IMG/VR virus record: IMGVR_UViG_3300038450_000150
DNA length: 64,000 nucleotides
Source: a virus
Taxonomy: Duplodnaviria; Heunggongvirae; Uroviricota; Caudoviricetes
Strand: one strand, 5' to 3'
Shown: one piece after another, positions 1 to 64,000 of the stretch
Position numbering within the stretch: position 1 is the stretch's first letter
Layout: the number at the start of each line of letters is the position of its first letter
Position numbers and translations under genes: made by a program
Notes under the pieces: generated by a model
The model's database searches: none
Told to the model about the DNA's origin: nothing
What the model saw: only the letters and a program-made list of their open reading frames with translations

Positions 1-98
1 TCACACATCCAGCAGAGATTGCTCTGGTGGAGTATGGCTTCCTTGTCCTGAATGTTTCTCCATTCCTTGTCAAACTTTGCCTTTTCATCAGCATTCAT

Positions 99-722
99 TT
101 AGACCACATCAACATATTCTAATGTGCTATCTCTGCTAATGAATACCGAGCTTGGAGTCTTTGGGTAGGTTTCAATAGAGTATATTTGTCTACGATCTCT
201 ATTCTCGTGAAGTTGTTCCCAAAGTTCTGTATAGTCTACACGTGTAATTCTGAAGATATCTGTATCCATATAGTTAAGATAGTTACCATCACTGTCCCTG
301 ACCTTTACAAATTGACCAACTTGGAATTGTGCCTTTGGTAATTCCTCTCTGTAGTGTGGGATCATTTCGTGCCAGAAGTAGTCAGGATCTGCATCACATT
401 TCTTTCTGAACTCAACATAACGATCTGCATATTCACCACAGTCGTATGCTGTTAGATGGAAGAATCCCATAAACATCTCCTTGCCATCTGGCATCTTGAT
501 TTTTGCCCAAGATCGATTTTCATACATTCCAGGCTTGATTCCTTTTGATTGTGAATGTTCGTCTACACCCTCTGCAATGAGTGGATAGTCAACTATCTCA
601 CAGATTGTTCCTTCTGGATAGCCTAGTTTGTAATCTCCCTCTGGAGAGGAAAGTCCAACGAGAATTACTTTCTCACCTTTGTTTGTAAGTTCACCTAACA
701 TTTCTTTACACCTGTTGACCAC
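99..722 (-). CDS. hypothetical protein (207 aa)
   Basis: Long ORF in the minus-strand gene series; no motif recognised. Confidence 0.4.
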   Translation of the reverse strand: MVNRCKEMLGELTNKGEKVILVGLSSPEGDYKLGYPEGTICEIVDYPLIAEGVDEHSQSKGIKPGMYENRSWAKIKMPDGKEMFMGFFHLTAYDCGEYADRYVEFRKKCDADPDYFWHEMIPHYREELPKAQFQVGQFVKVRDSDGNYLNYMDTDIFRITRVDYTELWEQLHENRDRRQIYSIETYPKTPSSVFISRDSTLEYVDVV

Positions 723-931
723 GACTCAATTAAGTTCCAGAGTTCTTCGAATTCTTTTTGTTTGGTCATATTGACCATCATATAGTTATATTCGCCTTTC
801 CGTTTTTCAAGAATCCAAGTAGGAACACCACCACTGCTTCTCTTCAGTGTTATTGTTCCAATCTCACAGTCTATCGGCATACGAATATCTCCTATCATCG
901 GTTCTTCTGGTTTTATTATTCTTCTTTGCAT
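695..931 (-). CDS. hypothetical protein (78 aa)
   Basis: ORF in the co-oriented series; overlaps neighbours by a few nt. Confidence 0.3.
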   Translation of the reverse strand: MQRRIIKPEEPMIGDIRMPIDCEIGTITLKRSSGGVPTWILEKRKGEYNYMMVNMTKQKEFEELWNLIESWSTGVKKC

Positions 932-1182
932 TAAAACTCATCCTCCTTTCTGGCCAGCATTGCCTTGTGCTTCACAAGGTTTCTGAAGGCTCTGTTTATT
1001 GTCTCTGTTGATGTGAGTCTGTGAATATTGAAACCCTTGACCATAAACGTGTCGGTCTTGATATCGTGAATCATAACCTTATCAATCTCAGTCCAGTAGA
1101 CAAGATCAAGGCGTTCATAGTTGCCCATACATTCTCCGTCTTTCTTGATGCACTTTAACACATTCTCTTCAACAGTGTTCAT
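931..1182 (-). CDS. hypothetical protein (83 aa)
   Basis: ORF in the co-oriented series; stop/start overlap with the next gene. Confidence 0.3.
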   Translation of the reverse strand: MNTVEENVLKCIKKDGECMGNYERLDLVYWTEIDKVMIHDIKTDTFMVKGFNIHRLTSTETINRAFRNLVKHKAMLARKEDEF

Positions 1183-1532
1183 ATTTCATCTATCCCCTTA
1201 TTCATTTTGAATAAATACCTAGTTGTGATTACCTTTTTTAACTCAACCATTTCCTCTTCCGTCAGACCGCCTTCCTTTGATATACTTGCCTCACTAGCAG
1301 ACATTGCGTGAACGCTTGTTGAAGAAAGAGGAACATTTAGTTCACCCTGGAAATCTCTGGTGGTTAGTGCTTTTGGACTCTGACCAGCCCTTATGAGATA
1401 ATTGGTCATTAGGACTACAACTTTTCTCATACTTGCACCTTCTATGAAAGTTCCGTGAAGGAAAGGATCTTTGAGATTCTGGGCAGCAGAATATGTTTGT
1501 CTGGTGTATGTGTATGGACCTTTGTCGTTCAT
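1179..1532 (-). CDS. hypothetical protein (117 aa)
   Basis: ORF. The alternative-frame ORF 1342-1557 overlaps and is judged spurious. Confidence 0.35.
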   Translation of the reverse strand: MNDKGPYTYTRQTYSAAQNLKDPFLHGTFIEGASMRKVVVLMTNYLIRAGQSPKALTTRDFQGELNVPLSSTSVHAMSASEASISKEGGLTEEEMVELKKVITTRYLFKMNKGIDEI

Positions 1533-1777
1533 TTCTCGTTCCTCCTTGGGTCAGCATGAATCATATTGAGAAGTGTTTCTACATCTTGTGGTTCTATGTA
1601 GGTGTCTATGCCTGAAGGTGGTGGCATTGTAATCCAAAGTAAGAAATTTCTATCTAAGTTCAAAGCGACTCCCATCTTCCAATCATTGAAGTATTGAGAA
1701 TCAAAGAACTTATCTACCATTTTCCTTGGAGTGAAGTTATATTCCTCATCTTTATGATTGCTTTTCCAGCCTCTCAT
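1529..1777 (-). CDS. hypothetical protein (82 aa)
   Basis: ORF in series. Confidence 0.3.
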   Translation of the reverse strand: MRGWKSNHKDEEYNFTPRKMVDKFFDSQYFNDWKMGVALNLDRNFLLWITMPPPSGIDTYIEPQDVETLLNMIHADPRRNEK

Positions 1778-1943
1778 TGTTTATCCATCCTCAATATCTT
1801 GAACCCTGTAACCATAGATGTTAGAGTATCATCCTTGATGAAATAGAGCAGAAGAATTTCCATAACCTGTAGTGGTGCGCCATTGAACCCAACTTTGTGC
1901 CACTCTGGGTTTTTCTTCGTCTTGATTAGCATTATGTACTTTT

Positions 1944-2144
1944 TCATTGTGAATTCACTCTATGCGCCCAAGGCTGATCTAGATAGAGCCATTTTATGAA
2001 TGGTGTCACCTTACCAGCACACTGGGGAAATATTTGATCGTACTCATCTTCTAGTCGGTGCTTCTCCTCTATTGTTAGACCTTGAGGAAGTTCCATCATA
2101 GCCATCAGGAGTTCTGAGGCTAAGATTTTCATATTGAGTTTCAT
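1944..2144 (-). CDS. hypothetical protein (66 aa)
   Basis: ORF. TAAATG stop-start coupling with the upstream mini-ORF. Confidence 0.3.
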   Translation of the reverse strand: MKLNMKILASELLMAMMELPQGLTIEEKHRLEDEYDQIFPQCAGKVTPFIKWLYLDQPWAHRVNSQ

Positions 2145-2147
2145 TTA

Positions 2148-2303
2148 CCATTCTCCCTTCTTTGGAATTACTCGCCATTGGCATTCACCATAGTCCTGTG
2201 GTCGAATGGCTAGGCATCGTGGTCGGTAATCTCCACTGTCGTGCTTTCTGCTCTTGTAGGAGCACCAGTCCTTGCAAGTGCATCGGGGCTTTCTCTCTGG
2301 CAT
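2148..2303 (-). CDS. small Cys-rich basic protein (about 51 aa), below the ORF-track threshold
   Basis: Own translation of the minus strand: MPERKPRCTCKDWCSYKSRKHDSGDYRPRC... Region is GC-richer than its surroundings. An ncRNA is an alternative. Confidence 0.2.
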
Positions 2304-2552
2304 TTAGTATGCCACCTCATTGTACTCATTGAGCTTGACGTTTCGGTCTGTGAGATAGCCTGTCACATAGTCTACCAGTTCGACTGGTTTTCTTGTGATG
2401 ATTGTTATGTGGACATCATCATATTCCATCACTCTCCCTATGGGGAAGAGTCTACTGGAAAGATGCCTAGAATCTGGATGAGGCATCCTGTCTATCTTGA
2501 AGGTTATCTTCACGATTCCCGACTTCTCTTCTTCAAAGGTCATATTGGTCAT
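2304..2552 (-). CDS. hypothetical protein (82 aa)
   Basis: ORF whose start lies 20 nt from the TTTATAAA motif at 2573-2580. Confidence 0.45.
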   Translation of the reverse strand: MTNMTFEEEKSGIVKITFKIDRMPHPDSRHLSSRLFPIGRVMEYDDVHITIITRKPVELVDYVTGYLTDRNVKLNEYNEVAY

Positions 2553-2572
2553 CCACAGATACGCAGTTGGTG

Positions 2573-2592
2573 TTTATAAATATTGTGGATTA
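2573..2592 (-). promoter_or_regulatory. BRE/TATA-like promoter motif tttataaatattgtggatta
   Basis: Conserved motif 20 nt upstream of the start codon at 2552. Confidence 0.6.
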
Positions 2593-2605
2593 TTGGTTAT
2601 GGAGT

Positions 2606-3046
2606 TTAAGTTCTAGATTCTCCGTTTTCGTGCCTCTTGATCCAATTGCAGTTGGCACAGAGAACTTGGTATATTTTTCTAGCTTCTTCTGGATTCTTTA
2701 TTATTTTCCAGTAGATTCCCCTAGTGGATATCTTGGTGATTTCCTTATGACCACCACCTTGTTTATGATCAACCTGAAGTGTCCGAATATCGGAACAGCC
2801 ACCTGGAACTAAACAGTTTGGATTTGAACATCTTGGCCCACCAAGAACTTCAAAGGCTCTCAGTTTAATTTTCTCACGATATTCCCTTTTCTGTGCGCTT
2901 ATTTCAGCCTTTTTTGCTATGTAATAGTTTTTCCTTTGTTCCTTGATCACTGCTTTGTTTTCCTTGAGGTATGTCTGTCTCTCCTCTTTATGATCTGCTA
3001 CATATACCTTATAGTATTCCTGAGTTTCTTCCTTTGTCCATGTCAT
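2606..3046 (-). CDS. HNH endonuclease
   Basis: Motif LQVDHKQGGGH...CANCN (the D-H...N...C-x2-C HNH signature). Lys-rich coiled N-terminus. Confidence 0.65.
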   Translation of the reverse strand: MTWTKEETQEYYKVYVADHKEERQTYLKENKAVIKEQRKNYYIAKKAEISAQKREYREKIKLRAFEVLGGPRCSNPNCLVPGGCSDIRTLQVDHKQGGGHKEITKISTRGIYWKIIKNPEEARKIYQVLCANCNWIKRHENGESRT

Positions 3047-3270
3047 ACATTATCAAAGATAGCGTGTTCATAGAAGTATATAAAGGTTGTGGATTAGTAA
3101 CCTCTCACCTTTCGTTCATATTCTATTGATTTGCGAACATATTCGGAGTTGTCACTTGCCCGAATAATTCTTCTGATTGTCTCTTCCTGCTCAGGAGAAC
3201 ATGGAACACCATCTGGACCCTTACATCCATCTGGACCTTGAGGACCCATCTGCATCTTTGACATTTACTA

Positions 3271-3534
3271 TCAGTCCTCATTGAGTTCTCGTGCAATCTT
3301 ATGGAGAGCCATATCGTAACCACAGTGGGAACAGTGAACATAAATCCACTGTCTCTCTTCCATAATATTTCCGTAACTGTCTAGAGTTCGAAAACCACCA
3401 TCATGGTCATACTCCCTTAAACCGCTTCCTCTTAATGCCTTTCCACAGAGGCAAGTTGGCTTCTTACTCTCTATCAGGTTGGCCAGATAGGTTAAGTCTA
3501 TCGGTTCTTCGAGTCTGTTCGTCATATTGGTCAA
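3271..3534 (-). CDS. Zn-binding small protein (87 aa)
   Basis: CLCGK...HCSHCGY cysteine pairs. TTTATAAA at 3555-3562 lies 20 nt upstream. Confidence 0.4.
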   Translation of the reverse strand: MTNMTNRLEEPIDLTYLANLIESKKPTCLCGKALRGSGLREYDHDGGFRTLDSYGNIMEERQWIYVHCSHCGYDMALHKIARELNED

Positions 3535-4313
3535 AGCTGATAGGTATGTGTGTGTTTATAAATGTTATGGACTACTGGTGTTTTAATTGAATAAAAAAGC
3601 ATATTTAGATATTCTACACCCTCTTCTGATATGAAGTTTGGGACGTTGTAATTAGCATTTGTGTATCTTCTCTCAGCCAATACTTTCTCATCTGTGATTG
3701 GATTGTAGCCTTTTTTTAAGTAATATTCAGATTTAAGGATTACACCGTTTTGTTGCCATAATGGTGCATAGTCAGTGTCAAAACCTCTCTCCTTACACAC
3801 TTCCTTCAATTGGTTTCCATTGAGTCCCTTGAGAGTACTGGCTGTTTTGGCTGGACTTAGATTATCTACTCTTAACACCATAGCTTCAGCCCAAGCATTT
3901 AGGAAGTTGCGTTTACACTCAGCTTGCCTCCAAATTAAGTATTTAGTAACATCTGCATCATCTACCATTGGGACTATTCTGCAATCAAAACTCGCCTTTG
4001 ACCCTAGCTCGGAGAAGGAAGAAGCAAAGTGACTAGGCATAAGAGAATCAAGTTTTTCTATTCTATCAAAGACAGTTGGCTCAAAAAAGATGAAACTAAT
4101 CTCATCTGAGAAGTAATATGCAAGTGACGGATTAAAAGCCTTGAAGAATTCTCTTGCTGCGTCTAGGAATCTTACAGAAAGCCTATCATCAAATGGCTTC
4201 CTCATTCCTTTTGTAAAGGTGTGAAATGCCCATCCGTCAAGCCTAGCTATAAATGGTGTGGTCACTCGAATATTGTTGAATATCTCCTTATCTTTGAAAT
4301 TCGTTTGCTCCAT
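3531..4313 (-). CDS. thg1: tRNA-His guanylyltransferase-like (Thg1-like 3'-5' nucleotidyltransferase)
   Basis: ARLDGWAFHTF, AYYFSDEISFIF, HFASSF and YLIWRQAECKRNFLN match the Thg1 signature blocks (RLDGRNFHRF / GQSDEYSFVF / SWRQADCHINNLYN). Confidence 0.8.
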   Translation of the reverse strand: MEQTNFKDKEIFNNIRVTTPFIARLDGWAFHTFTKGMRKPFDDRLSVRFLDAAREFFKAFNPSLAYYFSDEISFIFFEPTVFDRIEKLDSLMPSHFASSFSELGSKASFDCRIVPMVDDADVTKYLIWRQAECKRNFLNAWAEAMVLRVDNLSPAKTASTLKGLNGNQLKEVCKERGFDTDYAPLWQQNGVILKSEYYLKKGYNPITDEKVLAERRYTNANYNVPNFISEEGVEYLNMLFYSIKTPVVHNIYKHTHTYQL

Positions 4314-4543
4314 TATTTATCACCTTTGATTCTGATAGTCACTATACTTTCACCATCTATAAGAATAAAGTAACTGCCAATTTCCTTAGTGTTCCAAACA
4401 GCCTTGATTGTCTGACCATCAAATGCAACCATTATTTTTGTAGCCATTTCTGGTGTCATATCAATTGGATTGAGCTTGATGATATCTTTGGATTCAAAAA
4501 GATCCTTTAAATTGGCTGATCTCACATCTCTATGGCTGTGCAT
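4313..4543 (-). CDS. hypothetical protein (76 aa)
   Basis: ORF. Promoter motif at 4572-4591. Confidence 0.35.
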   Translation of the reverse strand: MHSHRDVRSANLKDLFESKDIIKLNPIDMTPEMATKIMVAFDGQTIKAVWNTKEIGSYFILIDGESIVTIRIKGDK

Positions 4544-4588
4544 ATCATTCGTCTAAAATGATGTGTGTGTGTTTATAAAGATTGTGGA

Positions 4589-5143
4589 TTAAAGTGCTGG
4601 ATGACGGCTGAGTATCCACCTGGAAAAACTATCACCATATTTCTCATCTATTGTCTTTTGATCGAGTGTCAGAAACCCAGTCTTTATGTCACCACAAGTG
4701 AATTCTATATTTTGACCAGCCAGTGTGTGTAATACACCAATTACAATACTTGAAGTCCTGTAGTCATATATTAAATTATTAACAGCATATGGGAAACTAC
4801 CAAAGATGTGTTGACAGATGTAGTGTACTCTGAATTCCGTGTCTGTGTAATAGTTCTCTTTTGGATGTACTATAACTTCTCTATGATCACTACCAAGTTT
4901 AGAGTACACCTTAAAACTGGGACTTTTGGCTTTTGAGGTTTTGACTGCCTTCATTCCCCAGTTCCATTGCATCTCATCTGCTCCAAGCCAACGTTTTATA
5001 GTTTCAAGATCCTTGAAAATGAATTTTGCTTCAACACCTGTTACTGATAGTCCTTTTGGAGCAATTTCATAGAGATAAATTTCAAATGTTGTGGTTTCTT
5101 TACGATCTTCGCTTATTGGTACAGTTATTCCATCGTAGACCAT
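4589..5143 (-). CDS. hypothetical protein (184 aa)
   Basis: ORF in series. Confidence 0.4.
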   Translation of the reverse strand: MVYDGITVPISEDRKETTTFEIYLYEIAPKGLSVTGVEAKFIFKDLETIKRWLGADEMQWNWGMKAVKTSKAKSPSFKVYSKLGSDHREVIVHPKENYYTDTEFRVHYICQHIFGSFPYAVNNLIYDYRTSSIVIGVLHTLAGQNIEFTCGDIKTGFLTLDQKTIDEKYGDSFSRWILSRHPAL

Positions 5144-5149
5144 TTATTT

Positions 5150-5449
5150 TTACTCCTGTTTTACATCCTTGCCCATTCTTGGAATATCTGTTAGAAAAAC
5201 AGTTTGATATATATCACCTTGGATAACAATTCCTGGTGTGCCAGCTTCTGGCTCATATTTACCATCCTTCTTGAACACCATAACCTCTCCAAGGGACTCT
5301 ATCATATCCAAATATTCTGTTGGAATGGGGATTTTGATTATCTGTTCAAATGTTTTTACCCTATCATTTTGAATCATAATCTTGTCGGTTCCAAAGTCCT
5401 TGTAAATGAAACTGACCCTGAACTTGACGTTCTGCCCTATTGCCTTCAT
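5150..5449 (-). CDS. hypothetical protein (99 aa)
   Basis: ORF. Promoter motif at 5479-5496. Confidence 0.35.
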   Translation of the reverse strand: MKAIGQNVKFRVSFIYKDFGTDKIMIQNDRVKTFEQIIKIPIPTEYLDMIESLGEVMVFKKDGKYEPEAGTPGIVIQGDIYQTVFLTDIPRMGKDVKQE

Positions 5450-5479
5450 GTCATCACGGATTAGAAACAGAGTGTGCGT

Positions 5480-5746
5480 TTATAAATATTGTGGAACTGG
5501 AGATACCTTATTTATATAATCTGGGTGATTTTTTAGCAATTCCATAGTCTCTTTGAAATAATGCGCCCAAGATCGTGAACCACACATCGGACAGGTGGAG
5601 AAAACCATAACCTTCTCGGAATCACCATAGTCCCTGATGTCCTTCATTGTTCGAAGCCAGTCGAAGTGTGTTGATGTTTTATATCCACATTCTGGGCATT
5701 CATCACTCATTCCCAGTCGGTGGCTTCTTTCCATTATTAGACTCAT
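5480..5746 (-). CDS. Zn-ribbon protein (88 aa)
   Basis: CPECGYK...CPMCGS. TATA variant tttataag at 5769. Confidence 0.4.
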   Translation of the reverse strand: MSLIMERSHRLGMSDECPECGYKTSTHFDWLRTMKDIRDYGDSEKVMVFSTCPMCGSRSWAHYFKETMELLKNHPDYINKVSPVPQYL

Positions 5747-5787
5747 AGGTACAAGTCAAACACTGAGCGTTTATAAGGAATATGGAT

Positions 5788-6000
5788 TCAGGATTCACGT
5801 TCTGCTAACTTCTTGATACACCAATCACGAAGTTCCTTTAGGTCAAAATCACCGACTTCATTTTTTGTCTCTCCTTGGTGTAACCATCCATTGCAGAAAC
5901 TGATTCCACGTCTAAGATCGTATTCGTCATAGGCTTCTTCTGGTGTGAATCCTTCAAGTATTCCCTTGAAATCATCAACCATTAGCCTACAAAGAGTCAT
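5788..6000 (-). CDS. hypothetical protein (70 aa)
   Basis: ORF. Confidence 0.3.
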   Translation of the reverse strand: MTLCRLMVDDFKGILEGFTPEEAYDEYDLRRGISFCNGWLHQGETKNEVGDFDLKELRDWCIKKLAERES

Positions 6001-6540
6001 TTAAGCACACAGCTTTCTGAGTATCCTATAGAACATCTCGGCTGCTTTATCTTCGTCTTTGAATGTTCCCTCTTCGCCTCTGAAGTTATCCAAGTCACCG
6101 AAATCGGAAAAAATCACTCTATATCCCTGTTTTCCATCCATAATTGGGAAATATGTTAGAAGTTCTCCATTCTCCCCATTAATTGAGAAGAAATTGTGCT
6201 CGTCCCTTGTGTATGTCACTTTTTTTGAACCAGAAGCGATTATCCTATCAACTCCAGTTATTGTGACAAAGTTTGGATTCAAATATAGTTTTGCATAATC
6301 TGAATCCTTGTGCATTAACCTTGAACTATGTATATCATAGCACGGATGTACTTTCCTGCAATCCTCACAAGGACCATATGAGGCTGGTAGTCCAACCCAG
6401 CTATCTTCAGTCCAAGGTTCAAGTCCTCTGGGTGTCTCGACTAGGTAGTTCTTTTCTAAACAATTTTTGCAAAGGAACATAGATTTCACTTTTTCATTGT
6501 CATAAACATTAAGCCAGAGTGGAAACGTGGACATTTCCAC
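6001..6540 (-). CDS. hypothetical Cys-containing protein (179 aa)
   Basis: ORF with CKNC and CEDC pairs. Confidence 0.4.
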   Translation of the reverse strand: MEMSTFPLWLNVYDNEKVKSMFLCKNCLEKNYLVETPRGLEPWTEDSWVGLPASYGPCEDCRKVHPCYDIHSSRLMHKDSDYAKLYLNPNFVTITGVDRIIASGSKKVTYTRDEHNFFSINGENGELLTYFPIMDGKQGYRVIFSDFGDLDNFRGEEGTFKDEDKAAEMFYRILRKLCA

Positions 6541-6653
6541 TTCTTGGCCATCTCGATATTTCCGTCACACTCTTCGTTTGATAAAATACAGGGAGAACAC
6601 TGATCACCGTAAAGTTCCTTCAGTTGCTTTACAGAGAAATGCTTTATGGACAT

Positions 6654-6884
6654 TTACTCAACCAGCTTTATGTGGAACTTTCTCTCGTATGGATACCAGT
6701 CGCTGAACCTGATCTTACCAGCCCTCTTGAGGACATTGAGATATCTCATAAAGGTTCTCTTGTCAACACCAAGTTCCTTGAAGAGTTCGGCTGATACCAT
6801 TTCACCGTTGTGCTCCTTCAACTTCTGGAGAACAATTTCTGCCTGACCGATTTCTACCGTGCTAACCCATCTTAGGCTCATCAT
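6654..6884 (-). CDS. small winged-helix-like DNA-binding protein (76 aa)
   Basis: Helix-turn-helix-like segment RTFMRYLNVLKRAGKI. Promoter motif at 6914-6934. Confidence 0.35.
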   Translation of the reverse strand: MMSLRWVSTVEIGQAEIVLQKLKEHNGEMVSAELFKELGVDKRTFMRYLNVLKRAGKIRFSDWYPYERKFHIKLVE

Positions 6885-6930
6885 TTTAGTTCGTGTAAGA
6901 GTATGTGTTGGTATTTATAAAGATTGTGGA

Positions 6931-7296
6931 TTATGGGTTATGAAGTTTGATTTCGAGATCTTCCATAATAACATCGTCTAAAAAGTGGGTGTCAACTATG
7001 GATTGAATATCAAACACTGGGCAATAATCAATGCCTGGTTTAAGTTTGCCTACTATGTGGTGTAATGGCTCGTGAACCATACAATAGAGCACAAAATCAT
7101 AGATTGTCATATATTTCTTGTATCGAGTCAGGAAAAGACCAATGTTCTCCGCATTGTCTTTAATCTGTGGATGATCTATTGGAAAATCAGAAAAATCAAA
7201 ATAAACAACACCTGTTTCTGTGTTGATACAGGCGTGTAAGTCTGTCATTTCAAAAAACACTTCAACATCTTCGGTTGGAGTGAGGGAGATATCCAT
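6931..7296 (-). CDS. hypothetical protein (121 aa)
   Basis: ORF. Confidence 0.35.
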   Translation of the reverse strand: MDISLTPTEDVEVFFEMTDLHACINTETGVVYFDFSDFPIDHPQIKDNAENIGLFLTRYKKYMTIYDFVLYCMVHEPLHHIVGKLKPGIDYCPVFDIQSIVDTHFLDDVIMEDLEIKLHNP

Positions 7297-7298
7297 TG

Positions 7299-7919
7299 TC
7301 AGCCAAGAATCCTGTGTGTTTCATTGCATATTGCTTTATACATCTTTATGGAACTTGCAACTCTCTTTCTTGCCTTTTCCATTTGTTCCTTGTGATATTT
7401 TAAGTCTGAACGCACAGATTGTTTTTGAGATTTAACGAAATCATCCTTTGATAGAATTCTAACTATGTATGGTCTTGTTTCACTTTCAACAAGATCAAGC
7501 TGGTCAAGTCCAAACTTTGCGACTGCCTTTGTGTGTTTACTTCTGGCAGCTTTGAATAATTTTGTCAAGTCTACTCGTACAGCATCGTGTCTGGCTTTCA
7601 TTACTGAACATCTTTTGACACAGGCTACATTTTCATTCGTTATCTTTTTTTCATAATCTTCGTAGTCTTTATCCCACTGCTCTGGAGTATATGTGGCATA
7701 TAATATGGACTTGTCTCTAGCCTCTCCATATTTATCAGAATGGTATTGAATATCACTGTAATCAGATATGGCATCTTCAATTTGTTTTTCACTCATACTG
7801 AATGAGTAATCACGAAGTTCAGCACATAAACCAAACATACGAACTAATTGTTCAGTGACCCATCTCTGGGTGGTTATTTTTGGATCCTTATCTAAAGCAT
7901 CTGTTAAGCCTGTAGGCAT
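7299..7919 (-). CDS. hypothetical protein (206 aa)
   Basis: ORF. Promoter motif at 7956-7970. Confidence 0.4.
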   Translation of the reverse strand: MPTGLTDALDKDPKITTQRWVTEQLVRMFGLCAELRDYSFSMSEKQIEDAISDYSDIQYHSDKYGEARDKSILYATYTPEQWDKDYEDYEKKITNENVACVKRCSVMKARHDAVRVDLTKLFKAARSKHTKAVAKFGLDQLDLVESETRPYIVRILSKDDFVKSQKQSVRSDLKYHKEQMEKARKRVASSIKMYKAICNETHRILG

Positions 7920-7949
7920 TCATTACACCTTGATAAAAGAAGAGGTGTG

Positions 7950-8171
7950 TTAGTCTTTATAAATATTTTGAAGTTTCTCGTATGGAACTGCTTGCTTTCT
8001 TTTTATAATTGAAGTCCATTTGATTATATCGTGGTTATAGCCCATTCTGCATTCGTTTGGACGTTCTAGGGGAACTTCGTCAAACTCTTCTTTGCAGTGA
8101 ATACAAACGTATTTTTTATGCAGTTTTAAGCACCTTCTCTTCGTGCCTGAAGAGCATTGCACCGAGATCAC
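7950..8171 (-). CDS. Zn-binding small protein (73 aa)
   Basis: C-x-HC...C pairs. Overlaps the next ORF by 56 nt, so the true start is uncertain. Confidence 0.3.
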   Translation of the reverse strand: MISVQCSSGTKRRCLKLHKKYVCIHCKEEFDEVPLERPNECRMGYNHDIIKWTSIIKRKQAVPYEKLQNIYKD

Positions 8172-8487
8172 TTATACAATCTTCAATCCCATCTGCTTTG
8201 CCTTCAGTGAAATCTACTCCCTCTTCGTCTAGATTTTCTATAGCCACTCTCCAGAGATTTGGAAGCTGTTCTATTTCTTGGAGTAGTTCGTATTGCTCTT
8301 CGGCTATCTCCTGCATTTTTTCATAGTACATTTGCTTATAGGTTAGACCACCGCCATTCTTTTCAAGTTCTCTCCAAGAACCGAAATCCAGCCACATCTG
8401 TTCAACCGATGGAACTTCCTTGTGATAGCCATAACGCCAACGCCACCAACGTTTGACAGCCTCATCTTGAGGCTTCAATTGCTTCAT
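8116..8487 (-). CDS. hypothetical acidic protein (123 aa)
   Basis: ORF. Confidence 0.35.
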   Translation of the reverse strand: MKQLKPQDEAVKRWWRWRYGYHKEVPSVEQMWLDFGSWRELEKNGGGLTYKQMYYEKMQEIAEEQYELLQEIEQLPNLWRVAIENLDEEGVDFTEGKADGIEDCISDLGAMLFRHEEKVLKTA

Positions 8488-8786
8488 TTCTTTTTCCTCT
8501 TTTCTAGAGATGCAACTTTGTTTTCTAGGATCTTTGCCTTCTGTATCATTTCCTGAACTTTGATGTTATCACTGAAACAGGAATTTGGCTTATCAGCGTG
8601 TAAGAACTTTGTTAGCTGATCACTAAGTTTCTCACTATTGACTTTTTCAAGACAATTCTTACAAGTTATCTCGGTGAGATAAAATGCTCTTTTTGTCGGT
8701 GTTACACCTACTGCCTTGTTACAGGCGTAGTGGCCATCATCTTCAACCCAGTGAAGAATATCGGGATTTTTTATGCTGTGTGCCAT
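8484..8786 (-). CDS. Zn-ribbon protein (100 aa)
   Basis: CNK...CKNC. Confidence 0.35.
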   Translation of the reverse strand: MAHSIKNPDILHWVEDDGHYACNKAVGVTPTKRAFYLTEITCKNCLEKVNSEKLSDQLTKFLHADKPNSCFSDNIKVQEMIQKAKILENKVASLEKRKKK

Positions 8787-8959
8787 TTCTCATTACTCCA
8801 TTGACTCTATTGTGACTCTGACTTTCTGATTTATCTTCCAGCCATCCTCTTCCTTGAGAGAAATTTCGTGAAGTTTTGGTGTGTGGGTAACATCTGTATC
8901 ACCATCACTATCTGTCCAGACTATTATCTCATCGGATAATGTTGTCTCTACGACTTTCT

Positions 8960-9193
8960 TCATTTTCCAACCTCTTCTATTTCGACTATGATTTTATAAT
9001 GAACTACTTTCTTGTGAAGTCTGCCCATATTCCCAACCTCATCTGGGAAAAATGCGCTCGGATAGATGCGTCTTTCATCCCATTTAATCCATCTCTCGAT
9101 TGGCTCTTGTGGTGGTTCTGGTTGCATAGGATTTATACATAGATAACCAGCAGCTTCAGAGATTACGCCATACCCCTCTGTTATCTTCTTCAT
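8960..9193 (-). CDS. hypothetical protein (77 aa)
   Basis: ORF. Confidence 0.25.
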   Translation of the reverse strand: MKKITEGYGVISEAAGYLCINPMQPEPPQEPIERWIKWDERRIYPSAFFPDEVGNMGRLHKKVVHYKIIVEIEEVGK

Positions 9194-9432
9194 TTCATCT
9201 TTCTCCTTGTTGACTCATTTCGAAGATACAAAGCGATTTCCACAAGTCGAGCTGGAGAAATGTTTGTGTTCTCAGGAAGCGGTTTGCCATCCTGAACAAG
9301 AACTATATCTTCATCATCTTCGTGTGGAATTAGGATTAGAGTTGACCCACGACTAGTGTCTCTCTCCCAGCTACACAGGGTATCCATCAATCTAGTTAGT
9401 GCCTGATCTACCTCTCTACACTTATGTTTCAT
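9190..9432 (-). CDS. hypothetical protein (80 aa)
   Basis: ORF. Confidence 0.3.
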   Translation of the reverse strand: MKHKCREVDQALTRLMDTLCSWERDTSRGSTLILIPHEDDEDIVLVQDGKPLPENTNISPARLVEIALYLRNESTRRKMK

Positions 9433-9820
9433 CTTTGTATTTCACCTCTAGAATTCCAGGCACACTTTTAATTCCTTCTAGAACCCTATCCTTGTGCATT
9501 TCCTTGCAAACAAGTTCAAGTGTGTACTTTTTCTTTGGTGTGTCACCAAGAATATGTTCCCAGAGCTCAGGTACATATCGTTCCATATGTGGGGAATCTG
9601 CTCGGAAATTGTATATGTCCTTACCAGACTCATCTATGGTAAAATCTGAATAGATTTGACCCCAAGAACGAAGTTCCTTCCAGGCTTCATCAAATTCACG
9701 ATTGGTTATCTCAAGTGGTTTAAAGATATCAAAACACTGTTCTTTTGTCATTGGTCCTTTATCATTAAGAACCATTGCTATTGCCATACCTAGAGAGAAT
9801 GGACCAATCTTTGGGGGCAT
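9422..9820 (-). CDS. hypothetical protein (132 aa)
   Basis: ORF. Promoter motif at 9860-9875. Confidence 0.4.
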   Translation of the reverse strand: MPPKIGPFSLGMAIAMVLNDKGPMTKEQCFDIFKPLEITNREFDEAWKELRSWGQIYSDFTIDESGKDIYNFRADSPHMERYVPELWEHILGDTPKKKYTLELVCKEMHKDRVLEGIKSVPGILEVKYKDET

Positions 9821-9923
9821 CTATTACACCATCTGTTCAGTAAATGGTGTTTGTTAGAATTTATAAATATTTGGAATTTTAGTAATCTAATTCAAAAAAA
9901 TGAAGTTTTGAAATTAATTAGTT

Positions 9924-10244
9924 TTACAGGCTAAGAATTGTCTTTCCTTTTGTAGAAAGAACATAACCGCCACGATCAATTCGTTCTGTATAACCACGTG
10001 CCTTGAGTTGATACATCATAGTACGTACACTGTCTACTGGAGCTTTGATCTTCTCAGATATCTTTGGTATGGTAGAAGGATTATCTGGTGTTTCTTCACT
10101 AATTGTTTTCATAGCGAGAAGTATATTACGCTGTTGTGTCGTAATCTTCTCATCTGTATCAATACCTAACGGCAGACCACACTCACCACAGAACTTGGCA
10201 ACTGATGTCTCTTTCCCACATTTGGGGCAAACTACTGTGTCCAT
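9924..10244 (-). CDS. Zn-ribbon plus winged-helix transcription regulator (106 aa)
   Basis: N-terminal CPKCGK...CGEC ribbon. C-terminal wHTH-like segment (SVRTMMYQLKARGYTER). Confidence 0.5.
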   Translation of the reverse strand: MDTVVCPKCGKETSVAKFCGECGLPLGIDTDEKITTQQRNILLAMKTISEETPDNPSTIPKISEKIKAPVDSVRTMMYQLKARGYTERIDRGGYVLSTKGKTILSL

Positions 10245-10335
10245 CTAATGAACCTCTTTAGTGTATGTAGAATATGTGTATGTGTTTATAAAGATTATCG
10301 TAAAAATTATAAATATTGATAAAAAAGGAATTGGA

Positions 10336-11088
10336 TTACTTCTTCCTAAAGATGTTTAGTACAAGATCAACAACACAGAACGCTATCGCTATTACCGAGA
10401 GCAATGTGCTCCATATAGGTGCAGAATCACCTTGTGCGCCTGTTGCTCCAGTAAGTCCTACTGGACCTTGAACTCCCTGAATGCCTTGGATGCCTTGTGC
10501 GCCTGTTAATCCAGTCGCTCCTGTTGCGCCTGTGTCACCCTTATCACCTTTGATACCTTGAATTCCCTGATCTCCTTTTTGTCCCTGTGAACCAACTGGA
10601 CCAACTGGGCCTTGTGGACCCCTTGCTCCAGTAGCACCAGTGGAACCAGTTGCACCAGTTTCACCAGTAGAACCTGTCGCACCCGTTGCTCCAGTGGAAC
10701 CAGTCGCTCCAGTATCTCCCTTGGGACCAGGCGTTAGTTGAATGTTTCCAATTTCAGTCTGGAGATTTGTAATCTGTGTTTGTAGGCTATCAAGCCTTGT
10801 TTGAATTACAGAATCACCATCTGTACACTTCTCGATATCCTCAACTTCAGATGTTAATGCAGCTAGTTGGGACTTCAACTGTAGGAGAAGTGTTTGGTCA
10901 CAGTTGTTTGTTAGTGCATTTATCTTAACATTCAGAGCGTTAATCTGATTCTGTAGATCAGTAATTTGCCCTGGAATGCCATTGTTGTTATTATTTCCAT
11001 CATCACACGCAAGAGCGTGTGGAACAACAAGAACCGACATTAAAAATAGGCATACTATGCCTATTAATCCTCTCTTTTTGATCATCAT
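10336..11088 (-). CDS. collagen-like repeat membrane protein (250 aa)
   Basis: Signal/TM N-terminus, heptad coiled coil, about 45 G-x-y triplets ([13 protein letters not shown]...[10 protein letters not shown]), C-terminal TM helix. Confidence 0.65.
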
Positions 11089-11116
11089 TTTACTCGTATC
11101 ATATGATATGTGTGAG

Positions 11117-11135
11117 TTTATAAATATTTGGATTA
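11117..11135 (-). promoter_or_regulatory. BRE/TATA-like promoter motif
   Basis: tttataaatatttggatta, 28 nt upstream of the start at 11088. Confidence 0.55.
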
Positions 11136-11423
11136 TGGTCCTGCAAAAACATAGTCACATTTGGTACATTTGTAGTACCATTTGTGTGTTGTCAAGCCTA
11201 TGTCAAGGAGTTTTATATCTTTTGAATTGGTATCACAGTTCGGACATTTCAGGTTGACATCAACTGGTCTTATATATGGATCAAGATTGAATTCAAGAAG
11301 TTTGTCGTTTATATCTGTGATTTTCTTGCCAAAAACCTTGGCCATTTCTATAGTACTTTTGTTCTCAGTGTACATATCAACTAATTTGACTTCATCCTCT
11401 TTCGTCCAAGACATTCTTATCAT
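11133..11423 (-). CDS. Zn-ribbon protein (96 aa)
   Basis: CPNCD...CTKCDY. Promoter motif at 11449. Confidence 0.4.
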
Positions 11424-11465
11424 TCCACATACAGTTTTGTATGTGAATTTATAAATATTTGGAAT

Positions 11466-11711
11466 TTAGGATTCTGCTGCTTTCTTAGATTCATTAATAA
11501 TTTCCATAGTTGTCTTGTCGAGTTTGTAATCTTTGAGATCTGGATCGTCTAGGATATAATGATCCATCCAGTCCTCATCATTCATCGACCTATTCCACCT
11601 TTCTTTTCTATATTTCTTATAGACATTCCCACAGGTGCAATAGATTATTACATATTCGTGTAGGCTAACTGACATTCTTGATTCAGATAAACCACATACT
11701 GGACAACCCAA
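11466..11711 (-). CDS. Zn-ribbon protein (81 aa)
   Basis: CPVCG...CTCGN. Confidence 0.35.
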   Translation of the reverse strand: MGCPVCGLSESRMSVSLHEYVIIYCTCGNVYKKYRKERWNRSMNDEDWMDHYILDDPDLKDYKLDKTTMEIINESKKAAES

Positions 11712-11921
11712 TTACTTCTGCTCTCCCCTTAATTTCCAACCAGCTTTGAATCCTTCCCAACGAGTAAGATGTTCAGAAAAGTCTGAGTTGCAAATTGTCC
11801 CATCCTGAATCTCCTTAAAAGTTTCTGGGAAAGCCTGGGCATAGGCATCTGCAATTTTCTTTTTATCTGGTGGTAATTCATCATATGTCATAAGACCATT
11901 TTCGTCTGGCATTGATATCAA
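11712..11921 (-). CDS. hypothetical protein (69 aa)
   Basis: ORF. Promoter motif at 11943-11962, 21 nt upstream. Confidence 0.3.
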   Translation of the reverse strand: MISMPDENGLMTYDELPPDKKKIADAYAQAFPETFKEIQDGTICNSDFSEHLTRWEGFKAGWKLRGEQK

Positions 11922-11958
11922 AGAGGATAAGTAAGTATGAATTTATAAATATTGTGGT

Positions 11959-12435
11959 TTAGTGGTTATGTTCTTTTCTTTGTTTATCCCATTTATCGTG
12001 TTCTTGGTAGTTAAATGTGCTTGTGCCTTTTTCTTTTAATTGTTTGATATGATCGTTCATAAGTGGAACAAGACGGTTGCCTTCTTTAATATCATATCTA
12101 AGTTCAGTGGTGATTCTTTTTAGACGTTCTTTATCTTGTTCTATTTTCTTCTGAAGCCACTTGAGATCCTCTTCTGATTTTTTAATTCTGCCTTGAACAA
12201 TTACTGGCTCAAGACTTTTACCTGTGCAATCTTGGCACACCAGTGCATCCTCATTACATTCTGGTGTTCTTATTGTGCGTTCCTCATATGGTTTGAGGAT
12301 AGTTCTCCCAACTGTATGATATCCTTTGTGGTAATCATCTTCCATAACTCTACGAAGGACAGGTGTACCACAAACATCACATAATTCTATAATCACATCT
12401 TCTGATTCCTTTATCATCTTTGTCATCTTACCCAC
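11959..12435 (-). CDS. Zn-finger / coiled-coil protein (158 aa)
   Basis: CDVCG...CQDC followed by a Lys/Glu-rich coiled coil. Confidence 0.4.
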   Translation of the reverse strand: MGKMTKMIKESEDVIIELCDVCGTPVLRRVMEDDYHKGYHTVGRTILKPYEERTIRTPECNEDALVCQDCTGKSLEPVIVQGRIKKSEEDLKWLQKKIEQDKERLKRITTELRYDIKEGNRLVPLMNDHIKQLKEKGTSTFNYQEHDKWDKQRKEHNH

Positions 12436-12737
12436 TCTCCTCTAACACCAATTTTCTTTTTAAATAATTCATAATCAATATTTAGGCATTGTGAATGAGC
12501 ATAATTTCCGTCAAATCTCATTCCAAACCCATTGACTGGTTTGTCACAGAATATACATTTGACTCCGTAAACCTTTGCCCTCTTGAACTCATCGTGTCTT
12601 GCTCTTAGCCATAAGAGCCTAGTTTCGTGATCATTATCGTGGTCACATTTAGGGCAATTGTCACCCAGCATTGGATAATATTGCGTACCACAGGCGTGAC
12701 AAATGTCTGGGTAACGCTCATCGTGAACGACTACCAT
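12423..12737 (-). CDS. Zn-finger protein (104 aa)
   Basis: CHACG...CPKCDH...CIFCD. TATA variant at 12761. Confidence 0.4.
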   Translation of the reverse strand: MVVVHDERYPDICHACGTQYYPMLGDNCPKCDHDNDHETRLLWLRARHDEFKRAKVYGVKCIFCDKPVNGFGMRFDGNYAHSQCLNIDYELFKKKIGVRGEWVR

Positions 12738-12770
12738 TTGATAAAAAATAGGTTTATGAAGTTATAAACA

Positions 12771-14681
12771 TTAGCCTAAATTAGTCCATTGCCTTGTATG
12801 GAACTCAACTTGTTTCATCTTATTCCAACTTGAGACAGGGACAAAGTATCCGACTATTCTGGTCATCCAGTCAAGTTCGTTTGAGCCACAAACTGGGCAA
12901 GTATTGTAGACACCCATCGAGTTGTGTCCTTTCTTACAGAGTGTGAATCCACGATTCAAGGCAAACTGCACGAGATCTGTGTTCTTGATTAGTCTGTCCT
13001 GGACTTTGAATCCATTGATCTCATCCATCGAGCCAAGGATATTGAGGTGCGCCATACTTCCACCAGTAGTTGTGTTCTGGAACTTGCCCTCAACCTCAAC
13101 TCTCTTACCCATAGGAATGTCATAACTTAGTGGGACAAACTGGCTGTTGTAGAACTGTTTTGTTGCTGTCTCAGGGAATTTGATTTTATCCTTTGCTGCT
13201 AGAAGTCCAGACGCACTTTCTGCTGGAACCTCTTCGATGTTGTACATTACGCCATCTTCGTGGGAGAACTGAACTGATAATTGCTTCATAAGGGATAGTA
13301 TTTTCAGACCTTGTGCCTGTCCTTCACCCTCTGTAATGGTTCCACCCATATACTCAATAGCATCTGCAAAGCCAACAAAGCCTATGGTGCTGAAGAAATT
13401 GGAATCAAGATTGAGTATTCCGTTCCTGAAGAATTCGTGGTACTTTACACGTCTTGCTCCTAGAATGTCTCTTCTGTGAACAAAGAGAAGCTGTCTAGCC
13501 TGACCAACACGATCAACTAGTAGTCTCTCGAACTCAGCCCAATTTCCCTTTGCCTCTAGTGCTATCCTTGGGAGATTGACCGTAACAACAGCGTGTGAAC
13601 CTAGAGTTAGGAAACTGCCAAAGGTGTTGTTGACCTTCATCTTCAACATATCCTCTATGTCGAGAGTTAGCTTGCAACACATAGATAATTTCTTCAAGTC
13701 TGTGTTCATATTTCTAAGAATGTTTAGGAAACAGAAGTCCTTGTTGAGTGTGAGGATCCTGTGATACTCTTCTGGATATTCCTTCTCCATTGAAGGATCA
13801 ATTACCAGAGTTGTTATCGGGAAACGATAAGGCAGATTCTGTAATTTCTTATCTGGACCAACCATACCCTTTGCAAGGAACTCTAGGAAGATCATCTGGT
13901 TCCTCATAATCTCGTCTATTAAATCTCCAATCTTGTAGTCTGAGTCTGGCCAGATATAATCTGCAAACATCGACCTCATAGTCTCTGGACTTAGGATACT
14001 GACGTTTGTGAATGGAGATTGACCTGAGAGGCGTTCCTTATCGGACACACCGTGAACTAGATTTTGCATATCGTTTAGTCTGGATTCATCTGGATAGTTG
14101 CCAACCATCTTTGTGAAGTAACTGTAGTTTACGAAGAAATCTGTGAGTGCTGTCGCTCCAGCAAAGCAATTTGCAGCAGCCTGGATTAGTCGAGCAGTTA
14201 GATTTGTGAAACTTGCTGGACGCTTTGGTGGTAGAGTTGGAACATCACTAAATTGAACTTGACCATAGAGTAAAGGAGTTGTTGAAAGCCCTATACAATA
14301 TGGGAGCTGGTAGAGAGTTGAGTTGTGGATGTAGAGTGCGCCATTGAATACATCACCGATTAACTCATCACCATTGTATTTCCTGCGGTTTGCATATCTC
14401 CTGTAGAGATAATAGCAACTAAGTTTTTCAATGGGATTGTTTACTTCGGTGATTTGATTCACAAAACTCTTCTTCTCTCCAGTATTGCCAAGATTGGCAT
14501 TGGGATTGATTGTAACAGCATCTACTGGTTGCGACCAGTAATCTCTCCTAAGTTTGAAAGGATTGATATTTCCCAAGCCATCCATTTTTATAAGGTCATA
14601 ATCAACATCTGCAAGATAGTCTGCAAATTCCTCATCAAAAGTTCCAAGTATATTTCTGAATTTCAGTTCATCACGATTCAT
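12771..14681 (-). CDS. nrdD: anaerobic ribonucleoside-triphosphate reductase (class III RNR)
   Basis: 636 aa. C-terminal Zn ribbon C...H...CPVCGS followed by the glycyl-radical motif RIVGYF. Confidence 0.85.
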   Translation of the reverse strand: MNRDELKFRNILGTFDEEFADYLADVDYDLIKMDGLGNINPFKLRRDYWSQPVDAVTINPNANLGNTGEKKSFVNQITEVNNPIEKLSCYYLYRRYANRRKYNGDELIGDVFNGALYIHNSTLYQLPYCIGLSTTPLLYGQVQFSDVPTLPPKRPASFTNLTARLIQAAANCFAGATALTDFFVNYSYFTKMVGNYPDESRLNDMQNLVHGVSDKERLSGQSPFTNVSILSPETMRSMFADYIWPDSDYKIGDLIDEIMRNQMIFLEFLAKGMVGPDKKLQNLPYRFPITTLVIDPSMEKEYPEEYHRILTLNKDFCFLNILRNMNTDLKKLSMCCKLTLDIEDMLKMKVNNTFGSFLTLGSHAVVTVNLPRIALEAKGNWAEFERLLVDRVGQARQLLFVHRRDILGARRVKYHEFFRNGILNLDSNFFSTIGFVGFADAIEYMGGTITEGEGQAQGLKILSLMKQLSVQFSHEDGVMYNIEEVPAESASGLLAAKDKIKFPETATKQFYNSQFVPLSYDIPMGKRVEVEGKFQNTTTGGSMAHLNILGSMDEINGFKVQDRLIKNTDLVQFALNRGFTLCKKGHNSMGVYNTCPVCGSNELDWMTRIVGYFVPVSSWNKMKQVEFHTRQWTNLG

Positions 14682-14804
14682 TTTTGGTCAACCAGTTTGT
14701 CTGCCGATAAGCATCGTAGCTATGGTACGAGAGCATATAAATATTATCAGGTCATTATCAAATGAAGAAAATTTATTATAAAAAAATTATGTGGGTGTTT
14801 ATAA

Positions 14805-14874
14805 TTCACCCACCTTTACTTTACTTCACTATACTAAACTCTACAAGACTTCACAACACACTACATTACTATAC
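14805..14874. repeat. G-free pentamer-periodic tract (NNNAC)x13 on the + strand, i.e. (GTNNN)n on the gene strand
   Basis: ttcac ccacc tttac tttac ttcac tatac taaac tctac aagac ttcac aacac actac attac tatac, with AC every 5 nt. Lies upstream of the nrdD leader. Confidence 0.6.
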
Positions 14875-14922
14875 TTCATTAAATTAATAACCATATATTA
14901 CATTTATAAATATTATCACCTA

Positions 14923-15390
14923 TTATATTCTTCCACCAAATTGCATACAAACAACACCGTTTGCACGTAATCCTTCTACGATTGTTGGAGAATCGTCAAA
15001 ATAAACATAAACACCTCTCTCACGAATAATCTTTAACTTTCTTTGGACAATATCATCCTGCCATTCTTTCCAAAGTCCTTTGTTTTTTAATTCTATATCT
15101 TGCCCAACTATCTCAAGTGAAAATTCTGGGAAATATTTGGCAACCCAACGTTTGGTGAGTTGAACCAATTTTTCATCCAAAAAATCCCTTGCGGTGATAA
15201 TAATTCCCTTATCTCCTTCGTGCATATATTCTTTCACGGAGAAAATTGGTTTTACTTGTCTATAAAAAAGTTCATATTCAAACTTTCTTTCATCTGGATT
15301 TGGATTCATATCAATTAAACGAAGTTTAACCGAATCTGTATCTCCAAGGCAACCGTCTAGGTCGAATCCGATAAGTTTTCCGCTATTCAA
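14923..15390 (-). CDS. HAD-superfamily phosphatase, 5'(3')-deoxyribonucleotidase-like
   Basis: N-terminal GFDLDGCLGD (HAD motif I, DxDG). 155 aa. Confidence 0.5.
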   Translation of the reverse strand: MNSGKLIGFDLDGCLGDTDSVKLRLIDMNPNPDERKFEYELFYRQVKPIFSVKEYMHEGDKGIIITARDFLDEKLVQLTKRWVAKYFPEFSLEIVGQDIELKNKGLWKEWQDDIVQRKLKIIRERGVYVYFDDSPTIVEGLRANGVVCMQFGGRI

Positions 15391-15395
15391 TTAAA

Positions 15396-15758
15396 TCACA
15401 TTCCTTTAATATTCTTCTCTATGTACTTGTCACAAGCACCTATTGAAAAATTCTTTCCACCTTCACCACCCTTACAAGTATTTGCACAGTCATCACACAT
15501 ACTGCCATAACAGGCAAGATCGGCTGTCGGACATCCATCTCTGATTGGGCAAGCACCCTTTGGATACTTACCTCTGTGACAATTCTCTCTTATTATTAAT
15601 TGTTCTGGATTGAGCTTTGCTAGGAATGCCTTCTCTGTGCATTCACAACGGTGTTCACTACCGTGCGGAAATGGCTTTCCATTGCCAAAATCCCAGCAAT
15701 ACTCTTCACATTGTCCACCACATTTGGGGCAAATCCAAGTGCATCTTTTAAGACTCAA
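15396..15758 (-). CDS. Cys-rich protein (120 aa, about 20 Cys)
   Basis: Multiple CxxC/CxC clusters. Sits between the HAD and nuclease genes. Confidence 0.4.
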   Translation of the reverse strand: MSLKRCTWICPKCGGQCEEYCWDFGNGKPFPHGSEHRCECTEKAFLAKLNPEQLIIRENCHRGKYPKGACPIRDGCPTADLACYGSMCDDCANTCKGGEGGKNFSIGACDKYIEKNIKGM

Positions 15759-16008
15759 CGTTGAACTCTCCTACTTCTGTTTCGCTCGAACATTTATCAC
15801 ACATACCTTGTTTCAGGTAGTAGTCGTAAAATGGCATAGGTATCTTGCATATATCACAGGGAATATCTGGTAACTCTATCTGTGATAGCATTTCTTCTAT
15901 TGGCTCAAACCAGAATTGAGCAATGTTTGGATCAACTTCGTTGAGAGCCAGCATTACTTGTTCACAGGCGTGAACATCATGTAGGCTTGGTCTAAATTTT
16001 GTTGGCAT
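15748..16008 (-). CDS. hypothetical protein (86 aa)
   Basis: ORF with C-x-C...CDKC. Confidence 0.3.
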   Translation of the reverse strand: MPTKFRPSLHDVHACEQVMLALNEVDPNIAQFWFEPIEEMLSQIELPDIPCDICKIPMPFYDYYLKQGMCDKCSSETEVGEFNVES

Positions 16009-16808
16009 TATTGTTCACTCTCTATGTACATACTATGAAGATGATTGTAAAGTGCTTTACCAAGAACTGGACCAACACCTTCACAAACTAAATCTTTTGC
16101 TTCCATTTCAGACATTAGGGAAATAGAACCAAACTTCTTGAGCAGAGCACGTGCCTTTGCCTCTCCTATTCCTTCACAACCCATCAGGGTCATAATTAAA
16201 CGCCTATTTGTGTTGTTTTTCTCTGCAACCTGGGGAAGGACAAGTGTGGGTTCTCTTATCAAACCGTTCTCATCGTCTAACTTTTTCTGGACGCATTGGA
16301 TAAGCAGACCTAAATCTTCTGTGCTTTCCAGCATTATGAGTGAGATTGATCCCTGTTCTCCGTCCTTGGCGTGTCTGAGGAATGCACCAGCAAGGGAAGA
16401 ATAAACAGAAGTTCTGTTGACTCCTGTTTTCTCGATTGCTCTGTTTATTGAGCCAACGTAGACTATGGCTGAATGCTTGGCAACCTGTGACATTCGAATT
16501 AACTGATCATTGAGGTGTTCGGTGATTAGGGATTGTATCCAGTCGAGCTCGGATTTGTGTTCGATAATGTATAGGATTACATCTCCATTCTGACCACTGA
16601 GTTGTATTGGAATTGGTTTTCCAAATATCCAGTAGTCACAGACATCAAGTTGTCTAAGCTGATATGGTAAGTTGAGTCTACCTAGGACACCAAGAATCTC
16701 TGTTGGAATCTCACGATTATCTACGAATATCATACTATAAATCTCCTCAACAACAAGAAAACTACAACAACAATGATAACTGCTGCTGTTGTATCTATGA
16801 CTATCCAC
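16008..16808 (-). CDS. XPF/Hef/Mus81-family (ERCC4) nuclease with C-terminal HhH2
   Basis: VDNREIP...DYWI...IEHKSELDWIQSL resembles the ERCC4 VDxRE / ERKS block. C-terminal GIGEAKARALLKKFGS...GVGPVLGKALY reads as helix-hairpin-helix pairs. Confidence 0.6.
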   Translation of the reverse strand: MDSHRYNSSSYHCCCSFLVVEEIYSMIFVDNREIPTEILGVLGRLNLPYQLRQLDVCDYWIFGKPIPIQLSGQNGDVILYIIEHKSELDWIQSLITEHLNDQLIRMSQVAKHSAIVYVGSINRAIEKTGVNRTSVYSSLAGAFLRHAKDGEQGSISLIMLESTEDLGLLIQCVQKKLDDENGLIREPTLVLPQVAEKNNTNRRLIMTLMGCEGIGEAKARALLKKFGSISLMSEMEAKDLVCEGVGPVLGKALYNHLHSMYIESEQ

Positions 16809-16820
16809 TTCCCTTTAAGT

Positions 16821-17057
16821 TCAGGCATAATATATTACCTTCCTTTTGCAGTGTGGGCAGATAAACTCTTCTCCAGGCTTTGCAATTTTTGTTACATCTT
16901 GAAAACAATAACCACAGTATCTTCTTTCTGAGAATGGAATATAATCATCTGGATATAACTTATCTGCCATATTTGCCCAAGCAACAATAATTAATACAAT
17001 GAATCCGATCAAACAAAGCAAGAGAAGAAGGATAATCAGAGATGGCAATAATCTCAC
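16821..17057 (-). CDS. small membrane protein with Zn ribbon (78 aa)
   Basis: Hydrophobic N-terminal helix plus CGYC...CPHC. Confidence 0.35.
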   Translation of the reverse strand: MRLLPSLIILLLLLCLIGFIVLIIVAWANMADKLYPDDYIPFSERRYCGYCFQDVTKIAKPGEEFICPHCKRKVIYYA

Positions 17058-17482
17058 CTATCAGAGTAACTTCCTTCTGAGAGTGGTGAGTGTACAATCG
17101 AGCAGTATCCTGGCATCGATGTGCTTTCGTTAAATACCTTGACGTAATTTACGTATCGATCTGAGTTCTGGTAGGCCATAAGCATCGAGTTCACATGGCT
17201 CTCAATGTCTGGGATATCCTCTAGACTACTTAGATGGATTTGTGGATATGGATCGGTAGAGTTTGGATTGTATTTGTGAAACTTGGTTGGATAGTACATC
17301 ACAACCACAGACTTTATCTCACCGTTCCAGACATTCATTGAGATGCCCTGAATTGAGAGGTTACGCAGGGTGTTCAGACGTTTGTTTACAGCATTGGATA
17401 TCTTGGCTAGATATTCATTAAATGCACTACCATCGTAATGAATGTCGAGATCTTCCAAGTTTATAACCATAAGTTGAATCAA
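17054..17482 (-). CDS. hypothetical protein (142 aa)
   Basis: ORF. Confidence 0.35.
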   Translation of the reverse strand: MIQLMVINLEDLDIHYDGSAFNEYLAKISNAVNKRLNTLRNLSIQGISMNVWNGEIKSVVVMYYPTKFHKYNPNSTDPYPQIHLSSLEDIPDIESHVNSMLMAYQNSDRYVNYVKVFNESTSMPGYCSIVHSPLSEGSYSDR

Positions 17483-17661
17483 TATAGAACAGGCTCCTGT
17501 GGATGTTCGAACATTCCCTCAAGCCAGTTGTACAATGGTGTGATTGATGATTCAACATCGTCTGGCTTTTTTATGTTTTCGGTCTTGACCAGTTGTTGAT
17601 AAAGTTTTAGAAGTTCCTGTTTTTCTACCTTAGTAAGCAGATCTTCTGGTTTTGTAGACAT
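17479..17661 (-). CDS. hypothetical protein (60 aa)
   Basis: ORF. TTTATAAA at 17691, 29 nt upstream. Confidence 0.25.
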   Translation of the reverse strand: MSTKPEDLLTKVEKQELLKLYQQLVKTENIKKPDDVESSITPLYNWLEGMFEHPQEPVLY

Positions 17662-17725
17662 ATATGATCGAAAGAGATACGATATGAAAGTTTATAAATA
17701 TTATCTGTTTCACGACTACTAGGTT

Positions 17726-18028
17726 TTACACCAACAGATTGCCCTGACCTTTCTTTGTTAGTTCGAATAGATGAACTACATATGGACCAGCAGGGGTTTC
17801 ATAGCTGTCTGAGCCTATGTAATAGAGATATGATGGATCGATCTGTATTGGTTGACCAGTTTCAACTAGCCAGAAGTTGCGCTCTTCCTCTGGTTTTTCT
17901 ATGTCAACAAATGCCCATAGACAGGGTATCTTGTTCTGGAATTTAAATGAAAGAATTTTTGTTCCTTTTGGCATTTTGATTCTTGGGTGATCTGTGTCTG
18001 GTAATTGATATTTCCAAATCCTCAACAT
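17726..18028 (-). CDS. hypothetical protein (100 aa)
   Basis: ORF. Confidence 0.35.
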   Translation of the reverse strand: MLRIWKYQLPDTDHPRIKMPKGTKILSFKFQNKIPCLWAFVDIEKPEEERNFWLVETGQPIQIDPSYLYYIGSDSYETPAGPYVVHLFELTKKGQGNLLV

Positions 18029-18324
18029 TAGTTTTTCACCTCCTTCAGTTTTTCTAATGTTATAGACTCATAATGTGTTTGAACCAGTGCTAATTTGAAT
18101 GAGGAATGGAAAGGCTCTAAATAGAAAAGCTGATCAAGACCAAGATTTAAAGTATAAGTTGTCGAGAGTCCACCCATAACATATGTTATTTGTAGACCTA
18201 TGCACTTTGATACAATCGATGGTCCAGTGTAAACAATTATCCAAAAATTCATTGGGCTAATCTCAAGAATCATTGGATGCCCTAGGTCGAGTGAAACTGT
18301 TCCATCATCAACTTTTTTGCTCAC
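18028..18324 (-). CDS. hypothetical protein (98 aa)
   Basis: ORF. Confidence 0.3.
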   Translation of the reverse strand: MSKKVDDGTVSLDLGHPMILEISPMNFWIIVYTGPSIVSKCIGLQITYVMGGLSTTYTLNLGLDQLFYLEPFHSSFKLALVQTHYESITLEKLKEVKN

Positions 18325-18839
18325 TTAAACCACTCCTGTAGATTTTCCTCTTTTGCTTTGCCAACCATTGCTATTCTGTAAACTACATCTGTTGGATTTT
18401 TGGGAATAAGTAAACCGTGAATTCTACACGTGGAGAAGATATTAACTCCATACATCTCTGGTCTAAGCATAAATATATTGTTATTTGGAGTGTGTACAAC
18501 AATGTATTCTGTATCATCTTTGAGTAGTTTATCTTGGTGTGATTGCCAGAGCCTTGAGTTTCGGCATTGCTTCTCTGTCCAAGTCGGGAACTTCTCCTTC
18601 ATTTTCTTGGCGTGTGCGCTCAAGTCGAAGGTTCGAATTACAAAATAGTAAGGTGGATCTATTATTGTTGACCATAAAGGAAATTTATCACAGCGTTCAC
18701 ATTGTGGGCATCCATTTGGATTTCCTTGATATGGTAAGTGACACCACTTTTTGACATATTCACCACCTATGACTCTCTTGAGCATAAGAAGTATGAGGTT
18801 GTCGTTCAGGATATTAAAGACTCCAGGCTCTATAGGCAT
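18321..18839 (-). CDS. hypothetical protein (172 aa)
   Basis: ORF with CPQCERC. Confidence 0.4.
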   Translation of the reverse strand: MPIEPGVFNILNDNLILLMLKRVIGGEYVKKWCHLPYQGNPNGCPQCERCDKFPLWSTIIDPPYYFVIRTFDLSAHAKKMKEKFPTWTEKQCRNSRLWQSHQDKLLKDDTEYIVVHTPNNNIFMLRPEMYGVNIFSTCRIHGLLIPKNPTDVVYRIAMVGKAKEENLQEWFK

Positions 18840-19181
18840 TTAGATTTCCTTCCAATCATTTGTGTATAATTTTGCACGATACTTACCAACTTTGAAACTT
18901 CCAGTGGAAATTGCTATTTGCAAAACAAACTGCAAGTCTCTATATATTTCCATCATTCTTGTTTCAACATCATCTGAGTAACCACCATTTTCATCTGGTT
19001 CTATTCCAAGTATTCTTCCTATATCACCAAACACATATGAGTTACCAAATGGCCGTTTTGGGTCGATTGATGGTGCTCCAAATTCTGTGTCTGTCCAGTC
19101 CACATATAGTTCCTTTAGAAGTTTGATATGATTTCTTTTGATTTCAAAATATTGATATTTATCGTCCTTAGTTCTTGGCAT
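18840..19181 (-). CDS. hypothetical protein (113 aa)
   Basis: ORF. Confidence 0.35.
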   Translation of the reverse strand: MPRTKDDKYQYFEIKRNHIKLLKELYVDWTDTEFGAPSIDPKRPFGNSYVFGDIGRILGIEPDENGGYSDDVETRMMEIYRDLQFVLQIAISTGSFKVGKYRAKLYTNDWKEI

Positions 19182-19747
19182 TATTTATCCCTCTTACCAT
19201 AATCCTTCTTACAGGGTGCTGGGACAACCTTTCCATCTGCTTGAAGCAGGACGTTTTCACATTTTCCACAGTTGTGATCACACTCTTCAAAGAAGTTGTG
19301 CGAAACCGAGATTGGGACATCTCTAATCATCATATCATCGTATCGTCCAGTTCTAATATATTTGAGTAAATGAACCTTGTCAACCTCATCTGGGATGCAA
19401 ATCTTTCTGCCTGGAAGAACTAGAACATTTGCCTCAACACGAATCTTTGGACAGGTTTGGCGGTTTCTTGAGAGAACTTCAGCATTGTAGATTATGTTTC
19501 TAATCATATTTGTATAGAGCCAGACGTTCTCTGTTATTGTGTAGCAGAGTTTGAGGATCCTGTAGATATCTGGGTGTGATAATGGCTCACCACCAGAGAT
19601 ATTGATTCTATCTATGTCCTTGTGAAGGAGAAGGAACTTCTCTATCTCTTCAAATGGAAGCGGTTTGCCCTCTGGTGTTGCAGAGGACGAGCAGACTTCA
19701 CAATCCTCTTCACAGAATTGTGTGATTTCTATTGTTACTTCAACCAA
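19181..19747 (-). CDS. radical-SAM enzyme (NrdG-like RNR activase or QueE-like)
   Basis: CEEDCEVC (C-x3-C-x2-C) plus ISGGEPL. 188 aa. nrdD lies 4.5 kb away on the same strand. Confidence 0.55.
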   Translation of the reverse strand: MVEVTIEITQFCEEDCEVCSSSATPEGKPLPFEEIEKFLLLHKDIDRINISGGEPLSHPDIYRILKLCYTITENVWLYTNMIRNIIYNAEVLSRNRQTCPKIRVEANVLVLPGRKICIPDEVDKVHLLKYIRTGRYDDMMIRDVPISVSHNFFEECDHNCGKCENVLLQADGKVVPAPCKKDYGKRDK

Positions 19748-19967
19748 CTAACTTTTCCTCCTTCTTTAATTCTCTTAATGAAACTTGACCAGCTATTCTC
19801 CATCTTTTTGCTGTTTTTGCATTGTTGAGAGCGTGTCCACAGATTGGACACCCACCTCTACCGTGTGGTACATAAGTCTGGGAAAGCATTACTGTAATAA
19901 TATCACCAGATTTTACAACTCTAATCCGTGGAGAAAATTGAGTACCCATATTAAGGCATCCTCTCAA
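19740..19967 (-). CDS. Zn-ribbon protein (75 aa)
   Basis: GGCPICGH. Confidence 0.3.
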   Translation of the reverse strand: MRGCLNMGTQFSPRIRVVKSGDIITVMLSQTYVPHGRGGCPICGHALNNAKTAKRWRIAGQVSLRELKKEEKLVG

Positions 19968-20400
19968 CTGTGACTGTCTCGTCCACCCAATTTACAGCCC
20001 ATAATTTGTATGTTACTCCAGCAGCATTGAATGTTTGGTGTAATACTGGATATATAGTTAATGTCTCTATGTCATTACCAAGAACAAAGTAAACAGTAAA
20101 AATTACCTGTTGTGAATATGTATGGTTTATTCCAGAAAGTACTAAAGTTGGATATCTTGTATAATAATTATTTAATATCATATCTCCAGTGTGCATCACT
20201 ATTGCATCAGATGGTATGGTTTCTGTATCTGCTGATACAACAGGTGTTGGTTTTTGTGGTGTATTACCCATAATACCAACAGCAAATATGCCAAAGACTA
20301 ATACACAGATTACTAAACCAAATATAAAATCTCTTACGGAGAGATTTCTTTCCTTTCTTGGTTTTTTATTTTTTGGCTTATCATCATCAATATGTATCAA
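19951..20400 (-). CDS. membrane protein (149 aa)
   Basis: Basic N-terminus followed by a TM helix. Confidence 0.35.
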   Translation of the reverse strand: MIHIDDDKPKNKKPRKERNLSVRDFIFGLVICVLVFGIFAVGIMGNTPQKPTPVVSADTETIPSDAIVMHTGDMILNNYYTRYPTLVLSGINHTYSQQVIFTVYFVLGNDIETLTIYPVLHQTFNAAGVTYKLWAVNWVDETVTVERMP

Positions 20401-20819
20401 GATACTCTCACCTTACCGTGCTTTGGTGGTCTTGTCCAGTTGAATTTCATTTTCTTAATCATTTCATATTCTAAATCAATATGAAGATCTTCTGCTGTTT
20501 GGAACAGACGGAGTGCAAGATCGGCTAAATCCTCACCAAGATGTTCGTTATCTCTCCATTTCTCAAAATCTTCTGAGACTTCAGAATGGAGATAACAAAG
20601 AGCTAGAGGAACCTGATCGTTTCCTTTGAGCCAGTGACCTAACTTAGCGTGTGTGTATTTCTGGGCTTCTCTTTGCCAACCACGAATTGAAAATCCAGTG
20701 TAATGTTTTTCAAACCACTGGTTGTACGCTTCTATATGACAGGATGGACAAGGACAAAGCTGCTCACCAGATTCTGGATTATATAGGTAGTTTCTATCAG
20801 CACAAAGTAGACAGGTCAA
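20397..20819 (-). CDS. Zn-finger protein (140 aa)
   Basis: CLLCAD...CPCPSCH. Confidence 0.35.
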   Translation of the reverse strand: MTCLLCADRNYLYNPESGEQLCPCPSCHIEAYNQWFEKHYTGFSIRGWQREAQKYTHAKLGHWLKGNDQVPLALCYLHSEVSEDFEKWRDNEHLGEDLADLALRLFQTAEDLHIDLEYEMIKKMKFNWTRPPKHGKVRVS

Positions 20820-21052
20820 TCAATACCACCTCTGAAACAGATTGCCTGTTCATTTAAATTAATAAGATCTCGAAGTGATAATGGAAGTAAATGGAATGGA
20901 AGTGTGGTTATAACTATAACTTTTTTGACCTTGAGTTTTTTCATCAGTTCTTGATAGTTCACTGGAACAGACATTCTTTCTGGAAGTAAATCTGCCGTAT
21001 CGAGCAGAAGCGCATACTCACCTTTGTATTTGATTTTATCCAAACAAAGCAC
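20816..21052 (-). CDS. hypothetical protein (78 aa)
   Basis: ORF. Confidence 0.25.
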   Translation of the reverse strand: MLCLDKIKYKGEYALLLDTADLLPERMSVPVNYQELMKKLKVKKVIVITTLPFHLLPLSLRDLINLNEQAICFRGGID

Positions 21053-21383
21053 CTCTCATTACGAGAATATTTACATATGCACAGTGGTATCTACCAAAGG
21101 CATAAATTAATGGACTAAGGAAAAAAAGATATTTATATTTGAGATCAAGTCGCATAAATACCCAGCACATAAAGATAATTGAGCCTGTGCAAGCAAACTC
21201 AAGGAGCATCCAAGTTCCATTCTGCATACCTATTAGCACCAATGGATTCATCTCATAAGTTCCTTGTATTTGCAAACCAAAATGGGTTGTTAGAATGTCA
21301 GCCAATGCACCAAGGATAACTACTGAATAGACAACTATCTCTGAAGTAGTAATTTGCTTTTCATTCTTGGCAAATCTTATCAA
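21036..21383 (-). CDS. membrane protein (115 aa)
   Basis: Three predicted TM segments. Confidence 0.3.
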   Translation of the reverse strand: MIRFAKNEKQITTSEIVVYSVVILGALADILTTHFGLQIQGTYEMNPLVLIGMQNGTWMLLEFACTGSIIFMCWVFMRLDLKYKYLFFLSPLIYAFGRYHCAYVNILVMRGALFG

Positions 21384-21565
21384 AGTTCATCTACCTTCAA
21401 TGGGATTTGTTTTCGCTCCATTGGATGTAGGAGATTGATATGATTTTCCCTGAGATAGTGGGATGGAAAAACTTTCGTACAAAAAGGACATTTGTATTCC
21501 GTTTTGAATTCAAACTTTTCGCCTGGAATTACGGACACAAAATGTTCCTCCTCTCGTTTACTCAT
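21380..21565 (-). CDS. C2H2 zinc-finger protein (61 aa)
   Basis: YKCPFCTKVFPSHYLRENHINLLH follows the C-x2-C-x12-H-x4-H pattern with a conserved Phe. Confidence 0.4.
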   Translation of the reverse strand: MSKREEEHFVSVIPGEKFEFKTEYKCPFCTKVFPSHYLRENHINLLHPMERKQIPLKVDEL

Positions 21566-22068
21566 TTAGACTTGTCCTCTTTTAACTTCTTGATTGATTC
21601 TGAAAAAATCTTGGCTTGCTCTTTATGCCTAGTCCAAGACGGTGAATATTTTACAGTTCCATCCTTATCTTGAAGGAATTGACATCCACACTTTTTACAC
21701 TCTCTCCAATATGGCATAACTGCACCAATTATTGGATCATATGGATGTTGCTTGTTGTACGCTCGATTCATCTGATTCATCGTTGGATCTTCCCAATCGA
21801 TATCGTCTGAGTCACAATTTGGACACTTCAACTTTTTTTCCAGCCTCTTGACCACTGGCTTATTAGCATTCGGAGTTAAATTCTTTCCGCACCGCTTACA
21901 CTCCAAGATGTCTGCTCCTTGATGACCTGGAGCCCAAAAAGTATGCACCCATTGGCTCTCCCTATGTGAGCAAGTATCTTGCATTTCTTTTATCTCTAGA
22001 TCACGCTGTGTTTCTATTGGCTTGATCATTTCTTGGTACTTGTTCCATATTCTAGTATATTCAGACAT
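21562..22068 (-). CDS. multi-Zn-ribbon protein (168 aa)
   Basis: Three CxxC pairs: CKRCGK, CPNCDSD, CKKCGC. Confidence 0.4.
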   Translation of the reverse strand: MSEYTRIWNKYQEMIKPIETQRDLEIKEMQDTCSHRESQWVHTFWAPGHQGADILECKRCGKNLTPNANKPVVKRLEKKLKCPNCDSDDIDWEDPTMNQMNRAYNKQHPYDPIIGAVMPYWRECKKCGCQFLQDKDGTVKYSPSWTRHKEQAKIFSESIKKLKEDKSK

Positions 22069-22264
22069 TTTTCATCGGTTCCCTTTCTATATGGTTGCAC
22101 TTTGGGCATACCCAAGCGTGTTCTCCAGAGGCTCTGAAATTTCCAAGTCCTTTTTGAATAGTGTCTAAGATGTAATTCATTTTATGACCACAATTCTTAC
22201 ACTCTCTTTCAGGGAAATGGAATGCTCCACAACGACCAACAGATGCCATTTTCAAATACACCAA
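22061..22264 (-). CDS. Zn-ribbon protein (67 aa)
   Basis: CKNCGH...CPKCNH. TTTATAAA at 22300. Confidence 0.3.
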   Translation of the reverse strand: MVYLKMASVGRCGAFHFPERECKNCGHKMNYILDTIQKGLGNFRASGEHAWVCPKCNHIEREPMKNV

Positions 22265-22309
22265 TTCGGGTTTTTCTAATTATTAAGGTACAGTTTATAT
22301 TTATAAATA

Positions 22310-22726
22310 TTATGAAATACTATTATTAATTATCTTCCTGAGTTCATCTGCCTCTTTGGTGTAACCTTCTTTTTCACATATCTTGGCCACAGCATCATAG
22401 AGGGGAATATCCCTTGGCATTAATTTGAAGGAATATGGGTTTGCACTTGTTTGTACTTCAAAATTGGCTCGGAAGTATGGACTTTTAACATAGATTAGAC
22501 CGACTATGATACAGGTTACTGGACCGATTGCAAATCCTATTGTTAGAAAAATTGGGAAATTGGGGAATATTATTTTTAATGCTGGTATGTTCACAATATC
22601 AAGATAAAATGCAACAGAGGCATAGTTGAAGAGTGTTAGAGGGAGAGCAACGAGAGCATATCCCTGGGTGAATAGAAAAAGCCAGTTGTGTCTAGTTTGT
22701 TTTAGCTGATCTATATTTTGCGTCAA
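22310..22726 (-). CDS. membrane protein (138 aa)
   Basis: Several hydrophobic helices. Confidence 0.35.
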   Translation of the reverse strand: MTQNIDQLKQTRHNWLFLFTQGYALVALPLTLFNYASVAFYLDIVNIPALKIIFPNFPIFLTIGFAIGPVTCIIVGLIYVKSPYFRANFEVQTSANPYSFKLMPRDIPLYDAVAKICEKEGYTKEADELRKIINNSIS

Positions 22727-22958
22727 ACTGTTTCATCCTTTCTTCTATTGCTTTTGTTTTCGCTATTTGTTTCTGTAATACATTATCTCTTAGGTTGTCA
22801 AGAATATCTATTAACTCAGTATCGGTTGGGCCATCATATGGTTGCCATACTTCACCATAGTTTAGATTAACATCAAGCACAAGAGGCTTTAGTTTTTCCT
22901 CTAGCCGTTCCCTCATCTCAGATGGATAATCAATCACAAGAACAAGTGTTTTGTTCAA
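22692..22958 (-). CDS. hypothetical protein (88 aa)
   Basis: ORF. Confidence 0.3.
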   Translation of the reverse strand: MNKTLVLVIDYPSEMRERLEEKLKPLVLDVNLNYGEVWQPYDGPTDTELIDILDNLRDNVLQKQIAKTKAIEERMKQFDAKYRSAKTN

Positions 22959-22961
22959 GTT

Positions 22962-23417
22962 TTACAGCTTCCAGAATGGCATATGCTTCGTTTCTTCCCT
23001 TTTAGGAGTTACCTTCTCAGGGGCATTGGAGTTGTCTTGAACTGGAAAAGTAGATTGTTCCTGTTTCTCAGGCTCTTTTTCCTCTTCTTTATCTTCCTCT
23101 TTATCCTCTTCTGTTTCTTCTTCCTCTTCTGGCTCTTCAAATTGTACCTCAACTATGAACCCTGAATCAAACACAAACATAATGTCCTCCTCATCATCAT
23201 CCATAGTTGTCAAAATTGCAGCATTAAAGAGTCCAGATAGTATGCCTAGGGAAGAATTAAATGAACCGCCTGAGTTTTCTAGTTGTTTTGCAACTTCTTC
23301 ATATTTTCCAATATATTTAATTGAGATATCTGTATCACTATAATCAAATCGGTTGATTTTTTCTGAATCAGTAAATCTTATGCCTTTCATATAAACAGTG
23401 AGTGTCATATTTACCAC
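22962..23417 (-). CDS. hypothetical protein with poly-acidic tract (151 aa)
   Basis: EEPEEEEETEEDKEEDKEEEKE low-complexity run. Confidence 0.35.
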   Translation of the reverse strand: MVNMTLTVYMKGIRFTDSEKINRFDYSDTDISIKYIGKYEEVAKQLENSGGSFNSSLGILSGLFNAAILTTMDDDEEDIMFVFDSGFIVEVQFEEPEEEEETEEDKEEDKEEEKEPEKQEQSTFPVQDNSNAPEKVTPKREETKHMPFWKL

Positions 23418-23746
23418 TCTGGTTTGGTTGTATAACTCTTAGAGGCATCGTGCCTGTGATTCTTGAACTTATTTTCAAGGTTGGTTAGAGTGCCATCCAA
23501 CTCATTTAGTTCGGTTGCAAACAATGGACCAAACCAATCTCGATGAACAAGCCCTAGCCTGTCAGCTATCACACCTCTCAGGACATCGTATCTTACCATA
23601 TCCTTTATTATTTCACCATCCATAGTCTTATCAAACTCTTCAAAAAGTTTGAGTGTTGGAAGGTTCCAAACTTGATTGTACACAGTTCGTTCATCTTCAT
23701 TCATATTTGAAGTGAAGAATGGGAACTCATAATCTGGTTTTGACAT
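23411..23746 (-). CDS. hypothetical protein (111 aa)
   Basis: ORF. TATA at 23806. Confidence 0.35.
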   Translation of the reverse strand: MSKPDYEFPFFTSNMNEDERTVYNQVWNLPTLKLFEEFDKTMDGEIIKDMVRYDVLRGVIADRLGLVHRDWFGPLFATELNELDGTLTNLENKFKNHRHDASKSYTTKPEW

Positions 23747-23817
23747 TTAGATTACCTTGGATTCCGCTTAGGCGGTGACTCCAGTGAATGTAATCAGTCA
23801 AATCTTTATAAATATTA

Positions 23818-24099
23818 TTATTTAATTTCAAGTTCCTTGATTTTTTGTATAGCATTATCCATCTGTTTGATAGTGAATTCTAAGCGCATTCTGTATCCTG
23901 CTGCTTCTAATGGTAGACCACCAGCCATAAGAGTAAGACCAAATAACCTGTTTTGGGATTTTAGTGGTTTTATGAACTTCTCGTCCAGTTCATTTAGAAC
24001 GATTTCTTGTTTCTTTACTTGATTTAGATAATGAACGTATAATGTCTTTGTATTTTCGAGTTGGGTCACGATTAGATCTCTATCTTCCTTAGTAACCAT
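23818..24099 (-). CDS. hypothetical coiled-coil protein (93 aa)
   Basis: ORF. TATA at 24129. Confidence 0.3.
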   Translation of the reverse strand: MVTKEDRDLIVTQLENTKTLYVHYLNQVKKQEIVLNELDEKFIKPLKSQNRLFGLTLMAGGLPLEAAGYRMRLEFTIKQMDNAIQKIKELEIK

Positions 24100-24171
24100 T
24101 GTAGTCTACCTGATAAAGGAACATAGAATTTATAAATATTTGGAAATTATATGACATTTCTCTGGAGTAGA

Positions 24172-24513
24172 TTACTTCCGTAAATTGGTGATTTCTTGTG
24201 CCTTGCATCTACAGAGTAGACAACGTGTCATTAGTTCTACTCCATTTTTCTCAACATCAACTTTGCCAGCAATGAGTTTTAGTTTATAGGAATTGGAAAT
24301 CGGTGTGTTGTGATTCATTCCACGTGCAAGCATTTCCTTGACTATCTCATCGTGACGTGTGCGGATATGGTGAACTTCAACCAAACCATTTTGGATATAT
24401 CCTTCAATGCTCTTTCCTTTCTCGATGCAACCAACAAACATATGGAGTTCGAGATGTTCACCAAGAAGGTGCTTGTCACACATCATCTGGGGTGGGATCA
24501 TCCACATTCTCAT
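24172..24513 (-). CDS. denV: pyrimidine-dimer DNA glycosylase (T4 endonuclease V / DenV-like)
   Basis: N-terminus MRMWMIPPQMMCDKHLLGEHLELHMFVG parallels T4 endoV [29 protein letters not shown]. 113 aa. Confidence 0.6.
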   Translation of the reverse strand: MRMWMIPPQMMCDKHLLGEHLELHMFVGCIEKGKSIEGYIQNGLVEVHHIRTRHDEIVKEMLARGMNHNTPISNSYKLKLIAGKVDVEKNGVELMTRCLLCRCKAQEITNLRK

Positions 24514-24553
24514 ATGATGAAAAAGAGGCTGAGTGAACTTATAAATAATTGGG

Positions 24554-24757
24554 TTACTCGATTACGTTTCCATATCTGTCTCTTTTCTTCAATCTCCAAA
24601 TATAGAGTTCGTGATGCTTGCCATATGGGGTTTCAGTGCTTATAATATGAGTTTGCCATTCTGGGTGCTTCTTTTTTATCTTTGTGGCCACTTGCTTGGC
24701 ACTGCTGAGAGTCTTGTACCAGGCATAGTACTTGTATTTATTGAAAAACCCAACCAT
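24554..24757 (-). CDS. hypothetical basic protein (67 aa)
   Basis: ORF. Confidence 0.3.
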   Translation of the reverse strand: MVGFFNKYKYYAWYKTLSSAKQVATKIKKKHPEWQTHIISTETPYGKHHELYIWRLKKRDRYGNVIE

Positions 24758-24961
24758 TTACTTCACCCATTTATGCTTGATTCTTCCGAGCTCACCTAGA
24801 TGGATGCGTTCTGCACTGATTATGCGACCAATGGTCATTGCTTCTTCAGAATAACCACCTTTTTCTAGGTTGGCTTGGAATTTCTTATAGTCTGCTATAA
24901 CTTGTTTCTCCGAAACACGTATAGCATGTTCGAGTTGTTTTCTTAGAGTTGCATTCACCAT
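24758..24961 (-). CDS. small protein, paralog A (67 aa)
   Basis: Similar to the adjacent ORF (…ELGRIKHKWVK versus …ELAEIKRKWMRMK). Confidence 0.35.
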   Translation of the reverse strand: MVNATLRKQLEHAIRVSEKQVIADYKKFQANLEKGGYSEEAMTIGRIISAERIHLGELGRIKHKWVK

Positions 24962-24962
24962 A

Positions 24963-25172
24963 TTACTTCATCCTCATCCATTTTCTCTTGATCTCTGCAA
25001 GTTCTCTACGATGAACTTCCTCTTCTCGTCTGATTTCAATGATTTTACGTGCTTCTTCCACTCTGCCATTTGCCAAAAGATGAGTATAGAATTTGTTATA
25101 GCCACGTATGGCCACAATCTCACCACGATCATTGCTGGCAAGTTCCCTAAACTCTGATTTACTAGGTTTCAT
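24963..25172 (-). CDS. small protein, paralog B (69 aa)
   Basis: Tandem duplicate of 24758-24961. Confidence 0.35.
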   Translation of the reverse strand: MKPSKSEFRELASNDRGEIVAIRGYNKFYTHLLANGRVEEARKIIEIRREEEVHRRELAEIKRKWMRMK

Positions 25173-25332
25173 TTCAATCTCTCCCCACAGAATGGACAGT
25201 GAAGTCCACCGTTTGGAACGTATTTGTAGACATAACTACCCTTTTTGAAGAGATGTTTGTTCTTACAAACTTTATCCTTTCTAATCTGAATACGTGTTCT
25301 TGGTGAACCTTCATCATACTTGAGTCTCTTCA
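25168..25332 (-). CDS. mini Zn-ribbon protein (about 54 aa), below the ORF-track threshold
   Basis: Own translation: MKRLKYDEGSPRTRIQ...HCPFCGERLK. Confidence 0.25.
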
Positions 25333-25356
25333 TTTTTACATCTCCTAATTTATCAT

Positions 25357-25629
25357 TTAATTGCCTCTAGTATTATGGAAGCCTTTTGCTCCTTTTTTCC
25401 TCATCCTTATCCTGTCAAGACGAAGCACTTCATTTGCATATTGAAGTGGGCCATCGTAGGTGAGATACCAGAAGTGTTTGCTTGGAGTCATTGACCACTC
25501 GATAGATGCCTGACCGTGTGGTGTCTTGTAGTATGAAGCATAATTTGTGTGCTTGTCCTGGTAGGGATCGTTGACGGTTTCCTTTTCTTGACGGACATAC
25601 TTTACTTTTGGATTTGTCATATTTATCAC
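25357..25629 (-). CDS. small basic protein (90 aa), array member
   Basis: ORF. Part of the tightly packed 25.2-30.2 kb operon. Confidence 0.35.
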   Translation of the reverse strand: MINMTNPKVKYVRQEKETVNDPYQDKHTNYASYYKTPHGQASIEWSMTPSKHFWYLTYDGPLQYANEVLRLDRIRMRKKGAKGFHNTRGN

Positions 25630-25832
25630 AGTTTTAGGAACGCTTCTATCATTGCTCTGCTAAATCCTTCCTTTTTAGCATTGATAGCAAAGACTTCTTT
25701 CTTGTCAAGACGCTTTGGAACAGTGCCACCATATATTGAGGTTGGATAACTGTTTTGCCAAACTCTCTGCATACGATCTGCTTTTGTCTTTCCATATTTC
25801 TTTACGAAACGCTGTTCATCATCAAAACCCAT
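25626..25832 (-). CDS. small basic protein (68 aa), array member
   Basis: ORF overlapping its neighbours by 4 nt. Confidence 0.35.
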   Translation of the reverse strand: MGFDDEQRFVKKYGKTKADRMQRVWQNSYPTSIYGGTVPKRLDKKEVFAINAKKEGFSRAMIEAFLKL

Positions 25833-25843
25833 TTCATTTCCAC

Positions 25844-26065
25844 CTACATAGTATATCTGCTTTGATTCCAGAATAGCTTTTTAATACTCTTCTGGGGTCT
25901 GAGTTTATCTTTTGGAACCCTGACAACGTACAGCCCATTTGGTAATTGGTAGATGGTGTGTTTCCACTCTTTGGAAACTCTCTTAGATACTTCAATTGAG
26001 AGTGTGGCTAACCACTTACTTTTATCACGAACAATCGCTTCTTGACTTATTTTTCGTATGGTCAT
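25844..26065 (-). CDS. small basic protein (73 aa), array member
   Basis: ORF. Segment YQLPNGLYVVRVPKD. Confidence 0.35.
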   Translation of the reverse strand: MTIRKISQEAIVRDKSKWLATLSIEVSKRVSKEWKHTIYQLPNGLYVVRVPKDKLRPQKSIKKLFWNQSRYTM

Positions 26066-26214
26066 TTGCTTTTCCTCCTAACTTTTCTAACTACTCCGAA
26101 CTTGATATCTAAATCAGAAATCCTGTATAGTGATGCAGGATATTCTTTATGTAAAAATTCCAATGCTTGTTTATAGTTTTTTGCCATAACTCTGACAGAT
26201 TGGTAAGTTGTCAT
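26062..26214 (-). CDS. mini basic protein (about 50 aa), array member, below the ORF-track threshold
   Basis: Own translation MTTYQSVRVMAKNYKQALEFLHKEYP... ATGA overlap with the next gene. Confidence 0.25.
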   Translation of the reverse strand: MTTYQSVRVMAKNYKQALEFLHKEYPASLYRISDLDIKFGVVRKVRRKSK

Positions 26215-26217
26215 TTT

Positions 26218-26415
26218 TTATTTTCTCCTATATTCTTTCTGGTATTCTTTACGTAGACGCTTGTCTATGTATGTGTAAGTCTTGCCACAGTATGGACAAC
26301 CAACTTTGCAGAAGCCACTTGCAGACATTTCACTCCAGCCCTCATCGGGTTTAAGGTGTCTATGGCAGTACGGACAAGTGCCTGTCTTGTTCTCTGAAAC
26401 CCTTTTCATTACCAT
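26218..26415 (-). CDS. Zn-ribbon basic protein (about 65 aa), array member
   Basis: CPYCHRH...CPYCGK. Start trimmed to the internal Met to avoid overlapping 26417-26686. Confidence 0.35.
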   Translation of the reverse strand: MVMKRVSENKTGTCPYCHRHLKPDEGWSEMSASGFCKVGCPYCGKTYTYIDKRLRKEYQKEYRRK

Positions 26416-26416
26416 T

Positions 26417-26686
26417 TTACTTCCAGTTCCCCTTTTTGTACCAGCTTGGATATGAGTGCTTATTCTTATACTGTACAAGGTAATGCTTTGGATCGTATTT
26501 TGGTCTTGAGTGAGATATACTTACTCTTAACATATCGCCCCTGTGTTTTGCATTGTCAGCAACTATCTTAGCTTCTTCATATGTTTCGGCTGTGAACACT
26601 AACTTGTTTGCCTTTCCCTGGGCTTTACCCCATCCAGACAAAAATTTGTCTGTCATTGTGACCCAATACTTGTAAGTTGTGACCAT
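26417..26686 (-). CDS. small basic betaalphabetabeta-like family protein (89 aa)
   Basis: KLVFTAETYEEAKIVADNAKHRGDMLRVSI...HYLVQY fits the family pattern shared with 26846, 27067, 27295, 27585, 27798 and 28592. Confidence 0.4.
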   Translation of the reverse strand: MVTTYKYWVTMTDKFLSGWGKAQGKANKLVFTAETYEEAKIVADNAKHRGDMLRVSISHSRPKYDPKHYLVQYKNKHSYPSWYKKGNWK

Positions 26687-26839
26687 TTACTTTTTCGCTC
26701 TCCTAAGATGAACTTGCGTAGGCTTGTATGTTGTCCCGTCTGTGAACTTCTTACGTGCCTCTCTTGCACTATCAGCAACTACTTTGTGCCATCTTCCACC
26801 CCTGTGGGGATATTTTAACTCATAAACGTGTTTGGTCAT
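26687..26839 (-). CDS. mini basic family protein (about 50 aa), below the ORF-track threshold
   Basis: Own translation MTKHVYELKYPHRGGRWHKVVADSAREARKKF... carries the same AxxxA / basic helix motif. Confidence 0.3.
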   Translation of the reverse strand: MTKHVYELKYPHRGGRWHKVVADSAREARKKFTDGTTYKPTQVHLRRAKK

Positions 26840-26845
26840 TTTATG

Positions 26846-27064
26846 TCATTTCTCCTTGACTACTGCATAGAGGACATATGTCCTTTTATCATATCTGTCT
26901 TTCGGTTTGGTGGATGGAAACATAACTATTCTGGTATAAAATCCACCTTTTTTCCAGTGTTTTGCAGCGTGTTCAATAGATGATTTTGTTGGGTGATCGG
27001 CAACTTTAAGATATGTTCTATGACCGAATTTTTTAGTTATTGGGATACGTGGAAGTCTTTTCAT
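26846..27064 (-). CDS. small basic betaalphabetabeta-like family protein (72 aa)
   Basis: TYLKVADHP...AAKHWKKGGFYTRIV...TYVLYAV. Confidence 0.4.
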   Translation of the reverse strand: MKRLPRIPITKKFGHRTYLKVADHPTKSSIEHAAKHWKKGGFYTRIVMFPSTKPKDRYDKRTYVLYAVVKEK

Positions 27065-27066
27065 TT

Positions 27067-27294
27067 TTAGCGTTTCTCCTTATTGGCTGTGTAGAGGATA
27101 TAATACATCTTGCCTCTCATATTTTTGAGTTTAGGATCATTACCACGATATGGACCTGCCTTGACCACACGTGCCATCATACCATCTTTGCGCCTTCTCT
27201 CGGCTGTCTTTTGCATCTCACGTTTGGAGAAGTCTGAGTCATCTAGATAGAAGTGCTTACCGCCTATCCATTTTGTGCTCTGTGGTTTTCTCAT
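27067..27294 (-). CDS. small basic betaalphabetabeta-like family protein (75 aa)
   Basis: FYLDDSDF...AERRRKDGMMARVV...YYILY. Confidence 0.4.
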   Translation of the reverse strand: MRKPQSTKWIGGKHFYLDDSDFSKREMQKTAERRRKDGMMARVVKAGPYRGNDPKLKNMRGKMYYILYTANKEKR

Positions 27295-27615
27295 TTAGAA
27301 TCCTCCGATATCATATGCACTCCAAGACTTCTTTCTCTTAGATCCTTCAACATATCTCTTATAAAGGACATAAAGTGTGGCTTTGCGTTTTCCATCCTTA
27401 GCCTTGAATGGTTTGACTATTTCATTTCTAAGTCCAGCTTCATTTGTGTGCTTTGCCCACCTTTTAGCAACGTCACTATAGAATGTGTAACTTGAGATCA
27501 CAACATCATATTTCTTTCCACGATGAATTACGTGCTCAGGAACTTTGAAGGTGAAACCACCATATTCAATTGTTTCCATATTTATCAGTACTCCTTCCAG
27601 ATGTAGACTGCCCAC
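27295..27615 (-). CDS. small basic family protein (106 aa)
   Basis: YDVVISSYTFYSDVAKRWAKHTNEAGLRNEIV...TLYVLY. Confidence 0.4.
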   Translation of the reverse strand: MGSLHLEGVLINMETIEYGGFTFKVPEHVIHRGKKYDVVISSYTFYSDVAKRWAKHTNEAGLRNEIVKPFKAKDGKRKATLYVLYKRYVEGSKRKKSWSAYDIGGF

Positions 27616-27797
27616 ATAGTGTGGGTCACTCCACCAACTTTTACCATTCTTGCGAGATAGCCTTTCTTCCTATATTTGGTTGCTCCTTCCTTTGCCTGAG
27701 TCTTTAATCTATAAAGACGTATGGGATGGAATAAGTGCTTACCAAATTTTCTAGAAGTGACAACCTTGTCAAACTCAGAACCGTGATATCTCACCAT
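27585..27797 (-). CDS. small basic betaalphabetabeta-like family protein (70 aa)
   Basis: LYRLKTQAKEGATKYRKKGYLARMV...WAVYIW. Confidence 0.4.
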   Translation of the reverse strand: MVRYHGSEFDKVVTSRKFGKHLFHPIRLYRLKTQAKEGATKYRKKGYLARMVKVGGVTHTMWAVYIWKEY

Positions 27798-27995
27798 TTA
27801 CTTTTTCCTCCTGAATACCATAACGTACTTCTGGCCACTCTTTTGAGTGTAAGTAGGAACAAGCCTGACGCTCCAGCCTTCAGCCTTCAGTTTTTCCTTG
27901 TGATATGGTGCTGTACCTTTTTGTGTAGTGACATAGAGATGGTAGATTTTACCATCAATCACTTTCTCCGAACCGATTAGCCTTCTTTTTCCCAT
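27798..27995 (-). CDS. small basic betaalphabetabeta-like family protein (65 aa)
   Basis: YHLYVTTQ...KEKLKAEGWSVRLV...YVMVF. Confidence 0.4.
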   Translation of the reverse strand: MGKRRLIGSEKVIDGKIYHLYVTTQKGTAPYHKEKLKAEGWSVRLVPTYTQKSGQKYVMVFRRKK

Positions 27996-28126
27996 TATTT
28001 TTTACCTTCCTTGGGATACCATATGTTCTTTAGTTTGGCATCTGAACCCCAGAGAGTGCCAACCTTTAGGGAGTTATCTCCCCAGAGGGAACCTTGTTTA
28101 AAAGAATATTTTTTCTTAGTGGGCAT
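27996..28126 (-). CDS. mini ORF (about 43 aa), array member
   Basis: Own translation MPTKKKYSFKQGSLWGDNSLKVGTLWGSDAKLK... Fills the gap in the operon. Confidence 0.2.
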
Positions 28127-28128
28127 AG

Positions 28129-28410
28129 CTACTTCTCCTTGTATGCCTTTAGGTCTGATTCGTGTCTGTACATTGCCTTTGGTTTGCCTGGGATTTTAAC
28201 ACGGTATTCGTATCCAGTGACATAGAGAGCAGAGCCAAGGACTTTTGCCTTTAACCCACTCTTTGTTTGTACCCACTGACCGACCCTGAACTTTCTCTTT
28301 GGATGTTTATGACCCATTACGTCTGTCCTGCCGTCTGTGTAATCCTTTGCCATTTTATCTCGCCTTCCCGTACACGACATATAGTGGTGGAAAACCACGT
28401 AATGTCTCAT
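28129..28410 (-). CDS. small basic protein (93 aa), array member
   Basis: ORF. Confidence 0.35.
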   Translation of the reverse strand: MRHYVVFHHYMSCTGRRDKMAKDYTDGRTDVMGHKHPKRKFRVGQWVQTKSGLKAKVLGSALYVTGYEYRVKIPGKPKAMYRHESDLKAYKEK

Positions 28411-28591
28411 TATTTGGAATCATTTTTATTCCAAAGATATTTCCTGTTTTTTTCTTTAGAGCAGCCATTTTCTTTTTAGTCACAGATAGATGCTGTGAAT
28501 AAACGTGAAGCATTTCGTACTCAGAACCTCTAACAGTCACTGAGTCTGGTAGTGTATATGAGTACTTTCCAACTACTACTTTTCTATCCAT
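28355..28591 (-). CDS. small basic protein (78 aa), array member
   Basis: ORF. Its 5' end overlaps the previous ORF, so the true start may be internal. Confidence 0.3.
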   Translation of the reverse strand: MDRKVVVGKYSYTLPDSVTVRGSEYEMLHVYSQHLSVTKKKMAALKKKTGNIFGIKMIPNNETLRGFPPLYVVYGKAR

Positions 28592-28891
28592 TTACTTTCT
28601 CCTCCCTAAATGAACTCCCTTATCGGTTATAACCGTCCACTCTGAATTTCCTCTGAATTTTGTCATACTGCCTCTACGCTTTTTCTTAGGAGCAATATAT
28701 ACAGCGTGTGTATCCTTACCCTTTCCACTAGGAACTATTGGTGAATATGACTTTGGAATTTTTACAATCCTTATCTTGTAACCAATTGAAGCAGATTCCT
28801 TTGCGTGTGCTTGGCAATGTGCTTTTGTTCCCTCACAGTCTAGGACATAGGTTTCTCCATTGAATTTCTTCGTGAATGCTGTCTGCTTCAT
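28592..28891 (-). CDS. small basic betaalphabetabeta-like family protein (99 aa)
   Basis: TYVLDCEGTKAHCQAHAKESASIGYKIRIV...HAVYIAPKKKRRG. Confidence 0.4.
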   Translation of the reverse strand: MKQTAFTKKFNGETYVLDCEGTKAHCQAHAKESASIGYKIRIVKIPKSYSPIVPSGKGKDTHAVYIAPKKKRRGSMTKFRGNSEWTVITDKGVHLGRRK

Positions 28892-29035
28892 TTACTTTTT
28901 CCTCCCATATTTCTGTTCAATTAGTTTCTGGTGCTTCTGTAGACGTTTAATCTCTTTATCTGTCTCTCTGAAAAACTTCTCCATTTTAAGTCTTTCATCT
29001 TTGAGCATTTTTCTGGCTACTGGATCGCTTACCAT
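28892..29035 (-). CDS. mini basic coiled protein (about 47 aa)
   Basis: Own translation MVSDPVARKMLKDERLKMEKFFRETDKEIKRLQKHQK... TAATG overlap with its neighbour. Confidence 0.25.
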   Translation of the reverse strand: MVSDPVARKMLKDERLKMEKFFRETDKEIKRLQKHQKLIEQKYGRKK

Positions 29036-29367
29036 TACTTCTTTCTCCTTACTGTTTGTTTGAACCCATAGAACCTTTCAAACTGTTCTGGGGTCATCGG
29101 TGTTCCACCACTTGGAAATTTCTTGTAGAGTTTACAAGCATTTGAGATTGTAATCTTTTTCTTTGTGTAGCCATATACCTGTGGGTTGCTAAGAACCATA
29201 CCAGCTCTCTGCAATGGGAATTGTTTTCCAACTATCAGGGACTTTCTCTTTTTCTTGTATTCTGAGTCAGATATCTTTTTTGCAAGCCAATCTTTATCAA
29301 GTTTTTCAAGCTGTCTATTAATGGCTTGTATTCTTGCTGATATCTGCTTGTGTGTTAGCATTACCAT
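29035..29367 (-). CDS. basic protein (110 aa), array member
   Basis: ORF. Confidence 0.35.
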   Translation of the reverse strand: MVMLTHKQISARIQAINRQLEKLDKDWLAKKISDSEYKKKRKSLIVGKQFPLQRAGMVLSNPQVYGYTKKKITISNACKLYKKFPSGGTPMTPEQFERFYGFKQTVRRKK

Positions 29368-29368
29368 T

Positions 29369-29614
29369 TTAATCTACCCATCCTGCTTCTCCAGACTTGA
29401 GCAATTTTCTAGCCCTATCTGGTGTGATTGCTCTCATTGATGCTACATCTTCCTTACGGAAAGCATAATAATGAGGTGTCTGTGATGATCTTGCTTTCTT
29501 TGCCTGAGTTGGAGTTCCAGCCCAAAGTCCATCCTGTATGTGTCTACCTCTCTTCATTTTGATATGATAGATCTTCCATCCAGACTTGATATTACGTCTA
29601 CCAACTACTGGCAT
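29369..29614 (-). CDS. basic protein (81 aa), array member
   Basis: ORF. Confidence 0.35.
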   Translation of the reverse strand: MPVVGRRNIKSGWKIYHIKMKRGRHIQDGLWAGTPTQAKKARSSQTPHYYAFRKEDVASMRAITPDRARKLLKSGEAGWVD

Positions 29615-29620
29615 CTAAGA

Positions 29621-29785
29621 TCACCTATAATCTCCAACATTTCCATATCCTGGTTTCTTTGGATGGAATTTTGATTTGTGTCTCTTGTCAGCAGCTATGG
29701 ATTTACCGATGCTAACCCACTTTTTGAATCTGCCGTCTGCATAGCGTTCTACATAGAACTTTCCAATTTTACTTCTTGCAACCAT
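29621..29785 (-). CDS. mini basic protein (about 54 aa)
   Basis: Own translation MVARSKIGKFYVERYADGRFKKWVSIGKSIAADKRHKSKF... Antisense to the spurious + ORF 29678-30058. Confidence 0.25.
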   Translation of the reverse strand: MVARSKIGKFYVERYADGRFKKWVSIGKSIAADKRHKSKFHPKKPGYGNVGDYR

Positions 29786-29968
29786 TTACTTTTTCAACCC
29801 CATTCTTTCTGCTCTTTTGGATGCTACAAGCAATTCCTTATTTGTGAACACCCAAGATCTGTCCTTTGCCATAATTCCAGAGTAGGTTTTATGGCGTTTT
29901 GGATCGTGAATTCTAACGGCAGTAACTTTAGTTTTTCTGCCTACTGTGTGTGCTTTATTTTCTGTCAT
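29786..29968 (-). CDS. basic protein (60 aa), array member
   Basis: ORF. Confidence 0.35.
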   Translation of the reverse strand: MTENKAHTVGRKTKVTAVRIHDPKRHKTYSGIMAKDRSWVFTNKELLVASKRAERMGLKK

Positions 29969-30175
29969 TTACTTTCTTCTCCTCATTCTGTCACGGTGTT
30001 TCTTTGTAGAACGGACACGAGCGTGATATACTTCCATAGCGTGTTCCTTACCAGCTAACCTGATTGCTTTTAGAGGTTTACCATTGCCATCTGTACCACC
30101 AGAAACCCAGTAGTACCCAAGGATAATACCGTATGTATCCCTGTCCTTACAAATAGAAACTTTTCTCCTTGCCAA
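29969..30175 (-). CDS. very basic protein (68 aa), first gene of the array
   Basis: ORF ending ...KKHRDRMRRRK. The distinct promoter region lies immediately upstream. Confidence 0.35.
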   Translation of the reverse strand: MARRKVSICKDRDTYGIILGYYWVSGGTDGNGKPLKAIRLAGKEHAMEVYHARVRSTKKHRDRMRRRK

Positions 30176-30324
30176 GGTTTGTCTAAGTGGATATCACTAG
30201 CTGAGAATATAAAGTTTATGATAAATCGTTATGATATTGATAGATGTATCGGTATGGTACATCTAGCTCATCTTTTTATGATAATTCTTTTATCTTAGCG
30301 TTCAAGATAGATTAACTGATAACA
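30176..30324. promoter_or_regulatory. divergent control region of the basic-protein operon and the + gene 30325
   Basis: Lacks the canonical TTTATAAATATT motif. Contains aatataaag TATA-like element and three copies of TTATGATA(A/T). Confidence 0.4.
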
Positions 30325-30573
30325 ATGGTTCCACCACCAAGAAAAAGAATCTTCTTAACAAAGAAGAGAGGCTGGTCGAAAGACCTTCCTGCATCAGAGC
30401 GCAGAAAGAGAGTGTATTCCACCACAGATCATAAAAAGACTAGACACAACCGCTACCTTGAAGCATTCAGGGCAACACAGGGTCTAGCTAATCTCAGTAA
30501 GGATCCTGACACAAAGGCAAAGGCAAAGTCTGATGCAAATTACTTCTCCAAGAAAATGGAGAAGTACCAATAA
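30325..30573 (+). CDS. very basic protein (82 aa)
   Basis: The only + strand ORF in this stretch. Lys/Arg-rich. Convergent with 30581-30961. Confidence 0.4.
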   Translation: MVPPPRKRIFLTKKRGWSKDLPASERRKRVYSTTDHKKTRHNRYLEAFRATQGLANLSKDPDTKAKAKSDANYFSKKMEKYQ

Positions 30574-30595
30574 ACTTTTTTTATTCTTGTAATAA
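30574..30595. terminator. T-tract terminator at a convergent junction
   Basis: taaactttttttattcttg between converging gene ends. Confidence 0.35.
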
Positions 30596-30961
30596 AGCGT
30601 TAGAACTTCCTAAGATTTTATCGAGTGAGTAGAGGAAGGCTAATGATGTCAGCCTAGACACACCATCTTCATCCATCGTCAAAACAGATATTATTGAAGT
30701 ATTCGAGAACTTTTTTGAACGAACATATACATTAAGATCGTCACTGCTGTCTCTTAAAAATCCATTTTCCTTTCCTATAATAAAATGACCATCTTCATAT
30801 TTAATAGTCATAAAGCCTGGAAAGGCATCTTTGATGGCTCTATCAATGTAGTCTTTTGGTTCTTCACCCTGTTTTAGGAAATAAACAACAGAACTTGGGA
30901 TACTCAAACCGTGACTACTTGAGGATGAACCGTGTGCTATTGGAACAAAAATTACAGGCAT
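30581..30961 (-). CDS. hypothetical protein (126 aa)
   Basis: ORF with poly-Ser near the N-terminus. Immediately preceded by the pentamer tract. Confidence 0.4.
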   Translation of the reverse strand: MPVIFVPIAHGSSSSSHGLSIPSSVVYFLKQGEEPKDYIDRAIKDAFPGFMTIKYEDGHFIIGKENGFLRDSSDDLNVYVRSKKFSNTSIISVLTMDEDGVSRLTSLAFLYSLDKILGSSNALLQE

Positions 30962-31045
30962 TTTACATCACTCTTTACTTTACATTACTTGACTTAACTG
31001 CACTAAACTCCAGTTCACTGCACTTTACTGCTCTACTTTACTTTA
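30961..31045. repeat. second G-poor pentamer-periodic (NNNAC)n tract
   Basis: tttac atcac ..tttac attac ttgac ttaac tgcac taaac ... ttcac tgcac tttac ... tttac. Fills the whole intergenic space from the start codon at 30961 to 10 nt before the stop of the next gene. Confidence 0.55.
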
Positions 31046-31055
31046 AAAAATGGGA

Positions 31056-32900
31056 TTAGACTGCTTTGGTAGCTGCCTCTTTCTTTCGAAGCATCTGAGC
31101 CAGCCAGACATTGAGTAGGTTGCCTTGGGCTTCTCCACCATTGCCACCTGAAACTAGGATATCAGGTGTGATAGTGATCTTGCCAGAGGCAATCTGCTCG
31201 AACACCTTTAGCATTGCAACGTTGTCCTGACCTAGGACACCCATCTGTGCAGCATATGCTTTAGCTGTACCTACACCTTCCTGTTCATTCTTGTAAGCTG
31301 TACCGTCTGCCTGAGCCTTAGTTGCATCACGAACACCAGCAGCTTCCATCCTTGCTGCATCTGCACGGTCTGCTGCAATATCGATTGACAGTTTAGCTGA
31401 GATAACGTCAGTCTGCTTGTCAGCCCTTGCCGTTTTCTCTGCTACAGCAATCCTCTGCTCCTGTGCAAGTGCTTCCTGCTGGTACTGTGCCTGTTGCTGG
31501 GCAGCTATTTCCTTCTTTGTCTGAGTTTCTAGTAGTGCCTTGTCAACATCAATGTAAGCAATTAGCAGCCCCTGAACCTCTGTGTGGTACTTCGAGAACT
31601 CTTCACGAGCCTTCTCAAGTGCCTGTTCCTGTAGTTCAGTTCGGCTGTGGACGAACTGCATTGCCTGTTTCTTGCCAGCTTCGTTACGGAAGGAGGAGTC
31701 GATCAGTGGGTGAGCAACCTGTTCAATCAGGTTCTGTACAGTACCGAACCTTGCAATCACGAAAGGTGCATTGGCTGGAGGTACACGGATGATGAGCCTG
31801 ACATCTACATCAAGCTGGAACCCATCCATTGAAGTTACACGAAGTTGGCTGAACTTGAAGAACTCTGTGATCTTCTGGCTCTGGGAAACGTCCTTTCCCT
31901 GAGCTCCAAGTACACGTGTCTCTGCTGGACCCTCAGTTGATGCCCAATCTATAGTGATAGCGGAAGTAGGTACTAACTCAGGCTTGTAGGCGATTTGGTT
32001 AAGGTTGTACTTTCCAGGTGTAACTGGCTCGGCCAGAATACCACGCTGGTTCTTGTCAGTGATTAGAAGAGACTCAACTGTCTCTGGAATTGGGGAATTG
32101 AGATCAGGTGTCTTGCTGATTTTTGGTGCTTCACCACTAGGCTGGACTTCCTTTCCAACACTGGAAATGATTACAGCAACGTAGCCTGGTGGGACAACAG
32201 CAACATCATAGAGAGTGACTTGGAATAGGTTAGTATTTATGTAGTAATCACCTGGCTGAAGTGTCTCAAGTTGTGGACCCCTGTAGCCACCAGCCTCAAT
32301 GAAGGCTTGGCTGTCTTGGAAGTGCTTGTGATCTGATGTGGGTGCTGGAGCAATTATGAAACCAGATGGCAGTGAATTGCCATCCATAGCAACAACTACA
32401 CCGACCCTCTCCTGTGGAACTTGTACTGCACCAACTGCTGTGACTTTGAATACAGCTAGGTTGATACGATAAACACCTGGGCGAAGTACACCAATCTGAG
32501 GACCCTTCTTTCCACCATTCTTGAGGAATGCCCCTGCATCTTGGTACGAATTACATTCAACCTCATCTGCAAGGATACGACCAGATGGAATGGATTGTCC
32601 GTCAATGGACTCAACTAGACCAATATTTCCCTGTGGAATCTCGGTCACTTCGACCTTCTTAATCTTCCAGATTATGGGGAAACGCCAGTAAAGTCCAGGC
32701 ATAAGGGTTTCAGCTTGAATACCGACCTCACCCTCAGTAGCAATGATTTTTCCCTGTGGTAATTTCTTGCCAAACATTTTCTTAACTAGGATACCGACCT
32801 CACCAGCTTTGATGAGAGCGAATCCTGGTAGCACGAAGAAAACTAAGCATATTAGTACGACAATGCCTAGAATCCCTAGTCCGATTAGATCTTCAAACAT
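31056..32900 (-). CDS. SPFH/flotillin-like (YqiK-type) membrane protein with internal repeats
   Basis: N-terminal TM. Duplicated about 90-aa segment (FQDSQAFIEAGGYRGPQLETLQPGDYYIN versus YQDAGAFLKNGGKKGPQIGVLRPGVYRIN). C-terminal Ala/Glu/Gln-rich coiled coil and ITITPDILVSGGNGG...LLNVWLAQML tail typical of the flotillin C-terminus. Confidence 0.65.
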   Translation of the reverse strand: MFEDLIGLGILGIVVLICLVFFVLPGFALIKAGEVGILVKKMFGKKLPQGKIIATEGEVGIQAETLMPGLYWRFPIIWKIKKVEVTEIPQGNIGLVESIDGQSIPSGRILADEVECNSYQDAGAFLKNGGKKGPQIGVLRPGVYRINLAVFKVTAVGAVQVPQERVGVVVAMDGNSLPSGFIIAPAPTSDHKHFQDSQAFIEAGGYRGPQLETLQPGDYYINTNLFQVTLYDVAVVPPGYVAVIISSVGKEVQPSGEAPKISKTPDLNSPIPETVESLLITDKNQRGILAEPVTPGKYNLNQIAYKPELVPTSAITIDWASTEGPAETRVLGAQGKDVSQSQKITEFFKFSQLRVTSMDGFQLDVDVRLIIRVPPANAPFVIARFGTVQNLIEQVAHPLIDSSFRNEAGKKQAMQFVHSRTELQEQALEKAREEFSKYHTEVQGLLIAYIDVDKALLETQTKKEIAAQQQAQYQQEALAQEQRIAVAEKTARADKQTDVISAKLSIDIAADRADAARMEAAGVRDATKAQADGTAYKNEQEGVGTAKAYAAQMGVLGQDNVAMLKVFEQIASGKITITPDILVSGGNGGEAQGNLLNVWLAQMLRKKEAATKAV

Positions 32901-32941
32901 TTGAATACATCTCTGTTTGCAAATGTAGGACTGTGCTAAAG

Positions 32942-32963
32942 TTTATAAATATTTGGAATTTGG
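32942..32963 (-). promoter_or_regulatory. BRE/TATA-like promoter motif upstream of the SPFH gene
   Basis: tttataaatatttggaatttgg. Confidence 0.5.
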
Positions 32964-33045
32964 TGGGGTTACAAGGAGTCGAACCCTGACCCTTGGTTTT
33001 CCCCTATTTCTGGGGACCAAGATGCTACCGCTACACCATAACCCC
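32961..33045 (-). tRNA. tRNA with an apparent 13-20 nt insertion in the anticodon region (intron-like), isotype undetermined
   Basis: Minus-strand sequence GGGGTTA...GGTTCGACTCC...TAACCCCACCA has acceptor and T-arm. The segment CTTGG-TCCCCAGAAATAGGGGAAAA-CCAAG is too long for a 7-nt anticodon loop. Confidence 0.5.
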
Positions 33046-33093
33046 AATGATATGCTCTAAGAAATGTGTGAATTTATAAATCTTGTGATTGGG

Positions 33094-33522
33094 TTAATCC
33101 CCACCGCCACCGCCATCTCCCCCACCACCGCCATCTCCTCCTCCTGCATCTCCACCACCACCAGCATCAGAACCACCACCACTGCCACCAGAGTCGATTC
33201 CACCACCTGAACCACCATTTGATGCACTGCCTGAGTCACCTGGACTTGGACCCTCTTCGTCATCTCCATTTGAGGATGTTGATGGATTTGAACTACTTGA
33301 ACTGCCACCACCGTCATAGAAGAAATATGGCATCCAAGGAACCCATCCAGTGTCAGTCGAGTTGTCTTTGCCTGATGTCGGTTTTGGATATGACCTTGAT
33401 TGCTGGTTAATCATAGCTGTTTTTATATTGGAAAGTAAAATAACTGTCAATAACAGTATGACAAACACCATAATTGCTGAAAGGGCTAAAGTTAGCTTTG
33501 TTCCCGTTCTCATATCGATCAA
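33094..33522 (-). CDS. membrane-anchored Gly/Asp/Ser-rich low-complexity protein (142 aa)
   Basis: N-terminal TM helix. C-terminal GSGGGIDSGGSGGGSDAGGGGDAGGGDGGGGGD. Promoter at 33543, 20 nt upstream. Confidence 0.45.
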   Translation of the reverse strand: MIDMRTGTKLTLALSAIMVFVILLLTVILLSNIKTAMINQQSRSYPKPTSGKDNSTDTGWVPWMPYFFYDGGGSSSSSNPSTSSNGDDEEGPSPGDSGSASNGGSGGGIDSGGSGGGSDAGGGGDAGGGDGGGGGDGGGGGD

Positions 33523-33625
33523 TAAATTGTAAGTTTGAGTGTTTATAAATATTTAGTATATTTTTTATATAGATAATTAATAAAATTTTGTTTGAAACTA
33601 ATTATCTCGGAAATAAATAATTATT

Positions 33626-34396
33626 TTATGGTATCAGTTCTATCTTAGTAACCGTATCATCATATGATGGTGCTTCATAGATAGTTCTGTCCCAATATGG
33701 TTGACCAACTTTAACGTGCATTATTATATCAGTCTGTGGCTCGATGTAGACAATTCCCCTGTCTGTGGTGTTGAAAGCTACCAAAGCGTGTCCTACACTT
33801 GTTGGCATAAAATCACCCATCTCGATAGACACAAAGAAACACCGATAACCAGCATTAAACGCATTTCTCTTCACATCTGATGTGAAATCGTGGCAAACAT
33901 AGCTACCTTCTACATATTCTTTCTCATCTGTCTTGTCATTCTGTATGAATGTAAGCATCTGTTGATATGTTGGGTCTTTGATATTAAATCCTGTAGCTTT
34001 CCATCCTTTTTGATATCCTACTGTATAGCCTGTTTTTTCACCCAAGCCATAGCCAGTTGTATTTCCGACTTTGTAACCGTTGGTGTATCCAGTGGCAATA
34101 CCAGCCGTGTTACCAGTATTGTATCCAGCTAGATCACCCACATTGTAGCCTCTACCATACCCAACGGAATCACCAGCCGTATATCCTGTATTATACCCAT
34201 CCTTTGTTCCATTTGAATAACCAGAGGTATATCCAACTGGATAACCTGATTTGTATCCAGCAATCTGTCCCTCAGTATATCCAGCAATATGTCCTTGAGT
34301 GTTTCCAAAGTAAAAACCAAAAAAGGTTCCACCAAGGATCATTGCTGTCATTCCCACAATTACTATTGTACTTGTCTTTTGGTTCATTTCATTCAC
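33626..34396 (-). CDS. membrane-anchored protein with GY-x-x tetrapeptide repeats and a C-terminal transglutaminase-like (Cys-His-Asp) domain
   Basis: N-terminal TM. About 25 repeats of the (T/S)GY(x)xG type. C-terminal YVCHDF...VGHALVAF...IEPQTD resembles the transglutaminase-like cysteine-peptidase core. Confidence 0.45.
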   Translation of the reverse strand: MNEMNQKTSTIVIVGMTAMILGGTFFGFYFGNTQGHIAGYTEGQIAGYKSGYPVGYTSGYSNGTKDGYNTGYTAGDSVGYGRGYNVGDLAGYNTGNTAGIATGYTNGYKVGNTTGYGLGEKTGYTVGYQKGWKATGFNIKDPTYQQMLTFIQNDKTDEKEYVEGSYVCHDFTSDVKRNAFNAGYRCFFVSIEMGDFMPTSVGHALVAFNTTDRGIVYIEPQTDIIMHVKVGQPYWDRTIYEAPSYDDTVTKIELIP

Positions 34397-34440
34397 TATT
34401 ACGTATTGATAATTAACTTACTTAAAAATGTTATGGATTA

Positions 34441-34520
34441 TGGCGGGTTCGGAGGGATTTGAACCCCCGACAAGTGGATTAAAAGTCCACTGCGCTAAGA
34501 CCTGACTGCGCCACGAACCC
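34441..34520 (-). tRNA. tRNA-Lys (anticodon TTT), CCA encoded
   Basis: GGGTTCG...GTGGA-CTTTTAA-TCCAC...GGGGGTTCAAATCCCTC-CGAACCC-G-CCA. Own TATA at 34543. Confidence 0.75.
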
Positions 34521-34559
34521 AGCACTGAATAGTATGACTGAATTTATAAATATTGTGAA

Positions 34560-34637
34560 TGGTGGACTCGAAGGGATTTGAACCCCTGACCCTTGGCTTA
34601 GAAGGCCAATGCTCTATCCAAGCTGTGCTACGAGTCC
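34560..34637 (-). tRNA. tRNA-Arg (anticodon TCT), CCA encoded
   Basis: GGACTCG...GGCCTTCTAAGCC...GGGGTTCAAATCCC...CGAGTCC-A-CCA. Confidence 0.75.
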
Positions 34638-34639
34638 AA

Positions 34640-34719
34640 TGGTGAGTCTGAGGGGATTTGAACCCCTGAATGGAGGATTAAGGGTCCTCTGCGCTAGACC
34701 TTGCTACGCCACAGACTCA
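34640..34719 (-). tRNA. tRNA-Lys (anticodon CTT), CCA encoded
   Basis: GAGTCTG...GAGGACCCTTAATCCTC...GGGGTTCAAATCCCC...CAGACTC-A-CCA. TATA at 34739, about 20 nt upstream. Confidence 0.75.
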
Positions 34720-34757
34720 GCATAAAAGACAAAATCTGATTTATAAATATTTAGAAT

Positions 34758-35018
34758 CTACTCTTCTGGCTTCTCAGCGACTTCCTTTACACTATCAAGG
34801 AAATCTACATTGTTTGGAACTTCTACAATATTCTTTGATGTCACTCCAATAGATTGAACAAGTACACCAAAAAATGCACCTAAACCAAGTATTCCAAAAA
34901 GATATATAATTTCATTAGGGTGAATTAGGGTGAATATAAGTGAAACAACTATTGAAATTGATAATAGCAACCAACCCTTGGCATTAATGCCACCCTCTAC
35001 CACAACTTTACGACTCAT
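34758..35018 (-). CDS. small membrane protein (86 aa)
   Basis: Two TM helices. Confidence 0.3.
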   Translation of the reverse strand: MSRKVVVEGGINAKGWLLLSISIVVSLIFTLIHPNEIIYLFGILGLGAFFGVLVQSIGVTSKNIVEVPNNVDFLDSVKEVAEKPEE

Positions 35019-35290
35019 TTCTTTTTCACCTTTTTTATTTTCTCTGGAATTACAGCTTTTTGATTTTCAAGATAAGGATCATCTGGCTTACCAAGTTCGT
35101 CCCTAAGTTTTTTATTAATCCAGGCTTCAAATTTACATTTTTGACATTGTACTACCATTGGCTCTGGTAGCTGGTTTGGTCTTTTGCCCCATATTGGTAT
35201 GAGAATAAATTTCCAATCTGCCTGATAGGAATTATGTTCAGTGCAACCATTAGGACAATATATCCCTATGAATTCTTTAGGATCTGCCAT
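35015..35290 (-). CDS. Zn-ribbon protein (91 aa)
   Basis: CPNGC...CQKCK. Confidence 0.35.
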   Translation of the reverse strand: MADPKEFIGIYCPNGCTEHNSYQADWKFILIPIWGKRPNQLPEPMVVQCQKCKFEAWINKKLRDELGKPDDPYLENQKAVIPEKIKKVKKK

Positions 35291-35459
35291 ATTATATCAA
35301 GTTCCCGTAACTGCTTTACCCATAAATTCTGCAAGCCATAGCAGGACTTTGAAGATGAAATACACACCAACTCCTAGGGCAAAGACGAGCAGAAGATAGA
35401 TTAATATCTTCTTTTCATTTGCGTGTTCATCATCTTCGTCTATGTCAAACAATTTAGGT

Positions 35460-35711
35460 TCACCTAACTTTCCTTATCTTGCTTGTAATTACAATTTCAC
35501 CATCTTTAATATCCATTTTTACTGTTTGAATTTTAACTAGTTTGAAGATGTATTGATTGACACCTTGTTCATTAGCCCAACCTTGCTTAACATCCATTCC
35601 AAACTGTTTCTCTGCCTCTTTGAGGGTTTTGCACCAAGAAACTTGCTCGAAGGCACAACCATTACCGTGTGCTTCACGATTATCAAAACACTTAATATAT
35701 TTTGTGCTCAT
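35460..35711 (-). CDS. hypothetical protein (83 aa)
   Basis: ORF. Confidence 0.35.
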   Translation of the reverse strand: MSTKYIKCFDNREAHGNGCAFEQVSWCKTLKEAEKQFGMDVKQGWANEQGVNQYIFKLVKIQTVKMDIKDGEIVITSKIRKVR

Positions 35712-35911
35712 TTCTTTGCAGACTCCTTCTCCTGTTTCATAACTGTAATACTATCCCAATAATTTTTCTCGTATATGCTCCTTCCTTTTTCATAGTTGAA
35801 AAAATGAATTAAGCACTCGATTACGTCTAATTCGTCTGTTGCCTCTCTTGAGAATTCGGTTTTTTGTTTACCTTCCTTTCCTTTCCATTTTATCGTGTAT
35901 TTAGTGTTCAT
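35708..35911 (-). CDS. hypothetical protein (67 aa)
   Basis: ORF. Confidence 0.3.
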   Translation of the reverse strand: MNTKYTIKWKGKEGKQKTEFSREATDELDVIECLIHFFNYEKGRSIYEKNYWDSITVMKQEKESAKK

Positions 35912-36144
35912 TCCTTTGCAACCTCTGCATCCACGGTCTTTAGGAATTCAATGAACTTGGCTATGTGGTTTTGACCAAGGTCATTCATAATCTCATCGTA
36001 TCGCTCGACCCCTTCTGGATAGCCCATCTCCTTGAGAACCTTGTCGATAATCTTCATTCGCTTGACAAGTCTTTCCTGTTCCTTGGGATCTGAGGATACA
36101 ACCTTTCCATTTTTCACATACACATTGATCGGCATTTGTTTCAC
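35908..36144 (-). CDS. hypothetical protein (78 aa)
   Basis: ORF. Confidence 0.3.
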   Translation of the reverse strand: MKQMPINVYVKNGKVVSSDPKEQERLVKRMKIIDKVLKEMGYPEGVERYDEIMNDLGQNHIAKFIEFLKTVDAEVAKE

Positions 36145-36354
36145 CTACACATTGAGAATCTTTGCCATTTTAATGAGATTCTTCTGTGTTTCAATTAGAC
36201 TTTCCCTAATTGCTACAATCTCCAGAAGTTCTGGTGTGGTTATCTTATCAGTATTAAAAAATGCGTATTGATCAATCGCTTCTGCATATGGCTTCAAATC
36301 CATTGCAAAACGAACTCCTTCGAACCACTGGCAATCACGCTTTCTAGCAGACAT
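36145..36354 (-). CDS. hypothetical protein (69 aa)
   Basis: ORF. Promoter motif at 36384-36402. Confidence 0.3.
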   Translation of the reverse strand: MSARKRDCQWFEGVRFAMDLKPYAEAIDQYAFFNTDKITTPELLEIVAIRESLIETQKNLIKMAKILNV

Positions 36355-36407
36355 TTTGAACGTAGGAGAGATAGATGTGTGAATTTATAAATATTGTGAT
36401 TAGTTAT

Positions 36408-36596
36408 TTATGGACAGATAATACTTCCTCTAATAAAATTATCATACTTCCTATTTTCCTTGAATTTCTCAATCTTTCTTTCACGTTCTGTAGGTGGAAG
36501 AACCTCACAAAAATTCGGGTATTGATCCAAATGCCAGTGCCAGACCCATTCCTTATCCGACATTTGTTGACCACAATGCAAACACCTTACCATCAT
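36408..36596 (-). CDS. Zn-binding mini protein (62 aa)
   Basis: CLHCGQQ...HWH. Confidence 0.3.
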   Translation of the reverse strand: MMVRCLHCGQQMSDKEWVWHWHLDQYPNFCEVLPPTERERKIEKFKENRKYDNFIRGSIICP

Positions 36597-37015
36597 TTAG
36601 AATTGTTCACCTCACTGAGTTCTTCCATCAATGTTACTTTTTTGAGCTGGGTTGGTGGTGTTTGGACATCAATCGTTCCAAGTGTTGAGTCTACATTCCA
36701 AACCATAAACTTGAAACCACCAACTGTGAAATTTTGGGGTAAGTTGTTGTTATAAAATGTTATAATATATCCACCAAGGTGCATTGAATGTGTGAGAGGT
36801 GTAGCGGAAAATAAACCACCACCATTGTCTGTAAAGCCATTATATGTGTATGGACCAAGTTGATCGCCTGGAATGAGGGTCACTATGTTCTTTGGTTTCA
36901 ATGGAACTGGTGTTGTGAATACAGATGAAATAATACTAATTATTGCTATAGACATAAATAATCCAAAAAATAGTTTTGGTATCATATCGAACATATCTAA
37001 GTCAGACACTTTCAT
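36593..37015 (-). CDS. secreted/membrane beta-rich protein (140 aa)
   Basis: N-terminal hydrophobic signal/TM. Downstream of the collagen-like gene in the same operon. Confidence 0.4.
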   Translation of the reverse strand: MKVSDLDMFDMIPKLFFGLFMSIAIISIISSVFTTPVPLKPKNIVTLIPGDQLGPYTYNGFTDNGGGLFSATPLTHSMHLGGYIITFYNNNLPQNFTVGGFKFMVWNVDSTLGTIDVQTPPTQLKKVTLMEELSEVNNSK

Positions 37016-37021
37016 TTCACC

Positions 37022-37867
37022 TTATTCATCATCGTCTTGAGGATTAGAACGTGGTCTACCTCTCGGTCTTGTTGGTGGTAATGGTTGTGGCTTACTACGA
37101 ACAAATGCACCTATTGAAAATGCCATTGACATAACACAAAACCCAATAATTGTATAGAATTCCCATTCTGGTGCTATTTCTCCTTGGGGACCCTGAATGC
37201 CTTGAGGACCTGTTGCGCCTGTGTCACCCTTATCACCCTTTGCACCAGTTGCACCAGTTAATCCCCTATCACCCTGTATTCCTTGTATTCCTTGTAATCC
37301 CTGTATGCCTTGTGTTCCGTTAAATCCTCTTAATCCTTGAGGACCAACTGGACCAATAAGTTTTGCTTTTATAGTTGAGTTCAATTTATCAAACCAGTCT
37401 GGTGGTGGAATGAAATTTGTGATTGTAAATGATTTTGCAATTGTTACTTTACTTCCATCCATTCCTTCAACAATAATTTTTATTGTGTGCAGACCAAGAT
37501 TAGAGTAGGGTGTTTGATTAGGTACTAAAATAAATGTGTCCCAAGTTACTAAAATATTTGCTCCAGCAGTACTGTATAATGGTTCAGATTTAATAATCTC
37601 AGAAAAATCATCATAATATACATATAAATATGAAGAAACTGGACAAGTTGTGTGATCAGCTTCTGGATTAACTTCAATATGTATATTTATTTTTGTATTA
37701 ACATCACCAGATTCTGGTGATATTATTACAGATAAATTATTTATTGGGACATCTGCTTTTATTAATTTAGGTGTAGAGATTACAAAACATATTAAAAAAA
37801 TCATTAAGATAAATTTGTGTTTGAACATTTTATAATTTCTCACCACAGTGTTTGCAAAACTGAGCAT
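37022..37867 (-). CDS. collagen-like membrane protein with C-terminal AT-hook-like tail
   Basis: Signal peptide, globular domain, G-x-y repeats (GPVGPQGLRGFNGTQGIQGLQG...GDTGATGPQGIQGPQG), TM helix, then tail RSKPQPLPPTRPRGRPRSNPQDDDE. Confidence 0.6.
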   Translation of the reverse strand: MLSFANTVVRNYKMFKHKFILMIFLICFVISTPKLIKADVPINNLSVIISPESGDVNTKINIHIEVNPEADHTTCPVSSYLYVYYDDFSEIIKSEPLYSTAGANILVTWDTFILVPNQTPYSNLGLHTIKIIVEGMDGSKVTIAKSFTITNFIPPPDWFDKLNSTIKAKLIGPVGPQGLRGFNGTQGIQGLQGIQGIQGDRGLTGATGAKGDKGDTGATGPQGIQGPQGEIAPEWEFYTIIGFCVMSMAFSIGAFVRSKPQPLPPTRPRGRPRSNPQDDDE

Positions 37868-38120
37868 CTTCAGAATTAAGTGTTTTGCATTTTTGGCATT
37901 TGATTTTTATACGTATTTTTTGGTCAGAATTAACTTCTTGTTTCATAATAATTTGCTGGTGTTGACTGGATGTGATTAAACCAGCAAAAAGTATTATTCC
38001 ACCCAAAAACATTGCTGGAACACCTATAAGTGCTCCTATAATTGTAAGTGAAATTAGCCATCCTAAAAAACCAATTATAAGCCCAATGATTATTAATCCA
38101 AGACGCAAGTTGATTACCAT
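37830..38120 (-). CDS. polytopic membrane protein with C-terminal Zn ribbon (about 96 aa)
   Basis: Start moved to the internal Met (MVINL...) because the longer ORF runs into tRNA-Ile. TATA at 38140-38147 lies 20 nt upstream. C-terminal CQKCK...CKHCG. Confidence 0.4.
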   Translation of the reverse strand: MVINLRLGLIIIGLIIGFLGWLISLTIIGALIGVPAMFLGGIILFAGLITSSQHQQIIMKQEVNSDQKIRIKIKCQKCKTLNSEDAQFCKHCGEKL

Positions 38121-38158
38121 AAAATAACAAATATGAAAGTTTATAAATATTATGAAAA

Positions 38159-38235
38159 TGGTGGCGAAGAGCAGACTTGAACTGCTGATGCCCTGATTAT
38201 CAGTCAGGTGGACTACCAAGCTGTCCTACTTCGCC
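38159..38235 (-). tRNA. tRNA-Ile (anticodon GAT), CCA encoded
   Basis: GGCGAAG...CCTGA-CTGATAA-TCAGG...CAGCAGTTCAAGTCTGCTG? T-arm...CTTCGCC-A-CCA. Confidence 0.7.
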
Positions 38236-38240
38236 AAGAA

Positions 38241-38321
38241 TGGTAGAGAGGATGGGATTCGAACCCACATAAAGGCAAGGATTATGAGTCCTCCGAGATA
38301 ACCAGGTTCCTCTACCTCTCT
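38241..38321 (-). tRNA. tRNA with anticodon CAT (Met, or Ile2 if lysidine/agmatidine-modified); 81 nt, 8-nt variable loop
   Basis: AGAGAGG...GAGGA-CTCATAA-TCCTT...GTGGGTTCGAATCCCAT-CCTCTCT-A-CCA. Only 5 nt from tRNA-Ile. TATA at 38343-38350, 21 nt upstream. Confidence 0.6.
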
Positions 38322-38342
38322 GGGTATTATAAATAAAGTGTG

Positions 38343-38350
38343 TTTATAAA
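38343..38350 (-). promoter_or_regulatory. TATA box of the tRNA(CAT)-tRNA-Ile transcription unit
   Basis: gtgtgtttataaagattt. TATA is 21 nt upstream of the mature 5' end. Confidence 0.5.
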
Positions 38351-38353
38351 GAT

Positions 38354-39811
38354 TTATTCTCTGACGATGTAAAGGTTGTTTAATGACCTTGTTAGAGCTA
38401 CAAACTTGCAGTTATCTTCCTCTTTCAACTGCTGGGGATTGCCCTGCTTTACAGCATATGGGTGTGGCATAAGATCATAGCGGAGTATGTAGACGTTCTC
38501 AGACTCAAGTCCCTTAGCCCTATGAACACTGCTGAAAACTATGCCCTCAATATTGTCACGGAAAATGAATTTCACTTTTGATGTAAGATCGGTTATGGTT
38601 TTGCTCTCATCGGCTATAGCAAAGATTGTGTCAACCCTGTCACTGAGGGTGAGTATTGATGCTTCCTTTTTCTGGATCTTCAACTTCTCGGTCTGCTTCT
38701 GCTGGTACTCTTTCAGACCGATTAGGAAAGTGCTGAGATCGGTAGCACCACACATCTTTACGACACGGTTGATTAGGTTCTCAAGCTGATCGCCTATGCT
38801 CTTGCCAACAATTATGACCTTCTTGCCGTTTCGAATAAGTTCGAAGGCTGGTTCTACGAGAGGGGCATTTGTTCGGCAGAGAACCATATCCTTCGGCTGG
38901 ACTTTTTTCATAAATGTGGGATAGTCTATTTCCTCAACTTTTCCCTGCTTGGCATTTGGACCACATTCGTGTGTGATGTTTGGGAAGGTCTTGTTTACAA
39001 AGGCAACGACAGACTTTGGGTTTCTGTAACTGATGCTGAGTGGAAATTCGACAGCATCAAGCATATTTCCCAAGTAATCCATAGCATTGATTCCAGCTCC
39101 ACGGAAACCGTATATGGCTTGGTTTCTGTCACCGATTACTATTGTGCATCCGTTGGGTTTCCTGATTTTGAGGATCATTTGAACCTGAGTCTCGTTCAAG
39201 TCCTGTGCCTCATCAACAAGGACATAATCGTATTTTCTCATTGGGATATCGAGAACGACAGGAAGCCAGATCATATCATCATAATCGATTGTTTGTGTGT
39301 CTTTTTTAGATCGTTGTATAACATAATTAACGGCCTTGAACACTGTTTTTTCATTACCATTTAATTTAATGTTATAGAAATCACACATTTCAATCATAGA
39401 ATCTTCATCTTCTGAATCTGTTAATGTGTTTTTCACATATTGAACAACTTTAGCAATTGTCTGCCAGAGCATTTTATTGACAACAGTGTCCTCTAGGATT
39501 GAGTATGTTTTTTGATTGTCCATAATGAAATTACCATATACATTACGAAGTTCACGATTGCCAAGAGAATGAAGTGTTTTTGCTTCTCCACCAGGCATAT
39601 TTGCTAGTTTTTCTTTTGCCTCAAGTTGATTCTTTTTATTAAAAACAAGATATATCCAGCTTTTATTTTTTGGTATATAATTTTTAATAAACTCTTGAAT
39701 TGTTCGAGTTTTACCAGAGCCAGCAGTTGCACTCACTATGATGTTCTTATCTCCCTTTCTGCCAGCCTCAAAGATTGCCTTCTGGTATGAGGACGGGACG
39801 AATGTTGACAT
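38354..39811 (-). CDS. UvrD/PcrA/Rep-family SF1 DNA helicase
   Basis: Walker A ATAGSGKTR, motif II VLVDEAQDLNETQ, motif III VIGDRNQAIYGFRGA. Confidence 0.75.
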   Translation of the reverse strand: MSTFVPSSYQKAIFEAGRKGDKNIIVSATAGSGKTRTIQEFIKNYIPKNKSWIYLVFNKKNQLEAKEKLANMPGGEAKTLHSLGNRELRNVYGNFIMDNQKTYSILEDTVVNKMLWQTIAKVVQYVKNTLTDSEDEDSMIEMCDFYNIKLNGNEKTVFKAVNYVIQRSKKDTQTIDYDDMIWLPVVLDIPMRKYDYVLVDEAQDLNETQVQMILKIRKPNGCTIVIGDRNQAIYGFRGAGINAMDYLGNMLDAVEFPLSISYRNPKSVVAFVNKTFPNITHECGPNAKQGKVEEIDYPTFMKKVQPKDMVLCRTNAPLVEPAFELIRNGKKVIIVGKSIGDQLENLINRVVKMCGATDLSTFLIGLKEYQQKQTEKLKIQKKEASILTLSDRVDTIFAIADESKTITDLTSKVKFIFRDNIEGIVFSSVHRAKGLESENVYILRYDLMPHPYAVKQGNPQQLKEEDNCKFVALTRSLNNLYIVRE

Positions 39812-39813
39812 TT

Positions 39814-40038
39814 TTATACTTCCAATGCTAATTCTCTACAAAGTTGTATAAACTCATTTTCTTGGCGTAGTGGATTAATATCCTCAATTTTTGAATTAAA
39901 AATATAACCACATTTTGGGCAGAGGCAATAATTCATCCAATAGCGATCTTCAATCAGCTTACGATAATAAAGTGGTTTTATATCACATTGTGGGCATACC
40001 CTATTTAGGATAATGTCCAAGTCCCTGTTGGTCAACAT
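39814..40038 (-). CDS. Zn-ribbon protein (74 aa)
   Basis: CPQCD...CLCPKCGY. Promoter motif at 40068-40087. Confidence 0.35.
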   Translation of the reverse strand: MLTNRDLDIILNRVCPQCDIKPLYYRKLIEDRYWMNYCLCPKCGYIFNSKIEDINPLRQENEFIQLCRELALEV

Positions 40039-40084
40039 TTTATACGGTGTAGATGTGTTTAGTACTCTTATAAATATTGTGGAT

Positions 40085-40285
40085 TATAGTTACAGGGGAG
40101 TGATTGGCTCCCCTGCCTGAGCTTCCTTGGTTATCAACCAGTGGACATTGAGACATACACGGTGATCAGTCGTGCTGTTACTCATTCTCAGGACGTATTT
40201 ACCTGTCGCTTTCCCGATTACTAGTCGGGAGCAACATAGGGAACCACACCATTGGTAAGGTGTTACGCACAGGTTCCTTCGTAGA
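40085..40285 (-). ncRNA. candidate structured non-coding RNA (about 200 nt), class unknown
   Basis: GC about 50% versus about 35% nearby. Many stable hairpins (GGGGAG/CUCCCC, GGAACC...GGUUCC enclosing ACACC/GGUGU, CCCGA/UCGGG, CACG/CGUG). Flanked by TATA motifs at 40302 (correct spacing for a minus-strand TSS near 40280) and 40069. The embedded 67-aa ORF has only a 9-nt TATA-to-ATG gap. Confidence 0.4.
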
Positions 40286-40313
40286 AGAAACACGTTAAGA
40301 CTTTATAAATATT

Positions 40314-40389
40314 TGGAGCCCCAGGCAGGACTCGGACCTGCGACCATCAACTTACAAGGTTGACGCACTACCAACTATGCTACAGGGGC
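40314..40389 (-). tRNA. tRNA-Thr (anticodon TGT), CCA encoded
   Basis: GCCCCTG...TCAAC-CTTGTAA-GTTGA...GGTCCGAGTCC...CTGGGGC-T-CCA. One T-T mismatch in the acceptor stem. TATA variant at 40416. Confidence 0.65.
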
Positions 40390-40425
40390 AACAGTGGTAA
40401 AAGGTATGTGTATGGTTATAAATAT

Positions 40426-40929
40426 TTAGATAAAAACAGGAATTTTGTTTATTTTCATTAAGTCTTTAATTGTTATTATTTTTACTTCATTTTCTATATA
40501 ATTTCTAATATTTTCCCATCCCCAGATACATTGTTCATTTTTAACATCTATAAATGGTTCATTATGTTCTTGTGCATTATCCATTGAAGATATTGGATAT
40601 TGTAATAATTTTAAGAGTGGTATCATCACTGCGTTTGTACCACCTTTATTTATTTGAATATAATATGAATATGGTTTTGCATATTTTAATTTACGTTCTA
40701 AAAAATGAACAGAATTGAATGAAAAATAATCGTTCCAATATTTCTCGTGATTTTCTACTTCTATACCACCGACTAATGTTAGAGACTTCATAATTTGTAT
40801 ATCAATATCATATTTCTTTTCATTTCTTTTAATCCAAAACACATTTGATTTAATATTTTTAAAAACACAATTTATTGCAGGATCATTAAATTTTTTATTT
40901 GCTTTCTCGTCATATTCCTTATGACCCAA
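40426..40929 (-). CDS. hypothetical protein (167 aa) with very low-GC codon usage, possible nuclease
   Basis: Lys/Asn/Ile-rich; composition distinct from neighbours. Weak D...E-x-K-like spacing (DIDIQIMK...IEVENHEK). Confidence 0.35.
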   Translation of the reverse strand: MGHKEYDEKANKKFNDPAINCVFKNIKSNVFWIKRNEKKYDIDIQIMKSLTLVGGIEVENHEKYWNDYFSFNSVHFLERKLKYAKPYSYYIQINKGGTNAVMIPLLKLLQYPISSMDNAQEHNEPFIDVKNEQCIWGWENIRNYIENEVKIITIKDLMKINKIPVFI

Positions 40930-40933
40930 GAGA

Positions 40934-42730
40934 TCACCTAATAGCTTCCTTAAACCACTTCGGGAAGAATCCTATATTCTGGTTGAATAAGTCTGAGAAC
41001 TTCCCATCAATTATGAAAGTCTCACCCCAATCGTCAACACTTCTACAGACTCTACCATAAGTCTGGATTAGGAGCATTGCGGTTGTCCAGTTGTACCAGG
41101 ATTGATCCTTTTCGACCCTCTTCTTAATCTGAGGATCACCGAGAGATGGATAGGGTACTTTAACTAGGACTTGCCATCTAGCCAAATCATCTTTTAGGTC
41201 GATGCCCATTTTCATACTCGGTGTTGTCATAATGCAAGGTGCTTTTGCTTGGAAGAATCTCTCGAAAGTATCTTCACGCCTCTCATCTGTGTCAATAAAG
41301 TTTCCTCTCTCATCTCTAAGAGAAACATTGGTCATCATATACTGCTTGTATTTTGAATTAGCCATAATATATCTTGCAATTTCGTTATTGTGAGTGTGTA
41401 TTACACCTTTGTGCTGCAAACGAGTTGGAATGATATCGTTGTCAATTATTCTAAGCATATTCGGTAGGAACTGATCCATTTCTTTGAAAATCGCTCTTCC
41501 AGCAAATTTTTGGTAGAGTGGACGATGTTCGACTGGGAATGTTGAGTTGCCTATTCTGAAAAACTTAACCTCTTCTTCTATGCCTAAGTATTTCTGTAAT
41601 TTTTCTTTGTCAAGTATTGTGGCCGATATAAGAATGTGTTTGTCAGTGTGCTTGAAAAGCTGGTCAGAATATTTATTAATTGTAACTGGTTTGAAAGTGG
41701 CAGATGTTTTGTCTTTTAAGACAACCCAGTTATCAATATCATCTTCTAGACTATCTAGCAACTCTGTGATTCTATTTGTTATATTTTCAACTGTTTTACG
41801 ACTCTTCAGTTCTTGTACACGATTTGAACTATCACCTATATCCCTTTGGATTGAGGCGAAAGTTCCATACTTTTCTGAGATCCCTTTAAGTTCACCCTGG
41901 ATATTCTGCAACCATTTTTCCCAATCTTCCATTTTTGTGTATTCTGGTATTATTGGAAATGGCATATCTTTAAAATACATCCAAATACCATTAAATGTTC
42001 TCGAAGAAATTAAAACTTCAATATAGGTCATTAAAGTATTTTCGATTGTGTGTGCCTCATCAAAGATTCCTAAAAATCTTTTATTGAAGCTGTGTGCGTG
42101 ATTTTGTTCGTGAAGGTAATAGGAATAGTTGTGGATGGTAAGAGGTGAATGGATTGCCTTGTCCTTGGCTTGCCAGTAGGCACAGAGTGGATAAGAACAA
42201 TTGCTCCAATCGAACTTAACTCCAAACTTGTCACGATCTGCTCTCGGTGACGCATTATCATCTTCAAAATTTTCTGGGTCAATTTCAGCACCCATCTCCA
42301 TATCGGTTAGTGCAGACTCACGTTTTACTTGGTTTGCCTTGTGGGGGCATTTGTAACCATTAATCAGGGTACACGGTGCTCTGTCTGCATAGAGTGTGTT
42401 CCCTATTCTCTCAGCCCAAAACTCTGGTTCCATATCTCCTGCTGTGAGAGAGCAGGGATAATTGCCCCTACCTTTGATTAGTGCTATGTCTGGAAAATCA
42501 CGTAGATACTGTCCCTGTAGGTAGATGTCGTTTACAACAAAGTGTGTAAGGTTGCCATATTCCTGATAGACATACTTAGCGATTGCATAGGCTACAGGTG
42601 ACTTACCAAAGCCTGTAGGTGCTTCTAGGAAGATGTAATTGTAGGGATCAAGGTTGGCTTCTATAAGACTTAGGATTTCCTTCTGGTATGGACGGAATTC
42701 CTTGAATGGGAAACAGGCTTCAATTGCCAA
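40934..42730 (-). CDS. XPD/Rad3-like SF2 (DEAH) helicase with Fe-S cluster cysteines
   Basis: Walker A EAPTGFGKS, DEAH box FDEAHTIEN, Cys cluster between them (CSLTAG...CTLINGYKCPH...CSYPLC), C-terminal VKVPYPSLGDP. Confidence 0.65.
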   Translation of the reverse strand: MAIEACFPFKEFRPYQKEILSLIEANLDPYNYIFLEAPTGFGKSPVAYAIAKYVYQEYGNLTHFVVNDIYLQGQYLRDFPDIALIKGRGNYPCSLTAGDMEPEFWAERIGNTLYADRAPCTLINGYKCPHKANQVKRESALTDMEMGAEIDPENFEDDNASPRADRDKFGVKFDWSNCSYPLCAYWQAKDKAIHSPLTIHNYSYYLHEQNHAHSFNKRFLGIFDEAHTIENTLMTYIEVLISSRTFNGIWMYFKDMPFPIIPEYTKMEDWEKWLQNIQGELKGISEKYGTFASIQRDIGDSSNRVQELKSRKTVENITNRITELLDSLEDDIDNWVVLKDKTSATFKPVTINKYSDQLFKHTDKHILISATILDKEKLQKYLGIEEEVKFFRIGNSTFPVEHRPLYQKFAGRAIFKEMDQFLPNMLRIIDNDIIPTRLQHKGVIHTHNNEIARYIMANSKYKQYMMTNVSLRDERGNFIDTDERREDTFERFFQAKAPCIMTTPSMKMGIDLKDDLARWQVLVKVPYPSLGDPQIKKRVEKDQSWYNWTTAMLLIQTYGRVCRSVDDWGETFIIDGKFSDLFNQNIGFFPKWFKEAIR

Positions 42731-43730
42731 CGTCTATACCACCGAGTTGATATTTTCTTACGTGATTACGAATTGAAACCTCTGTCACGCCACAGGTTGT
42801 TGCTATAACCTTCTGGGAGATGTTAAGTTCCATCTTCTTGGATGCCAGATAAATTGCACAAGCTGCTACACAGAGTGGACTTGAGCCACTTGTGATTTTT
42901 AAGTCCTCTGCCTCTCTGCAAATCTTTAGGGCTAACATTTCAAATTCACCAGATAGGTTTAACTTAGAGGTGAACTGGGAAATAAAGATTGCAGGATCCC
43001 TGCGAGTTGGCTTGATCTTCATTGATTCTACCATAAGGCGATAGCAACGAGCAATATCCTTCTTGTCGATGCCTGTGACCTCTTCAATATTCTCCATTGT
43101 TGTTGGAATGCCATTCTCTCTGAGGCTGTAGTACATACAGGCAACTAGGATTTGCTGGATTGAACGTCCTCTAATGAGGTTTATGGCCACCGATTTTGTA
43201 AATATATCAAAGATATCGTCATCTATTGCATCTGGTATGCTGAGTCTGTATTTGTAGGTTGTATAAAGTGACCTTGCAGAGGATAGTGTTCTGGTTAGAG
43301 ATGCCTTATCACCTGTTGCCCTATTGTTCATTCTTGAAAGACGAAGATATTCTATCTTCTTTTCTCCTGTAAGTTTCTTGTTTTGACCATCTAAATTTGA
43401 CCAAGGAGCAATCCTTGTATGGCTTGAAGAGCCATTAACGACACCTGGATTTGTGATTGGCGTAGCCCTGTCAAGTTGCTGTGGCTCACCATCAAAGTTT
43501 CGCCATTCCTTGTCTCTGGAAATTACTTGTTCCTCAAGAACAACCAACCCACAGTTTTTGCAAACAACCTCACCAGTAACATTATCGTGATAGAAGTCAC
43601 GACTGCCACAAATTGGGCAGTTTAATGGAGCATCTTGTGGGGCTTCGTGGGACGGGTCATTAGACATAAACATCACTCCTATTGTACCTACATTTATAAA
43701 TATTATGAGATTTTTATCCAAACCACTCAT
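42720..43730 (-). CDS. tfb: transcription factor B (TFB/TFIIB homolog)
   Basis: N-terminal Zn ribbon CPICGS...CKNCG followed by two cyclin-like repeats. 336 aa. Confidence 0.8.
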   Translation of the reverse strand: MSGLDKNLIIFINVGTIGVMFMSNDPSHEAPQDAPLNCPICGSRDFYHDNVTGEVVCKNCGLVVLEEQVISRDKEWRNFDGEPQQLDRATPITNPGVVNGSSSHTRIAPWSNLDGQNKKLTGEKKIEYLRLSRMNNRATGDKASLTRTLSSARSLYTTYKYRLSIPDAIDDDIFDIFTKSVAINLIRGRSIQQILVACMYYSLRENGIPTTMENIEEVTGIDKKDIARCYRLMVESMKIKPTRRDPAIFISQFTSKLNLSGEFEMLALKICREAEDLKITSGSSPLCVAACAIYLASKKMELNISQKVIATTCGVTEVSIRNHVRKYQLGGIDVGN

Positions 43731-46050
43731 TTAGGTTTGCGAAACCTTCAACATTTTCCCAACCTATTCCAACTGCCTCTAGGATCCTCTCTAATGGGGA
43801 ACGCACGGTTCTTTCAATTACCCAATCATAATCTATTTCTATACCCTTTCCGACTAGGCTTTGCTTGTCTAGATATGAACACCAATTTGTTTGTTCCCAA
43901 GAACCGTTGTTAATCCTTTTTACTCTAAAGTACTTTACAAGATCACCTGGAACGATTTCTTCTTTAAGGAATTTATTTGACCAAATTGCACCGTCATAAT
44001 ATTCACCACCAGCATCCTGTTTAAGGAAGTTCTTTGAGAGGTTGACGGGGATAACTATCTGGTCGATATCGTATGTTCCACCTCTGATATCAGCCATCAA
44101 CTTACCCAACTTTGCAACAAACTCCTGTGCTTGTCCGTGCAGAACCATCTCGATACACTCTTTTTGCAGTTTGCGTGTTACCTCAGATGTGTTTCCACGG
44201 ATGTAGTCGAAACCCTTGATGAGGATGTAGTCGCAGGATCGACCATCTTCTCTAATAATACGCTGTGCATATCTCTTCTTAGCACCTGTCTCTTTGCCCT
44301 TTTTCTTAATGAAAAGGCTTTCAGAGGCATACCTATCCTCTTTGATTTTGAATTTGGCTGTCTCGGCTATGCCATTTTCCTCTGCCCACTTCAGTAACTC
44401 ATCGTTCATTGCAGCTTCGAGTTCTGGTACACGTTCCATTGGGGCATCGATGAATATGGAATCTGTATCACCGTAGATGACCTTGAAACCCATAGATTCT
44501 GCTCTCTTCTGGAGTCTGTGTAAACCATCTCCAGCAGTTTTGAGAACGAAGTCTGCCTTTGCCTTTGAGAAGATACGACTGCCCTTGAATGCAAAGTATC
44601 CCCAAGCACCTGAGAGGAAAGCCTTAACCTTATCTCGTGTGTCCTTTACAACCTTGTACTGTGCAGAACCAGGCTCATATTTCAGAAGTTCCTTGTCCCA
44701 CACTTCACGTTCACTTAATAAATCATTGATAACTGCTGGACCCAACTTGCCCCAGATATCTGGAGAAGTTTCCATAGGATAACTTCTGAGGATACTTGGG
44801 TAGTATCTGCTCATATCCAGCACGACTAAGTTTGGATAAATCTTTGGCGGTGGAGTGAACACTACACCACCATACTCTAAGTCCTCTTCACTCTGCTCCT
44901 CTGGAGAGGATGGTAGAACCATTCCAAGTCCGTGTGCTTTTCTAAGCCAGAAGCAGTCGTGACGCTTAATGTGTTCGAGTGTGTAGTTTATGTCGTGAAG
45001 CCCTACAAAGTTCTTCTCTCCCCAGAAGGACTGTATGAAGCGGTATTCCTTCCACTCACCAGTGTTGACATCCTTGAAGCCTCTGTCGAGCTTGACACAG
45101 TAGTCAACGTCCATCTTATTGTATAGAATGAACTCATCTCTCTTTGTAGGGTCAAGGTATGTATCGATTCTGAAGAATTCGGACACCATATCCTCTTGTT
45201 TGATTATCCCTTCCCTGATAACAACTTCCTTTAGTCTGTTACCTAGGTTTGGTCTAGTCTTTGTGTAGGCATTATGTAGGTCGAAGATTTCTGTTCCAGC
45301 CCAATCAACCTTGAGATTGAACTGTTTCTTAGCCCAAGCATCAAAGTACTCGGTATCAAATCTGATATTCCAGCCTGTAACTATATCTGGCTTGAGGTAG
45401 TCAAAATACTTCTGGATATAATCAATTAGAGCAACGTAAGAAGCAACGTGAACAACTTTCCAGTTCTCCTCTCTTTGCTCAACCTGTGTGGCCAAGAACC
45501 GATCATCAACAACAAACGTGATATATTGCTCACTTTTGTTGTCCCAGAAGGTGACACAGATAATTGGCTGAGTTGGGTTGTTCTTGTTTGGGAATCTGAT
45601 GCCCTGAGCCTTTGTCTCAATGTCCATATAGACAACTAGAGGCTGGAGAACAACATTGGCTGGTTTTATGGTGTCAAATGGAATGATTGAAGAGTTCCCA
45701 TCATAGTAGAATGAGGATTTGACACCTGTGTCAATCAGCATACGTTCTACAAATTCAATATCTGCTTCCCAATGCTTTGAGAAATTGTCTCTGTGGTTAC
45801 TTACTTCAAGTGGATTTTGAACAACTATTTTTACTAACTTTTCACCGTCTTTTGAAATGAACCCAGGCTCAATGCGTTTAATCCAAGGTGCATTCTCTGG
45901 AATTGATTCACCATCGTGGACGTACATATAAGGGTCGAACTTGGAGATTCTGAACATTCTCTTCTCTCCAGTGTTCGAGCGACAGTAAATATTAATGAAG
46001 CCTGTCTCTCCATCGTAATGACCTTTAACGTACTGCCAGACAGTGGACAT
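43714..46050 (-). CDS. polB: family B DNA polymerase
   Basis: Exo I YMDIETK, motif A LDMSRYYPS, motif C VIYGDTDSIFI. 778 aa. Confidence 0.9.
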   Translation of the reverse strand: MSTVWQYVKGHYDGETGFINIYCRSNTGEKRMFRISKFDPYMYVHDGESIPENAPWIKRIEPGFISKDGEKLVKIVVQNPLEVSNHRDNFSKHWEADIEFVERMLIDTGVKSSFYYDGNSSIIPFDTIKPANVVLQPLVVYMDIETKAQGIRFPNKNNPTQPIICVTFWDNKSEQYITFVVDDRFLATQVEQREENWKVVHVASYVALIDYIQKYFDYLKPDIVTGWNIRFDTEYFDAWAKKQFNLKVDWAGTEIFDLHNAYTKTRPNLGNRLKEVVIREGIIKQEDMVSEFFRIDTYLDPTKRDEFILYNKMDVDYCVKLDRGFKDVNTGEWKEYRFIQSFWGEKNFVGLHDINYTLEHIKRHDCFWLRKAHGLGMVLPSSPEEQSEEDLEYGGVVFTPPPKIYPNLVVLDMSRYYPSILRSYPMETSPDIWGKLGPAVINDLLSEREVWDKELLKYEPGSAQYKVVKDTRDKVKAFLSGAWGYFAFKGSRIFSKAKADFVLKTAGDGLHRLQKRAESMGFKVIYGDTDSIFIDAPMERVPELEAAMNDELLKWAEENGIAETAKFKIKEDRYASESLFIKKKGKETGAKKRYAQRIIREDGRSCDYILIKGFDYIRGNTSEVTRKLQKECIEMVLHGQAQEFVAKLGKLMADIRGGTYDIDQIVIPVNLSKNFLKQDAGGEYYDGAIWSNKFLKEEIVPGDLVKYFRVKRINNGSWEQTNWCSYLDKQSLVGKGIEIDYDWVIERTVRSPLERILEAVGIGWENVEGFANLNEWFG

Positions 46051-46160
46051 AGAATCAGCCTGTCTTGTTTTTATTTACTGATTCTCCAAATTGAATTGCT
46101 TGGTAGGTCATACCCACATTTTTCTGTCCGTGGATGGAGATTGTTATATATTTATCTTTT

Positions 46161-47189
46161 TTAGAGTTGACCATTATTCATTAATTCCTCCTCTTCCTGT
46201 CTAGCATCTGGGTTGCGAATTGGACAGTCTGAGAATCTATCGTATAGGCAAGCACCCCTTGTTTTAAGCCTTGTGCAGGAGTACTCCTTGAGATCCATAC
46301 AGGAATGGATTTGGCTGATTGTTGTGTCGTAATCCCAGTCTACCCATTTGAGTTGGGCATACATATCGGCTATCTGGTGTGGTTTCCAGAATCTGAGTAA
46401 ATCAACTGTGGCTGCTACACGAATGAAATGGAGTGGGTTAGGAGCACAAAGTGCCTTGAAGATGCAGGGACGAAGTTGTCCTTCTAGATAGATTGGTGCA
46501 GAGTTCTCGGATGAACTTGTATTGAATAGAGGTGCTTCTTCGTCTGTCTCTATCCGTTTTATCTTTGAGAGATCGACTGTCTTGAAGTCATAGAGTGTCT
46601 TGTTTGGCACTGAAACTGTGTTAAACTCGTGTGGCATCTTAGTCCAATTTACAACGTCCTTCCAGGACATATCAAGGAACCAAGGCGGTAGAGCAACACA
46701 GTAACTTGCATTGTTTGGCGGTCTGCGTGTGTTTGGTAGACGGCTGTATCTGCTGATGTCACCTATGCAGTGTGGGTCAACGGTTGTTTTAACATAATCA
46801 TCTTCACCAAAGGTATCTATCAGGATACGATAGGTAGAAGATGTTAGCAACTTCTTTGAGTCTGGATATTGACGTGGGGTAAGGAGAACATAGAGATGTA
46901 TGCCCTTCTTACCAGATGCCACAGGAACGACTGTATGCTTCTGCTTTACGAGATATTGAAAAATGGCTTTAGAATCTTCCAGAGCTCGCCCATATCCATC
47001 AAAGTCAAAATATACCTTGTCTATCATTCCACTTAGAGGATATATTTTAACGAAGCAGTCATTCACGCCTTCGTTATAAGATAAAAAACTTTTGAGTTGC
47101 TTGATATCAAAAACTATGGTATCAATTGGATTTCCCACTATCCTTGGGAACTGACCAAAAAGCTGGAGAGTGAGAAGATCAGGGATCAA
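46161..47189 (-). CDS. archaeo-eukaryotic primase (PrimPol-like) with Cys-rich C-terminal domain
   Basis: AEP motif I YFDFDGYG (DxD), motif II ASGKKGIHLYV (sG-x-G-x-H), motif III GDISRYSRLPNTRRP. C-terminal Cys cluster. Confidence 0.7.
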   Translation of the reverse strand: MIPDLLTLQLFGQFPRIVGNPIDTIVFDIKQLKSFLSYNEGVNDCFVKIYPLSGMIDKVYFDFDGYGRALEDSKAIFQYLVKQKHTVVPVASGKKGIHLYVLLTPRQYPDSKKLLTSSTYRILIDTFGEDDYVKTTVDPHCIGDISRYSRLPNTRRPPNNASYCVALPPWFLDMSWKDVVNWTKMPHEFNTVSVPNKTLYDFKTVDLSKIKRIETDEEAPLFNTSSSENSAPIYLEGQLRPCIFKALCAPNPLHFIRVAATVDLLRFWKPHQIADMYAQLKWVDWDYDTTISQIHSCMDLKEYSCTRLKTRGACLYDRFSDCPIRNPDARQEEEELMNNGQL

Positions 47190-47194
47190 TTTTT

Positions 47195-47752
47195 TTATCC
47201 TCCAATAGTAAACAACCCAATATCATTGAAATTTATCTTTGCATATTTACCAAACAATTCAATGGCTTTACTATCATAGGCTCTAGCTGCATCTTCTTCT
47301 GTATTAAATGTGCCTAAATATATTATTGTTCCATCTTTCACTATACGACTATACCATTTATTATTGTTTTTACTCACACCTTTATATTTGCTTAAACACA
47401 TTTTTCTATTTCGTGTTTTCTGCTTTCTACTATTAAATTTATTTTGCTGGTTTGAAACTATTCTTAAATTACACTTACGATTATCAAGACCATCACCATT
47501 AATATGATCGATTTGCTCATTTGAATTTACATTTAAAATTAATCTATGTATTGAATTTCCTTTGTTGCCAACTCTTCCAGATTCTGCATACCAGATACCA
47601 TCTCTTTTATTGGCATACCAAGTATGATTTTTTACATTATCATAATCTTCTGAATCTATAATAGCAGATTTATTTTGAGTTAATGAAATTATACAAATTT
47701 TACTTAATTTATCTTCAATTATTTTATTATGTTTTCTGCTACCAAATTTCAT
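47195..47752 (-). CDS. HNH homing endonuclease with AP2 DNA-binding domain
   Basis: HNH HINGDGLDNRKCNLRIVSNQQN. AP2 SKYKGVSKNNNKWYSRIVKDGTIIYLGTFNTEEDAARAYDSKAIELFGKYAKINF. Extremely AT-rich codons. Confidence 0.8.
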   Translation of the reverse strand: MKFGSRKHNKIIEDKLSKICIISLTQNKSAIIDSEDYDNVKNHTWYANKRDGIWYAESGRVGNKGNSIHRLILNVNSNEQIDHINGDGLDNRKCNLRIVSNQQNKFNSRKQKTRNRKMCLSKYKGVSKNNNKWYSRIVKDGTIIYLGTFNTEEDAARAYDSKAIELFGKYAKINFNDIGLFTIGG

Positions 47753-47765
47753 TTTTAGACACCAT

Positions 47766-47987
47766 TTATTTCATATCTTTTCTGACATCCACCTTTGGAG
47801 GGATTGTAATGACACTGTTGGCTTGTGTTACACCAAAAATTGGATGTCCTTTTGGATCAAATTTGTTGTCGAACACAAGAGACACAACACTTGTACGTAT
47901 CAATATAGTGTAACCTTTGAACTTACCCTCTGTCACTGTAACCTGTAATTCTCCAGACTTATCAGATTTAAAATCAATGAATTCCAT
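47766..47987 (-). CDS. hypothetical protein (73 aa)
   Basis: ORF. Confidence 0.3.
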   Translation of the reverse strand: MEFIDFKSDKSGELQVTVTEGKFKGYTILIRTSVVSLVFDNKFDPKGHPIFGVTQANSVITIPPKVDVRKDMK

Positions 47988-47997
47988 AAAAAATCGC

Positions 47998-48789
47998 CTA
48001 AGTAACTGCTGTCATATACATAAGCGAGAAGGTATCGTTGAGTTGGGTGATAAAGATTCCTCTCTCGTAGATAGTCACCACAACATTATCTGAGAAGTTT
48101 GCTAGGATATCTGCTAGGTGGTCGATGAAGAATGTATAGTCTATCTTCTCACCCTGACCAGCAGTTCTAGGCTTCATAACTTCTAGGGGTGTAATCTTCT
48201 CACTATATTCACCACCTAGAGTGAAGTAGAGTGTAAGGCTTGGGCCATTTGTTCTATATGTGACCTTATCGATGCCCTTTGGTGTTGAGAGTGCAGATGC
48301 AGGAACCCTGATTTGGTAGTGTATAGGACGATCTTCCTTGGCTGGTAGCCAACCGATTGTAGGCTTCTCAGCAATAGTCATTTTGAGAGGCTGAACCTCT
48401 GGGTTAGATAAGACAGGGTGATAGTCAGATCGTGTGCCTGAAATGTTGAGTCTGCTATTAGGTATGTCTGTTTCGACAGTAATTTCTGCTTCACTGCCAA
48501 ATTTGAGACTCTGCATATTTGCAAACAATTCCTTTGTAAGTTTGATTGTCTCTGGTGCTGGGCATTCATACTTTGTGAAATATCCAGGCTTGAATGTGTT
48601 GTGAACACCAAATGTTCCAGCTCTGCTGGTTGATGTTGTCACCAACTCTGGTGTGAATGAAACTTCCATTGCTTCGAAGTGATTATTGATTAATCCCTTG
48701 CGAATGATATCAAGGAACTTCTGTGGACTACAACTGAATTTTGTCAATCTTCCTTCACCTTTACTATCTCGTGCTGTCTCTTCCTGCAC
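47998..48789 (-). CDS. pcna: PCNA-like sliding clamp
   Basis: 263 aa. FTKYECPAPETIKLTKELFANMQSL parallels archaeal PCNA FSKYEVVEPETIGVNMDHLKKIL. Two-domain beta pattern. Near the RFC genes. Confidence 0.5.
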   Translation of the reverse strand: MQEETARDSKGEGRLTKFSCSPQKFLDIIRKGLINNHFEAMEVSFTPELVTTSTSRAGTFGVHNTFKPGYFTKYECPAPETIKLTKELFANMQSLKFGSEAEITVETDIPNSRLNISGTRSDYHPVLSNPEVQPLKMTIAEKPTIGWLPAKEDRPIHYQIRVPASALSTPKGIDKVTYRTNGPSLTLYFTLGGEYSEKITPLEVMKPRTAGQGEKIDYTFFIDHLADILANFSDNVVVTIYERGIFITQLNDTFSLMYMTAVT

Positions 48790-49007
48790 GTTTTATGGAT
48801 GTGCCATTTCTGTCCATTTCTAGTGACAGAAACCCTATCTGCACGTATTATATGCTTGCCACATATTGGACAAGTTTCTAGATTGGGCTGGATGTGACCG
48901 TTCTCGAAGGTCATCTCTGGATGCACAATCTTTACTTTGTTATGGTAAAAAATTGGATTGTTTGGATTTCCCATTACTTTTTCTCCTCCACTACTAACCT
49001 CTTCCAA
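48744..49007 (-). CDS. Zn-ribbon protein (87 aa)
   Basis: CPICGKH...HKTCRKRQH. Confidence 0.3.
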   Translation of the reverse strand: MEEVSSGGEKVMGNPNNPIFYHNKVKIVHPEMTFENGHIQPNLETCPICGKHIIRADRVSVTRNGQKWHIHKTCRKRQHEIVKVKED

Positions 49008-50071
49008 ATATCTACTTTTCCTGGTTCACAGGTGATATCTGCCTTGTGTCCTGTTGGCATATCTGTATGCTTGGATGATATGATGTGGGCATAGAATCTT
49101 GGGATTCCTGTTTCCTTATTGATGTCAACCGTGTTCTCTATCACGATGTCTGTCTGTTCCTCAACGATGTCAACCCAGATTGGAACTTTCTTCTTCTCGA
49201 CTACCATTCCAGCGATCTTGGTTTCTTCCCACTCGTACTTGGTGCAGAAGATGACACCCTGCTTGACGATGCTTCCTATCTTGATGAACAGTTGCTTGAT
49301 GTAGAGCCTACGATCCTTCCAGTACTGCCATTCCACACCCTGTGTGAGCTTGAGGTTGTTCCTGAACCTCATAACGTTCTCGGCTATAGACTTGTACTCT
49401 TCGAACCCGTCTATGATTATCCAGTCTGGATATTCTGACTGAGCACCTGACTTAATCTTGTCTAGGATAGCATTGATGAATTGGAATGTAATCTCTGAGG
49501 ACATTAGTGTTGCATCTGGAGAACTGTAGTCCATATACTTGATGGCGTTCATAATGGTAATTCTTGTATCAGACTTGAACATTGTGAACCAAGCCTCAAC
49601 TGTCTTGTTATCAAAAGACAGTGCAAGGACTTTTCCAGGTGCTGAAAGTGCCAGAGTTGACTTAGATGTACCTTTACCACCAAAAATGGTGATGTATTTG
49701 AGGCTACTCGGTGCTTGTGGTGTGAAATCAAATTCCTTTGGCATCTCAGGTAGAGGTGCATCGGGAAGAGCATTCTTTCTTGTATCTAATGAAGAAAGTC
49801 CTGCCAATAATGGATTAGGTATTGGTTGTGCCATCTTTGGTGTTTCCTTCATATCAAGAAGTCCACCACCTGGATTTCCTTTTGGATTAAGTGATTCCTG
49901 TGGTGCTATAGTTTGTGCTGGTGCTTGCTCTATTGGTTTGAGAGGTTCTTTTGGAGGAACTTGTTCCTTTGGCTTTTCCTCAACTACTGGTGCTTGGGGT
50001 ACAGGAGCAGGAGTTTCCTTCTTCTCCTCTACCTTTGGTGGGCCTTTCTTAAACAGTTCCTCTATAGACAT
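48974..50071 (-). CDS. P-loop NTPase (RecA-like or packaging-ATPase-like) with Pro-rich N-terminal low-complexity region
   Basis: Deviant Walker A ITIFGGKGTSKSTLAL. Walker B WIIIDGFEEY. N-terminal PAPVPQAPVVEEKPKEQVPPKEPLKP. Confidence 0.5.
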   Translation of the reverse strand: MSIEELFKKGPPKVEEKKETPAPVPQAPVVEEKPKEQVPPKEPLKPIEQAPAQTIAPQESLNPKGNPGGGLLDMKETPKMAQPIPNPLLAGLSSLDTRKNALPDAPLPEMPKEFDFTPQAPSSLKYITIFGGKGTSKSTLALSAPGKVLALSFDNKTVEAWFTMFKSDTRITIMNAIKYMDYSSPDATLMSSEITFQFINAILDKIKSGAQSEYPDWIIIDGFEEYKSIAENVMRFRNNLKLTQGVEWQYWKDRRLYIKQLFIKIGSIVKQGVIFCTKYEWEETKIAGMVVEKKKVPIWVDIVEEQTDIVIENTVDINKETGIPRFYAHIISSKHTDMPTGHKADITCEPGKVDIWKRLVVEEKK

Positions 50072-50076
50072 TTAGT

Positions 50077-51063
50077 TTAACGCTCCTCAATTCCTTGGCT
50101 CATACTGAAGATTGGCATTATCAAGCCAGCCTTCATACTAGTTTTGACCTGACCTGTCTTTTCATCCTTCTTATTGGATACAGCACCTAGGAATGCAGCG
50201 TAGTCGTTCTCAGACTGTGCCTGTAGGAACTCTGGTGCAGCATAGCAATCAATACCTGGATAGACTGTAAAGTTCTTAGCGTCTTGGTAGGCGGTTTCCT
50301 TCACTGTAAGGTCAGTGATTGTGCATCGACCATACTTGACAGGTTGACCATCAAGTTCGATTACATTTCCTGCATCATCCTTGGAGTTGTTGATTCTCGG
50401 TGGACCTGAGAAGTTGCCAAGTATGCAACGCCAGTCACAAGGATCAACAAAGCCATCAGACTTAGTTTTTGATGGATTTGCCTTTGCTTGCTCAATTGTC
50501 ACTATTGGAGTATTGAGGATTTGACATAGAGCGTAGACATCTAGACTCTGAGGTCTGGGTGAACCGAATGAACACCTACCATCGTAGGTGAAATCACCCT
50601 CTACACCACCAGCACTCCTGCGTCTTGCAAGAACTGCTGTGTAGATATTTAGAGGATTGAGGACTTTATAGATACCAGCATATTTCCCATCAGATGAGAG
50701 TCTGTAAATCTTGAGTCCAGTTCCTTCTCTAAGACCTAAGAATAGAGTTGCACTAGCACGTTTGGAACCCTTTGCGACTGTCATACCAGATGTACCTAGA
50801 TAAACGATATCATAGTTATTCACTGGTGGCATATTCACTATTTGGTTCCAGACAGTTGAGATTGCTATTGTTTGTGCCTTCGCAATCTTCTCATCTGCGG
50901 AGAGATTCGGGTGTACAATGTTGACTTGTTGAATACTCATCTTAAAAACTCGTAAGTATTCCTGAAGGATAACTTCCTTCGAATTTCCTGTCCTTGAAAC
51001 CAGTTGAGCAATCTGTGCTTCAATGGCTTCAGGGAGTGTTTGAGGATGTTCAATGACGGACAT
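50077..51063 (-). CDS. hypothetical beta-rich protein (328 aa)
   Basis: ORF. No catalytic motif found. Adjacent to the P-loop NTPase. Confidence 0.4.
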   Translation of the reverse strand: MSVIEHPQTLPEAIEAQIAQLVSRTGNSKEVILQEYLRVFKMSIQQVNIVHPNLSADEKIAKAQTIAISTVWNQIVNMPPVNNYDIVYLGTSGMTVAKGSKRASATLFLGLREGTGLKIYRLSSDGKYAGIYKVLNPLNIYTAVLARRRSAGGVEGDFTYDGRCSFGSPRPQSLDVYALCQILNTPIVTIEQAKANPSKTKSDGFVDPCDWRCILGNFSGPPRINNSKDDAGNVIELDGQPVKYGRCTITDLTVKETAYQDAKNFTVYPGIDCYAAPEFLQAQSENDYAAFLGAVSNKKDEKTGQVKTSMKAGLIMPIFSMSQGIEER

Positions 51064-51145
51064 AACAGCGTCAATACGTAACCCCCACTATAAACTTTAT
51101 AAATATTATCGGCTAGACGGATTTCTTGTTTTTCATAATTTAAAA

Positions 51146-51160
51146 AATATTTATAAAGTG
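51146..51160 (+). promoter_or_regulatory. promoter motif in + orientation (aatatttataaagtg) for the + strand block
   Basis: Reverse-oriented copy of the window-wide motif. About 80 nt upstream of the TTG start of the RFC gene, with the SD-like GAGGGA in between. Confidence 0.45.
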
Positions 51161-51238
51161 TCTGCCTTGTATTTGTATGGTTTCAAATGCTTCCAACTAG
51201 CTTAGTGATTTCACAAGTTTTCAATGTGAGGGATCGGT

Positions 51239-52222
51239 TTGAGTAATCAAAGACTTACTGAGAAATATAGACCCCAAAAATGGGATGATGTAGTCGGTCA
51301 GGACAAGATAATCAAGTCCATTAAGAACACCGTTGACAGGGCTAAAATGATGAAAGGTGAGGGTATTACTCCACATTTCTTATTTGTTGGTCCTCCAGGT
51401 TGTGGTAAAACAACAGTTGCAGAGATTGTAGGTAGGGAACTTGGGTTTGAGACTATAGAGTTTAATGCCTCTGATGATAGAACACTTGTTTTTGTTAGAG
51501 AGGAAATCAAGAAACTAGCTGCATTTGCTGGTGTTCACGTAATCATTCTGGACGAGTTTGACGAAATGATCAAGCCAGCTCAGATGGCTATGAAGAGGAT
51601 TATGGAAACAACTGATTCAATTTTCATACTCTTGGCAAACCACGATTGGAAGATTGAAGATGCTATCAAGAGTCGATGTGCAAAGTTTACCTTTGAGAGA
51701 ATCAAAGATGATATTATTGAGAAGAAGATTGTATCCATAATTATGGCAGAGGGAATCAAGTTCTCACCTACAGAAGAAGTCAAACAGGGTCTGAAGGACT
51801 TGGTAAAGAATGCCGATGGTGATCTTAGGAAGGCTATAAACGACTTGGAAAGTATCACAGACGCAAGCAAATACATTACAAATGATTCCGTTGCTTTACT
51901 CCAGAGGCCAATCGGACTTGGTTTGGTTGCTCTAACTTATGCTTTACAGGGTGACTTTGATAGTGCAAAGGAGAACATTGAGAAAACATATGTTGAGGGA
52001 AAATATGATCCAAGAAAGACTATTCACGAACTTTACGAAGCTATTCCAAAACTACAGCTAGATCAGGAAATTAAAATCAGAATGTATGAGAAGTTAGCCA
52101 GAACAGATGCTGATATGAAATATGGTGGGGATCCTGTAATCCACCTGATTGGCTTCGTAGCTTTTGTTTGGCTACTACCACACCTTAGTAAGTGTCCAGT
52201 TCTAAGTACAAGTGGGGTTTAA
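51239..52222 (+). CDS. rfcS: replication factor C small subunit (clamp loader)
   Basis: RFC box II EKYRPQKWDDVVGQ, Walker A GPPGCGKTT, DEFDEM, SRC motif KSRCAKF. TTG start. Confidence 0.85.
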   Translation: MSNQRLTEKYRPQKWDDVVGQDKIIKSIKNTVDRAKMMKGEGITPHFLFVGPPGCGKTTVAEIVGRELGFETIEFNASDDRTLVFVREEIKKLAAFAGVHVIILDEFDEMIKPAQMAMKRIMETTDSIFILLANHDWKIEDAIKSRCAKFTFERIKDDIIEKKIVSIIMAEGIKFSPTEEVKQGLKDLVKNADGDLRKAINDLESITDASKYITNDSVALLQRPIGLGLVALTYALQGDFDSAKENIEKTYVEGKYDPRKTIHELYEAIPKLQLDQEIKIRMYEKLARTDADMKYGGDPVIHLIGFVAFVWLLPHLSKCPVLSTSGV

Positions 52223-52706
52223 GATGCCAACACAATCAAAGGTCATAGGTAACAATGTTGTCACTAACCCAATTGGAGAAAAGATAGAGGATAATTACAT
52301 ACATATCTATCCAGGCACTGAAGTAACAATAAGGTTGGCAAAAAGTTTTGCAGACGAACTTAGTGACCTTGGATATGTTGGTGTAGAAAGGACAGACGAT
52401 AGAACAAAGTCTGTGGATTTGCCTGTAAACATAATCCATATGCAGGATGAATTAATGATATCATTCTACAGGCACGATCTTGGTGAACCTATGCCCTGTA
52501 AGTTACATAACTTTGTAATTGACGGTATCTCAGATACAATACAGGACATACTCCGATCTAGGGCAGATGTTGTGTCAAGAATTAAATATGAGGGTGTGTC
52601 GGTAGTAGTGGGCGAACTTCCCCAAGTTATTCATATGTACTTCGATATGTTGAAGTTAGAGAAACTTGGAAGGAAGGAAGAGAAGTTAGATTCGTGGTTT
52701 GGGTGA
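52212..52706 (+). CDS. hypothetical protein (164 aa)
   Basis: ORF between the rfcS and Cas4-like genes. Confidence 0.4.
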   Translation: MGFKMPTQSKVIGNNVVTNPIGEKIEDNYIHIYPGTEVTIRLAKSFADELSDLGYVGVERTDDRTKSVDLPVNIIHMQDELMISFYRHDLGEPMPCKLHNFVIDGISDTIQDILRSRADVVSRIKYEGVSVVVGELPQVIHMYFDMLKLEKLGRKEEKLDSWFG

Positions 52707-52712
52707 TAATCC

Positions 52713-53450
52713 TTGCAAATGGGTCCAATTAGTCAGTCACAGATGTATTATGCAGAACATTGCCCACATAGTTGGTATTTCTATAGAATCAAGGCACAAC
52801 AAATCCAAGGTGATATGTCCTATGCCACAATTGGAACCGTGATTCACGAATCAATTGAGGAGTATTTCAAATCAATCAGTGAAAATCCACATAGTGGACA
52901 AATCACAGGTACATTTAAAACGATTGTTGACAAGAACTGGAGTGTTTACGAATCTTTACTCAAGGAGTACTCTGGTAGAAAAGACAAGTGTGTTAATAAC
53001 TTTGTCAACTTCGAAGTAAATAGAGCAGCTACAGCAAAGAAATACAAGCCAACTCTTATCGAACAAGATTTGAAGGCAATTATCAAGAGGATAGAGTACA
53101 GGGCAATAATAGACGCTTACTGGGAAGATGAGGGACTGATAGCAGACTGGAAAACAGGGAATAAGAATATGCTAAGTCCACAGGATTATCTTCAGGGACA
53201 AATTGAGACAATGCTCCTGAGAGAGCACGGATACAACGTTAAGAGAGTTGTCTTTGTAAGTCTCTTTTCTGGACTTGTACTTGAACTTCCAAAGGTAACA
53301 GATGAATACGTTCACGAGAAAGCAATGAAAATGATAAATTATTGGAATACAGGTATATTCCCAAAAATTAGAGGACAAGGTTGCAATATGTGTAACTGGA
53401 ATCTGAGATGTAAATTAGAAGATAGAGGGATATGTTTATGGCAACTATAG
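52713..53450 (+). CDS. Cas4/RecB-like PD-(D/E)XK exonuclease with 4-Cys cluster
   Basis: N-terminal Cys (HCPHSWYF), D...E-x-K block (IDAYWEDEGLIADWKTG), C-terminal C-x2-C-x5-C (CNMCNWNLRC). Confidence 0.6.
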   Translation: MQMGPISQSQMYYAEHCPHSWYFYRIKAQQIQGDMSYATIGTVIHESIEEYFKSISENPHSGQITGTFKTIVDKNWSVYESLLKEYSGRKDKCVNNFVNFEVNRAATAKKYKPTLIEQDLKAIIKRIEYRAIIDAYWEDEGLIADWKTGNKNMLSPQDYLQGQIETMLLREHGYNVKRVVFVSLFSGLVLELPKVTDEYVHEKAMKMINYWNTGIFPKIRGQGCNMCNWNLRCKLEDRGICLWQL

Positions 53451-53713
53451 ACGAGCCAGTTTCTCTACCAAAATCTGGTAGATGCAAACGTTGTGGCAGA
53501 CAACTATCAGATCACACTAGCATTCTTTTTGAAATGGGACCAGTCTGCCGTGCTAAAGAAGGAATGAAAATAACAAAACCTAGGGTGCATAAAGTAGATT
53601 TAACTATCAAGAAACCGAAGGTACATACATTTAAATTTAAGAAGGTAGAAGGTACTGCACCCACCTTCGATTTCGAAGATTGGTTCAGCAATAAAGAGGA
53701 GAAAGAGCAATGA
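53432..53713 (+). CDS. Zn-ribbon protein (93 aa)
   Basis: CKRCGRQ...GPVCRAK. Confidence 0.35.
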   Translation: MFMATIDEPVSLPKSGRCKRCGRQLSDHTSILFEMGPVCRAKEGMKITKPRVHKVDLTIKKPKVHTFKFKKVEGTAPTFDFEDWFSNKEEKEQ

Positions 53714-54606
53714 GATGGGATAAAATAGCACCAAAGACAACTTCCGAGTTGCTAGGAAATCCCAAGGCTCACGAGTCATTGATGAGATACGTTAAGGAAC
53801 GTACTGCTGTATGTTTAGTCGGTGATCCAGGCTCAGGAAAGACTACCGCAGCATATGTGGTGGCTCGTGAGTTAGGTTTGAATGTGATGGAGCTCAATGC
53901 TTCTGACGAGAGAACAAAGGAATCTTCCCTTCCAGAGTTTGTTGAACTCTGCCAACAAGTACCAATGACAGGAGAAGGACTTCTTTTCCTGTTAGATGAG
54001 GTAGATGGTATGGGTTCGGTTGATGGTAAGGGAGCCTGGGAGTATGTCAAAGATATTTTGAAGTACTCCAAACACGCTGTTGTGTTGACTTGTAATGATG
54101 ATTATAAAATTCCTGCTACAGTGAAAGGTTTACTTGTAACTGTTAAGTTGATAAAACCCAATGTAAAAACTGTTGAAAAATATGCTGCTAAAATTGCAAA
54201 GGAAAATTTGCGTACAACTGCACCTACAACTGATGAATTGACATCTGACTTTAGAAATGCTATTAATGTTGCACTATTTGGTGGAGAACCCTACAAAGAA
54301 CAGAATACATACACATTGACACACAAGTTCTTCGTTGAAGGGGATGTGGAGAGGATTGATGATGTTCCTCTACCTTTCCTCTTTGACAATGCCCCAAACT
54401 ATCTAAAGGGGTGGGACTTGTTCCAGTTTTACAGAGTACTCAGAATATCAGCTATTAGCAATCAAACTGGAGCACTGTCCTTATCCCCCAGAGGTTCTGG
54501 GACATATGCCAGATTCCCTGGCTATATGAGAATGCGATCTAGTCGCAAGAAGGGTGAGGATGATGTCGAATCAACAACAACAGACGAAAACGGGCAGAAG
54601 AGTTGA
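53710..54606 (+). CDS. rfcL: RFC large-subunit-like AAA+ clamp-loader protein
   Basis: Walker A GDPGSGKTT. LNASDERT box. Walker B LLDEVDGM. 298 aa. Confidence 0.6.
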   Translation: MRWDKIAPKTTSELLGNPKAHESLMRYVKERTAVCLVGDPGSGKTTAAYVVARELGLNVMELNASDERTKESSLPEFVELCQQVPMTGEGLLFLLDEVDGMGSVDGKGAWEYVKDILKYSKHAVVLTCNDDYKIPATVKGLLVTVKLIKPNVKTVEKYAAKIAKENLRTTAPTTDELTSDFRNAINVALFGGEPYKEQNTYTLTHKFFVEGDVERIDDVPLPFLFDNAPNYLKGWDLFQFYRVLRISAISNQTGALSLSPRGSGTYARFPGYMRMRSSRKKGEDDVESTTTDENGQKS

Positions 54607-56047
54607 ACTAACTTCTTCTGGTTTGGTTAGAGAACTAACCGAGTTTATGCTAGATGGGGTAAACACCCATCCAGATTGGGTAGAAAGTTTGGCAGTAGCT
54701 TTAGTTGGTATGTTGGCTGGAAAGAACAGGTATATGGTCAACAACCTTGGAAAGGTCAGGGCTAATCTATTCTTCATTATAGTTGGGGCTAGTGGACTCA
54801 GTATGAAGTCTGTGCCACTTATGAAGGTGGCTAGACCTATTCTGAAGAAACTTACTAAGGCTGTAAATGATGACGTACTGAAAGATGCTGGAATCAAGGA
54901 AGAGGAATTCCTAGCACGTAAGATGGCCAACAACAAGGCAGATGCTAAGGAGAGAGGAAAGGACGAGTGGAAAAAGGAGAAGGCTTGGCTTGATGAGTTG
55001 GAGAAAAGTATGGTTGATTTTGTCACACCTACCAGCTTCACGTCAGAACTTCTCACAACATTCCTGAGCAAGCACCCACAGGGTTTAATCTGTGGTGACG
55101 AGTACACCAAGATGTTCAAGGGAACTTTGAAGAAAGATTACCTTACAGACAATATGGAAGATCTCAGTCGAATGTATGACTGTGATATGGAGAAGAAGGG
55201 TACTCAGACTAGGGGAATCGAGAACCCAGAGGATGCCTATGTTAGCTTTACTTCCGCTACTACATATTATCTTCTGACAATAATGACCGATGACTTTTTC
55301 CTACAGGGAACAGGTAATCGGATACTCTGGATTCTTGATGAGGAACTTTATCCTATGGATATCGAGAAGGAAGAGGGTAAGTTCTTCTGGGACTTGAACA
55401 GGGAAACAGAGTTCAACAACAAGATGGATGAACTGGTAATCAAGCTAATGAATGTTAGGTATCTCCCAGAAGGAATCATAATGCCTAACTATGCTGCTGG
55501 AATCATGCTGGATAGATATAGGATAGAGATGTATAATGAGGCTGTAAAGAAGTTCAATGAGGATATTCTGAATAAGGATGCTAACCTAATTTCCAGACTT
55601 GCACAGAACTCTATGAAGTTGGCTTTGGCACATGCTATTGGTAGATATGCTGTAGATGACCGTGGAACATATCACGATGTTACACAACTTGAGATTGTAG
55701 AAGAGGATGCTAAATGGGCAATTGAAAAGACCAGAAAACACTATGAATACTATAAGAGAATGTGGGAAGTTGCTTCAACAATTAAGATTGGTACTATGAA
55801 GAATTACAAGGCTGACCAAGAACGTGTACTATTCATAATGGATAAGATAGAGAGTCAGGGAAAGCATATGACAACAGCCAATCTCAGAAAACACACTGGT
55901 TGGGATAAGGCAGAATGTCAGAAGTTGCTGGATACTATGGTTTCGAATGGTCAGTTAAAGTACCTTGAAGGACTGTCTGGTATTCATAAATATGGATATT
56001 ATACACACAGTACTGAAGAGGATCCTCAAGATCAAAAGACTGTGTGA
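54554..56047 (+). CDS. hypothetical protein (497 aa) with degenerate P-loop-like and DE motifs
   Basis: IVGASGLSMKS and LICGDEY. No firm family assignment. Confidence 0.45.
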   Translation: MRMMSNQQQQTKTGRRVELTSSGLVRELTEFMLDGVNTHPDWVESLAVALVGMLAGKNRYMVNNLGKVRANLFFIIVGASGLSMKSVPLMKVARPILKKLTKAVNDDVLKDAGIKEEEFLARKMANNKADAKERGKDEWKKEKAWLDELEKSMVDFVTPTSFTSELLTTFLSKHPQGLICGDEYTKMFKGTLKKDYLTDNMEDLSRMYDCDMEKKGTQTRGIENPEDAYVSFTSATTYYLLTIMTDDFFLQGTGNRILWILDEELYPMDIEKEEGKFFWDLNRETEFNNKMDELVIKLMNVRYLPEGIIMPNYAAGIMLDRYRIEMYNEAVKKFNEDILNKDANLISRLAQNSMKLALAHAIGRYAVDDRGTYHDVTQLEIVEEDAKWAIEKTRKHYEYYKRMWEVASTIKIGTMKNYKADQERVLFIMDKIESQGKHMTTANLRKHTGWDKAECQKLLDTMVSNGQLKYLEGLSGIHKYGYYTHSTEEDPQDQKTV

Positions 56048-56082
56048 TATGAGCTTTGATTATAATATATATTGGATTATAA

Positions 56083-56125
56083 AGAGCGAAAGATCGCTCT
56101 TCGCTTTTATCGCTTTTCGCTTTTC
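56083..56125. terminator. hairpin plus T-rich TCGCTTTT direct repeats at a convergent junction
   Basis: agagcgaaagatcgctct perfect inverted repeat followed by tcgctttta tcgctttt cgctttt catttt. Confidence 0.45.
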
Positions 56126-56660
56126 ATTTTCTAAGAAGGCTATATCCTTCATATAACTTTGGATATAATTTATAATCATAGATTAGAACTGCTGGATGTA
56201 ATAATGGTAAAATAACTCGTCCTTCCCAGAAGAAGGCATTACCGTGTTCCATTGAGATTGATGCTCCTGGCTTGAAGAATTGAAGGGCAGAATTTCCAAG
56301 AGGTGCGATCTTCTGAGGGTTGACCATATTTATTTCCATCCGAAGATAAGGAGAACAAGTTTGAATTTCTATTGGAACAGGTGCTCGATTCTTGTTACCA
56401 TCTGTCGGTCTGCATTTAACAATGTTTGTTATAAAAAGATCAGACCTTTTTATGCCTATATCCTTTAGAAGTCTATCAAGCATCTGTCCAGCTTTACCAA
56501 CAAATGGCAGTCCCTGAAGATCCTCATCTTTTCCAGGTGCTTCACCAACAAGCATTGTTTTTGCTTGAGGGTTCCCAACTCCTATACAAACGTGATGTCT
56601 GTGAATTTTGATATCAGTTGGACATCTTTTGCAGTCTATCTCGATACCGTTGATAGACAT
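56124..56660 (-). CDS. udg: uracil-DNA glycosylase family 4 (Fe-S type)
   Basis: GEAPGKDEDLQGLPFVGKAGQMLDRLL matches the family-4 UDG motif. Cys residues for a 4Fe-4S cluster. Confidence 0.8.
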   Translation of the reverse strand: MSINGIEIDCKRCPTDIKIHRHHVCIGVGNPQAKTMLVGEAPGKDEDLQGLPFVGKAGQMLDRLLKDIGIKRSDLFITNIVKCRPTDGNKNRAPVPIEIQTCSPYLRMEINMVNPQKIAPLGNSALQFFKPGASISMEHGNAFFWEGRVILPLLHPAVLIYDYKLYPKLYEGYSLLRK

Positions 56661-56905
56661 TTTCTAGTCCTCTTCTCGGTATCTATCTCCTTTCTTGTCT
56701 TTATGGCTAATTCGACTGCACACTCTTCACAATATAGTTTTCTCAAACCGTGGCTAACTTTGCTTATTGCATAGTCACCCTGTTTGAATGTGACCATATT
56801 TGTGCAATTTGGGTTGGCGCATTTTAACACTTCTTCACCACCCTTCAGACCTATTCTCTTTGCCGTGATATAAATTACTACAGTGTTCTTACCCATCAGT
56901 ATCAT
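56636..56905 (-). CDS. Zn-ribbon protein (89 aa)
   Basis: CANPNC...CEEC. Confidence 0.3.
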   Translation of the reverse strand: MILMGKNTVVIYITAKRIGLKGGEEVLKCANPNCTNMVTFKQGDYAISKVSHGLRKLYCEECAVELAIKTRKEIDTEKRTRKCLSTVSR

Positions 56906-57158
56906 CTCCGATTTGGACTTGGTTTGTTTCCAGTGGAGTCCAATTGAACACTGGTGCTGTTTGCATATTAAAGCCTATGCCTTTTTCGTAAATATACCAT
57001 AGCGGAATGTCAGCCCACACCGCCTTCTCCGAAACCTTGGCCACCCACTCATCTACATCTTCCTTGCTTAAAAGGAAGTAGGTATAGGGATGATGCTTGA
57101 TTCTGACTTCAACAATCATACAGAGATTTGCTATCCTACCACGAGCAAATTCTTTCAA
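56889..57158 (-). CDS. hypothetical protein (89 aa)
   Basis: ORF. Confidence 0.3.
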   Translation of the reverse strand: MKEFARGRIANLCMIVEVRIKHHPYTYFLLSKEDVDEWVAKVSEKAVWADIPLWYIYEKGIGFNMQTAPVFNWTPLETNQVQIGDDTDG

Positions 57159-57200
57159 TCCAAACCATCCAGCCTTGTTGAGATGTGTATTTCCTACTTT

Positions 57201-57473
57201 TCAAATCTTCATACCTTTTACATTTTTATCTACACTGAAAGGTAGCATTGTTTTAACTTCTATAACCATCCTTCCAAGAGAAGTTACCAGATATATATCT
57301 GGGTGTCCACCCTGACCAGTTGTGGTTTGAATGGAATCTTCACCAAAGTAATGAGCCAGAATCATTTTGACATTCTCCTCACCTTGGTTTCCAATTTCCT
57401 CTCGCTCATCCCTTCCGTACATACCATTCATCTCTTGTAAACATTGTAAAACTGTAACCGAAGTCACAATCAT
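57201..57473 (-). CDS. small PD-(D/E)XK nuclease-like protein (90 aa)
   Basis: GGHPDIYLV...MVIEVKT fits the PD...E-x-K arrangement of Hjc/VRR-NUC-like nucleases. Confidence 0.35.
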   Translation of the reverse strand: MIVTSVTVLQCLQEMNGMYGRDEREEIGNQGEENVKMILAHYFGEDSIQTTTGQGGHPDIYLVTSLGRMVIEVKTMLPFSVDKNVKGMKI

Positions 57474-57747
57474 AGTATTGAATCATATAGTCGTGTTCTT
57501 TGGCGTATTGATTGATCCAGCTCCTAAGAGGAACAAAATGTACAGGTTTGACTCCTTGGTAGTATTCAAACCATTTCTTGAATCCTTCGCTACATTTCTT
57601 CTTAGTGTTTAGGTAGTTCTTACCAATAAGAAAAGTAAAATATTCACCTATATGATGTGTTGATAATCTCCTATCTGACCTATTAATTAAATCCAGCCAT
57701 TTGTTGAGATTATTATGATCTGGAACATAGAGTTGCAACATTATCAC
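57406..57747 (-). CDS. hypothetical protein (113 aa)
   Basis: ORF overlapping the 57201-57473 frame at its 3' end. Confidence 0.3.
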   Translation of the reverse strand: MIMLQLYVPDHNNLNKWLDLINRSDRRLSTHHIGEYFTFLIGKNYLNTKKKCSEGFKKWFEYYQGVKPVHFVPLRSWINQYAKEHDYMIQYYDCDFGYSFTMFTRDEWYVRKG

Positions 57748-57923
57748 CTATGATATACACGGATTTCTGCAAGGCTGTAGACATCGGCTTGAAAGCCTCT
57801 GAGCAAGAGCCTGTTGGGGAAACTGATGTAAAGCCAACAGGGAGACCAGGGGAAGAACTAACCCTACTCTACAGAAGAGTATGCCCATTTCGGATGTCCC
57901 TTGCCTCTTACAGTCCGTAATTA

Positions 57924-58475
57924 TCACACCTGTTGTTGTGTCTCTTTTGGCTTGTTTTTACTACCTTTTGGTCTGCCACCGCCTCTCTTTTTCTGAACTG
58001 GAGATACTACTTGTTCTTGTTCCTGTGGCTGTTCTTGTTCCTGTTCCTCTGGTTGTGTCTGTTTCTCTGGTGGTGTTTGATGAGTACTCACGAATATTGG
58101 CTTTTTTCCTTTTCTCTTCAAGGCACTTGGAATCTTGAGCTTTTCTTGTGGTTTTTGCATTGATTGAAACTGTGGTTTCTTGTGTCTGTCTGGCTTACTT
58201 AACCTAACATATGCGTCCCAATATGTCCAAGTTGAGACAATTGTAATTAGCACAAATAAGATGAATGTTCCAATAACTGTAGCATCTCTATTTTGATAAA
58301 TGAAATCAAGACCAGATATTGGTTCCATCTTATCTAAGGCAAAGTAAACCATAACAAAGAATGTCCAACTAAAGAACACTGCAAATAGGTTTATCAGGAA
58401 TAGTATCCCTTGGCTACCAACTAGGCTTCTAAGTGCCTTAGAAAACCAAGTTGTGAACTTTTCTCTTTGCATCAT
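57924..58475 (-). CDS. polytopic membrane protein with basic C-terminal tail containing an AT-hook-like GRPKG motif
   Basis: Three N-terminal TM helices. Tail ...PEEQEQEQPQEQEQVVSPVQKKRGGGRPKGSKNKPK. Confidence 0.45.
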   Translation of the reverse strand: MMQREKFTTWFSKALRSLVGSQGILFLINLFAVFFSWTFFVMVYFALDKMEPISGLDFIYQNRDATVIGTFILFVLITIVSTWTYWDAYVRLSKPDRHKKPQFQSMQKPQEKLKIPSALKRKGKKPIFVSTHQTPPEKQTQPEEQEQEQPQEQEQVVSPVQKKRGGGRPKGSKNKPKETQQQV

Positions 58476-58518
58476 TAATACACTCTCTTCATTTGGTCGC
58501 TTATACTATGTCTATGCG

Positions 58519-58538
58519 TTTATAAATATTGTGGTTGG
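58519..58538 (-). promoter_or_regulatory. BRE/TATA-like promoter motif
   Basis: tttataaatattgtggttgg upstream of 57924-58475. Confidence 0.5.
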
Positions 58539-58595
58539 GTATCTATACAATAAACGAACACTATATGATAATTCTATTTATATTATACCACATAT

Positions 58596-60872
58596 ATGTG
58601 TGTAACGAGCGCATTGTCTAGTAAATATCTCCACTTACTAGTTATACTTATAATTTTAATACCGATGATACCAAAGGCAAACGCAAGTTTATCCAAACCA
58701 TATATTGATGGTATGACAATTGAAAATATTAATGGAGAACCATTGAATCTATATGGGGTGAATATACGTGACAACTACCAAGAAAAGGACATTAAATGGC
58801 TATCAGATAATGGGTATAATGCAATAAGAGTCACAATTCTATGGCAAACAATCGAGCCAACAGAAGGTGTACTGGATTGGAGTGGGTTAGACAACACAGT
58901 ACAATGGGCTGAAAAATATCACATTTATGTACAGTTAGATTTTCACCAGTGGCAATATAGTAATTATTTTCATTGGGACAGTATGGGAACAGGTTGTGGA
59001 TTTCCAGCTTGGATTGTTAGTGCTGGAGGATACACAAACGATGAGGCTGGACAGCAAGCCTTCTCAGATGATTTTTTCCTCAAACGTGGTTATGGTGCAG
59101 TAGTCTGGGATAAATATGAAAACTTCATATTGCAAATTGTCACCAGATATAAAGATTATCAAAATGTGTGGGCATATGAACCAATTAATGAACCAATGGT
59201 TGGTTCACCACATATTGATGATGCAAGAGTTGCCTGTAATGCTAGATATACAGAATTGATACAGGCAATCAGAGCAATCGACCCTGAAACGATAATTGTG
59301 TTACATTATATTGATTCTGGTTTCAATCAAAAACAGGATTTTCCAAACATTGCCTGGACAAAGAGTGCATATAGTGAATATGGTGTTGGAACAACAAAAT
59401 CTCAGATTGATAAATATCTAACAAACCGTGAAGCAGAGTTCAATATTGTAATGGATGTTCCTTGGATAATTAGTGAAACTGGGTCGATGCCAGCTATGAA
59501 AGATTCGGCTGAGTATTTCCTAACAACATTATTGACTGACTACAAATCAATGTTAAACAATGGTCAATCTGTTTGGTATATCTGGGATTATGGATATGGT
59601 ATAACTGGTGGTTATGTAAGCCCAAGAAATGCAGACGGCAGTGATAGTTGGATACAGCCAATACTAGCTAATATTATTAATTCAATTACTCCACCAAAAA
59701 CAATAACACAAGTAGACACATCATCTTGGACAGGATTTGCAATGTCTGTCGAGAATCGTGAAAACTTGGATATGTGGACTTCTGCTTTAGACAAAGGCTC
59801 AAAATGGGGATTTACTGTAATTCGTGTACCATTTCTATTTCCAATAGACTATGCTAATATGGATCAGATACTTGCCCTTATTGACCAGCACGGTGCAAAG
59901 GCAATTTTAGATTTCCATTGTTTGGTTCAATATCCAGCAGCAAATAAGATTGGCACTGTTGGATTCATATCAGATTGGGTGGAAGTAGTCAACCATTATA
60001 AGAATGACACTAGAGTTCTTGGCTGGGAAATTGCCAATGAACCTGATCCAACACAATGGGATACATCAATAGTTACTTCTTATGATCATATCAAAGCATT
60101 AACAGATGTTGTTGATGCTATCAGAGCAATCGATCCAAGTAGAGTGATCATTTGGCCACCATCTTCTTTTTGGGGAGATACTAACATCCCACAAGGACTT
60201 ATACGGGATAATATTGTTCTTTCAACACATCCATATAGTTACGGTGATAAGAGTACTTGGGCAGAATTAAAAGTAATAGCAGACTACAGAATATCACAAA
60301 TTGCAAAATATGAAAACCAATTTAGTGGTGTTTGGGTTGGTGAAATTGAATGCCATCCAGGTGGAGCAACTAATCCAGAATTGGAAAAACAATATGTTGT
60401 CTATATGTTGAGTTGGTCACTCAGTAATGGACACGGATTTAATTATTGGAAATATGGAAATACATATGATGATGGTGGACAAAATCCAGATGAAATCATT
60501 AGTTTAGCATATGCAGATTCTGGAATATCATTACCCGTCACAACAACTGCCATATCAACAGTTTCTATGATAACAACGACTGTAGAAGAAACATATACAA
60601 AAGAGCCAATTGTTACTTCCAAAATATCACAAAGAAATAATTTGAATCAGAATAATCAAAATAATGCCCCTGTAGATTCTCCACCTGTAGATCCACCATT
60701 AGATACTAGTATTGGTGCTATGGGACAGATTATAGAATTTGTGATTATTGCATTTGGAATATCATTTTTGATAGCAATAGTCAATGGTGGAACAATAGAA
60801 GGAAGAAGTTTGATTGGAATGGTAATTGGACTTACAATAGTTATGTTTATCTTAGTTTTGATAAATAAATAA
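58596..60872 (+). CDS. secreted, C-terminally membrane-anchored protein with two tandem GH5-like (cellulase-family) domains
   Basis: Signal peptide. YEPINEP and WEIANEP (GH5 NEP acid/base motif, twice). Pro/Thr-rich linker PVDSPPVDPPLD. C-terminal TM helices. Confidence 0.65.
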   Translation: MCVTSALSSKYLHLLVILIILIPMIPKANASLSKPYIDGMTIENINGEPLNLYGVNIRDNYQEKDIKWLSDNGYNAIRVTILWQTIEPTEGVLDWSGLDNTVQWAEKYHIYVQLDFHQWQYSNYFHWDSMGTGCGFPAWIVSAGGYTNDEAGQQAFSDDFFLKRGYGAVVWDKYENFILQIVTRYKDYQNVWAYEPINEPMVGSPHIDDARVACNARYTELIQAIRAIDPETIIVLHYIDSGFNQKQDFPNIAWTKSAYSEYGVGTTKSQIDKYLTNREAEFNIVMDVPWIISETGSMPAMKDSAEYFLTTLLTDYKSMLNNGQSVWYIWDYGYGITGGYVSPRNADGSDSWIQPILANIINSITPPKTITQVDTSSWTGFAMSVENRENLDMWTSALDKGSKWGFTVIRVPFLFPIDYANMDQILALIDQHGAKAILDFHCLVQYPAANKIGTVGFISDWVEVVNHYKNDTRVLGWEIANEPDPTQWDTSIVTSYDHIKALTDVVDAIRAIDPSRVIIWPPSSFWGDTNIPQGLIRDNIVLSTHPYSYGDKSTWAELKVIADYRISQIAKYENQFSGVWVGEIECHPGGATNPELEKQYVVYMLSWSLSNGHGFNYWKYGNTYDDGGQNPDEIISLAYADSGISLPVTTTAISTVSMITTTVEETYTKEPIVTSKISQRNNLNQNNQNNAPVDSPPVDPPLDTSIGAMGQIIEFVIIAFGISFLIAIVNGGTIEGRSLIGMVIGLTIVMFILVLINK

Positions 60873-60877
60873 AAAAA

Positions 60878-61135
60878 TTAGATTTTTCCTTCTATTTCAA
60901 GTCTAATCTGCTTCGCAATTCGGACAGCTTTAGTCTTTGTTATTCCTTTTCTTTTGCGAATAAGCACCGACTGTACTTTCCAGACACCCTTAGTTGTTTT
61001 CCCAACAACAACTTCTGAACCTCTTACCTTACTGTTTGCAACTAACTTTGCCCACTCTGGTGTCCTGAACATAGTAAACTGTCCAGGTGGTCGCTGTCGA
61101 ACTCTAAAGTAGTTTGTCGTTTCTTCTACTGGCAT
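60878..61135 (-). CDS. hypothetical basic protein (85 aa)
   Basis: ORF convergent with the GH5 gene. Confidence 0.35.
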   Translation of the reverse strand: MPVEETTNYFRVRQRPPGQFTMFRTPEWAKLVANSKVRGSEVVVGKTTKGVWKVQSVLIRKRKGITKTKAVRIAKQIRLEIEGKI

Positions 61136-61267
61136 TTTTTTTCACCTCCTACATAACTGGTGGATATTTCTTAATATTCTGTCTTTGTTTCTTCTTCCAT
61201 TCTGGAAGTTTTGAGAGTTTATTTTTTGTACCGCTTGACCGTTTATCTTTTTTAACTTTCTTTCCCA

Positions 61268-61960
61268 TTAATCCTCAACCTTCTTCAATAGTTCGTAATA
61301 ATCTGGTTTTTCTTTCAAGTGCGCCCAAGCTATCTTAGCTGTAAGCACAGGATCATTGTGTGTAACATCTGTCTGTGGATCTTGGATTCCGTGTTCGTTC
61401 TCGACATTCATTCCCTGAGCGAATGTCTCTGCTGTGAACGGTGATTTAGTCCACTCAATACCAACCATTCTGCCTATCTCTCTGGCCATTTTGGAATTGT
61501 AATGTCTCTTTGTTGTGAATCTTGATTTAAACTTGTTACGCCACTTTAACTCCTCTTCATTGGCGTGAAAGTGAGCGACTTCGTATGGTTCCTTGAGATC
61601 TCTCATCCTCTTGGCTTCAACAGTTTCGTGAATTTTGAGTGCTTCGAAGTCAAAAGGTGCAAGATCATCATCTATCCAAACTTCACCCTTTGGAATGTAG
61701 CCATCTCCAGCATAGCAGTGATTACCCATAGTGAATGATATGTCAATTTTATCTCTAACGTAAGAGCCATTTACACCATAGATTTTAAATCCGTTCAGAG
61801 AACCACGATAAATCTTTCTAAGTCCAGGTGCTTCGAGATGACTTGTGGTTAGTGGTTTCTGGTGCTGTGGTTTGAATACACCACGTGCATATGAATGAAC
61901 TGTATGTCCTTCTCTATTGTATCCTCTTACAACGTGACGTTTTGGGGGTTGTCTTGCCAA
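61268..61960 (-). CDS. hypothetical protein (230 aa)
   Basis: ORF. No motif recognised. Confidence 0.4.
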   Translation of the reverse strand: MARQPPKRHVVRGYNREGHTVHSYARGVFKPQHQKPLTTSHLEAPGLRKIYRGSLNGFKIYGVNGSYVRDKIDISFTMGNHCYAGDGYIPKGEVWIDDDLAPFDFEALKIHETVEAKRMRDLKEPYEVAHFHANEEELKWRNKFKSRFTTKRHYNSKMAREIGRMVGIEWTKSPFTAETFAQGMNVENEHGIQDPQTDVTHNDPVLTAKIAWAHLKEKPDYYELLKKVED

Positions 61961-62186
61961 GCTGAAACACCTTAGTGTATGATAATTCCCTCCTTAGAAT
62001 AAAAAAGTTATGATAAATATTTAATACTCGATTATATATGATTATAATGACTTGGGCAAGAAAAGAAAGGCTGAGAACAATTATACAACTGTGCGTGTCA
62101 GTAAAGATTTTGTTGATAAGGTTGCCAAGCTCAGAATCACAGAATCTTTTGAGGATACGCTTAGAAGGATTCTTAACTGGGAACCT

Positions 62187-63122
62187 CTAAAAAAACAGTC
62201 CTCTGAGGTATCCGATAGCAAGTGATAATTGCATTATTGTAAATGCAACGGTTTCTTCTGGTAGCAACTCTAGAATAAGAATGTATGATGAAATTCCTAT
62301 TATTCCTAGTGCTGGGAACATATAGAAGATAATTGGAGCAAGAATTAACAGTAAAATTAAAGCAATCGAAGGTATTGCCCTAGATAACTTGAAGATATGC
62401 TTGACTCTGAGTAGTCTACCCCAGCTCCAACCATACCCATTCATTTGTTTTTGGAATGCCTTGTATGTCACTCTTTCCTTGTGAACAACTGGAACGGCTG
62501 GTACACCAAGCAAACAATATCCTGCATTTCTGAGTCTATTGTTGAGCTCCCAATCCTCACATCCACCAATTTCCTCTGAGAATCCACCAACTTTTCGGAT
62601 TGCATCTGCTTTGTAGACAGCATTGTAGCCAGGAACACTGTTGACATAGACGGTGTTTGTGTACTTCCTAGAATGGTTTGATGCTATTTTCATAACATTG
62701 CTTTTTGCTCTGGAAAGACTTGTTGATGTGTCTGGTTCACAGCCAGATGTTATGGCTGCAACTGGAATGAATTGTGTGGTTTTTGGGTCAACAACTGGAG
62801 ATCTATAAATTTCCATTAAGTTCTCCATTTCTTCAGCCCAAGTCTCTGGGATTACTGTATCACTATCTAGGAACCCAACGAACTCAGATGTTACGTGTCT
62901 CAAACCTTCATTACAGGCCACTGCTCTTTTGCTACCTTTGAAATTTGTTTTTGGCTCTTCTAGGATAGTACAACCAAAGGCTTTTGCTATATCTTTTGTC
63001 TCATCTGATGAGTTGGCATCTACGATAATGACATGCACTGGATTGGTTTGTTTTGAGAGGGATAATAGACAGGGTTCTAACACAGGAGCACTGTTTCGAG
63101 TGGGAATTATAACATCCATCAA
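62187..63122 (-). CDS. family 2 glycosyltransferase with C-terminal TM segments
   Basis: IIPTRNSAPVLEPCLLSL...VIIVDANSSDET and DSD (GT-A fold, DxD). Hydrophobic C-terminus. Confidence 0.75.
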   Translation of the reverse strand: MMDVIIPTRNSAPVLEPCLLSLSKQTNPVHVIIVDANSSDETKDIAKAFGCTILEEPKTNFKGSKRAVACNEGLRHVTSEFVGFLDSDTVIPETWAEEMENLMEIYRSPVVDPKTTQFIPVAAITSGCEPDTSTSLSRAKSNVMKIASNHSRKYTNTVYVNSVPGYNAVYKADAIRKVGGFSEEIGGCEDWELNNRLRNAGYCLLGVPAVPVVHKERVTYKAFQKQMNGYGWSWGRLLRVKHIFKLSRAIPSIALILLLILAPIIFYMFPALGIIGISSYILILELLPEETVAFTIMQLSLAIGYLRGLFF

Positions 63123-63592
63123 AATTCATTTCTCCAGTTCTTGATTCTGTAAATTAGGCTGAAACTTGCAGCACCTGGATACCCATTTGATATTGCGTCA
63201 AAGAGCATATGTACGATAAGCCCATTCACAAACGCACCGATAAGCATTGGTGAAATTGGCATTAGTAATATAGAAAAAATTATGGCTTCATAGCTATGAA
63301 ATGGTAAGATAAAATGGTGGTAAGGAGCTAAAGTCTCTGAGAGTTCTGTGACACTTAGAGTAAATCGTTTCTTTCTCAGGAAGAAATCGACTTGATGATC
63401 AAAGTCCACAAGAACAGCACCTAATAGAAATGGGATGATTAATGTTGGTGTCCAAATGAAACCGAACATAATCAGAAAGATGACCGATACAAAGAAATGA
63501 TATTTTGCCATCAAAACTTTTTCCACATCCCAAGGAACCAAGGAACCTTTGTTCCATCTATATCCAGTACAGTTGAATATTGTGTTAGACAT
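63119..63592 (-). CDS. polytopic membrane protein (157 aa)
   Basis: Four or five hydrophobic helices. Overlaps the GT2 start by 4 nt. Confidence 0.35.
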   Translation of the reverse strand: MSNTIFNCTGYRWNKGSLVPWDVEKVLMAKYHFFVSVIFLIMFGFIWTPTLIIPFLLGAVLVDFDHQVDFFLRKKRFTLSVTELSETLAPYHHFILPFHSYEAIIFSILLMPISPMLIGAFVNGLIVHMLFDAISNGYPGAASFSLIYRIKNWRNEF

Positions 63593-64000
63593 AAATACTC
63601 TTCGTGATTTACGACAATTTTTGACTCATTTTTATTCCTCATTTGTTTGTTTTGCCATAATAAATTACTATTTTCCATCCAGAGATTGTGTTGATGTAGA
63701 CCGAGCCATTTGTTGCAATCTGCTACTTTTATGTCACCACAAACTATTAGGATTCCGTTTGGTTTTAAGACTGTATTAATCCCTTTAAATGTTTGTTCTG
63801 GATTATCTCCGTGATCTATTGAATTGCTTGCATAGATCATATGAATTGAATTTGGTTTAAAAAGTTCAGCAATTTCCTCTCCTCTGCCTCTCAGAAGAAA
63901 GTCTCTCCCACCAAATTCTCTCTTAAAATCATCTGCAAGAGGATCAATTGCCCTCAAATCAAAAAGACCATCATCATATCCTTTGGTGAGTCTAGAACGT
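63511..64000 (-). CDS. SAM-dependent methyltransferase (class I), 5' end beyond the window
   Basis: The reading frame stays open to position 64000; the track start at 63957 is a TTG. C-terminal part ...HMIYASNSIDH...VLKPNGILIV is typical of type-11 methyltransferases. Confidence 0.5.
   Translation of the reverse strand, partial: RSRLTKGYDDGLFDLRAIDPLADDFKREFGGRDFLLRGRGEEIAELFKPNSIHMIYASNSIDHGDNPEQTFKGINTVLKPNGILIVCGDIKVADCNKWLGLHQHNLWMENSNLLWQNKQMRNKNESKIVVNHEEYLCLTQYSTVLDIDGTKVPWFLGMWKKF

Follow-up and report, generated by a model that had tools for sequence, protein, structure and literature searches.

VIPR systems were described in two 2026 preprints (bioRxiv 10.64898/2026.04.26.720920 and 10.64898/2026.04.26.720927). 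Their guide RNA, the vrRNA, is about 100 nt long and comprises 9–16 pentamers in which GGY is fixed and NN is hypervariable, followed by a structured 3′ tail (both preprints); minor consensus forms are NNNGG, YNNNG and NNNNG (bioRxiv 10.64898/2026.04.26.720920). The protein, Vipr, is a minimal RAMP of ∼20 kDa that binds one per repeat, clamping the fixed bases and presenting NN, which pairs with double-stranded DNA with one base skipped per unit (both preprints). The loci described so far are compact, with the guide RNAs flanking vipr (both preprints).

Here, we report a tract with a strict 5-nt period in a 64,000-nt stretch of viral DNA (IMGVR_UViG_3300038450_000150), referred to throughout as the window. 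Our preferred reading, to which we assign a probability of roughly 0.7, is that the tract is a vrRNA-like guide RNA gene, in an orphan or dispersed arrangement, in an archaeal virus. A preliminary description had recognised no known element class in it, which was fair for the literature before 2026 and has been overtaken by the vrRNAs of the 2026 preprints. Since the RNA features are present and no adjacent vipr was found in 80 kb, we file the locus as a vrRNA-like gene, not as a complete VIPR system.

The tract and its predicted transcription unit

The tract (array 1) occupies 14815–14874, where the plus strand reads TTTAC TTTAC TTCAC TATAC TAAAC TCTAC AAGAC TTCAC AACAC ACTAC ATTAC TATAC and the minus strand reads GTATA GTAAT GTAGT GTGTT GTGAA GTCTT GTAGA GTTTA GTATA GTGAA GTAAA GTAAA. 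On the plus strand AC starts at 14818, 14823 and so on to 14873, an exact 5-nt period repeated 12 times (14818–14874), and the next pentamer, TTCAT, ends the series; the preliminary description had the period right and counted 13 repeats. Its description of the tract as free of G needs a similar adjustment. One G, at 14847, is found in the 145 nt from 14798 to 14942, and the longest G-free run of the window is the 95 nt from 14848 to 14942. In the minus-strand register A/U-G-U-N-N, G-U is present in all 12 units, NN is variable in units 1–10, and the final two units are both GUAAA.

To score periodicity, AC or GT was counted at 10 successive positions in steps of 5 nt. The tract scored 10/10, against maxima of 4–6 in 100 first-order Markov simulations of the window. 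One other comparable site exists in the window (30952–31048, score 9/10), which is also intergenic and on the same strand. A simple pentanucleotide microsatellite was rejected, in agreement with the preliminary description, because nine of the 12 units are distinct and TRF detected only 4.4 copies of CTTTA at 82%. Rfam returned seven tRNAs and no other family for the window at the gathering threshold, and a best E-value of 0.9 in a permissive scan of 14600–15000.

Almost all genes in the region are on the minus strand, and array 1 is intergenic and in the same sense as transcription. It lies between the stop codon (14923–14925) of a 155-aa ORF that is HAD/polynucleotide-kinase-phosphatase-like (PHROG 415, E = 2e-10) and the ATG (14681) of nrdD. 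The position upstream of nrdD given in the preliminary description is confirmed, with 133 nt between tract and ATG, as is the identity of the gene as a class III RNR (Pfam NRDD; tblastn). An ERCC4 nuclease gene is found 1.1 kb upstream of array 1, and nothing links this gene to the array. The features are as follows:

14903..14914, minus strand: promoter motif AATATTTATAAA, archaeal BRE/TATA-like, exact match
14875..14902, minus strand: spacer of 28 nt between promoter motif and array 1
14815..14874, minus strand: array 1, 12 tandem GUNNN pentamers, register A/U-G-U-N-N
14791..14814, minus strand: 3′ tail, a G and then the hairpin GUGGGUG, 9-nt loop, CACCCAC, from folding
14780..14786, minus strand: U7 run (oligo-T), from the sequence
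14734..14745, minus strand: separate promoter-like motif AATATTTATATG for nrdD, from the sequence
30974..31041, minus strand: array 2, with 11 in-phase pentamers at 30974–31028 (one with CU for GU) and two out-of-phase units at 31032–31041
42720–43730 (minus strand), 43714–46050, 40934–42730, 38354–39811 and 51239–52222: genes of the TFIIB/TFB homologue, DNA polymerase, helicases and ATPase described below

The gene content of the window bears on how the promoter motif is interpreted. A TFIIB/TFB homologue is encoded at 42720–43730 (minus strand; Pfam TFIIB 1.7e-26, zinc ribbon 5e-13), with PDB matches to human TFIIB (1e-33) and Pyrococcus TFB (4e-26), and its matches in the phage collection are archaeal viruses only. 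Also encoded are a family B DNA polymerase, XPD-like and UvrD-like helicases and an RFC-like ATPase. From this gene set, we read the element as a large archaeal virus and AATATTTATAAA as an archaeal BRE/TATA promoter. Three independent assemblies, each of 197.2 kb and of which the window is a circular permutation, indicate that the 197.2-kb genome is complete.

With one mismatch allowed, AATATTTATAAA has 37 sites in the window where 1.1 would be expected. Of these, 32 are on the gene strand, and examples are 34543–34554, 38343–38354 and 14903–14914. Measured to the mature 5′ ends, the motif precedes five tRNA genes by 21–27 nt; it lies ∼30–45 nt ahead of many start codons and 28 nt upstream of the first repeat of array 1. 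It is probably the BRE/TATA promoter of this virus, possibly read by the virus's own TFB. Judged by the motif-to-tRNA spacing, array 1 transcription is predicted to start at ∼14877–14881, a few nucleotides ahead of the first repeat.

At the other end of the array, the hairpin has 7 bp (−11.3 kcal/mol, z = −2.6) and is followed by AUAA and then U7. Oligo-T acts as an archaeal terminator, and here U7 alone is the likely transcription stop of the array 1 RNA. A simple bacterial terminator scan did not call this hairpin, owing to its 9-nt loop and to a U-run that begins 4 nt past the stem. The promoter motif 28 nt upstream, the 7-bp hairpin and U7 together point to array 1 being a separate RNA gene of ∼100 nt with its own promoter. 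The preliminary description had offered an unusual 5′ leader of nrdD as one explanation. We rejected an nrdD leader or attenuator, given that the array has its own promoter and stop, that nrdD has its own promoter-like motif (14745–14734) downstream of the array 1 RNA gene, and that a relative with an 86%-identical nrdD has no array upstream of it and carries the nrdD motif as AATATTTATAAG.

Four independent assemblies of this virus show no difference across the whole intergenic region (100% identity). Searches further afield with blastn against phage collections gave no close relatives, and nrdD peptide words had no match in IMG/VR. The relative with 86% nrdD identity (L165/L166) instead has a different 10-unit AGUNN array just after nrdD, with its own TATA motif and, in order at the 3′ end, AGUAAAG, a hairpin (GUAGGG-N6-CCCUAC) and U5. 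The site of that array (L165 2602–2651) corresponds to window 12738–12770, where there is only a 33-nt gap. Conversely, alignment of the array 1 site (window 14875–14935 with L165 470–500) shows the window's cassette inserted within the upstream gene's terminator hairpin. The cassette comprises promoter, spacer and array, spans ∼125 nt and is flanked by a ∼16-nt duplication (GGTGGnnGAATATAA). This duplication of the terminator arm hints at an insertion mechanism, and because of it we consider the array 1 hairpin to be a borrowed terminator and not a tail conserved among vrRNAs. No arrays were present in the DNA examined from relatives with 74% and 63% identity. Since array sites differ between relatives of 86% nrdD identity, the arrays behave as discrete cassettes with fast turnover, as expected for arms-race guides.

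Several other features of this virus were observed. Seven tRNA genes (Trp, Lys ×2, Arg, Ile, Met and Thr), all on the minus strand, are located at 32961–33045, 34441–34718, 38159–38321 and 40314–40389, and several of them are preceded by a promoter motif of their own. The minus strand also encodes, at 10336–11088 and 37022–37867, two collagen-like proteins (G-X-Y repeats) that carry hydrophobic segments at the C terminus, and a 142-aa ORF (33094–33522, minus strand) has an extreme Gly/Asp/Ser-rich tail. A 185-aa ORF (47195–47752, minus strand) combines an HNH_3 with an AP2 domain, as is typical of homing-endonuclease-like genes; among the fetched loci its relatives are found only in the array-bearing L085 and L086, ∼2 kb from the arrays. 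Positions 58010–58079, inside a 183-aa ORF (57924–58475), form an A-free 70-nt stretch of TGTTCC-type repeats. Past the high end of the window (L127, 12283–22277) there is a cluster of ∼10 glycosyltransferase, methyltransferase, PIG-L and WbqC-like genes adjoining a 758-aa cellulase-family (GH5) protein (window 58596–60872); the cluster looks like a virus-encoded module for glycan synthesis or modification.

Array 2 and similar arrays in other viral contigs

Array 2 lies 16 kb from array 1 in the 197-kb genome and fills the gap between the stop codon of an SPFH-domain gene (31056–31058) and the ATG (30961) of a 126-aa ORF, with a 3-nt slip separating its in-phase from its out-of-phase units. 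No TATA motif, hairpin, tail or stable fold was found for array 2, which may be co-transcribed with the SPFH-domain gene, started from a weak T6A3 box, or decaying. The 126-aa ORF has no Pfam or PHROGs match, and a single-sequence AlphaFold model of it, considered as a hidden RAMP, was unusable (pLDDT 46.6). Both arrays end in GUAAAGUAAAG, which may be a constant part of these RNAs. G-U is preceded by A in 74% of the units of the two arrays and by U in 26%, never by G. An nhmmer profile built from the arrays of other loci detected arrays 1 and 2 with E = 8e-7 each and also one relative's array, and found nothing further in ∼135 kb of this virus and its relatives.

The refuting conditions set in the preliminary description did not overturn the finding, as similar tracts recur in the same genome, in one relative and in many viral contigs. 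At least 120 loci matched (GTNNN)9GT in IMG/VR. Pure pentanucleotide microsatellites such as (GTAAA)n are frequent among them, and many other loci have degenerate arrays; most of these arrays lie outside ORFs, and most are on the same strand as the flanking genes. Clustering of the neighbouring ORFs revealed one dominant family of ∼200 aa (40 loci among the matches listed). The profile of this family matches PDB entry 36pp, ‘SUSP1 Vipr protein’, over its full length (E = 3.7e-40), with weak matches to Cas7-11 and Csm5, and it also matches Felixounavirus-type coliphages. Of the 87 degenerate-array loci among the matches listed, 50 have Vipr; its distance from the arrays has a median of 40 nt and never exceeds 1,278 nt.

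A second scan of IMG/VR, for arrays ending in GUAAAGUAAAG, gave 10 loci with Vipr within 1.3 kb of the arrays (E = 1e-19 to 1e-58). Two of these loci, L152 (IMGVR_UViG_3300033143_003502) and L164 (IMGVR_UViG_3300033153_006784), share the A-G-U-N-N register of the window, in arrays that follow directly after a 187-aa Vipr. These arrays have A before G-U in 100% of units, variable NN, blocks of GUAAAGUAAAG and a closing hairpin with a T-run; unlike arrays 1 and 2, they form one continuous tract of ∼870 nt directly 3′ of the Vipr gene. No relationship between the L152/L164 virus and the window's virus was found. The L164 tract (2018–2890), preceded by the Vipr gene at 1451–2017, has more than 170 AGUNN units and may be the ‘staggered/overlapping’ array type of the preprint.

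Arrays of this kind also occur alone. Approximately 11 loci with ample flanks have no Vipr, and six loci (L007, L024, L042, L074, L109 and L112) consist of a 17–21-unit array with a strong terminator and no Vipr. The array of this group occupies the site of a Vipr and array in the related L043 and L059, with three flanking gene families shared; we take the group to be natural orphan vrRNA loci. Vipr-linked and orphan arrays alike commonly have a hairpin straight after the last repeat. Such a hairpin follows array 1 and the arrays of L165, L007, L133, L141 and L163, and none follows array 2. A tRNA-like T-arm motif (GGTTCGAnTCC in a hairpin) is present in the 3′ tails of the Vipr-linked arrays of L041 (697–745), L043 (8799–8850), L056, L059 and L097, which suggests possible processing or stabilisation by tRNA enzymes.

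Set against the published definition, array 1 has 12 pentamers and array 2 has 11 in phase, within the range of 9–16, each with a fixed G and pyrimidine and variable NN. The canonical GGY/NN (YNNGG) consensus is absent from both, as the base before G-U is never G. Because GUNNN is equivalent to UNNNG, the arrays match the YNNNG variant, and the A/U-G-U register agrees with this form and with the AGUNN arrays that adjoin Vipr in L152 and L164. Having A or U instead of G as the first fixed base would require a different G1 pocket in any cognate protein. As for accessory vap genes, profiles of the gene families c2–c6, found alongside Vipr in the viral loci, had no match in the window.

Searches for a partner protein and for targets

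The search for vipr covered the window and a total of 16 kb of flanks, 80 of 197 kb, which is all of JAFMOA010002524.1 except positions 26,182–143,965 (∼117 kb, 59% of the genome). Within this scope, no match came from six-frame hmmsearch --max with the family HMMs, from hhalign, from a 210-sequence profile or from 210 single phmmer searches. In the inspected DNA, a regular expression for the C-terminal glycine-loop motif found nothing, and a direct search with the AGU-type Vipr was negative. The AGU-type Vipr of L152 has 13 database homologues, none of them on a 197-kb contig. Any recognisable vipr would therefore be at least 23 kb from array 1 and ∼40 kb from array 2, unlike the described loci. 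A metagenome scan for the promoter and array pattern, in a collection that lacks this virus's contig, returned seven unrelated low-complexity loci.

Targets were predicted with the published xNN rule (1-nt skip, usually in codon register) as exact matches in large collections. Neither array gave a self-target above shuffled controls in ∼100 kb of the same virus. The 10 variable units of array 1 had no exact match in IMG/VR, and units 2–10 had one in-frame match, in a nuclease-like ORF of a 224-kb viral contig. The nine variable units of array 2 matched 10 IMG/VR contigs, nine in codon register. These in-register matches (30974–31018 against L170–L179) fall on the conserved peptide KAEGFAYQK of Phage_tail_L in nine diverged contigs, with 18/18 bases matched while the wobble bases vary between contigs. 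With the unit order reversed as a control, array 2 had no match in IMG/VR; the L165 array had three independent, chance-like matches. Against 596 Gb of prokaryotic genomes, the nine units of array 2 gave 11 scattered, unrelated matches, and array 1 and the L165 array had nothing above controls in the Tail_L phage contigs. The tail module of the matched phages is lambda-type, with an NlpC/P60 gpK, and these phages are present in Tara ocean data. Overall, neither array gave a convincing target. As the Phage_tail_L sequences belong to bacteriophages and the array to an archaeal virus, and as a random 9-unit pattern would produce such an in-frame family clump with p ∼0.05–0.3 (a rough estimate), their match to array 2 is probably a coincidence.

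Proposed mechanism, rival readings and known systems

The anatomy of array 1, its promoter spacing and hairpin, the recurrence of such arrays by vipr elsewhere, and the gain and loss of cassettes lead us to the vrRNA-class reading. Under it, the virus-type archaeal TATA-like promoter would start a minus-strand RNA just ahead of the first repeat, and this RNA of ∼100 nt would comprise twelve GUNNN pentamers, the G-rich 7-bp hairpin and the U7 stop. One small RAMP (Vipr) subunit would bind per pentamer, with the fixed bases A/U-G-U flipped out and clamped and the two variable bases presented. The row of NN would then pair with double-stranded DNA, skipping one target base per unit, and the resulting gapped R-loop or triplex would block transcription of a competing mobile element. 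The partner Vipr would be encoded in the remaining 117 kb of the genome or supplied in trans. That the array 1 RNA is made, that a Vipr-like protein binds it, and that it has a target are all inferred.

The missing vipr gene is open to other explanations. A virus without a Vipr of its own might carry solo vrRNA genes that act in trans, either arming the Vipr of a host, provirus or co-infecting virus with this virus's guides or sponging a rival's Vipr, an idea that is tentative and that we regard as unlikely. Put as a rival to the main reading, the RNA of such a virus would be a decoy that soaks up a rival's subunits (∼12 per RNA) or a hijacker that loads a host or provirus Vipr with its guides. 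The sensitive searches of 80 of 197 kb that found no Vipr fit this rival, as do orphan arrays such as the L007 type, set against the Vipr and array of L043 and L059. We nevertheless consider it unlikely: vipr may sit in the remaining 59% of the genome, no decoy has been described, and the variable positions are guide-like, not a repeated optimal binding site. The arrays could also be non-functional, as a decaying pentanucleotide satellite born by slippage or the remnant of a dead VIPR locus. Pure pentanucleotide microsatellites are common in viral contigs, and array 2, which slips out of phase, has one CU unit and lacks both a promoter motif and a hairpin, would suit decay; array 1 keeps G-U in 12/12 units while nine different units occur, has an intact promoter at tRNA-like spacing, belongs to a region unchanged across four assemblies, and has a different, equally regular counterpart in a relative, all of which makes loss of function improbable.

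A different partner for the RNA would be another ring- or filament-forming RNA-binding protein, TRAP-like, that regulates nrdD or the 126-aa ORF. A 5-nt period with 2–3 fixed bases is the signature of TRAP sites too, and array 2 runs right up to the ATG of the 126-aa ORF. This reading is quite improbable, as the fixed bases are G-U and not (G/U)AG, array 1 is a separate transcription unit beside an nrdD with its own promoter, the relative's nrdD lacks the array, and arrays of this type accompany Vipr in 50 loci. A TRAP-type attenuator was rejected, since UAG is irregular in the tract and the array is not part of the nrdD transcription unit. An element acting as DNA, a protein-binding or structural array phased by half helical turns at an origin, partition or packaging site, would also fit the extreme strand asymmetry and the strict period. 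We think this very improbable, given that two copies sit in unrelated intergenic gaps and always in the sense of transcription, that array 1 lies between a promoter and a stop signal, and that arrays are gained or lost between close relatives; to our knowledge, no DNA-binding array has a 5-bp unit. The protein-binding array of the preliminary description thus survives in part: one protein subunit per pentamer is best supported, with binding to the RNA transcript and not to half-turn-phased DNA.

If the vrRNA-like reading holds, it would extend the VIPR class to a 197-kb archaeal virus with an A/U-G-U repeat code, and to dispersed single-guide cassettes that have their own promoters and are gained or lost between close relatives. 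A plain 5-nt periodicity scan finds such guides without a protein anchor. Should the genome truly have no vipr, vrRNAs could act or interfere in trans, a new layer of virus–virus conflict would be indicated, and protein-first searches would miss such systems. Solo trans-acting vrRNAs, if real, would represent the first case of a ‘guide-only’ or anti-VIPR strategy and would parallel the orphan CRISPR mini-arrays that viruses carry.

The arrays can be compared with known systems. TRAP sites in Bacillus trp leaders are 11 (G/U)AG triplets with 2–3-nt spacers. They share with the arrays a ∼5-nt period, a short fixed motif, free spacers, one subunit per repeat and a hairpin with a U-run nearby, but differ in their fixed bases; moreover, in this archaeal virus no antiterminator alternative is evident and the array is outside the leader of the downstream gene. 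In class 1 CRISPR systems, crRNA on the Cas7 backbone is likewise bound periodically by a RAMP subunit, with bases flipped out at a fixed interval. Its spacers are bounded by repeats and its unit is 6 nt, of which 5 bases pair; our arrays have a 5-nt unit with 2 pairing bases and neither a CRISPR repeat nor cas genes.

The vrRNAs of VIPR systems differ from our arrays in the fixed triplet (G-G-Y there, A/U-G-U here), in the tail (a pseudoknot there, a simple hairpin borrowed from a neighbour's terminator here), in the distance to vipr or vap (a median of 40 nt elsewhere, none found within at least 23 kb here) and in arrangement, the two arrays here being dispersed 16 kb apart in a 197-kb genome. 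They are alike in their tandem pentamers with a fixed G and pyrimidine and two hypervariable bases, in a length of ∼100 nt (predicted here), in being encoded by viruses, archaeal viruses included, and in the quick turnover of arrays. The SUSP1 vrRNA studied by cryo-EM has 12 units, as does array 1.

Follow-up and report, generated by a model that had tools for sequence, protein, structure and literature searches.

Two runs of pentamers in a viral genome

A run of short repeats, here termed tract 1, lies between an SPFH/Band-7 ('flotillin') gene and a gene for a 126-aa protein in a 64-kb stretch of viral DNA (hereafter the window, meaning the whole stretch analysed). The spacer between the SPFH stop (31056) and the ATG at 30961 is 94 nt long, and tract 1 occupies 30962-31045, filling the spacer as the first-pass annotation had claimed. 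A second run, tract 2, lies approximately 16 kb away between a HAD-like gene and nrdD. The features at the two loci, given in the order in which each locus is transcribed, are as follows.

31056-32900, minus strand: SPFH/Band-7 ('flotillin') gene, upstream of tract 1
31035-31050, minus strand: 5′ edge of tract 1; the SPFH stop is followed by T6 and two out-of-register units, AAAGT AAAGT
30975-31034, minus strand: tract 1 putative guide array; 12 pentamers, AGAGC plus 11 x WGTNN including the off-consensus ACTGG
30962-30974, minus strand: 3′ end of tract 1; 13 non-repeat nt, AGAGTGATGTAAA, with an SD-like GTGAT (30971-30967) and a spacer to the ATG at 30961
30581-30961, minus strand: 126-aa gene adjoining tract 1; its homologue in the relative L130 lies directly after the SPFH gene
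14903-14910, minus strand: tract 2 TATA box, gataataTTTATAAA; canonical viral promoter, predicted transcription start site (TSS) ~14880
14816-14880, minus strand: tract 2 putative guide array; 13 pentamers, AATGA plus 12 x WGTNN
14780-14815, minus strand: 3′ tail of tract 2; AG, a 7-bp hairpin (14813-14807 with 14797-14791) and U7 (14786-14780), by folding

The window has a G+C content of 39%, carries almost all of its genes on one strand (those around tract 1 are all on the minus strand) and includes seven tRNA genes. It encodes a family-B DNA polymerase that is 24% identical to those of haloarchaeal tailed viruses, together with helicases, NrdD, RFC-like AAA proteins, Thg1 and UDG. Approximately 35 copies of the TATA-type promoter sequence ccacaataTTTATAAA precede genes and tRNAs on the minus strand, and the 5′ ends of the tRNAs fall 22-28 nt past the end of the TATA element. 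These promoters and this spacing indicate that transcription is of the archaeal type. A 197,240-bp contig from the peat metagenome assembly GCA_017886315.1 encodes a protein 100% identical to the SPFH protein, which shares 57-75% identity with proteins annotated as Bathyarchaeota, Methanoregula, Methanospirillum or Methanocella. Because the window crosses the ends of the 197,240-bp contig, the genome is circular or circularly permuted. The element is described here as an archaeal virus, or virus-like replicon, of large size (~197 kb) from peat metagenomes. It has no cultured relative, and no close relative was found in IMG/VR using the 126-aa protein or the polymerase as a query, or by megablast against phage records.

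According to the first-pass annotation, AC recurs every 5 nt on the plus strand of the tract. This periodicity is real and is equivalent to GT every 5 nt on the minus strand, which is the sense strand of the neighbouring genes. The annotation had also taken the G-poor plus strand (5 G per 85 nt in tract 1) to be the relevant one; we find instead that the C-poor sense strand is relevant, and that the element is not primarily a promoter or spacer feature. Tandem Repeats Finder places period-5 arrays at tracts 1 and 2 only in the 64-kb window, and tandem-repeat analysis within the tracts yields periods 5 and 10 only. When both strands were scanned for (W)GT over 12 consecutive pentamer slots, tract 1 scored 10 and tract 2 scored 12, compared with at most 5 in the remainder of the window and at most 7 in 30 dinucleotide shuffles. 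A scan with a 6-of-7 threshold likewise returned only tracts 1 and 2, and 20 shuffles yielded 0-1 runs. These scans confirm that the tract observation is genuine and far beyond chance.

The proposed relationship between the two tracts also holds, in that both follow the same (A/T)GTNN design and are the sole two such runs in the window. Of the two words said to be shared between them, CTTTACTTTAC is found six times when one mismatch is allowed, always within the tracts (1.65 occurrences expected), whereas ACTAAACTC alone is not significant. A logo built from 33 repeats of tract 1, tract 2 and a third cassette carried by the relative L131 (described below) exhibits A 28/T 5 at position 1, G in 32/33 repeats at position 2 and T in 33/33 at position 3, with just 0.27-0.29 bits at positions 4-5. 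Twelve distinct dinucleotides (NN) occupy positions 4-5 of these repeats, and variation is limited to these positions and, in part, to position 1.

Read 5′ to 3′ on the minus strand, tract 1 consists of TTTTTT AAAGT AAAGT AGAGC / AGTAA AGTGC AGTGA ACTGG AGTTT AGTGC AGTTA AGTCA AGTAA TGTAA AGTAA / AGAGTGATGTAAA ATG. There is one register slip of 3 nt, after the first two units (AAAGT AAAGT), and one off-consensus unit (ACTGG), and GU is retained in 10/11 core repeats. The resulting NN code is GC AA GC GA GG TT GC TA CA AA AA AA. The repeat had been described as running up to the start codon. The tract does abut the ATG, but its final 13 nt, comprising the SD-like element and its spacer, are not repeats: AGTGATG..AAATG is kept in L130, which has no array, and AGAGTGATGTAAA is for this reason not counted as part of the array. 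Folding revealed neither a hairpin nor a terminator 3′ of tract 1. The tract is identical across contigs of at least seven samples.

At the 5′ edge of tract 1, TTTTTAAA (31049-31042) resembles a TATA box with one mismatch and is preceded by TAATCC, as in the viral consensus ccacaataTTTATAAA. From this resemblance we infer a possible promoter role for TTTTTAAA, in which case the TSS would fall at ~31019, within the array. The T6 at the same edge could be the archaeal oligo-T terminator of the SPFH gene. Read-through from the SPFH gene is as possible a route of expression as a start at TTTTTAAA, since L130 has the same two genes 46 nt apart without a promoter. The 126-aa protein itself has no match in Pfam or PHROG, and its single-sequence AlphaFold model (pLDDT 46.6) was too poor for a structure search.

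Tract 2 is cleaner than tract 1, with 12/12 consecutive (A/T)GTNN units at 14816-14875 and the NN code GA AT AA AG GT GA CT AG TT AT GA AA AA. Its predicted TSS (~14880) coincides with the first base of the array. The hairpin that follows the array once served the upstream HAD-like gene as its terminator, as revealed by alignment with L131; a bacterial-type terminator scanner did not call this hairpin, whose loop is 9 nt and whose T-run begins 4 nt past the stem. On the basis of this arrangement, tract 2 looks like an independent gene for a small RNA of ~100 nt. Promoter, array, hairpin and U-run make tract 2 a self-contained unit, whereas tract 1, without a hairpin, continues straight into the leader of the downstream gene. 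For tract 2, we also considered a CTP-sensing attenuator or an unstructured, C-less leader ahead of nrdD. The latter gene has its own TATA box (14741-14734), and the idea was dropped when the code test described below succeeded.

Decayed pentanucleotide microsatellites might produce runs of this kind, as might biased composition or a property of the DNA itself (bending, a protein-array site or a promoter element), in each case without any RNA function. Plain microsatellites of the (AGTAA)n type are indeed common in viral and cellular contigs, where they dominated three of our pattern scans, and the cassettes are indel-polymorphic. However, neutral decay would not keep G and T in 32-33 of 33 repeats while leaving positions 4-5 near random. 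Both arrays are oriented in the direction of transcription, tract 2 is framed exactly by its TATA-predicted TSS and by the hairpin and U-run, and the code matches reported below are significant. We therefore give this explanation almost no weight. A plain pentanucleotide microsatellite was rejected outright, as the 33 repeats hold 12 distinct NN and their variation is not spread over all five positions. Two further candidates were also set aside. A CRISPR or mini-CRISPR array is contradicted by the presence of periods 5 and 10 only, with no direct repeats of 24-48 nt and only tRNAs found by Rfam; a Rho rut site on the plus strand was dropped in view of the archaeal host.

Cassette turnover and code matches in related viruses

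The expectation that related genomes would conserve tract 1 failed, because the tract is missing from the orthologous spacer in both L130 and L128. In L130 (SPFH 85% identical), the 126-aa homologue begins 46 nt after the SPFH gene and the spacer contains no pentamers, while in L128 (SPFH 83% identical) the gene order downstream of SPFH differs. These two comparisons indicate that tract 1 is an insertion. Its lost position speaks against function under a naive conservation test, yet is what a fast-turnover guide cassette should show.

Related sequences at nrdD give a similar picture of turnover. L131/L132 (NrdD 86% identical) have no array upstream of nrdD and carry a third cassette directly downstream of this gene instead. 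The L131 cassette consists of a TATA box, the units GCTGT AGTAT AGTTT AGTAA AGTAT AGTGA AGTGA AGTGT AGTCC AGTGC AGTAA AG, the hairpin GTAGGG/CCCTAC and U5, and has the same layout as tract 2. Alignment of the window with L131 reveals a 123-nt insertion between the stop of the HAD-like gene and its old terminator hairpin, at which the last 15 nt of the gene are duplicated; L131 in turn has an insertion of ~160 nt after nrdD. The cassettes are clean insertions at gene 3′ ends, and their design is kept while their position is not. L129 and L131 derive from one metagenome. Three more distant NrdD relatives (L134, L359 and L360) have neither arrays nor genes for Vipr, the protein discussed in the next section, near nrdD.

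We searched positions 4-5 of the pentamers as (NNx)n patterns on both strands of the window and related viral loci (~0.26-0.3 Mb), using 1000 permutations of dinucleotide order as the null. The best match for tract 2 (23/26) is in the HAD-like gene of L131, where the predicted sibling site is GACACTAATAGTGTTGAACTTAGGCTAATCGATATGAAT; 0/1000 permutations reach this score (maximum 22). For the L131 cassette, the best match (20/22; 0/1000 permutations) is in the nrdD genes of the window (13218-13250) and of L133. Tract 1, with 12 units, best matches an SPFH site in L130 and L128 at 20/24 (83%), a score reached by 5/1000 permutations. The L130 and L128 sites differ from each other at wobble bases, and both score 20/24. 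Across ~0.3 Mb, the top three matches to the tract 1 code are this one SPFH site in three viruses, all in frame.

The best code matches are all on the coding strand in frame 0, with the skipped base corresponding to the wobble base. Skips of 0 or 2 returned background matches only, and a skip of 3 found only the tract itself. Because the guides are mRNA-sense, antisense pairing is impossible for them, and DNA is the plausible target. Exact full-length target patterns for tracts 1 and 2 gave 0 matches each in IMG/VR. An R-loop origin and bent DNA or histone positioning were dropped as candidates after this test, and its success also removed an operator for a TRAP-like ring protein from the list of candidates (weighed further below).

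In each case, the carrier genome has its own copy of the matched gene directly 5′ of the cassette, and this copy has extra mismatches. The relevant sites within the window are the following.

31281-31316, minus strand: own site for tract 1 in the SPFH gene (AQADGTAYKNEQ), 18/24
15304-15342, minus strand: own site for tract 2 in the HAD-like gene 14923-15390 (DTDSVKLRLIDMN), 19/26
13218-13250, minus strand: nrdD site (VMYNIEEVPAE) for the L131 cassette, 20/22, in frame

Own alleles score below the sibling targets for tract 2, the L131 cassette and tract 1 (19/26, 18/22 and 18/24 versus 23/26, 20/22 and 20/24 respectively). The L131 cassette matches its own nrdD at 18/22 (82%), which is just over the 80% cut-off used in the VIPR preprint introduced below. 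At the discordant codons, the carriers have residues uncommon in the protein family, and for tract 1 these are the two codons at which the guide agrees with the relatives: the SPFH protein of the window has Q where 78/103 homologues have K, as well as a K shared by just 3/103, and the NrdD of the cassette carrier has L where 32/38 homologues have I. On this pattern of matches, the virus of the window is itself a predicted target of the L131 guide.

Similarity to VIPR guide RNAs

The VIPR mechanism is known from two 2026 preprints that are not peer-reviewed. In these systems, a ~20-kDa RAMP-like protein, Vipr, polymerises on a ~100-nt vrRNA of 9-16 pentamers, burying a conserved triplet that is GGY or occurs in the variants NNNGG, YNNNG and NNNNG (bioRxiv 10.64898/2026.04.26.720920, 10.64898/2026.04.26.720927). 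Cryo-EM places one Vipr protomer on each repeat, with G2 and Y3 in pockets, and the two variable bases pair with DNA such that every third target base, usually the codon wobble, is skipped (bioRxiv 10.64898/2026.04.26.720920, 10.64898/2026.04.26.720927). The targets are competing phages and satellites, and some satellites bear vrRNAs of their own (bioRxiv 10.64898/2026.04.26.720920, 10.64898/2026.04.26.720927).

In phage SUSP1 (NC_028808), we located four vrRNAs beside agp039, and these contain occasional AGT and TGT units amid GGT units. In a blind pattern search of IMG/VR for runs of ten WGTNN units, we obtained many microsatellites as well as ~34 arrays with diverse NN in ~29 loci. In 19/29 of these non-trivial loci, and also in L142, the ORF adjoining the array encodes a Vipr homologue, with E values of 4e-31 to 3e-3 in phmmer searches with SUSP1 Vipr and 1e-40 to 1e-75 with a profile. 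All of the homologues tested (7/7) fall in phrog_4652, and one has a weak match to Pfam RAMPs. The neighbouring Vipr genes identify arrays like those of the window as vrRNAs in other viruses. The first-pass annotation had argued for function and proposed a search for more copies; both the third cassette in L131 and the many viral contigs with arrays beside Vipr genes bear out this argument.

Three narrower scans were made for cassettes of the present type. Arrays ending in AGTAAAGG were found at five loci in IMG/VR, one of which (L142) has an adjoining Vipr gene; none belongs to this virus family. Metagenome contigs searched for TTTATAAA, a gap and 8 repeats gave 94 loci, of which 7 are non-trivial and none is this virus. 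A scan of genome contigs with (WGTNN)8WGT gave at least 120 matches; those listed are almost all microsatellites and have no Vipr gene nearby.

We searched for a Vipr gene in the virus of the window by using phmmer, two profile HMMs with filters off, hhalign and regular expressions for the G-loop motif, covering ~73 kb of the ~197-kb genome. No Vipr gene was detected in the 64-kb window, in the 8.8 kb past its left end (L143, which also has no array) or in ~100 kb of related viral loci. The best E value in the window was 0.87, hhalign against every window ORF of 110-330 aa gave probabilities of 3% or less, and no G-loop motif was present. The relatives L128, L131, L134, L359 and L360 likewise yielded no match. 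When 54 window ORFs were compared with Pfam, no RAMP family appeared among the 25 of 58 families listed. A profile search of 5.8 billion proteins recovered 1730 Vipr homologues, and among the 120 listed none is on the ~197-kb contig.

The architecture of the arrays, coupled with the code matches, suggests that both tracts are VIPR-type vrRNA guide arrays, of an AGU/YNNNG variant, belonging to a large archaeal virus; we assign this reading a probability of about 0.75. Each array has 12-13 repeats, compared with 9-16 in vrRNAs, and the U-NN-W-G consensus falls in the YNNNG class. Also as in vrRNAs, the (NNx)n patterns match under a 1-nt skip at the wobble base, and self-matches are weaker. The usual neighbouring vipr gene (phrog_4652, generally with vap) was not detected in the sequence examined. 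For the L131 cassette and tract 2, the order TATA, array, hairpin and U-run predicts transcripts of ~100 nt; hairpin and terminator are missing from tract 1, and the tails are not conserved in sequence. Repeat anatomy, promoter and hairpin context, code matches and indel turnover were each observed directly. The tracts are VIPR-like orphan guides that are built, and would work, like vrRNA, and are not proven to form a complete VIPR system. We have filed them in this manner because a protein partner was sought and not found.

Similarities to VIPR systems extend to the predicted ~100-nt length with 9-16 pentamers, the conserved triplet with hypervariable NN and, for the L131 cassette and tract 2 only, a predicted structure at the 3′ end. 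VIPR systems are also virus-borne, including in archaeal viruses; in both cases NN appears to read DNA with a 1-nt skip on the wobble, competing viruses are the actual or predicted targets and self-matches are weaker, and AGU/UGU units are present within the SUSP1 vrRNAs as well. In contrast, the triplet here is (A/U)GU (YNNNG class) rather than GGY, and single cassettes ~16 kb apart replace the clusters around a vipr/vap operon. An adjoining vipr gene is typical of VIPR, whereas none was found in ~73 kb of this genome. The conserved pseudoknot tail of VIPR is replaced by a plain terminator hairpin that differs between cassettes and is lacking in tract 1. The preprint text does not describe single dispersed cassettes, the lack of an adjoining effector, or a cassette placed directly behind the carrier's own, partly mismatched version of the gene that it matches.

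Could a regulatory protein account for the arrays instead? TRAP sites in Bacillus comprise 9-11 (G/U)AG triplets approximately 5 nt apart, each bound by one subunit and separated by non-informative spacers of 2-3 nt, and such sites can extend across a start codon or lie ahead of a terminator hairpin. The array might by analogy be an operator for a TRAP-like multimeric RNA-binding protein that controls translation of the 126-aa protein, with tract 2 serving as a decoy sRNA and no DNA being targeted. The strict 5-nt period, the ~12 repeats, the finish of tract 1 at the SD/ATG and the stand-alone, sRNA-like form of tract 2 would all fit such an operator. This explanation leaves unaccounted for the in-frame sibling coding sequence spelled by NN under one skip rule. 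Moreover, the triplet is WGU, with a conserved G-U and fixed 2-nt spacers that carry a sequence code, rather than (G/U)AG with spacers of 2-3 nt and no information, and the same array type is found beside Vipr genes in other viruses. The TrpBP family is not among the 25 of 58 Pfam families listed for the window. We judge a TRAP-like operator to be highly improbable.

Even if the tracts originated as vrRNA-like guides, tract 1 might be a fossil or disabled guide that has no tail or effector and now acts only as a leader or spacer for the 126-aa gene, while tract 2 may be active. The missing hairpin or terminator, the off-consensus unit, the register slip, the weakest target match of the three (20/24) and the lack of a Vipr gene in the sequence examined are all compatible with such decay. 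Yet GU persists in 10/11 core repeats, and the sequence of tract 1 does not vary among contigs of at least seven samples. In addition, the top three code matches are the same SPFH site in three viruses, in frame, which indicates that any decay is slight at most. A disabled tract 1 is unlikely on balance, though it is better placed than the operator.

Predicted targeting between sibling viruses

For the VIPR-type reading, we infer transcription of the tracts, binding by Vipr and a biological effect from the features above. Each (A/U)GU-NN pentamer would be held by one RAMP-like Vipr protomer, which would bury the conserved G and U and present the two variable bases. The NN string would then read double-stranded DNA with one base skipped per repeat, corresponding to codon positions 1-2 with the wobble base ignored. 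Read in this way, tract 2 would specify a site in a sibling's HAD-like gene, tract 1 one in the SPFH gene of siblings, and the sibling cassette one in the nrdD of this virus. The likely function would be interference among closely related, co-occurring viruses, either through silencing or, if a nuclease partner is available, through cutting. Because each cassette is directly 3′ of its own mismatched gene copy, guide and resistant allele would be inherited together.

As judged from these matches, targeting appears to be reciprocal between two related lineages of archaeal viruses. L129 and L131 may represent one sibling lineage, matched by the window guides at its HAD-like and SPFH genes and carrying a guide of its own that matches the window nrdD. 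An effector supplied in trans would be plausible by analogy, given that some satellites carry vrRNAs and archaeal viruses carry effector-less mini-CRISPR arrays (PMC6858448). Such virus-borne mini-CRISPR arrays in archaeal viruses have no effector genes and target relatives (Medvedeva et al. 2019, PMC6858448; Bathyarchaeia viruses, PMC10541130). The cassettes described here resemble them as guides without effectors that are directed against close relatives, in interviral conflict or superinfection exclusion. They differ in having no CRISPR repeats or spacers, in using a non-contiguous pentamer code and in exhibiting no sign of spacer acquisition. TIGR-Tas is another phage-borne, compact system for RNA-guided DNA targeting with unusual guide arrays (PMC12045711). 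It has a different repeat and spacer architecture and a different protein family, and does not use a pentamer code.

A more tentative proposal, which we regard as possible but doubtful, is that dispersed cassettes without an adjoining vipr gene act as elements for RNA-guided marker exclusion or homing. Each would be joined to the 3′ end of a conserved gene, along with that gene's escape allele, and would attack the ancestral allele of its siblings. Lineage A (the window) would aim at the HAD-like and SPFH genes of lineage B, and B at the nrdD of A, with an effector encoded in another part of the 197-kb genome, by the host or by a co-infecting virus. Were a nuclease partner involved, recombinational repair might transfer the cassette to the victim along with the escape allele. 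Such transfer would account for the clean cassette insertions at different gene ends of close relatives.

The free-standing homing endonuclease genes of T-even phages are selfish elements beside conserved genes such as nrd, which hit the sibling allele while the linked own allele is resistant. The cassettes share with them the position beside a conserved gene, the attack on a sibling allele and the resistance of the own allele, the latter two being predicted here. In contrast to these endonucleases, the specificity of the cassettes would be encoded in RNA, and cleavage and copying into the target are only proposed.

VIPR is a newly reported form of RNA-guided DNA recognition and a proposed forerunner of CRISPR effectors, and knowledge of it comes mostly from bacterial phages with clustered vipr/vap/vrRNA loci. 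The window adds an apparent case from an archaeal virus with an AGU repeat variant, as well as single promoter-to-terminator guide cassettes far from any detectable effector gene. It also adds a recurrent pairing of guide and linked escape allele, with predicted reciprocal targeting of siblings. If this reading is correct, viruses in conflict would have mobile weapons in the form of guide-only cassettes, akin to virus-borne mini-CRISPR arrays, and the arrangement of these cassettes would offer a handle on the origin and spread of non-contiguous guides. Such guides can be found with no knowledge of the protein, by scanning for 5-nt GU periodicity and then applying the (NNx)n target test.

At the tract 1 locus, the guide might be processed from the transcript spanning SPFH and the 126-aa gene, be started at the weak TATA sequence in its 5′ edge, or be decaying. 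Binding of Vipr to tract 1 could also repress the downstream gene as a side effect.

Possible insertion scar, and selfish elements at nrdD

The putative guide cassette of tract 2, a run of pentamers on the minus strand at 14816-14880, is inserted 3′ of the HAD-like gene and upstream of nrdD. In L131, a related viral locus whose putative guide cassette matches the nrdD of the window, the HAD-like gene ends in codons overlapped by a terminator hairpin (GGT GGG CGA ATA TAA ACACCCAC; window 14682-14922 compared with L131 494-635). The 15 nucleotides of this gene end are present twice in the window, where they flank the inserted cassette on both sides. In sequence, the pattern looks like either a recombination scar or a target-site duplication.

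The NrdD homologues P0156, P0158, P0162, P0171, P0174, P0185 and P0186 contain domains of inteins or homing endonucleases (PF14528, PF14890), which argues that selfish elements have repeatedly targeted nrdD in this viral clade. The guide of L131 would likewise be aimed at nrdD.

Putative guide arrays in other viruses

One array resembles the window tracts in its AGTAA/AGTGC style:

L020 7465-7596: NGTNN array of 21 units (IMG/VR 3300029551_000174, a 130-kb contig)

This array is directly followed by a strong terminator hairpin, and its contig carries Bacteroidota-like promoter boxes (TAnnTTTG). No homologue of Vipr, the RAMP-like partner protein, was found in the 13.6-kb L020 locus, and the array may therefore be another orphan guide.

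Several TGT-type and AGT-type arrays per locus are present in L009, L016, L033, L039, L049, L068, L098, L107 (metagenome 3300045988) and likewise in L080, L021, L101 and L142. The spacers between these arrays hold conserved hairpins or tRNA-like T-arm/acceptor minihelices, and Vipr homologues adjoin the arrays. These loci probably represent the multi-guide or ribozyme-interspersed arrays named in the VIPR preprint.

Genome topology and promoters

Comparison via L121 and L143 (the latter 8.8 kb beyond the left end of the window) places the ends of a 197,240-bp contig (GCA_017886315.1, JAFMOA010002524.1) within window 1-64000, which argues for a viral genome that is, by this comparison, circular or circularly permuted. 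On this contig SPFH maps to about 181.9 kb, whereas the position of the 117-aa gene is about 15.8 kb; these two mappings differ by an offset of about 240 bp.

Genes, and every tRNA gene, in the window are preceded by a highly uniform and very strong promoter consensus:

About 35 sites, minus strand (e.g. 2580, 4579, 6921, 11949, 34550, 43700): (t)aatccacaataTTTATAAA(c/t)acaca

The consensus also scores on the plus strand because TTTATAAA is palindromic.

Other genes

10336-11088, minus strand: collagen-like protein (Pfam Collagen) that carries long G-x-y repeats
51239-56047, plus strand: gene block, the only sizeable one on this strand in the window
30325-30573, plus strand: lone 82-aa ORF, convergent with the 126-aa gene

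The collagen-like gene contains 27-nt tandem repeats (10628-10714) and is also kept in L131. Pfam families AAA, RuvB_N, Rad17 and Rep_fac_C were matched, in output that does not assign families to ORFs; the plus-strand block probably includes the genes for these RFC-like AAA+ clamp-loader subunits. A 104-aa zinc-ribbon gene (12423-12737) has a homologue at L131 2757-3040 with an in-frame TAG close to its start; this homologue may be a pseudogene, or the TAG may be a recoded codon or an error of sequencing. The 82-aa ORF is conserved in the relatives L128 and L129, where it is a gene call adjoining SPFH.

Follow-up and report, generated by a model that had tools for sequence, protein, structure and literature searches.

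The tRNA genes and their transcription units

The window analyzed here, the whole 64,000-nucleotide stretch, is part of an archaeal virus-like element of ~197 kb that is AT-rich (39% GC), comes from peat and wetland metagenomes, and itself encodes TFB, PolB, NrdD, and helicases. The host lineage of the element is probably Bathyarchaeia: its SPFH gene product shares 72-75% identity with proteins encoded on Bathyarchaeota chromosomes, and Bathyarchaeota RNase P genes adjoin an integrated element related to this one. In the ~78 kb of the element that we examined, ARAGORN and the Rfam model RF00005, two independent methods, agree on exactly seven tRNA genes, all on the minus strand (Table 1), whose full cloverleaves reach 46.9-66 bits, the gathering score being 29. 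They stand where a preliminary description had placed them, the six anticodons named there (Lys-UUU, Arg-UCU, Lys-CUU, Ile-GAU, CAU, and Thr-UGU) are all correct, and the encoded CCA that it reported can be read at the 3' end of every gene. Such a CCA is not peculiar to the element, as it is also present in a tRNA-Arg (in L017), the sole host-lineage tRNA read. Six of the seven genes are base-for-base the same in independent assemblies from five samples, the tRNA-Trp gene lying outside the compared loci. Several universal tRNA positions are altered, namely, U33, replaced by C in both tRNA-Lys(CUU) and tRNA-Trp, and, in tRNA-Thr, position 55 of the T-loop, which is a C; there is also a U6.U67 mismatch in tRNA-Thr and an A12.A23 mismatch in tRNA-Arg. 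These departures may reduce function.

Table 1. Positions of the tRNA genes, promoter boxes, and predicted splicing features in the window
Feature	Position	Strand	Characteristics
pre-tRNA-Trp(CCA)	32961..33045	-	85 nt; encoded CCA; 74 nt after predicted intron removal
hBH (bulge-helix-loop) splicing motif, predicted	32993..33020	-	stem UUGGU/ACCAA, bulge, 4-bp helix, 7-nt loop
11-nt intron AAAUAGGGGAA, predicted	32999..33009	-	tRNA nt 37-47, between positions 37 and 38
TATA-type promoter box TTTATAAA, tRNA-Trp	33073..33080	-	27 nt before mature 5' end
tRNA-Lys(UUU)	34441..34520	-	66 bits; canonical loop CUUUUAA; encoded CCA; identical in L001 and L002
Promoter box, tRNA-Lys(UUU)	34543..34550	-	22 nt before 5' end
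tRNA-Arg(UCU)	34560..34637	-	64.1 bits; encoded CCA; A12.A23 mismatch
tRNA-Lys(CUU)	34640..34718	-	loop CCCUUAA, C33 not U33; encoded CCA; identical in two other assemblies
Promoter box, Lys(CUU)-Arg(UCU) unit	34740..34747	-	21 nt before 5' end
tRNA-Ile(GAU)	38159..38235	-	64.2 bits; encoded CCA
tRNA(CAU), initiator-like	38241..38321	-	54 bits; A1-U72, A11:U24, G29-C41, G30-C40, A31-U39; encoded CCA
Promoter box, CAU-Ile unit	38343..38350	-	21 nt before 5' end
tRNA-Thr(UGU)	40314..40389	-	65.5 bits; discriminator U73; encoded CCA; identical in five assemblies
Promoter box variant TTTATAAC, tRNA-Thr	40415..40422	-	25 nt before 5' end

The seven genes are accompanied by five archaeal TATA-type boxes, each 21-27 nt ahead of one of the five tRNA units; the promoter 11-mer family occurs 24 times, against 0.16 occurrences expected. 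The earlier statement that the tRNAs have their own promoters thus applies to the five transcription units and not to the seven genes, given that tRNA-Arg and tRNA-Ile have no box of their own: none was found in the 2-nt gap between Lys-CUU and Arg or in the 5-nt gap between CAU and Ile. The consensus TATA-type promoter of the element itself would drive each of the units, that is, Thr-UGU, CAU with Ile-GAU, Lys-CUU with Arg-UCU, Lys-UUU, and Trp-CCA, with Arg and Ile presumably co-transcribed with the gene upstream, Lys-CUU and CAU, respectively.

The tRNA-Trp gene and its predicted intron

The seventh gene, for which the preliminary description gave no assignment, is, judging by its identity elements, a tRNA-Trp(CCA). 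The identity set of archaeal tRNA-Trp consists of A73, G1-C72, G2-C71, and C34 C35 A36 (PMC9976931), and all of these are found here, in an acceptor stem GGGG.../...CCCC, a discriminator A, and a CCA anticodon that, after excision, would lie in the loop CCCCAGA. ARAGORN also calls Trp(cca), with no intron in its own model, whereas Rfam (46.9 bits) assigns a 17-nt insert to the anticodon loop. An extra segment in the anticodon arm had been noticed before and is indeed present, but the loop is 18 nt long (CCCCAGAAATAGGGGAAA), the 20 nt originally given including the closing U-A pair. It had also been noted that U33 cannot be obtained by a single excision at any position, and this is the case: position 33 is a C under every excision.

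Where our analysis diverges from the preliminary description is in the nature of the intron, which, it was suggested, may be non-canonical. The insert fits the canonical site, at 37/38, within a relaxed hBH (BHL) motif, and it is the mature loop, with its C33, that is non-canonical. The motif includes the 3-nt bulge AAA (32998-33000) and the helix CCCC/GGGG (33012-33015 with 33001-33004). A strict BHB (hBHBh', 3-4-3), which calls for a 4-bp helix between two 3-nt bulges and an outer helix h' past the second of them, was considered and rejected, there being the single bulge AAA and, on the other side, the 7-nt loop AGAAAUA, which cannot form h'. Fold and energy both conform to the relaxed definition (PMC3239211): the minimum free energy (MFE) fold of the precursor holds the helix, bulge, and loop of the motif, and the cloverleaf that contains it reaches -26.2 kcal/mol, compared with -13.0 for the intron-free model of ARAGORN. 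We derived the ends of the predicted intron ourselves, from BHB geometry, with the cut after the second base of each 3-nt bulge. The resulting spliced sequence, joined at CCCCAG|AACCAA, forms a perfect Trp(CCA) cloverleaf with the loop CCCCAGA, hence the C at position 33. The junction could move without changing either the CCA anticodon or C33, and an alignment with the homologous tRNA-Trp in L077 equally permits a junction between CCCC and AAA. This homolog matches at 85% of the aligned columns, lacks the insert, and has the universal U33; five pairs are compensatory, with 100% of cells paired, two pairs are compensatory in the anticodon stem, and all stem differences are compensated.

That the 85-nt gene functions without splicing, in the form drawn by ARAGORN, seems to us extremely improbable. 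The ARAGORN model does report no intron, with the same CCCCAGA loop, but it comes with a weak anticodon stem of six positions (one G.A and two G.U) and a 14-nt variable loop, and tRNA-Trp is a class I tRNA. Apart from the energies given above, the UUGGU/ACCAA stem is used by the MFE fold and the Rfam covariance model alike, and the L077 homolog, which lacks exactly this segment, co-varies in that stem. Splicing, the reading that we prefer, would start from the 85-nt precursor, with the anticodon locked in the CCCC/GGGG helix next to the AAA bulge; the splicing endonuclease and ligase of the host would then excise 11 nt at 37/38, leaving a 74-nt tRNA. An hBH motif, as opposed to a strict hBHBh', would call for an endonuclease of broad specificity; relaxed motifs of this kind are cut by the (alpha-beta)2 and epsilon2 enzymes, whereas the alpha4 and alpha2 types leave them uncut (PMC3239211).

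The predicted intron resembles the archaeal hBH introns described in that work in its anticodon-stem helix, 3-nt bulge, 4-bp helix, and loop that substitutes for the second bulge and outer helix, and also in its shortness, 11 nt compared with a 13-nt hBH intron there (PMC3239211). It differs in that the relaxed motif lies at the canonical 37/38 site rather than a non-canonical one, that the gene resides on a mobile element rather than a chromosome, and that splicing is a prediction. A precedent for a viral tRNA with an intron in archaea already exists in HGTV-1, a haloarchaeal tailed virus with 34-36 tRNAs, one of which contains an intron (PMC13532342, PMC8651126). Both are large archaeal viruses with tRNA genes of their own, one of them intron-interrupted, both favor A-ending codons relative to the host, and codon usage explains only part of the tRNA set. 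Unlike HGTV-1, the element shows just seven tRNAs over the ~78 kb examined, and it probably has its hosts among the Bathyarchaeia, in anaerobic peat. The window contains a Thg1-like gene but yielded no RtcB, Rnl2, CCA-adding enzyme, or aminoacyl-tRNA synthetase, and the PolB of the element is only ~24% identical to that of haloarchaeal tailed viruses.

Codon usage and the identity of the CAU tRNA

The seven tRNAs read 22.9% of the codons of the element (p ~0.02 against random sets, 7 of 45 anticodons), and, measured against two Bathyarchaeota chromosomal samples, these codons are enriched (p ~0.008-0.015), the samples being 20-kb stretches from the lineage, with 49% and 62% GC, that serve as proxies for the host rather than being the actual host. 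The match between tRNAs and codons is significant in these comparisons but partial. Ranked by excess demand, AAA comes first, ACA fourth, and AGA sixth, so that only three of the seven tRNAs serve the six largest demands; UGG is in modest excess only, AAG is rarer than in the host proxies, and a tRNA for GAA, CCA, or AAY (Glu and Pro included) did not turn up in the region examined. Compensation for a host with different codon usage, the role proposed in the preliminary description, is therefore partly supported, by enrichment at a permutation p of ~0.01-0.02, and the wording that the set decodes exactly the over-used codons is too strong, with three codons in the top six and AAG not in excess. 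Nor are all the tRNAs for A/U-ending or A-rich codons, as was claimed, because tRNA-Trp reads UGG and Lys-CUU reads the G-ending AAG. Supplementing the host tRNAs for over-used codons is the most likely role of the set: the tRNAs would top up the supply for codons, with AAA, ACA, and AGA foremost, that this AT-rich element over-uses compared with its GC-richer host, presumably to the benefit of the element.

The CAU tRNA, located 5 nt upstream of tRNA-Ile(GAU) and endowed with an 8-nt variable loop, just as initially reported, looks initiator-derived, though divergent. Archaeal initiator tRNAs have three consecutive G-C pairs, 29-41, 30-40, and 31-39; in the GAGGA/UCCUU stem of the CAU tRNA, two of the three are kept and 31-39 is A-U. 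The acceptor stem, AGAGAGG...CCUCUCU-A-CCA, five of its seven positions identical to the consensus AGCGGGG, carries the A1-U72 pair described as systematic in archaeal initiators (PMC5393177), and the CUCAUAA loop and initiator-type D-arm and D-loop add to the likeness. The pattern of the D-arm and anticodon arm is initiator-type in 20 of 20 IMG/VR matches, a comparison that included no reference set of elongator-Met or Ile2 tRNAs. The CAU tRNA is 63-72% identical to initiator-type tRNAs with A1-U72 versus 53% to the neighboring tRNA-Ile. Besides the A31-U39 pair and the 8-nt variable loop, it differs from archaeal initiator tRNA-Met in that its ortholog, in the same slot in L018, has U1-A72, and the copy in the element appears to be co-transcribed with an elongator tRNA-Ile. 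We infer an archaeal initiator tRNA as the ancestor of the CAU tRNA, with Met as the amino acid that it most likely accepts.

The preliminary description suggested, instead, a possible tRNA-Ile2 that reads AUA; its C34 would be converted to agmatidine by TiaS of the host. This we regard as unlikely, although the circumstantial evidence of AUA usage and co-transcription with tRNA-Ile(GAU) favors it. AUA is heavily used, at 27.2 per mille of the element codons (36% of Ile, commoner than ATG) compared with 18-19 per mille in the host proxies, and falls in line with the A-ending series AAA, AGA, and ACA. The sequence, with its A1-U72 pair and initiator-type D-arm and anticodon arm, lends the Ile2 reading no support: no elongator Met or Ile2 tRNA in IMG/VR matches this D-arm and anticodon-arm signature, and initiators are reported as the best-separated class of archaeal CAU tRNAs (PMC8450103). 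Furthermore, AUA is only 14th in excess demand, and in the relative L018, at 54% GC, the ortholog stands alone, with no Ile partner, and AUA is used at a host-like level.

Acquisition and alternative roles of the set

The tRNA set is absent from close relatives of the element and so appears to have been acquired recently. None was found in the 21.8 kb examined of one such relative, L051, which is equally AT-rich (40.7% GC) and has an SPFH protein 83% identical to that of the element; this result weighs against codon compensation. Absence from the closest relatives, together with altered universal positions in four of the seven genes and the frequent targeting of tRNA genes by archaeal integration (PMC4090602), could also suggest that some or all of the genes are relics, or recombination or attachment sites, that are not used in translation. 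We consider this very unlikely, given that all seven combine a full cloverleaf, well in excess of the Rfam cutoff, with an encoded CCA and a consensus promoter at the right distance, that stem differences from L077 are all compensated, and that no integrase was found in the window. The best overall explanation, which we hold with moderate confidence, is that these are seven functional tRNA genes of the element, arranged in five units and contributing to codon supply, with a spliced tRNA-Trp and a Met-type CAU tRNA.

A different function, in counter-defense, strikes us as distinctly unlikely, although several observations fit it. Under this scenario, the tRNAs would replace host tRNAs that anticodon nucleases of the host cleave or deplete in the course of infection, the C33 loops of Lys-CUU and Trp-CCA would confer resistance, and the Thg1-like enzyme would repair tRNA 5' ends. 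Lys and Trp tRNAs are known targets of nucleases in bacteria. C33 is found in two of the seven tRNAs, compared with a non-U33 base in 10 of 266 other tRNAs (binomial p ~0.03 by our own arithmetic), and is a derived state because the nearest tRNA-Trp homolog (L077) and its neighbor, a tRNA-Lys(CUU), both have U33. The Thg1-family gene, of putative function, lies at 3531-4313 and is kept in a 55% relative. Evasion of VapC, PrrC, and colicins has been proposed for phage tRNAs with changes in the anticodon loop (PMC10264068), and the element shares with these tRNAs loops that deviate from the host-type consensus; the difference is that this is an archaeal system with no cognate nuclease known, an anticodon nuclease being neither known nor shown for the host lineage. 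The loops of the five tRNAs without C33, among them that of Lys-UUU, the classic PrrC target, are fully canonical, and non-U33 bases occur at a few percent among virus-associated tRNAs in general.

Codon supply, the role that we favor, links the element to the tRNA sets of AT-rich bacteriophages, which it resembles in having tRNAs for AAA, AGA, and ACA and for Ile or Met-type CAU on an element that is much AT-richer than its host lineage. It differs from them in its archaeal transcription signals, in the addition of tRNAs for AAG and UGG, codons not clearly in deficit, and in one gene that is predicted to need protein-mediated splicing. Viral tRNA supplementation is a familiar strategy, of which a few details here are unusual.

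Seven tRNA genes and their transcription units

ARAGORN and the Rfam tRNA model each identified exactly seven tRNA genes in the window, all on the - strand, with Rfam scores of 46.9-66 bits compared to a gathering score of 29 and an encoded CCA terminating all seven. Thus, both the locations and the encoded CCA reported in the preliminary description stand, and whereas its observations are largely correct, its interpretation is so only in part. No further tRNAs were found in the 6.5 kb and 8 kb adjoining the window ends. Six of the seven genes are base-for-base the same in independent assemblies from five samples, the tRNA-Trp gene lying outside all fetched loci. Relatives of the element were sought with a UvrD helicase anchor (in IMG/VR, then in all sources) and with an SPFH gene anchor; among these, only the 54%-GC locus L018 (87%) retains a tRNA, namely, the CAU tRNA alone, and the tRNA-Trp gene is in none of them. 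The 41%-GC relative L051 lacks any tRNA over 21.8 kb, and the two proteins on either side of the tRNAs, used as queries in IMG/VR, brought up no relatives.

Coordinates of the tRNA genes, of the intervals between promoter boxes and mature tRNA 5' ends, and of selected protein genes
Feature	Position	Strand	Source or detail
tRNA-Trp(CCA) with insert	32961-33045	-	ARAGORN, Rfam
tRNA-Lys-UUU	34441-34520	-	ARAGORN, Rfam
tRNA-Arg-UCU	34560-34637	-	ARAGORN, Rfam
tRNA-Lys-CUU	34640-34718	-	ARAGORN, Rfam
tRNA-Ile-GAU	38159-38235	-	ARAGORN, Rfam
tRNA(CAU)	38241-38321	-	ARAGORN, Rfam
tRNA-Thr-UGU	40314-40389	-	ARAGORN, Rfam
Box to mature 5' end, tRNA-Trp	33046-33080	-	gap 27 nt
Box to mature 5' end, Lys-UUU	34521-34550	-	gap 22 nt
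Box to mature 5' end, Lys-CUU	34719-34747	-	gap 21 nt
Box to mature 5' end, CAU	38322-38350	-	gap 21 nt
Box to mature 5' end, Thr	40390-40422	-	gap 25 nt
Thg1-family protein, 260 aa	3531-4313	-	PF04446, 70.6 bits
SPFH/Band-7 membrane protein	31056-32900	-	adjoins tRNA-Trp
TFB	42720-43730		in the window

The 11-mer ATATTTATAAA occurs 24 times, against 0.16 expected, at sites from 2573 to 58529, mostly on the - strand. This box has a palindromic core and often precedes a CACACA-like stretch, an ATG lying some 28-29 nt downstream of the box, the distance at which the box-to-ATG spacings of protein genes cluster. The same box is present in the relatives L016, L018 and L051, and looks like an element-wide consensus BRE/TATA promoter of an archaeal element that has its own TFB. 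Five boxes serve the seven tRNA genes, the Arg and Ile genes lying 2 nt and 5 nt, respectively, behind the upstream neighbouring tRNA with no intervening box, so that the earlier ascription of own promoters to the tRNAs holds for five units but not for these two genes. The archaeal TATA-to-start-site spacing is usually about 22-24 nt; given that the gaps between box and tRNA span 21-27 nt, we infer leaders of about 0-5 nt, and such nearly leaderless transcripts may need RNase P little or not at all at their 5' ends.

The predicted intron of tRNA-Trp

In the Rfam alignment, the tRNA-Trp gene contains a perfect UUGGU/ACCAA stem with a 17-nt insert in the loop, and in its minimum free energy fold, this stem is joined by a 3-nt AAA bulge, a 4-bp CCCC/GGGG helix and a 7-nt loop. 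The modelled motif is the relaxed hBH ('BHL') form of the archaeal bulge-helix-bulge. The strict 3-4-3 motif is required by the alpha4 and alpha2 endonucleases; the (alpha-beta)2 and epsilon2 enzymes cut the hBH form as well (PMC3239211). With the cut placed after the second base of each 3-nt bulge, a rule derived from the canonical 37/38 geometry, the predicted intron is 11 nt long (tRNA nucleotides 37-47, window 32999-33009), and the predicted mature loop is CCCCAGA, with the anticodon CCA, C33 and G37. A junction at 37/38 would read CCCCAG/AACCAAGG and one at 35/36 CCCC/AAAACC (slash marking the junction), the exact position (G37 or A37) being presumed. The spliced 74-mer is called a perfect tRNA-Trp, and the gene possesses A73, G1-C72, G2-C71 and CCA, the archaeal Trp identity set (PMC9976931). 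The earlier observation that no excision of the insert yields U33 is borne out, C33 being the outcome; the proposal that the intron is non-canonical is not, the inferred position (37/38) being the canonical one, and what is unusual is, instead, the relaxed motif together with C33.

Three other structures were considered and rejected. An intron-free ARAGORN model with the same CCCCAGA loop, a weak stem and a 14-nt variable loop folds at -13.0 kcal/mol, compared to -26.2 kcal/mol for the intron-containing cloverleaf. Other excisions would produce the Ser anticodons GGA or CGA, but the body has the Trp identity set and no long variable arm. With a 9-bp anticodon stem, the loop would be AGAAAUA, in which U33 is missing and the anticodon would read AAA.

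A metagenome scan, the anchors of which are common to His, Gln and Gly tRNAs as well, recovered the closest homolog found, a tRNA-Trp on L077 (Ga0315287_10173252, 1-2505), a virus-like contig of 2.5 kb and 57% GC that carries YopX-like ORFs and no fewer than nine tRNAs of archaeal type. The two tRNAs are 85% identical over aligned columns, and the homolog has no insert and the loop CUCCAAA; all 21 stem pairs hold in both, with five compensatory double changes, two of these in the anticodon stem flanking the insert. Although its pattern fits the window, the scan missed the element itself; hence, the scanned collection lacks the source contig and the scan is uninformative on copy number. Another tRNA on L077 (2283-2379) combines an A1-U72 acceptor with a 25-nt insert in the anticodon loop. 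Directly upstream of tRNA-Trp in the window lies a glycine-rich ORF of GGT/GGC repeats (33094-33522, -).

The CAU tRNA, codon demand and C33 loops

The CAU tRNA has A1-U72, A11:U24, G29-C41, G30-C40, A31-U39, the loop CUCAUAA and an 8-nt variable loop. The A1-U72 pair is described as systematic in archaeal initiators, elongators having mostly G1-C72 (PMC5393177). At the same position in L018, the ortholog has U1-A72, G11:C24, the stem UGGGG/CUCCA and a variable loop of the normal 5 nt. A degenerate pattern spanning the D-arm to the anticodon loop, built from these two sequences only, matched 20 tRNAs in IMG/VR, all 20 of the initiator type, either C1xA72 forms of bacteria or A1-U72 forms whose acceptor is the archaeal consensus AGCGGGG/CCCCGCU. 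With the A1-U72 tRNAs thus matched, the CAU tRNA of the window shares 63-72% identity, compared to 53% with the neighbouring tRNA-Ile. From these similarities, we conclude that it probably derives from an initiator tRNA. One of the 20 matches, a viral A1-U72 CAU tRNA (L034, IMGVR_UViG_3300037751_000127, 1328-1404) with the acceptor AGCGGGG/CCCCGCU and a 7-nt variable loop, retains two of the three initiator G-C pairs, the third missing as it is in the window, and these shared changes hint at a recurrent viral initiator-like variant. This tRNA may presently serve in initiation, in Met elongation or as Ile2; the last role, which the heavy use of AUA and the adjoining Ile partner would fit, we regard as rather unlikely.

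Among 19,215 codons, AAA is the commonest (827), with AAG at 778, ACA 593, AUA 522, AUG 491, AGA 439 and UGG 312. The seven tRNAs read 22.9% of the codons (p ~0.02 against random 7-of-45 anticodon sets), and their codons are enriched relative to two Bathyarchaeota chromosomal samples that serve as host proxies (mean log2 ratio 0.70-0.78, p 0.008-0.015). The match between the tRNA set and codon demand is real but partial: ranked by excess demand relative to the proxies, AAA is first, ACA fourth and AGA sixth, but GAA is second, CCA third and AAY fifth, AUA is only 14th, and AAG is rarer in the element than in the proxies. Codon compensation, as originally proposed, is supported in part, the fit being for AAA, ACA and AGA but not for AAG.

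A second C33 is found in the Lys-CUU loop (CCCUUAA), the same in two other assemblies. Archaeal tRNAs conserve U33, a known C33 exception being tRNA-Cys of Sulfolobales (PMC7668247), and C33 blocks formation of t6A37 by bacterial and yeast enzymes (PMC8887486), which could be relevant to Lys-CUU. Among 266 other distinct tRNAs from the fetched loci, 10 have a base other than U33, so that C33 in two of the seven (binomial p ~0.03) is a modest excess and not a trait unique to the element. Deviations of other kinds, also the same in independent assemblies, are C55 replacing the universal U55 and a U6.U67 mismatch in tRNA-Thr, and an A12.A23 mismatch in tRNA-Arg.

The element, its host lineage and possible counter-defence

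The window (39% GC, with about 89% of ORFs on the - strand) encodes TFB, a family-B DNA polymerase, NrdD, two helicases, an RFC-like ATPase, a DUF3987 primase-helicase, UDG, an ERCC4 nuclease and a Thg1-family protein. The PF04446 match of the latter is of the tRNA-His guanylyltransferase or 3'-5' polymerase type; a relative with a 55% identical helicase (L021-L023) also has a Thg1-family gene, adjoining MT-A70 and N6 methyltransferase genes. The window's Thg1-family gene is a putative second tRNA-related function of the element. We denote the element virus-like because the helicases and TFB strongly match PHROG families and distant helicase relatives are located on IMG/VR viral contigs, with no virion genes seen within the window. 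Its sequence recurs on contigs of 197,232 bp (JGI), 197,240 bp (NCBI JAFMOA010002524.1) and up to 197,619 bp. By coordinate arithmetic, two contigs of about 197.2 kb (JAFMOA010002524.1 and JGI Ga0187878_1000020) run in opposite directions from starts at most about 250 bp apart (window ~17360-17600), a point inside a coding region that the window spans, an arrangement suggestive of a complete genome of about 197 kb, circular or permuted. HGTV-1 has been called the largest known dsDNA genome of an archaeal virus (2026 paper); the element would be larger if it is a virus and its genome complete.

The host lineage appears to be Bathyarchaeia, an uncultured group that is very abundant in sediment and peat. 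The SPFH protein shares 72-75% identity along its entire length with Candidatus Bathyarchaeota MAG proteins, compared to about 63-65% for Methanoregula, and one of the Bathyarchaeota homologs lies in a clearly chromosomal region with ribosomal protein genes; the gene looks like a recent capture from the host and is the best host clue. A related 52%-GC element (L016 1-12665; ENA ERZ27247850 k141_1516244), with a 53% identical TFB, the same promoter box and a tyrosine integrase, is inserted directly after the genes for RNase P protein components 3 and 2 in a Bathyarchaeota-like chromosome, where the RNase P proteins are 85% identical to those of a Bathyarchaeota MAG; ARAGORN found no tRNA at the insertion junction. 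The SPFH similarity and this integrated relative support Bathyarchaeia at the level of the lineage rather than of a particular species. The predicted intron, in relying on a broad-specificity splicing enzyme of the host, would offer an independent host-range clue. The TFB, at most 36% identical to cellular TFBs, failed to identify a host, and the two chromosomal samples have GC contents of 49% and 62%.

Virus-encoded tRNAs are well known in phages; to our knowledge, those of archaeal viruses have barely been studied, and none have been described for viruses of Bathyarchaeia. The haloarchaeal virus HGTV-1 carries 34-36 tRNAs, one with an intron, and its set is explained only partly by codon usage (PMC13532342, PMC8651126), as is that of the element. 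Hence, there is a precedent for an archaeal virus with an intron in a tRNA gene; what is new is the probable lineage of the host, a relaxed motif in canonical position, C33 in two loops, a divergent tRNA resembling initiators and, alongside these, a Thg1-family gene. If the tRNAs merely adjust codon supply, a known strategy has simply been extended to a host lineage new to it. In phages, altered anticodon loops have been proposed to evade host tRNases (PMC10264068), and such evasion may conceivably apply here. It is imaginable, if quite improbable, that the element carries a tRNA counter-defence kit, which would be the first seen in archaea, in which C33 would render Lys(CUU) and Trp(CCA) nuclease-resistant, the divergent initiator-like tRNA would be a further part, near-leaderless transcription would skip 5' processing, and the Thg1-like enzyme would repair 5' ends; viral translation would then continue even as host tRNAs are being cleaved or withheld by the host itself. 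With five promoters and seven genes, the set is compact and testable, and the two natural C33 tRNAs and the divergent initiator-like tRNA could probe the tolerance of archaeal translation.

Several other features of the region deserve mention. About 25 small ORFs (50-110 aa), rich in lysine and arginine and with strong AT skew, form a tight tandem array at ~24100-30200 (-), many of them sharing similar terminal Y-[VI]-L-Y...K...K motifs, and L051 has a comparable run of ~70-aa ORFs. Two collagen-triple-helix-repeat proteins are encoded at 10336-11088 and 37022-37867 (-), and a 758-aa GH5 cellulase-family protein on the opposite strand (58596-60872, +). Past the window end (L049 1-7960), glycosyltransferase, methyltransferase, WbqC, PIG-L and hexapeptide-transferase genes are clustered, which points to the synthesis or remodelling of glycans.
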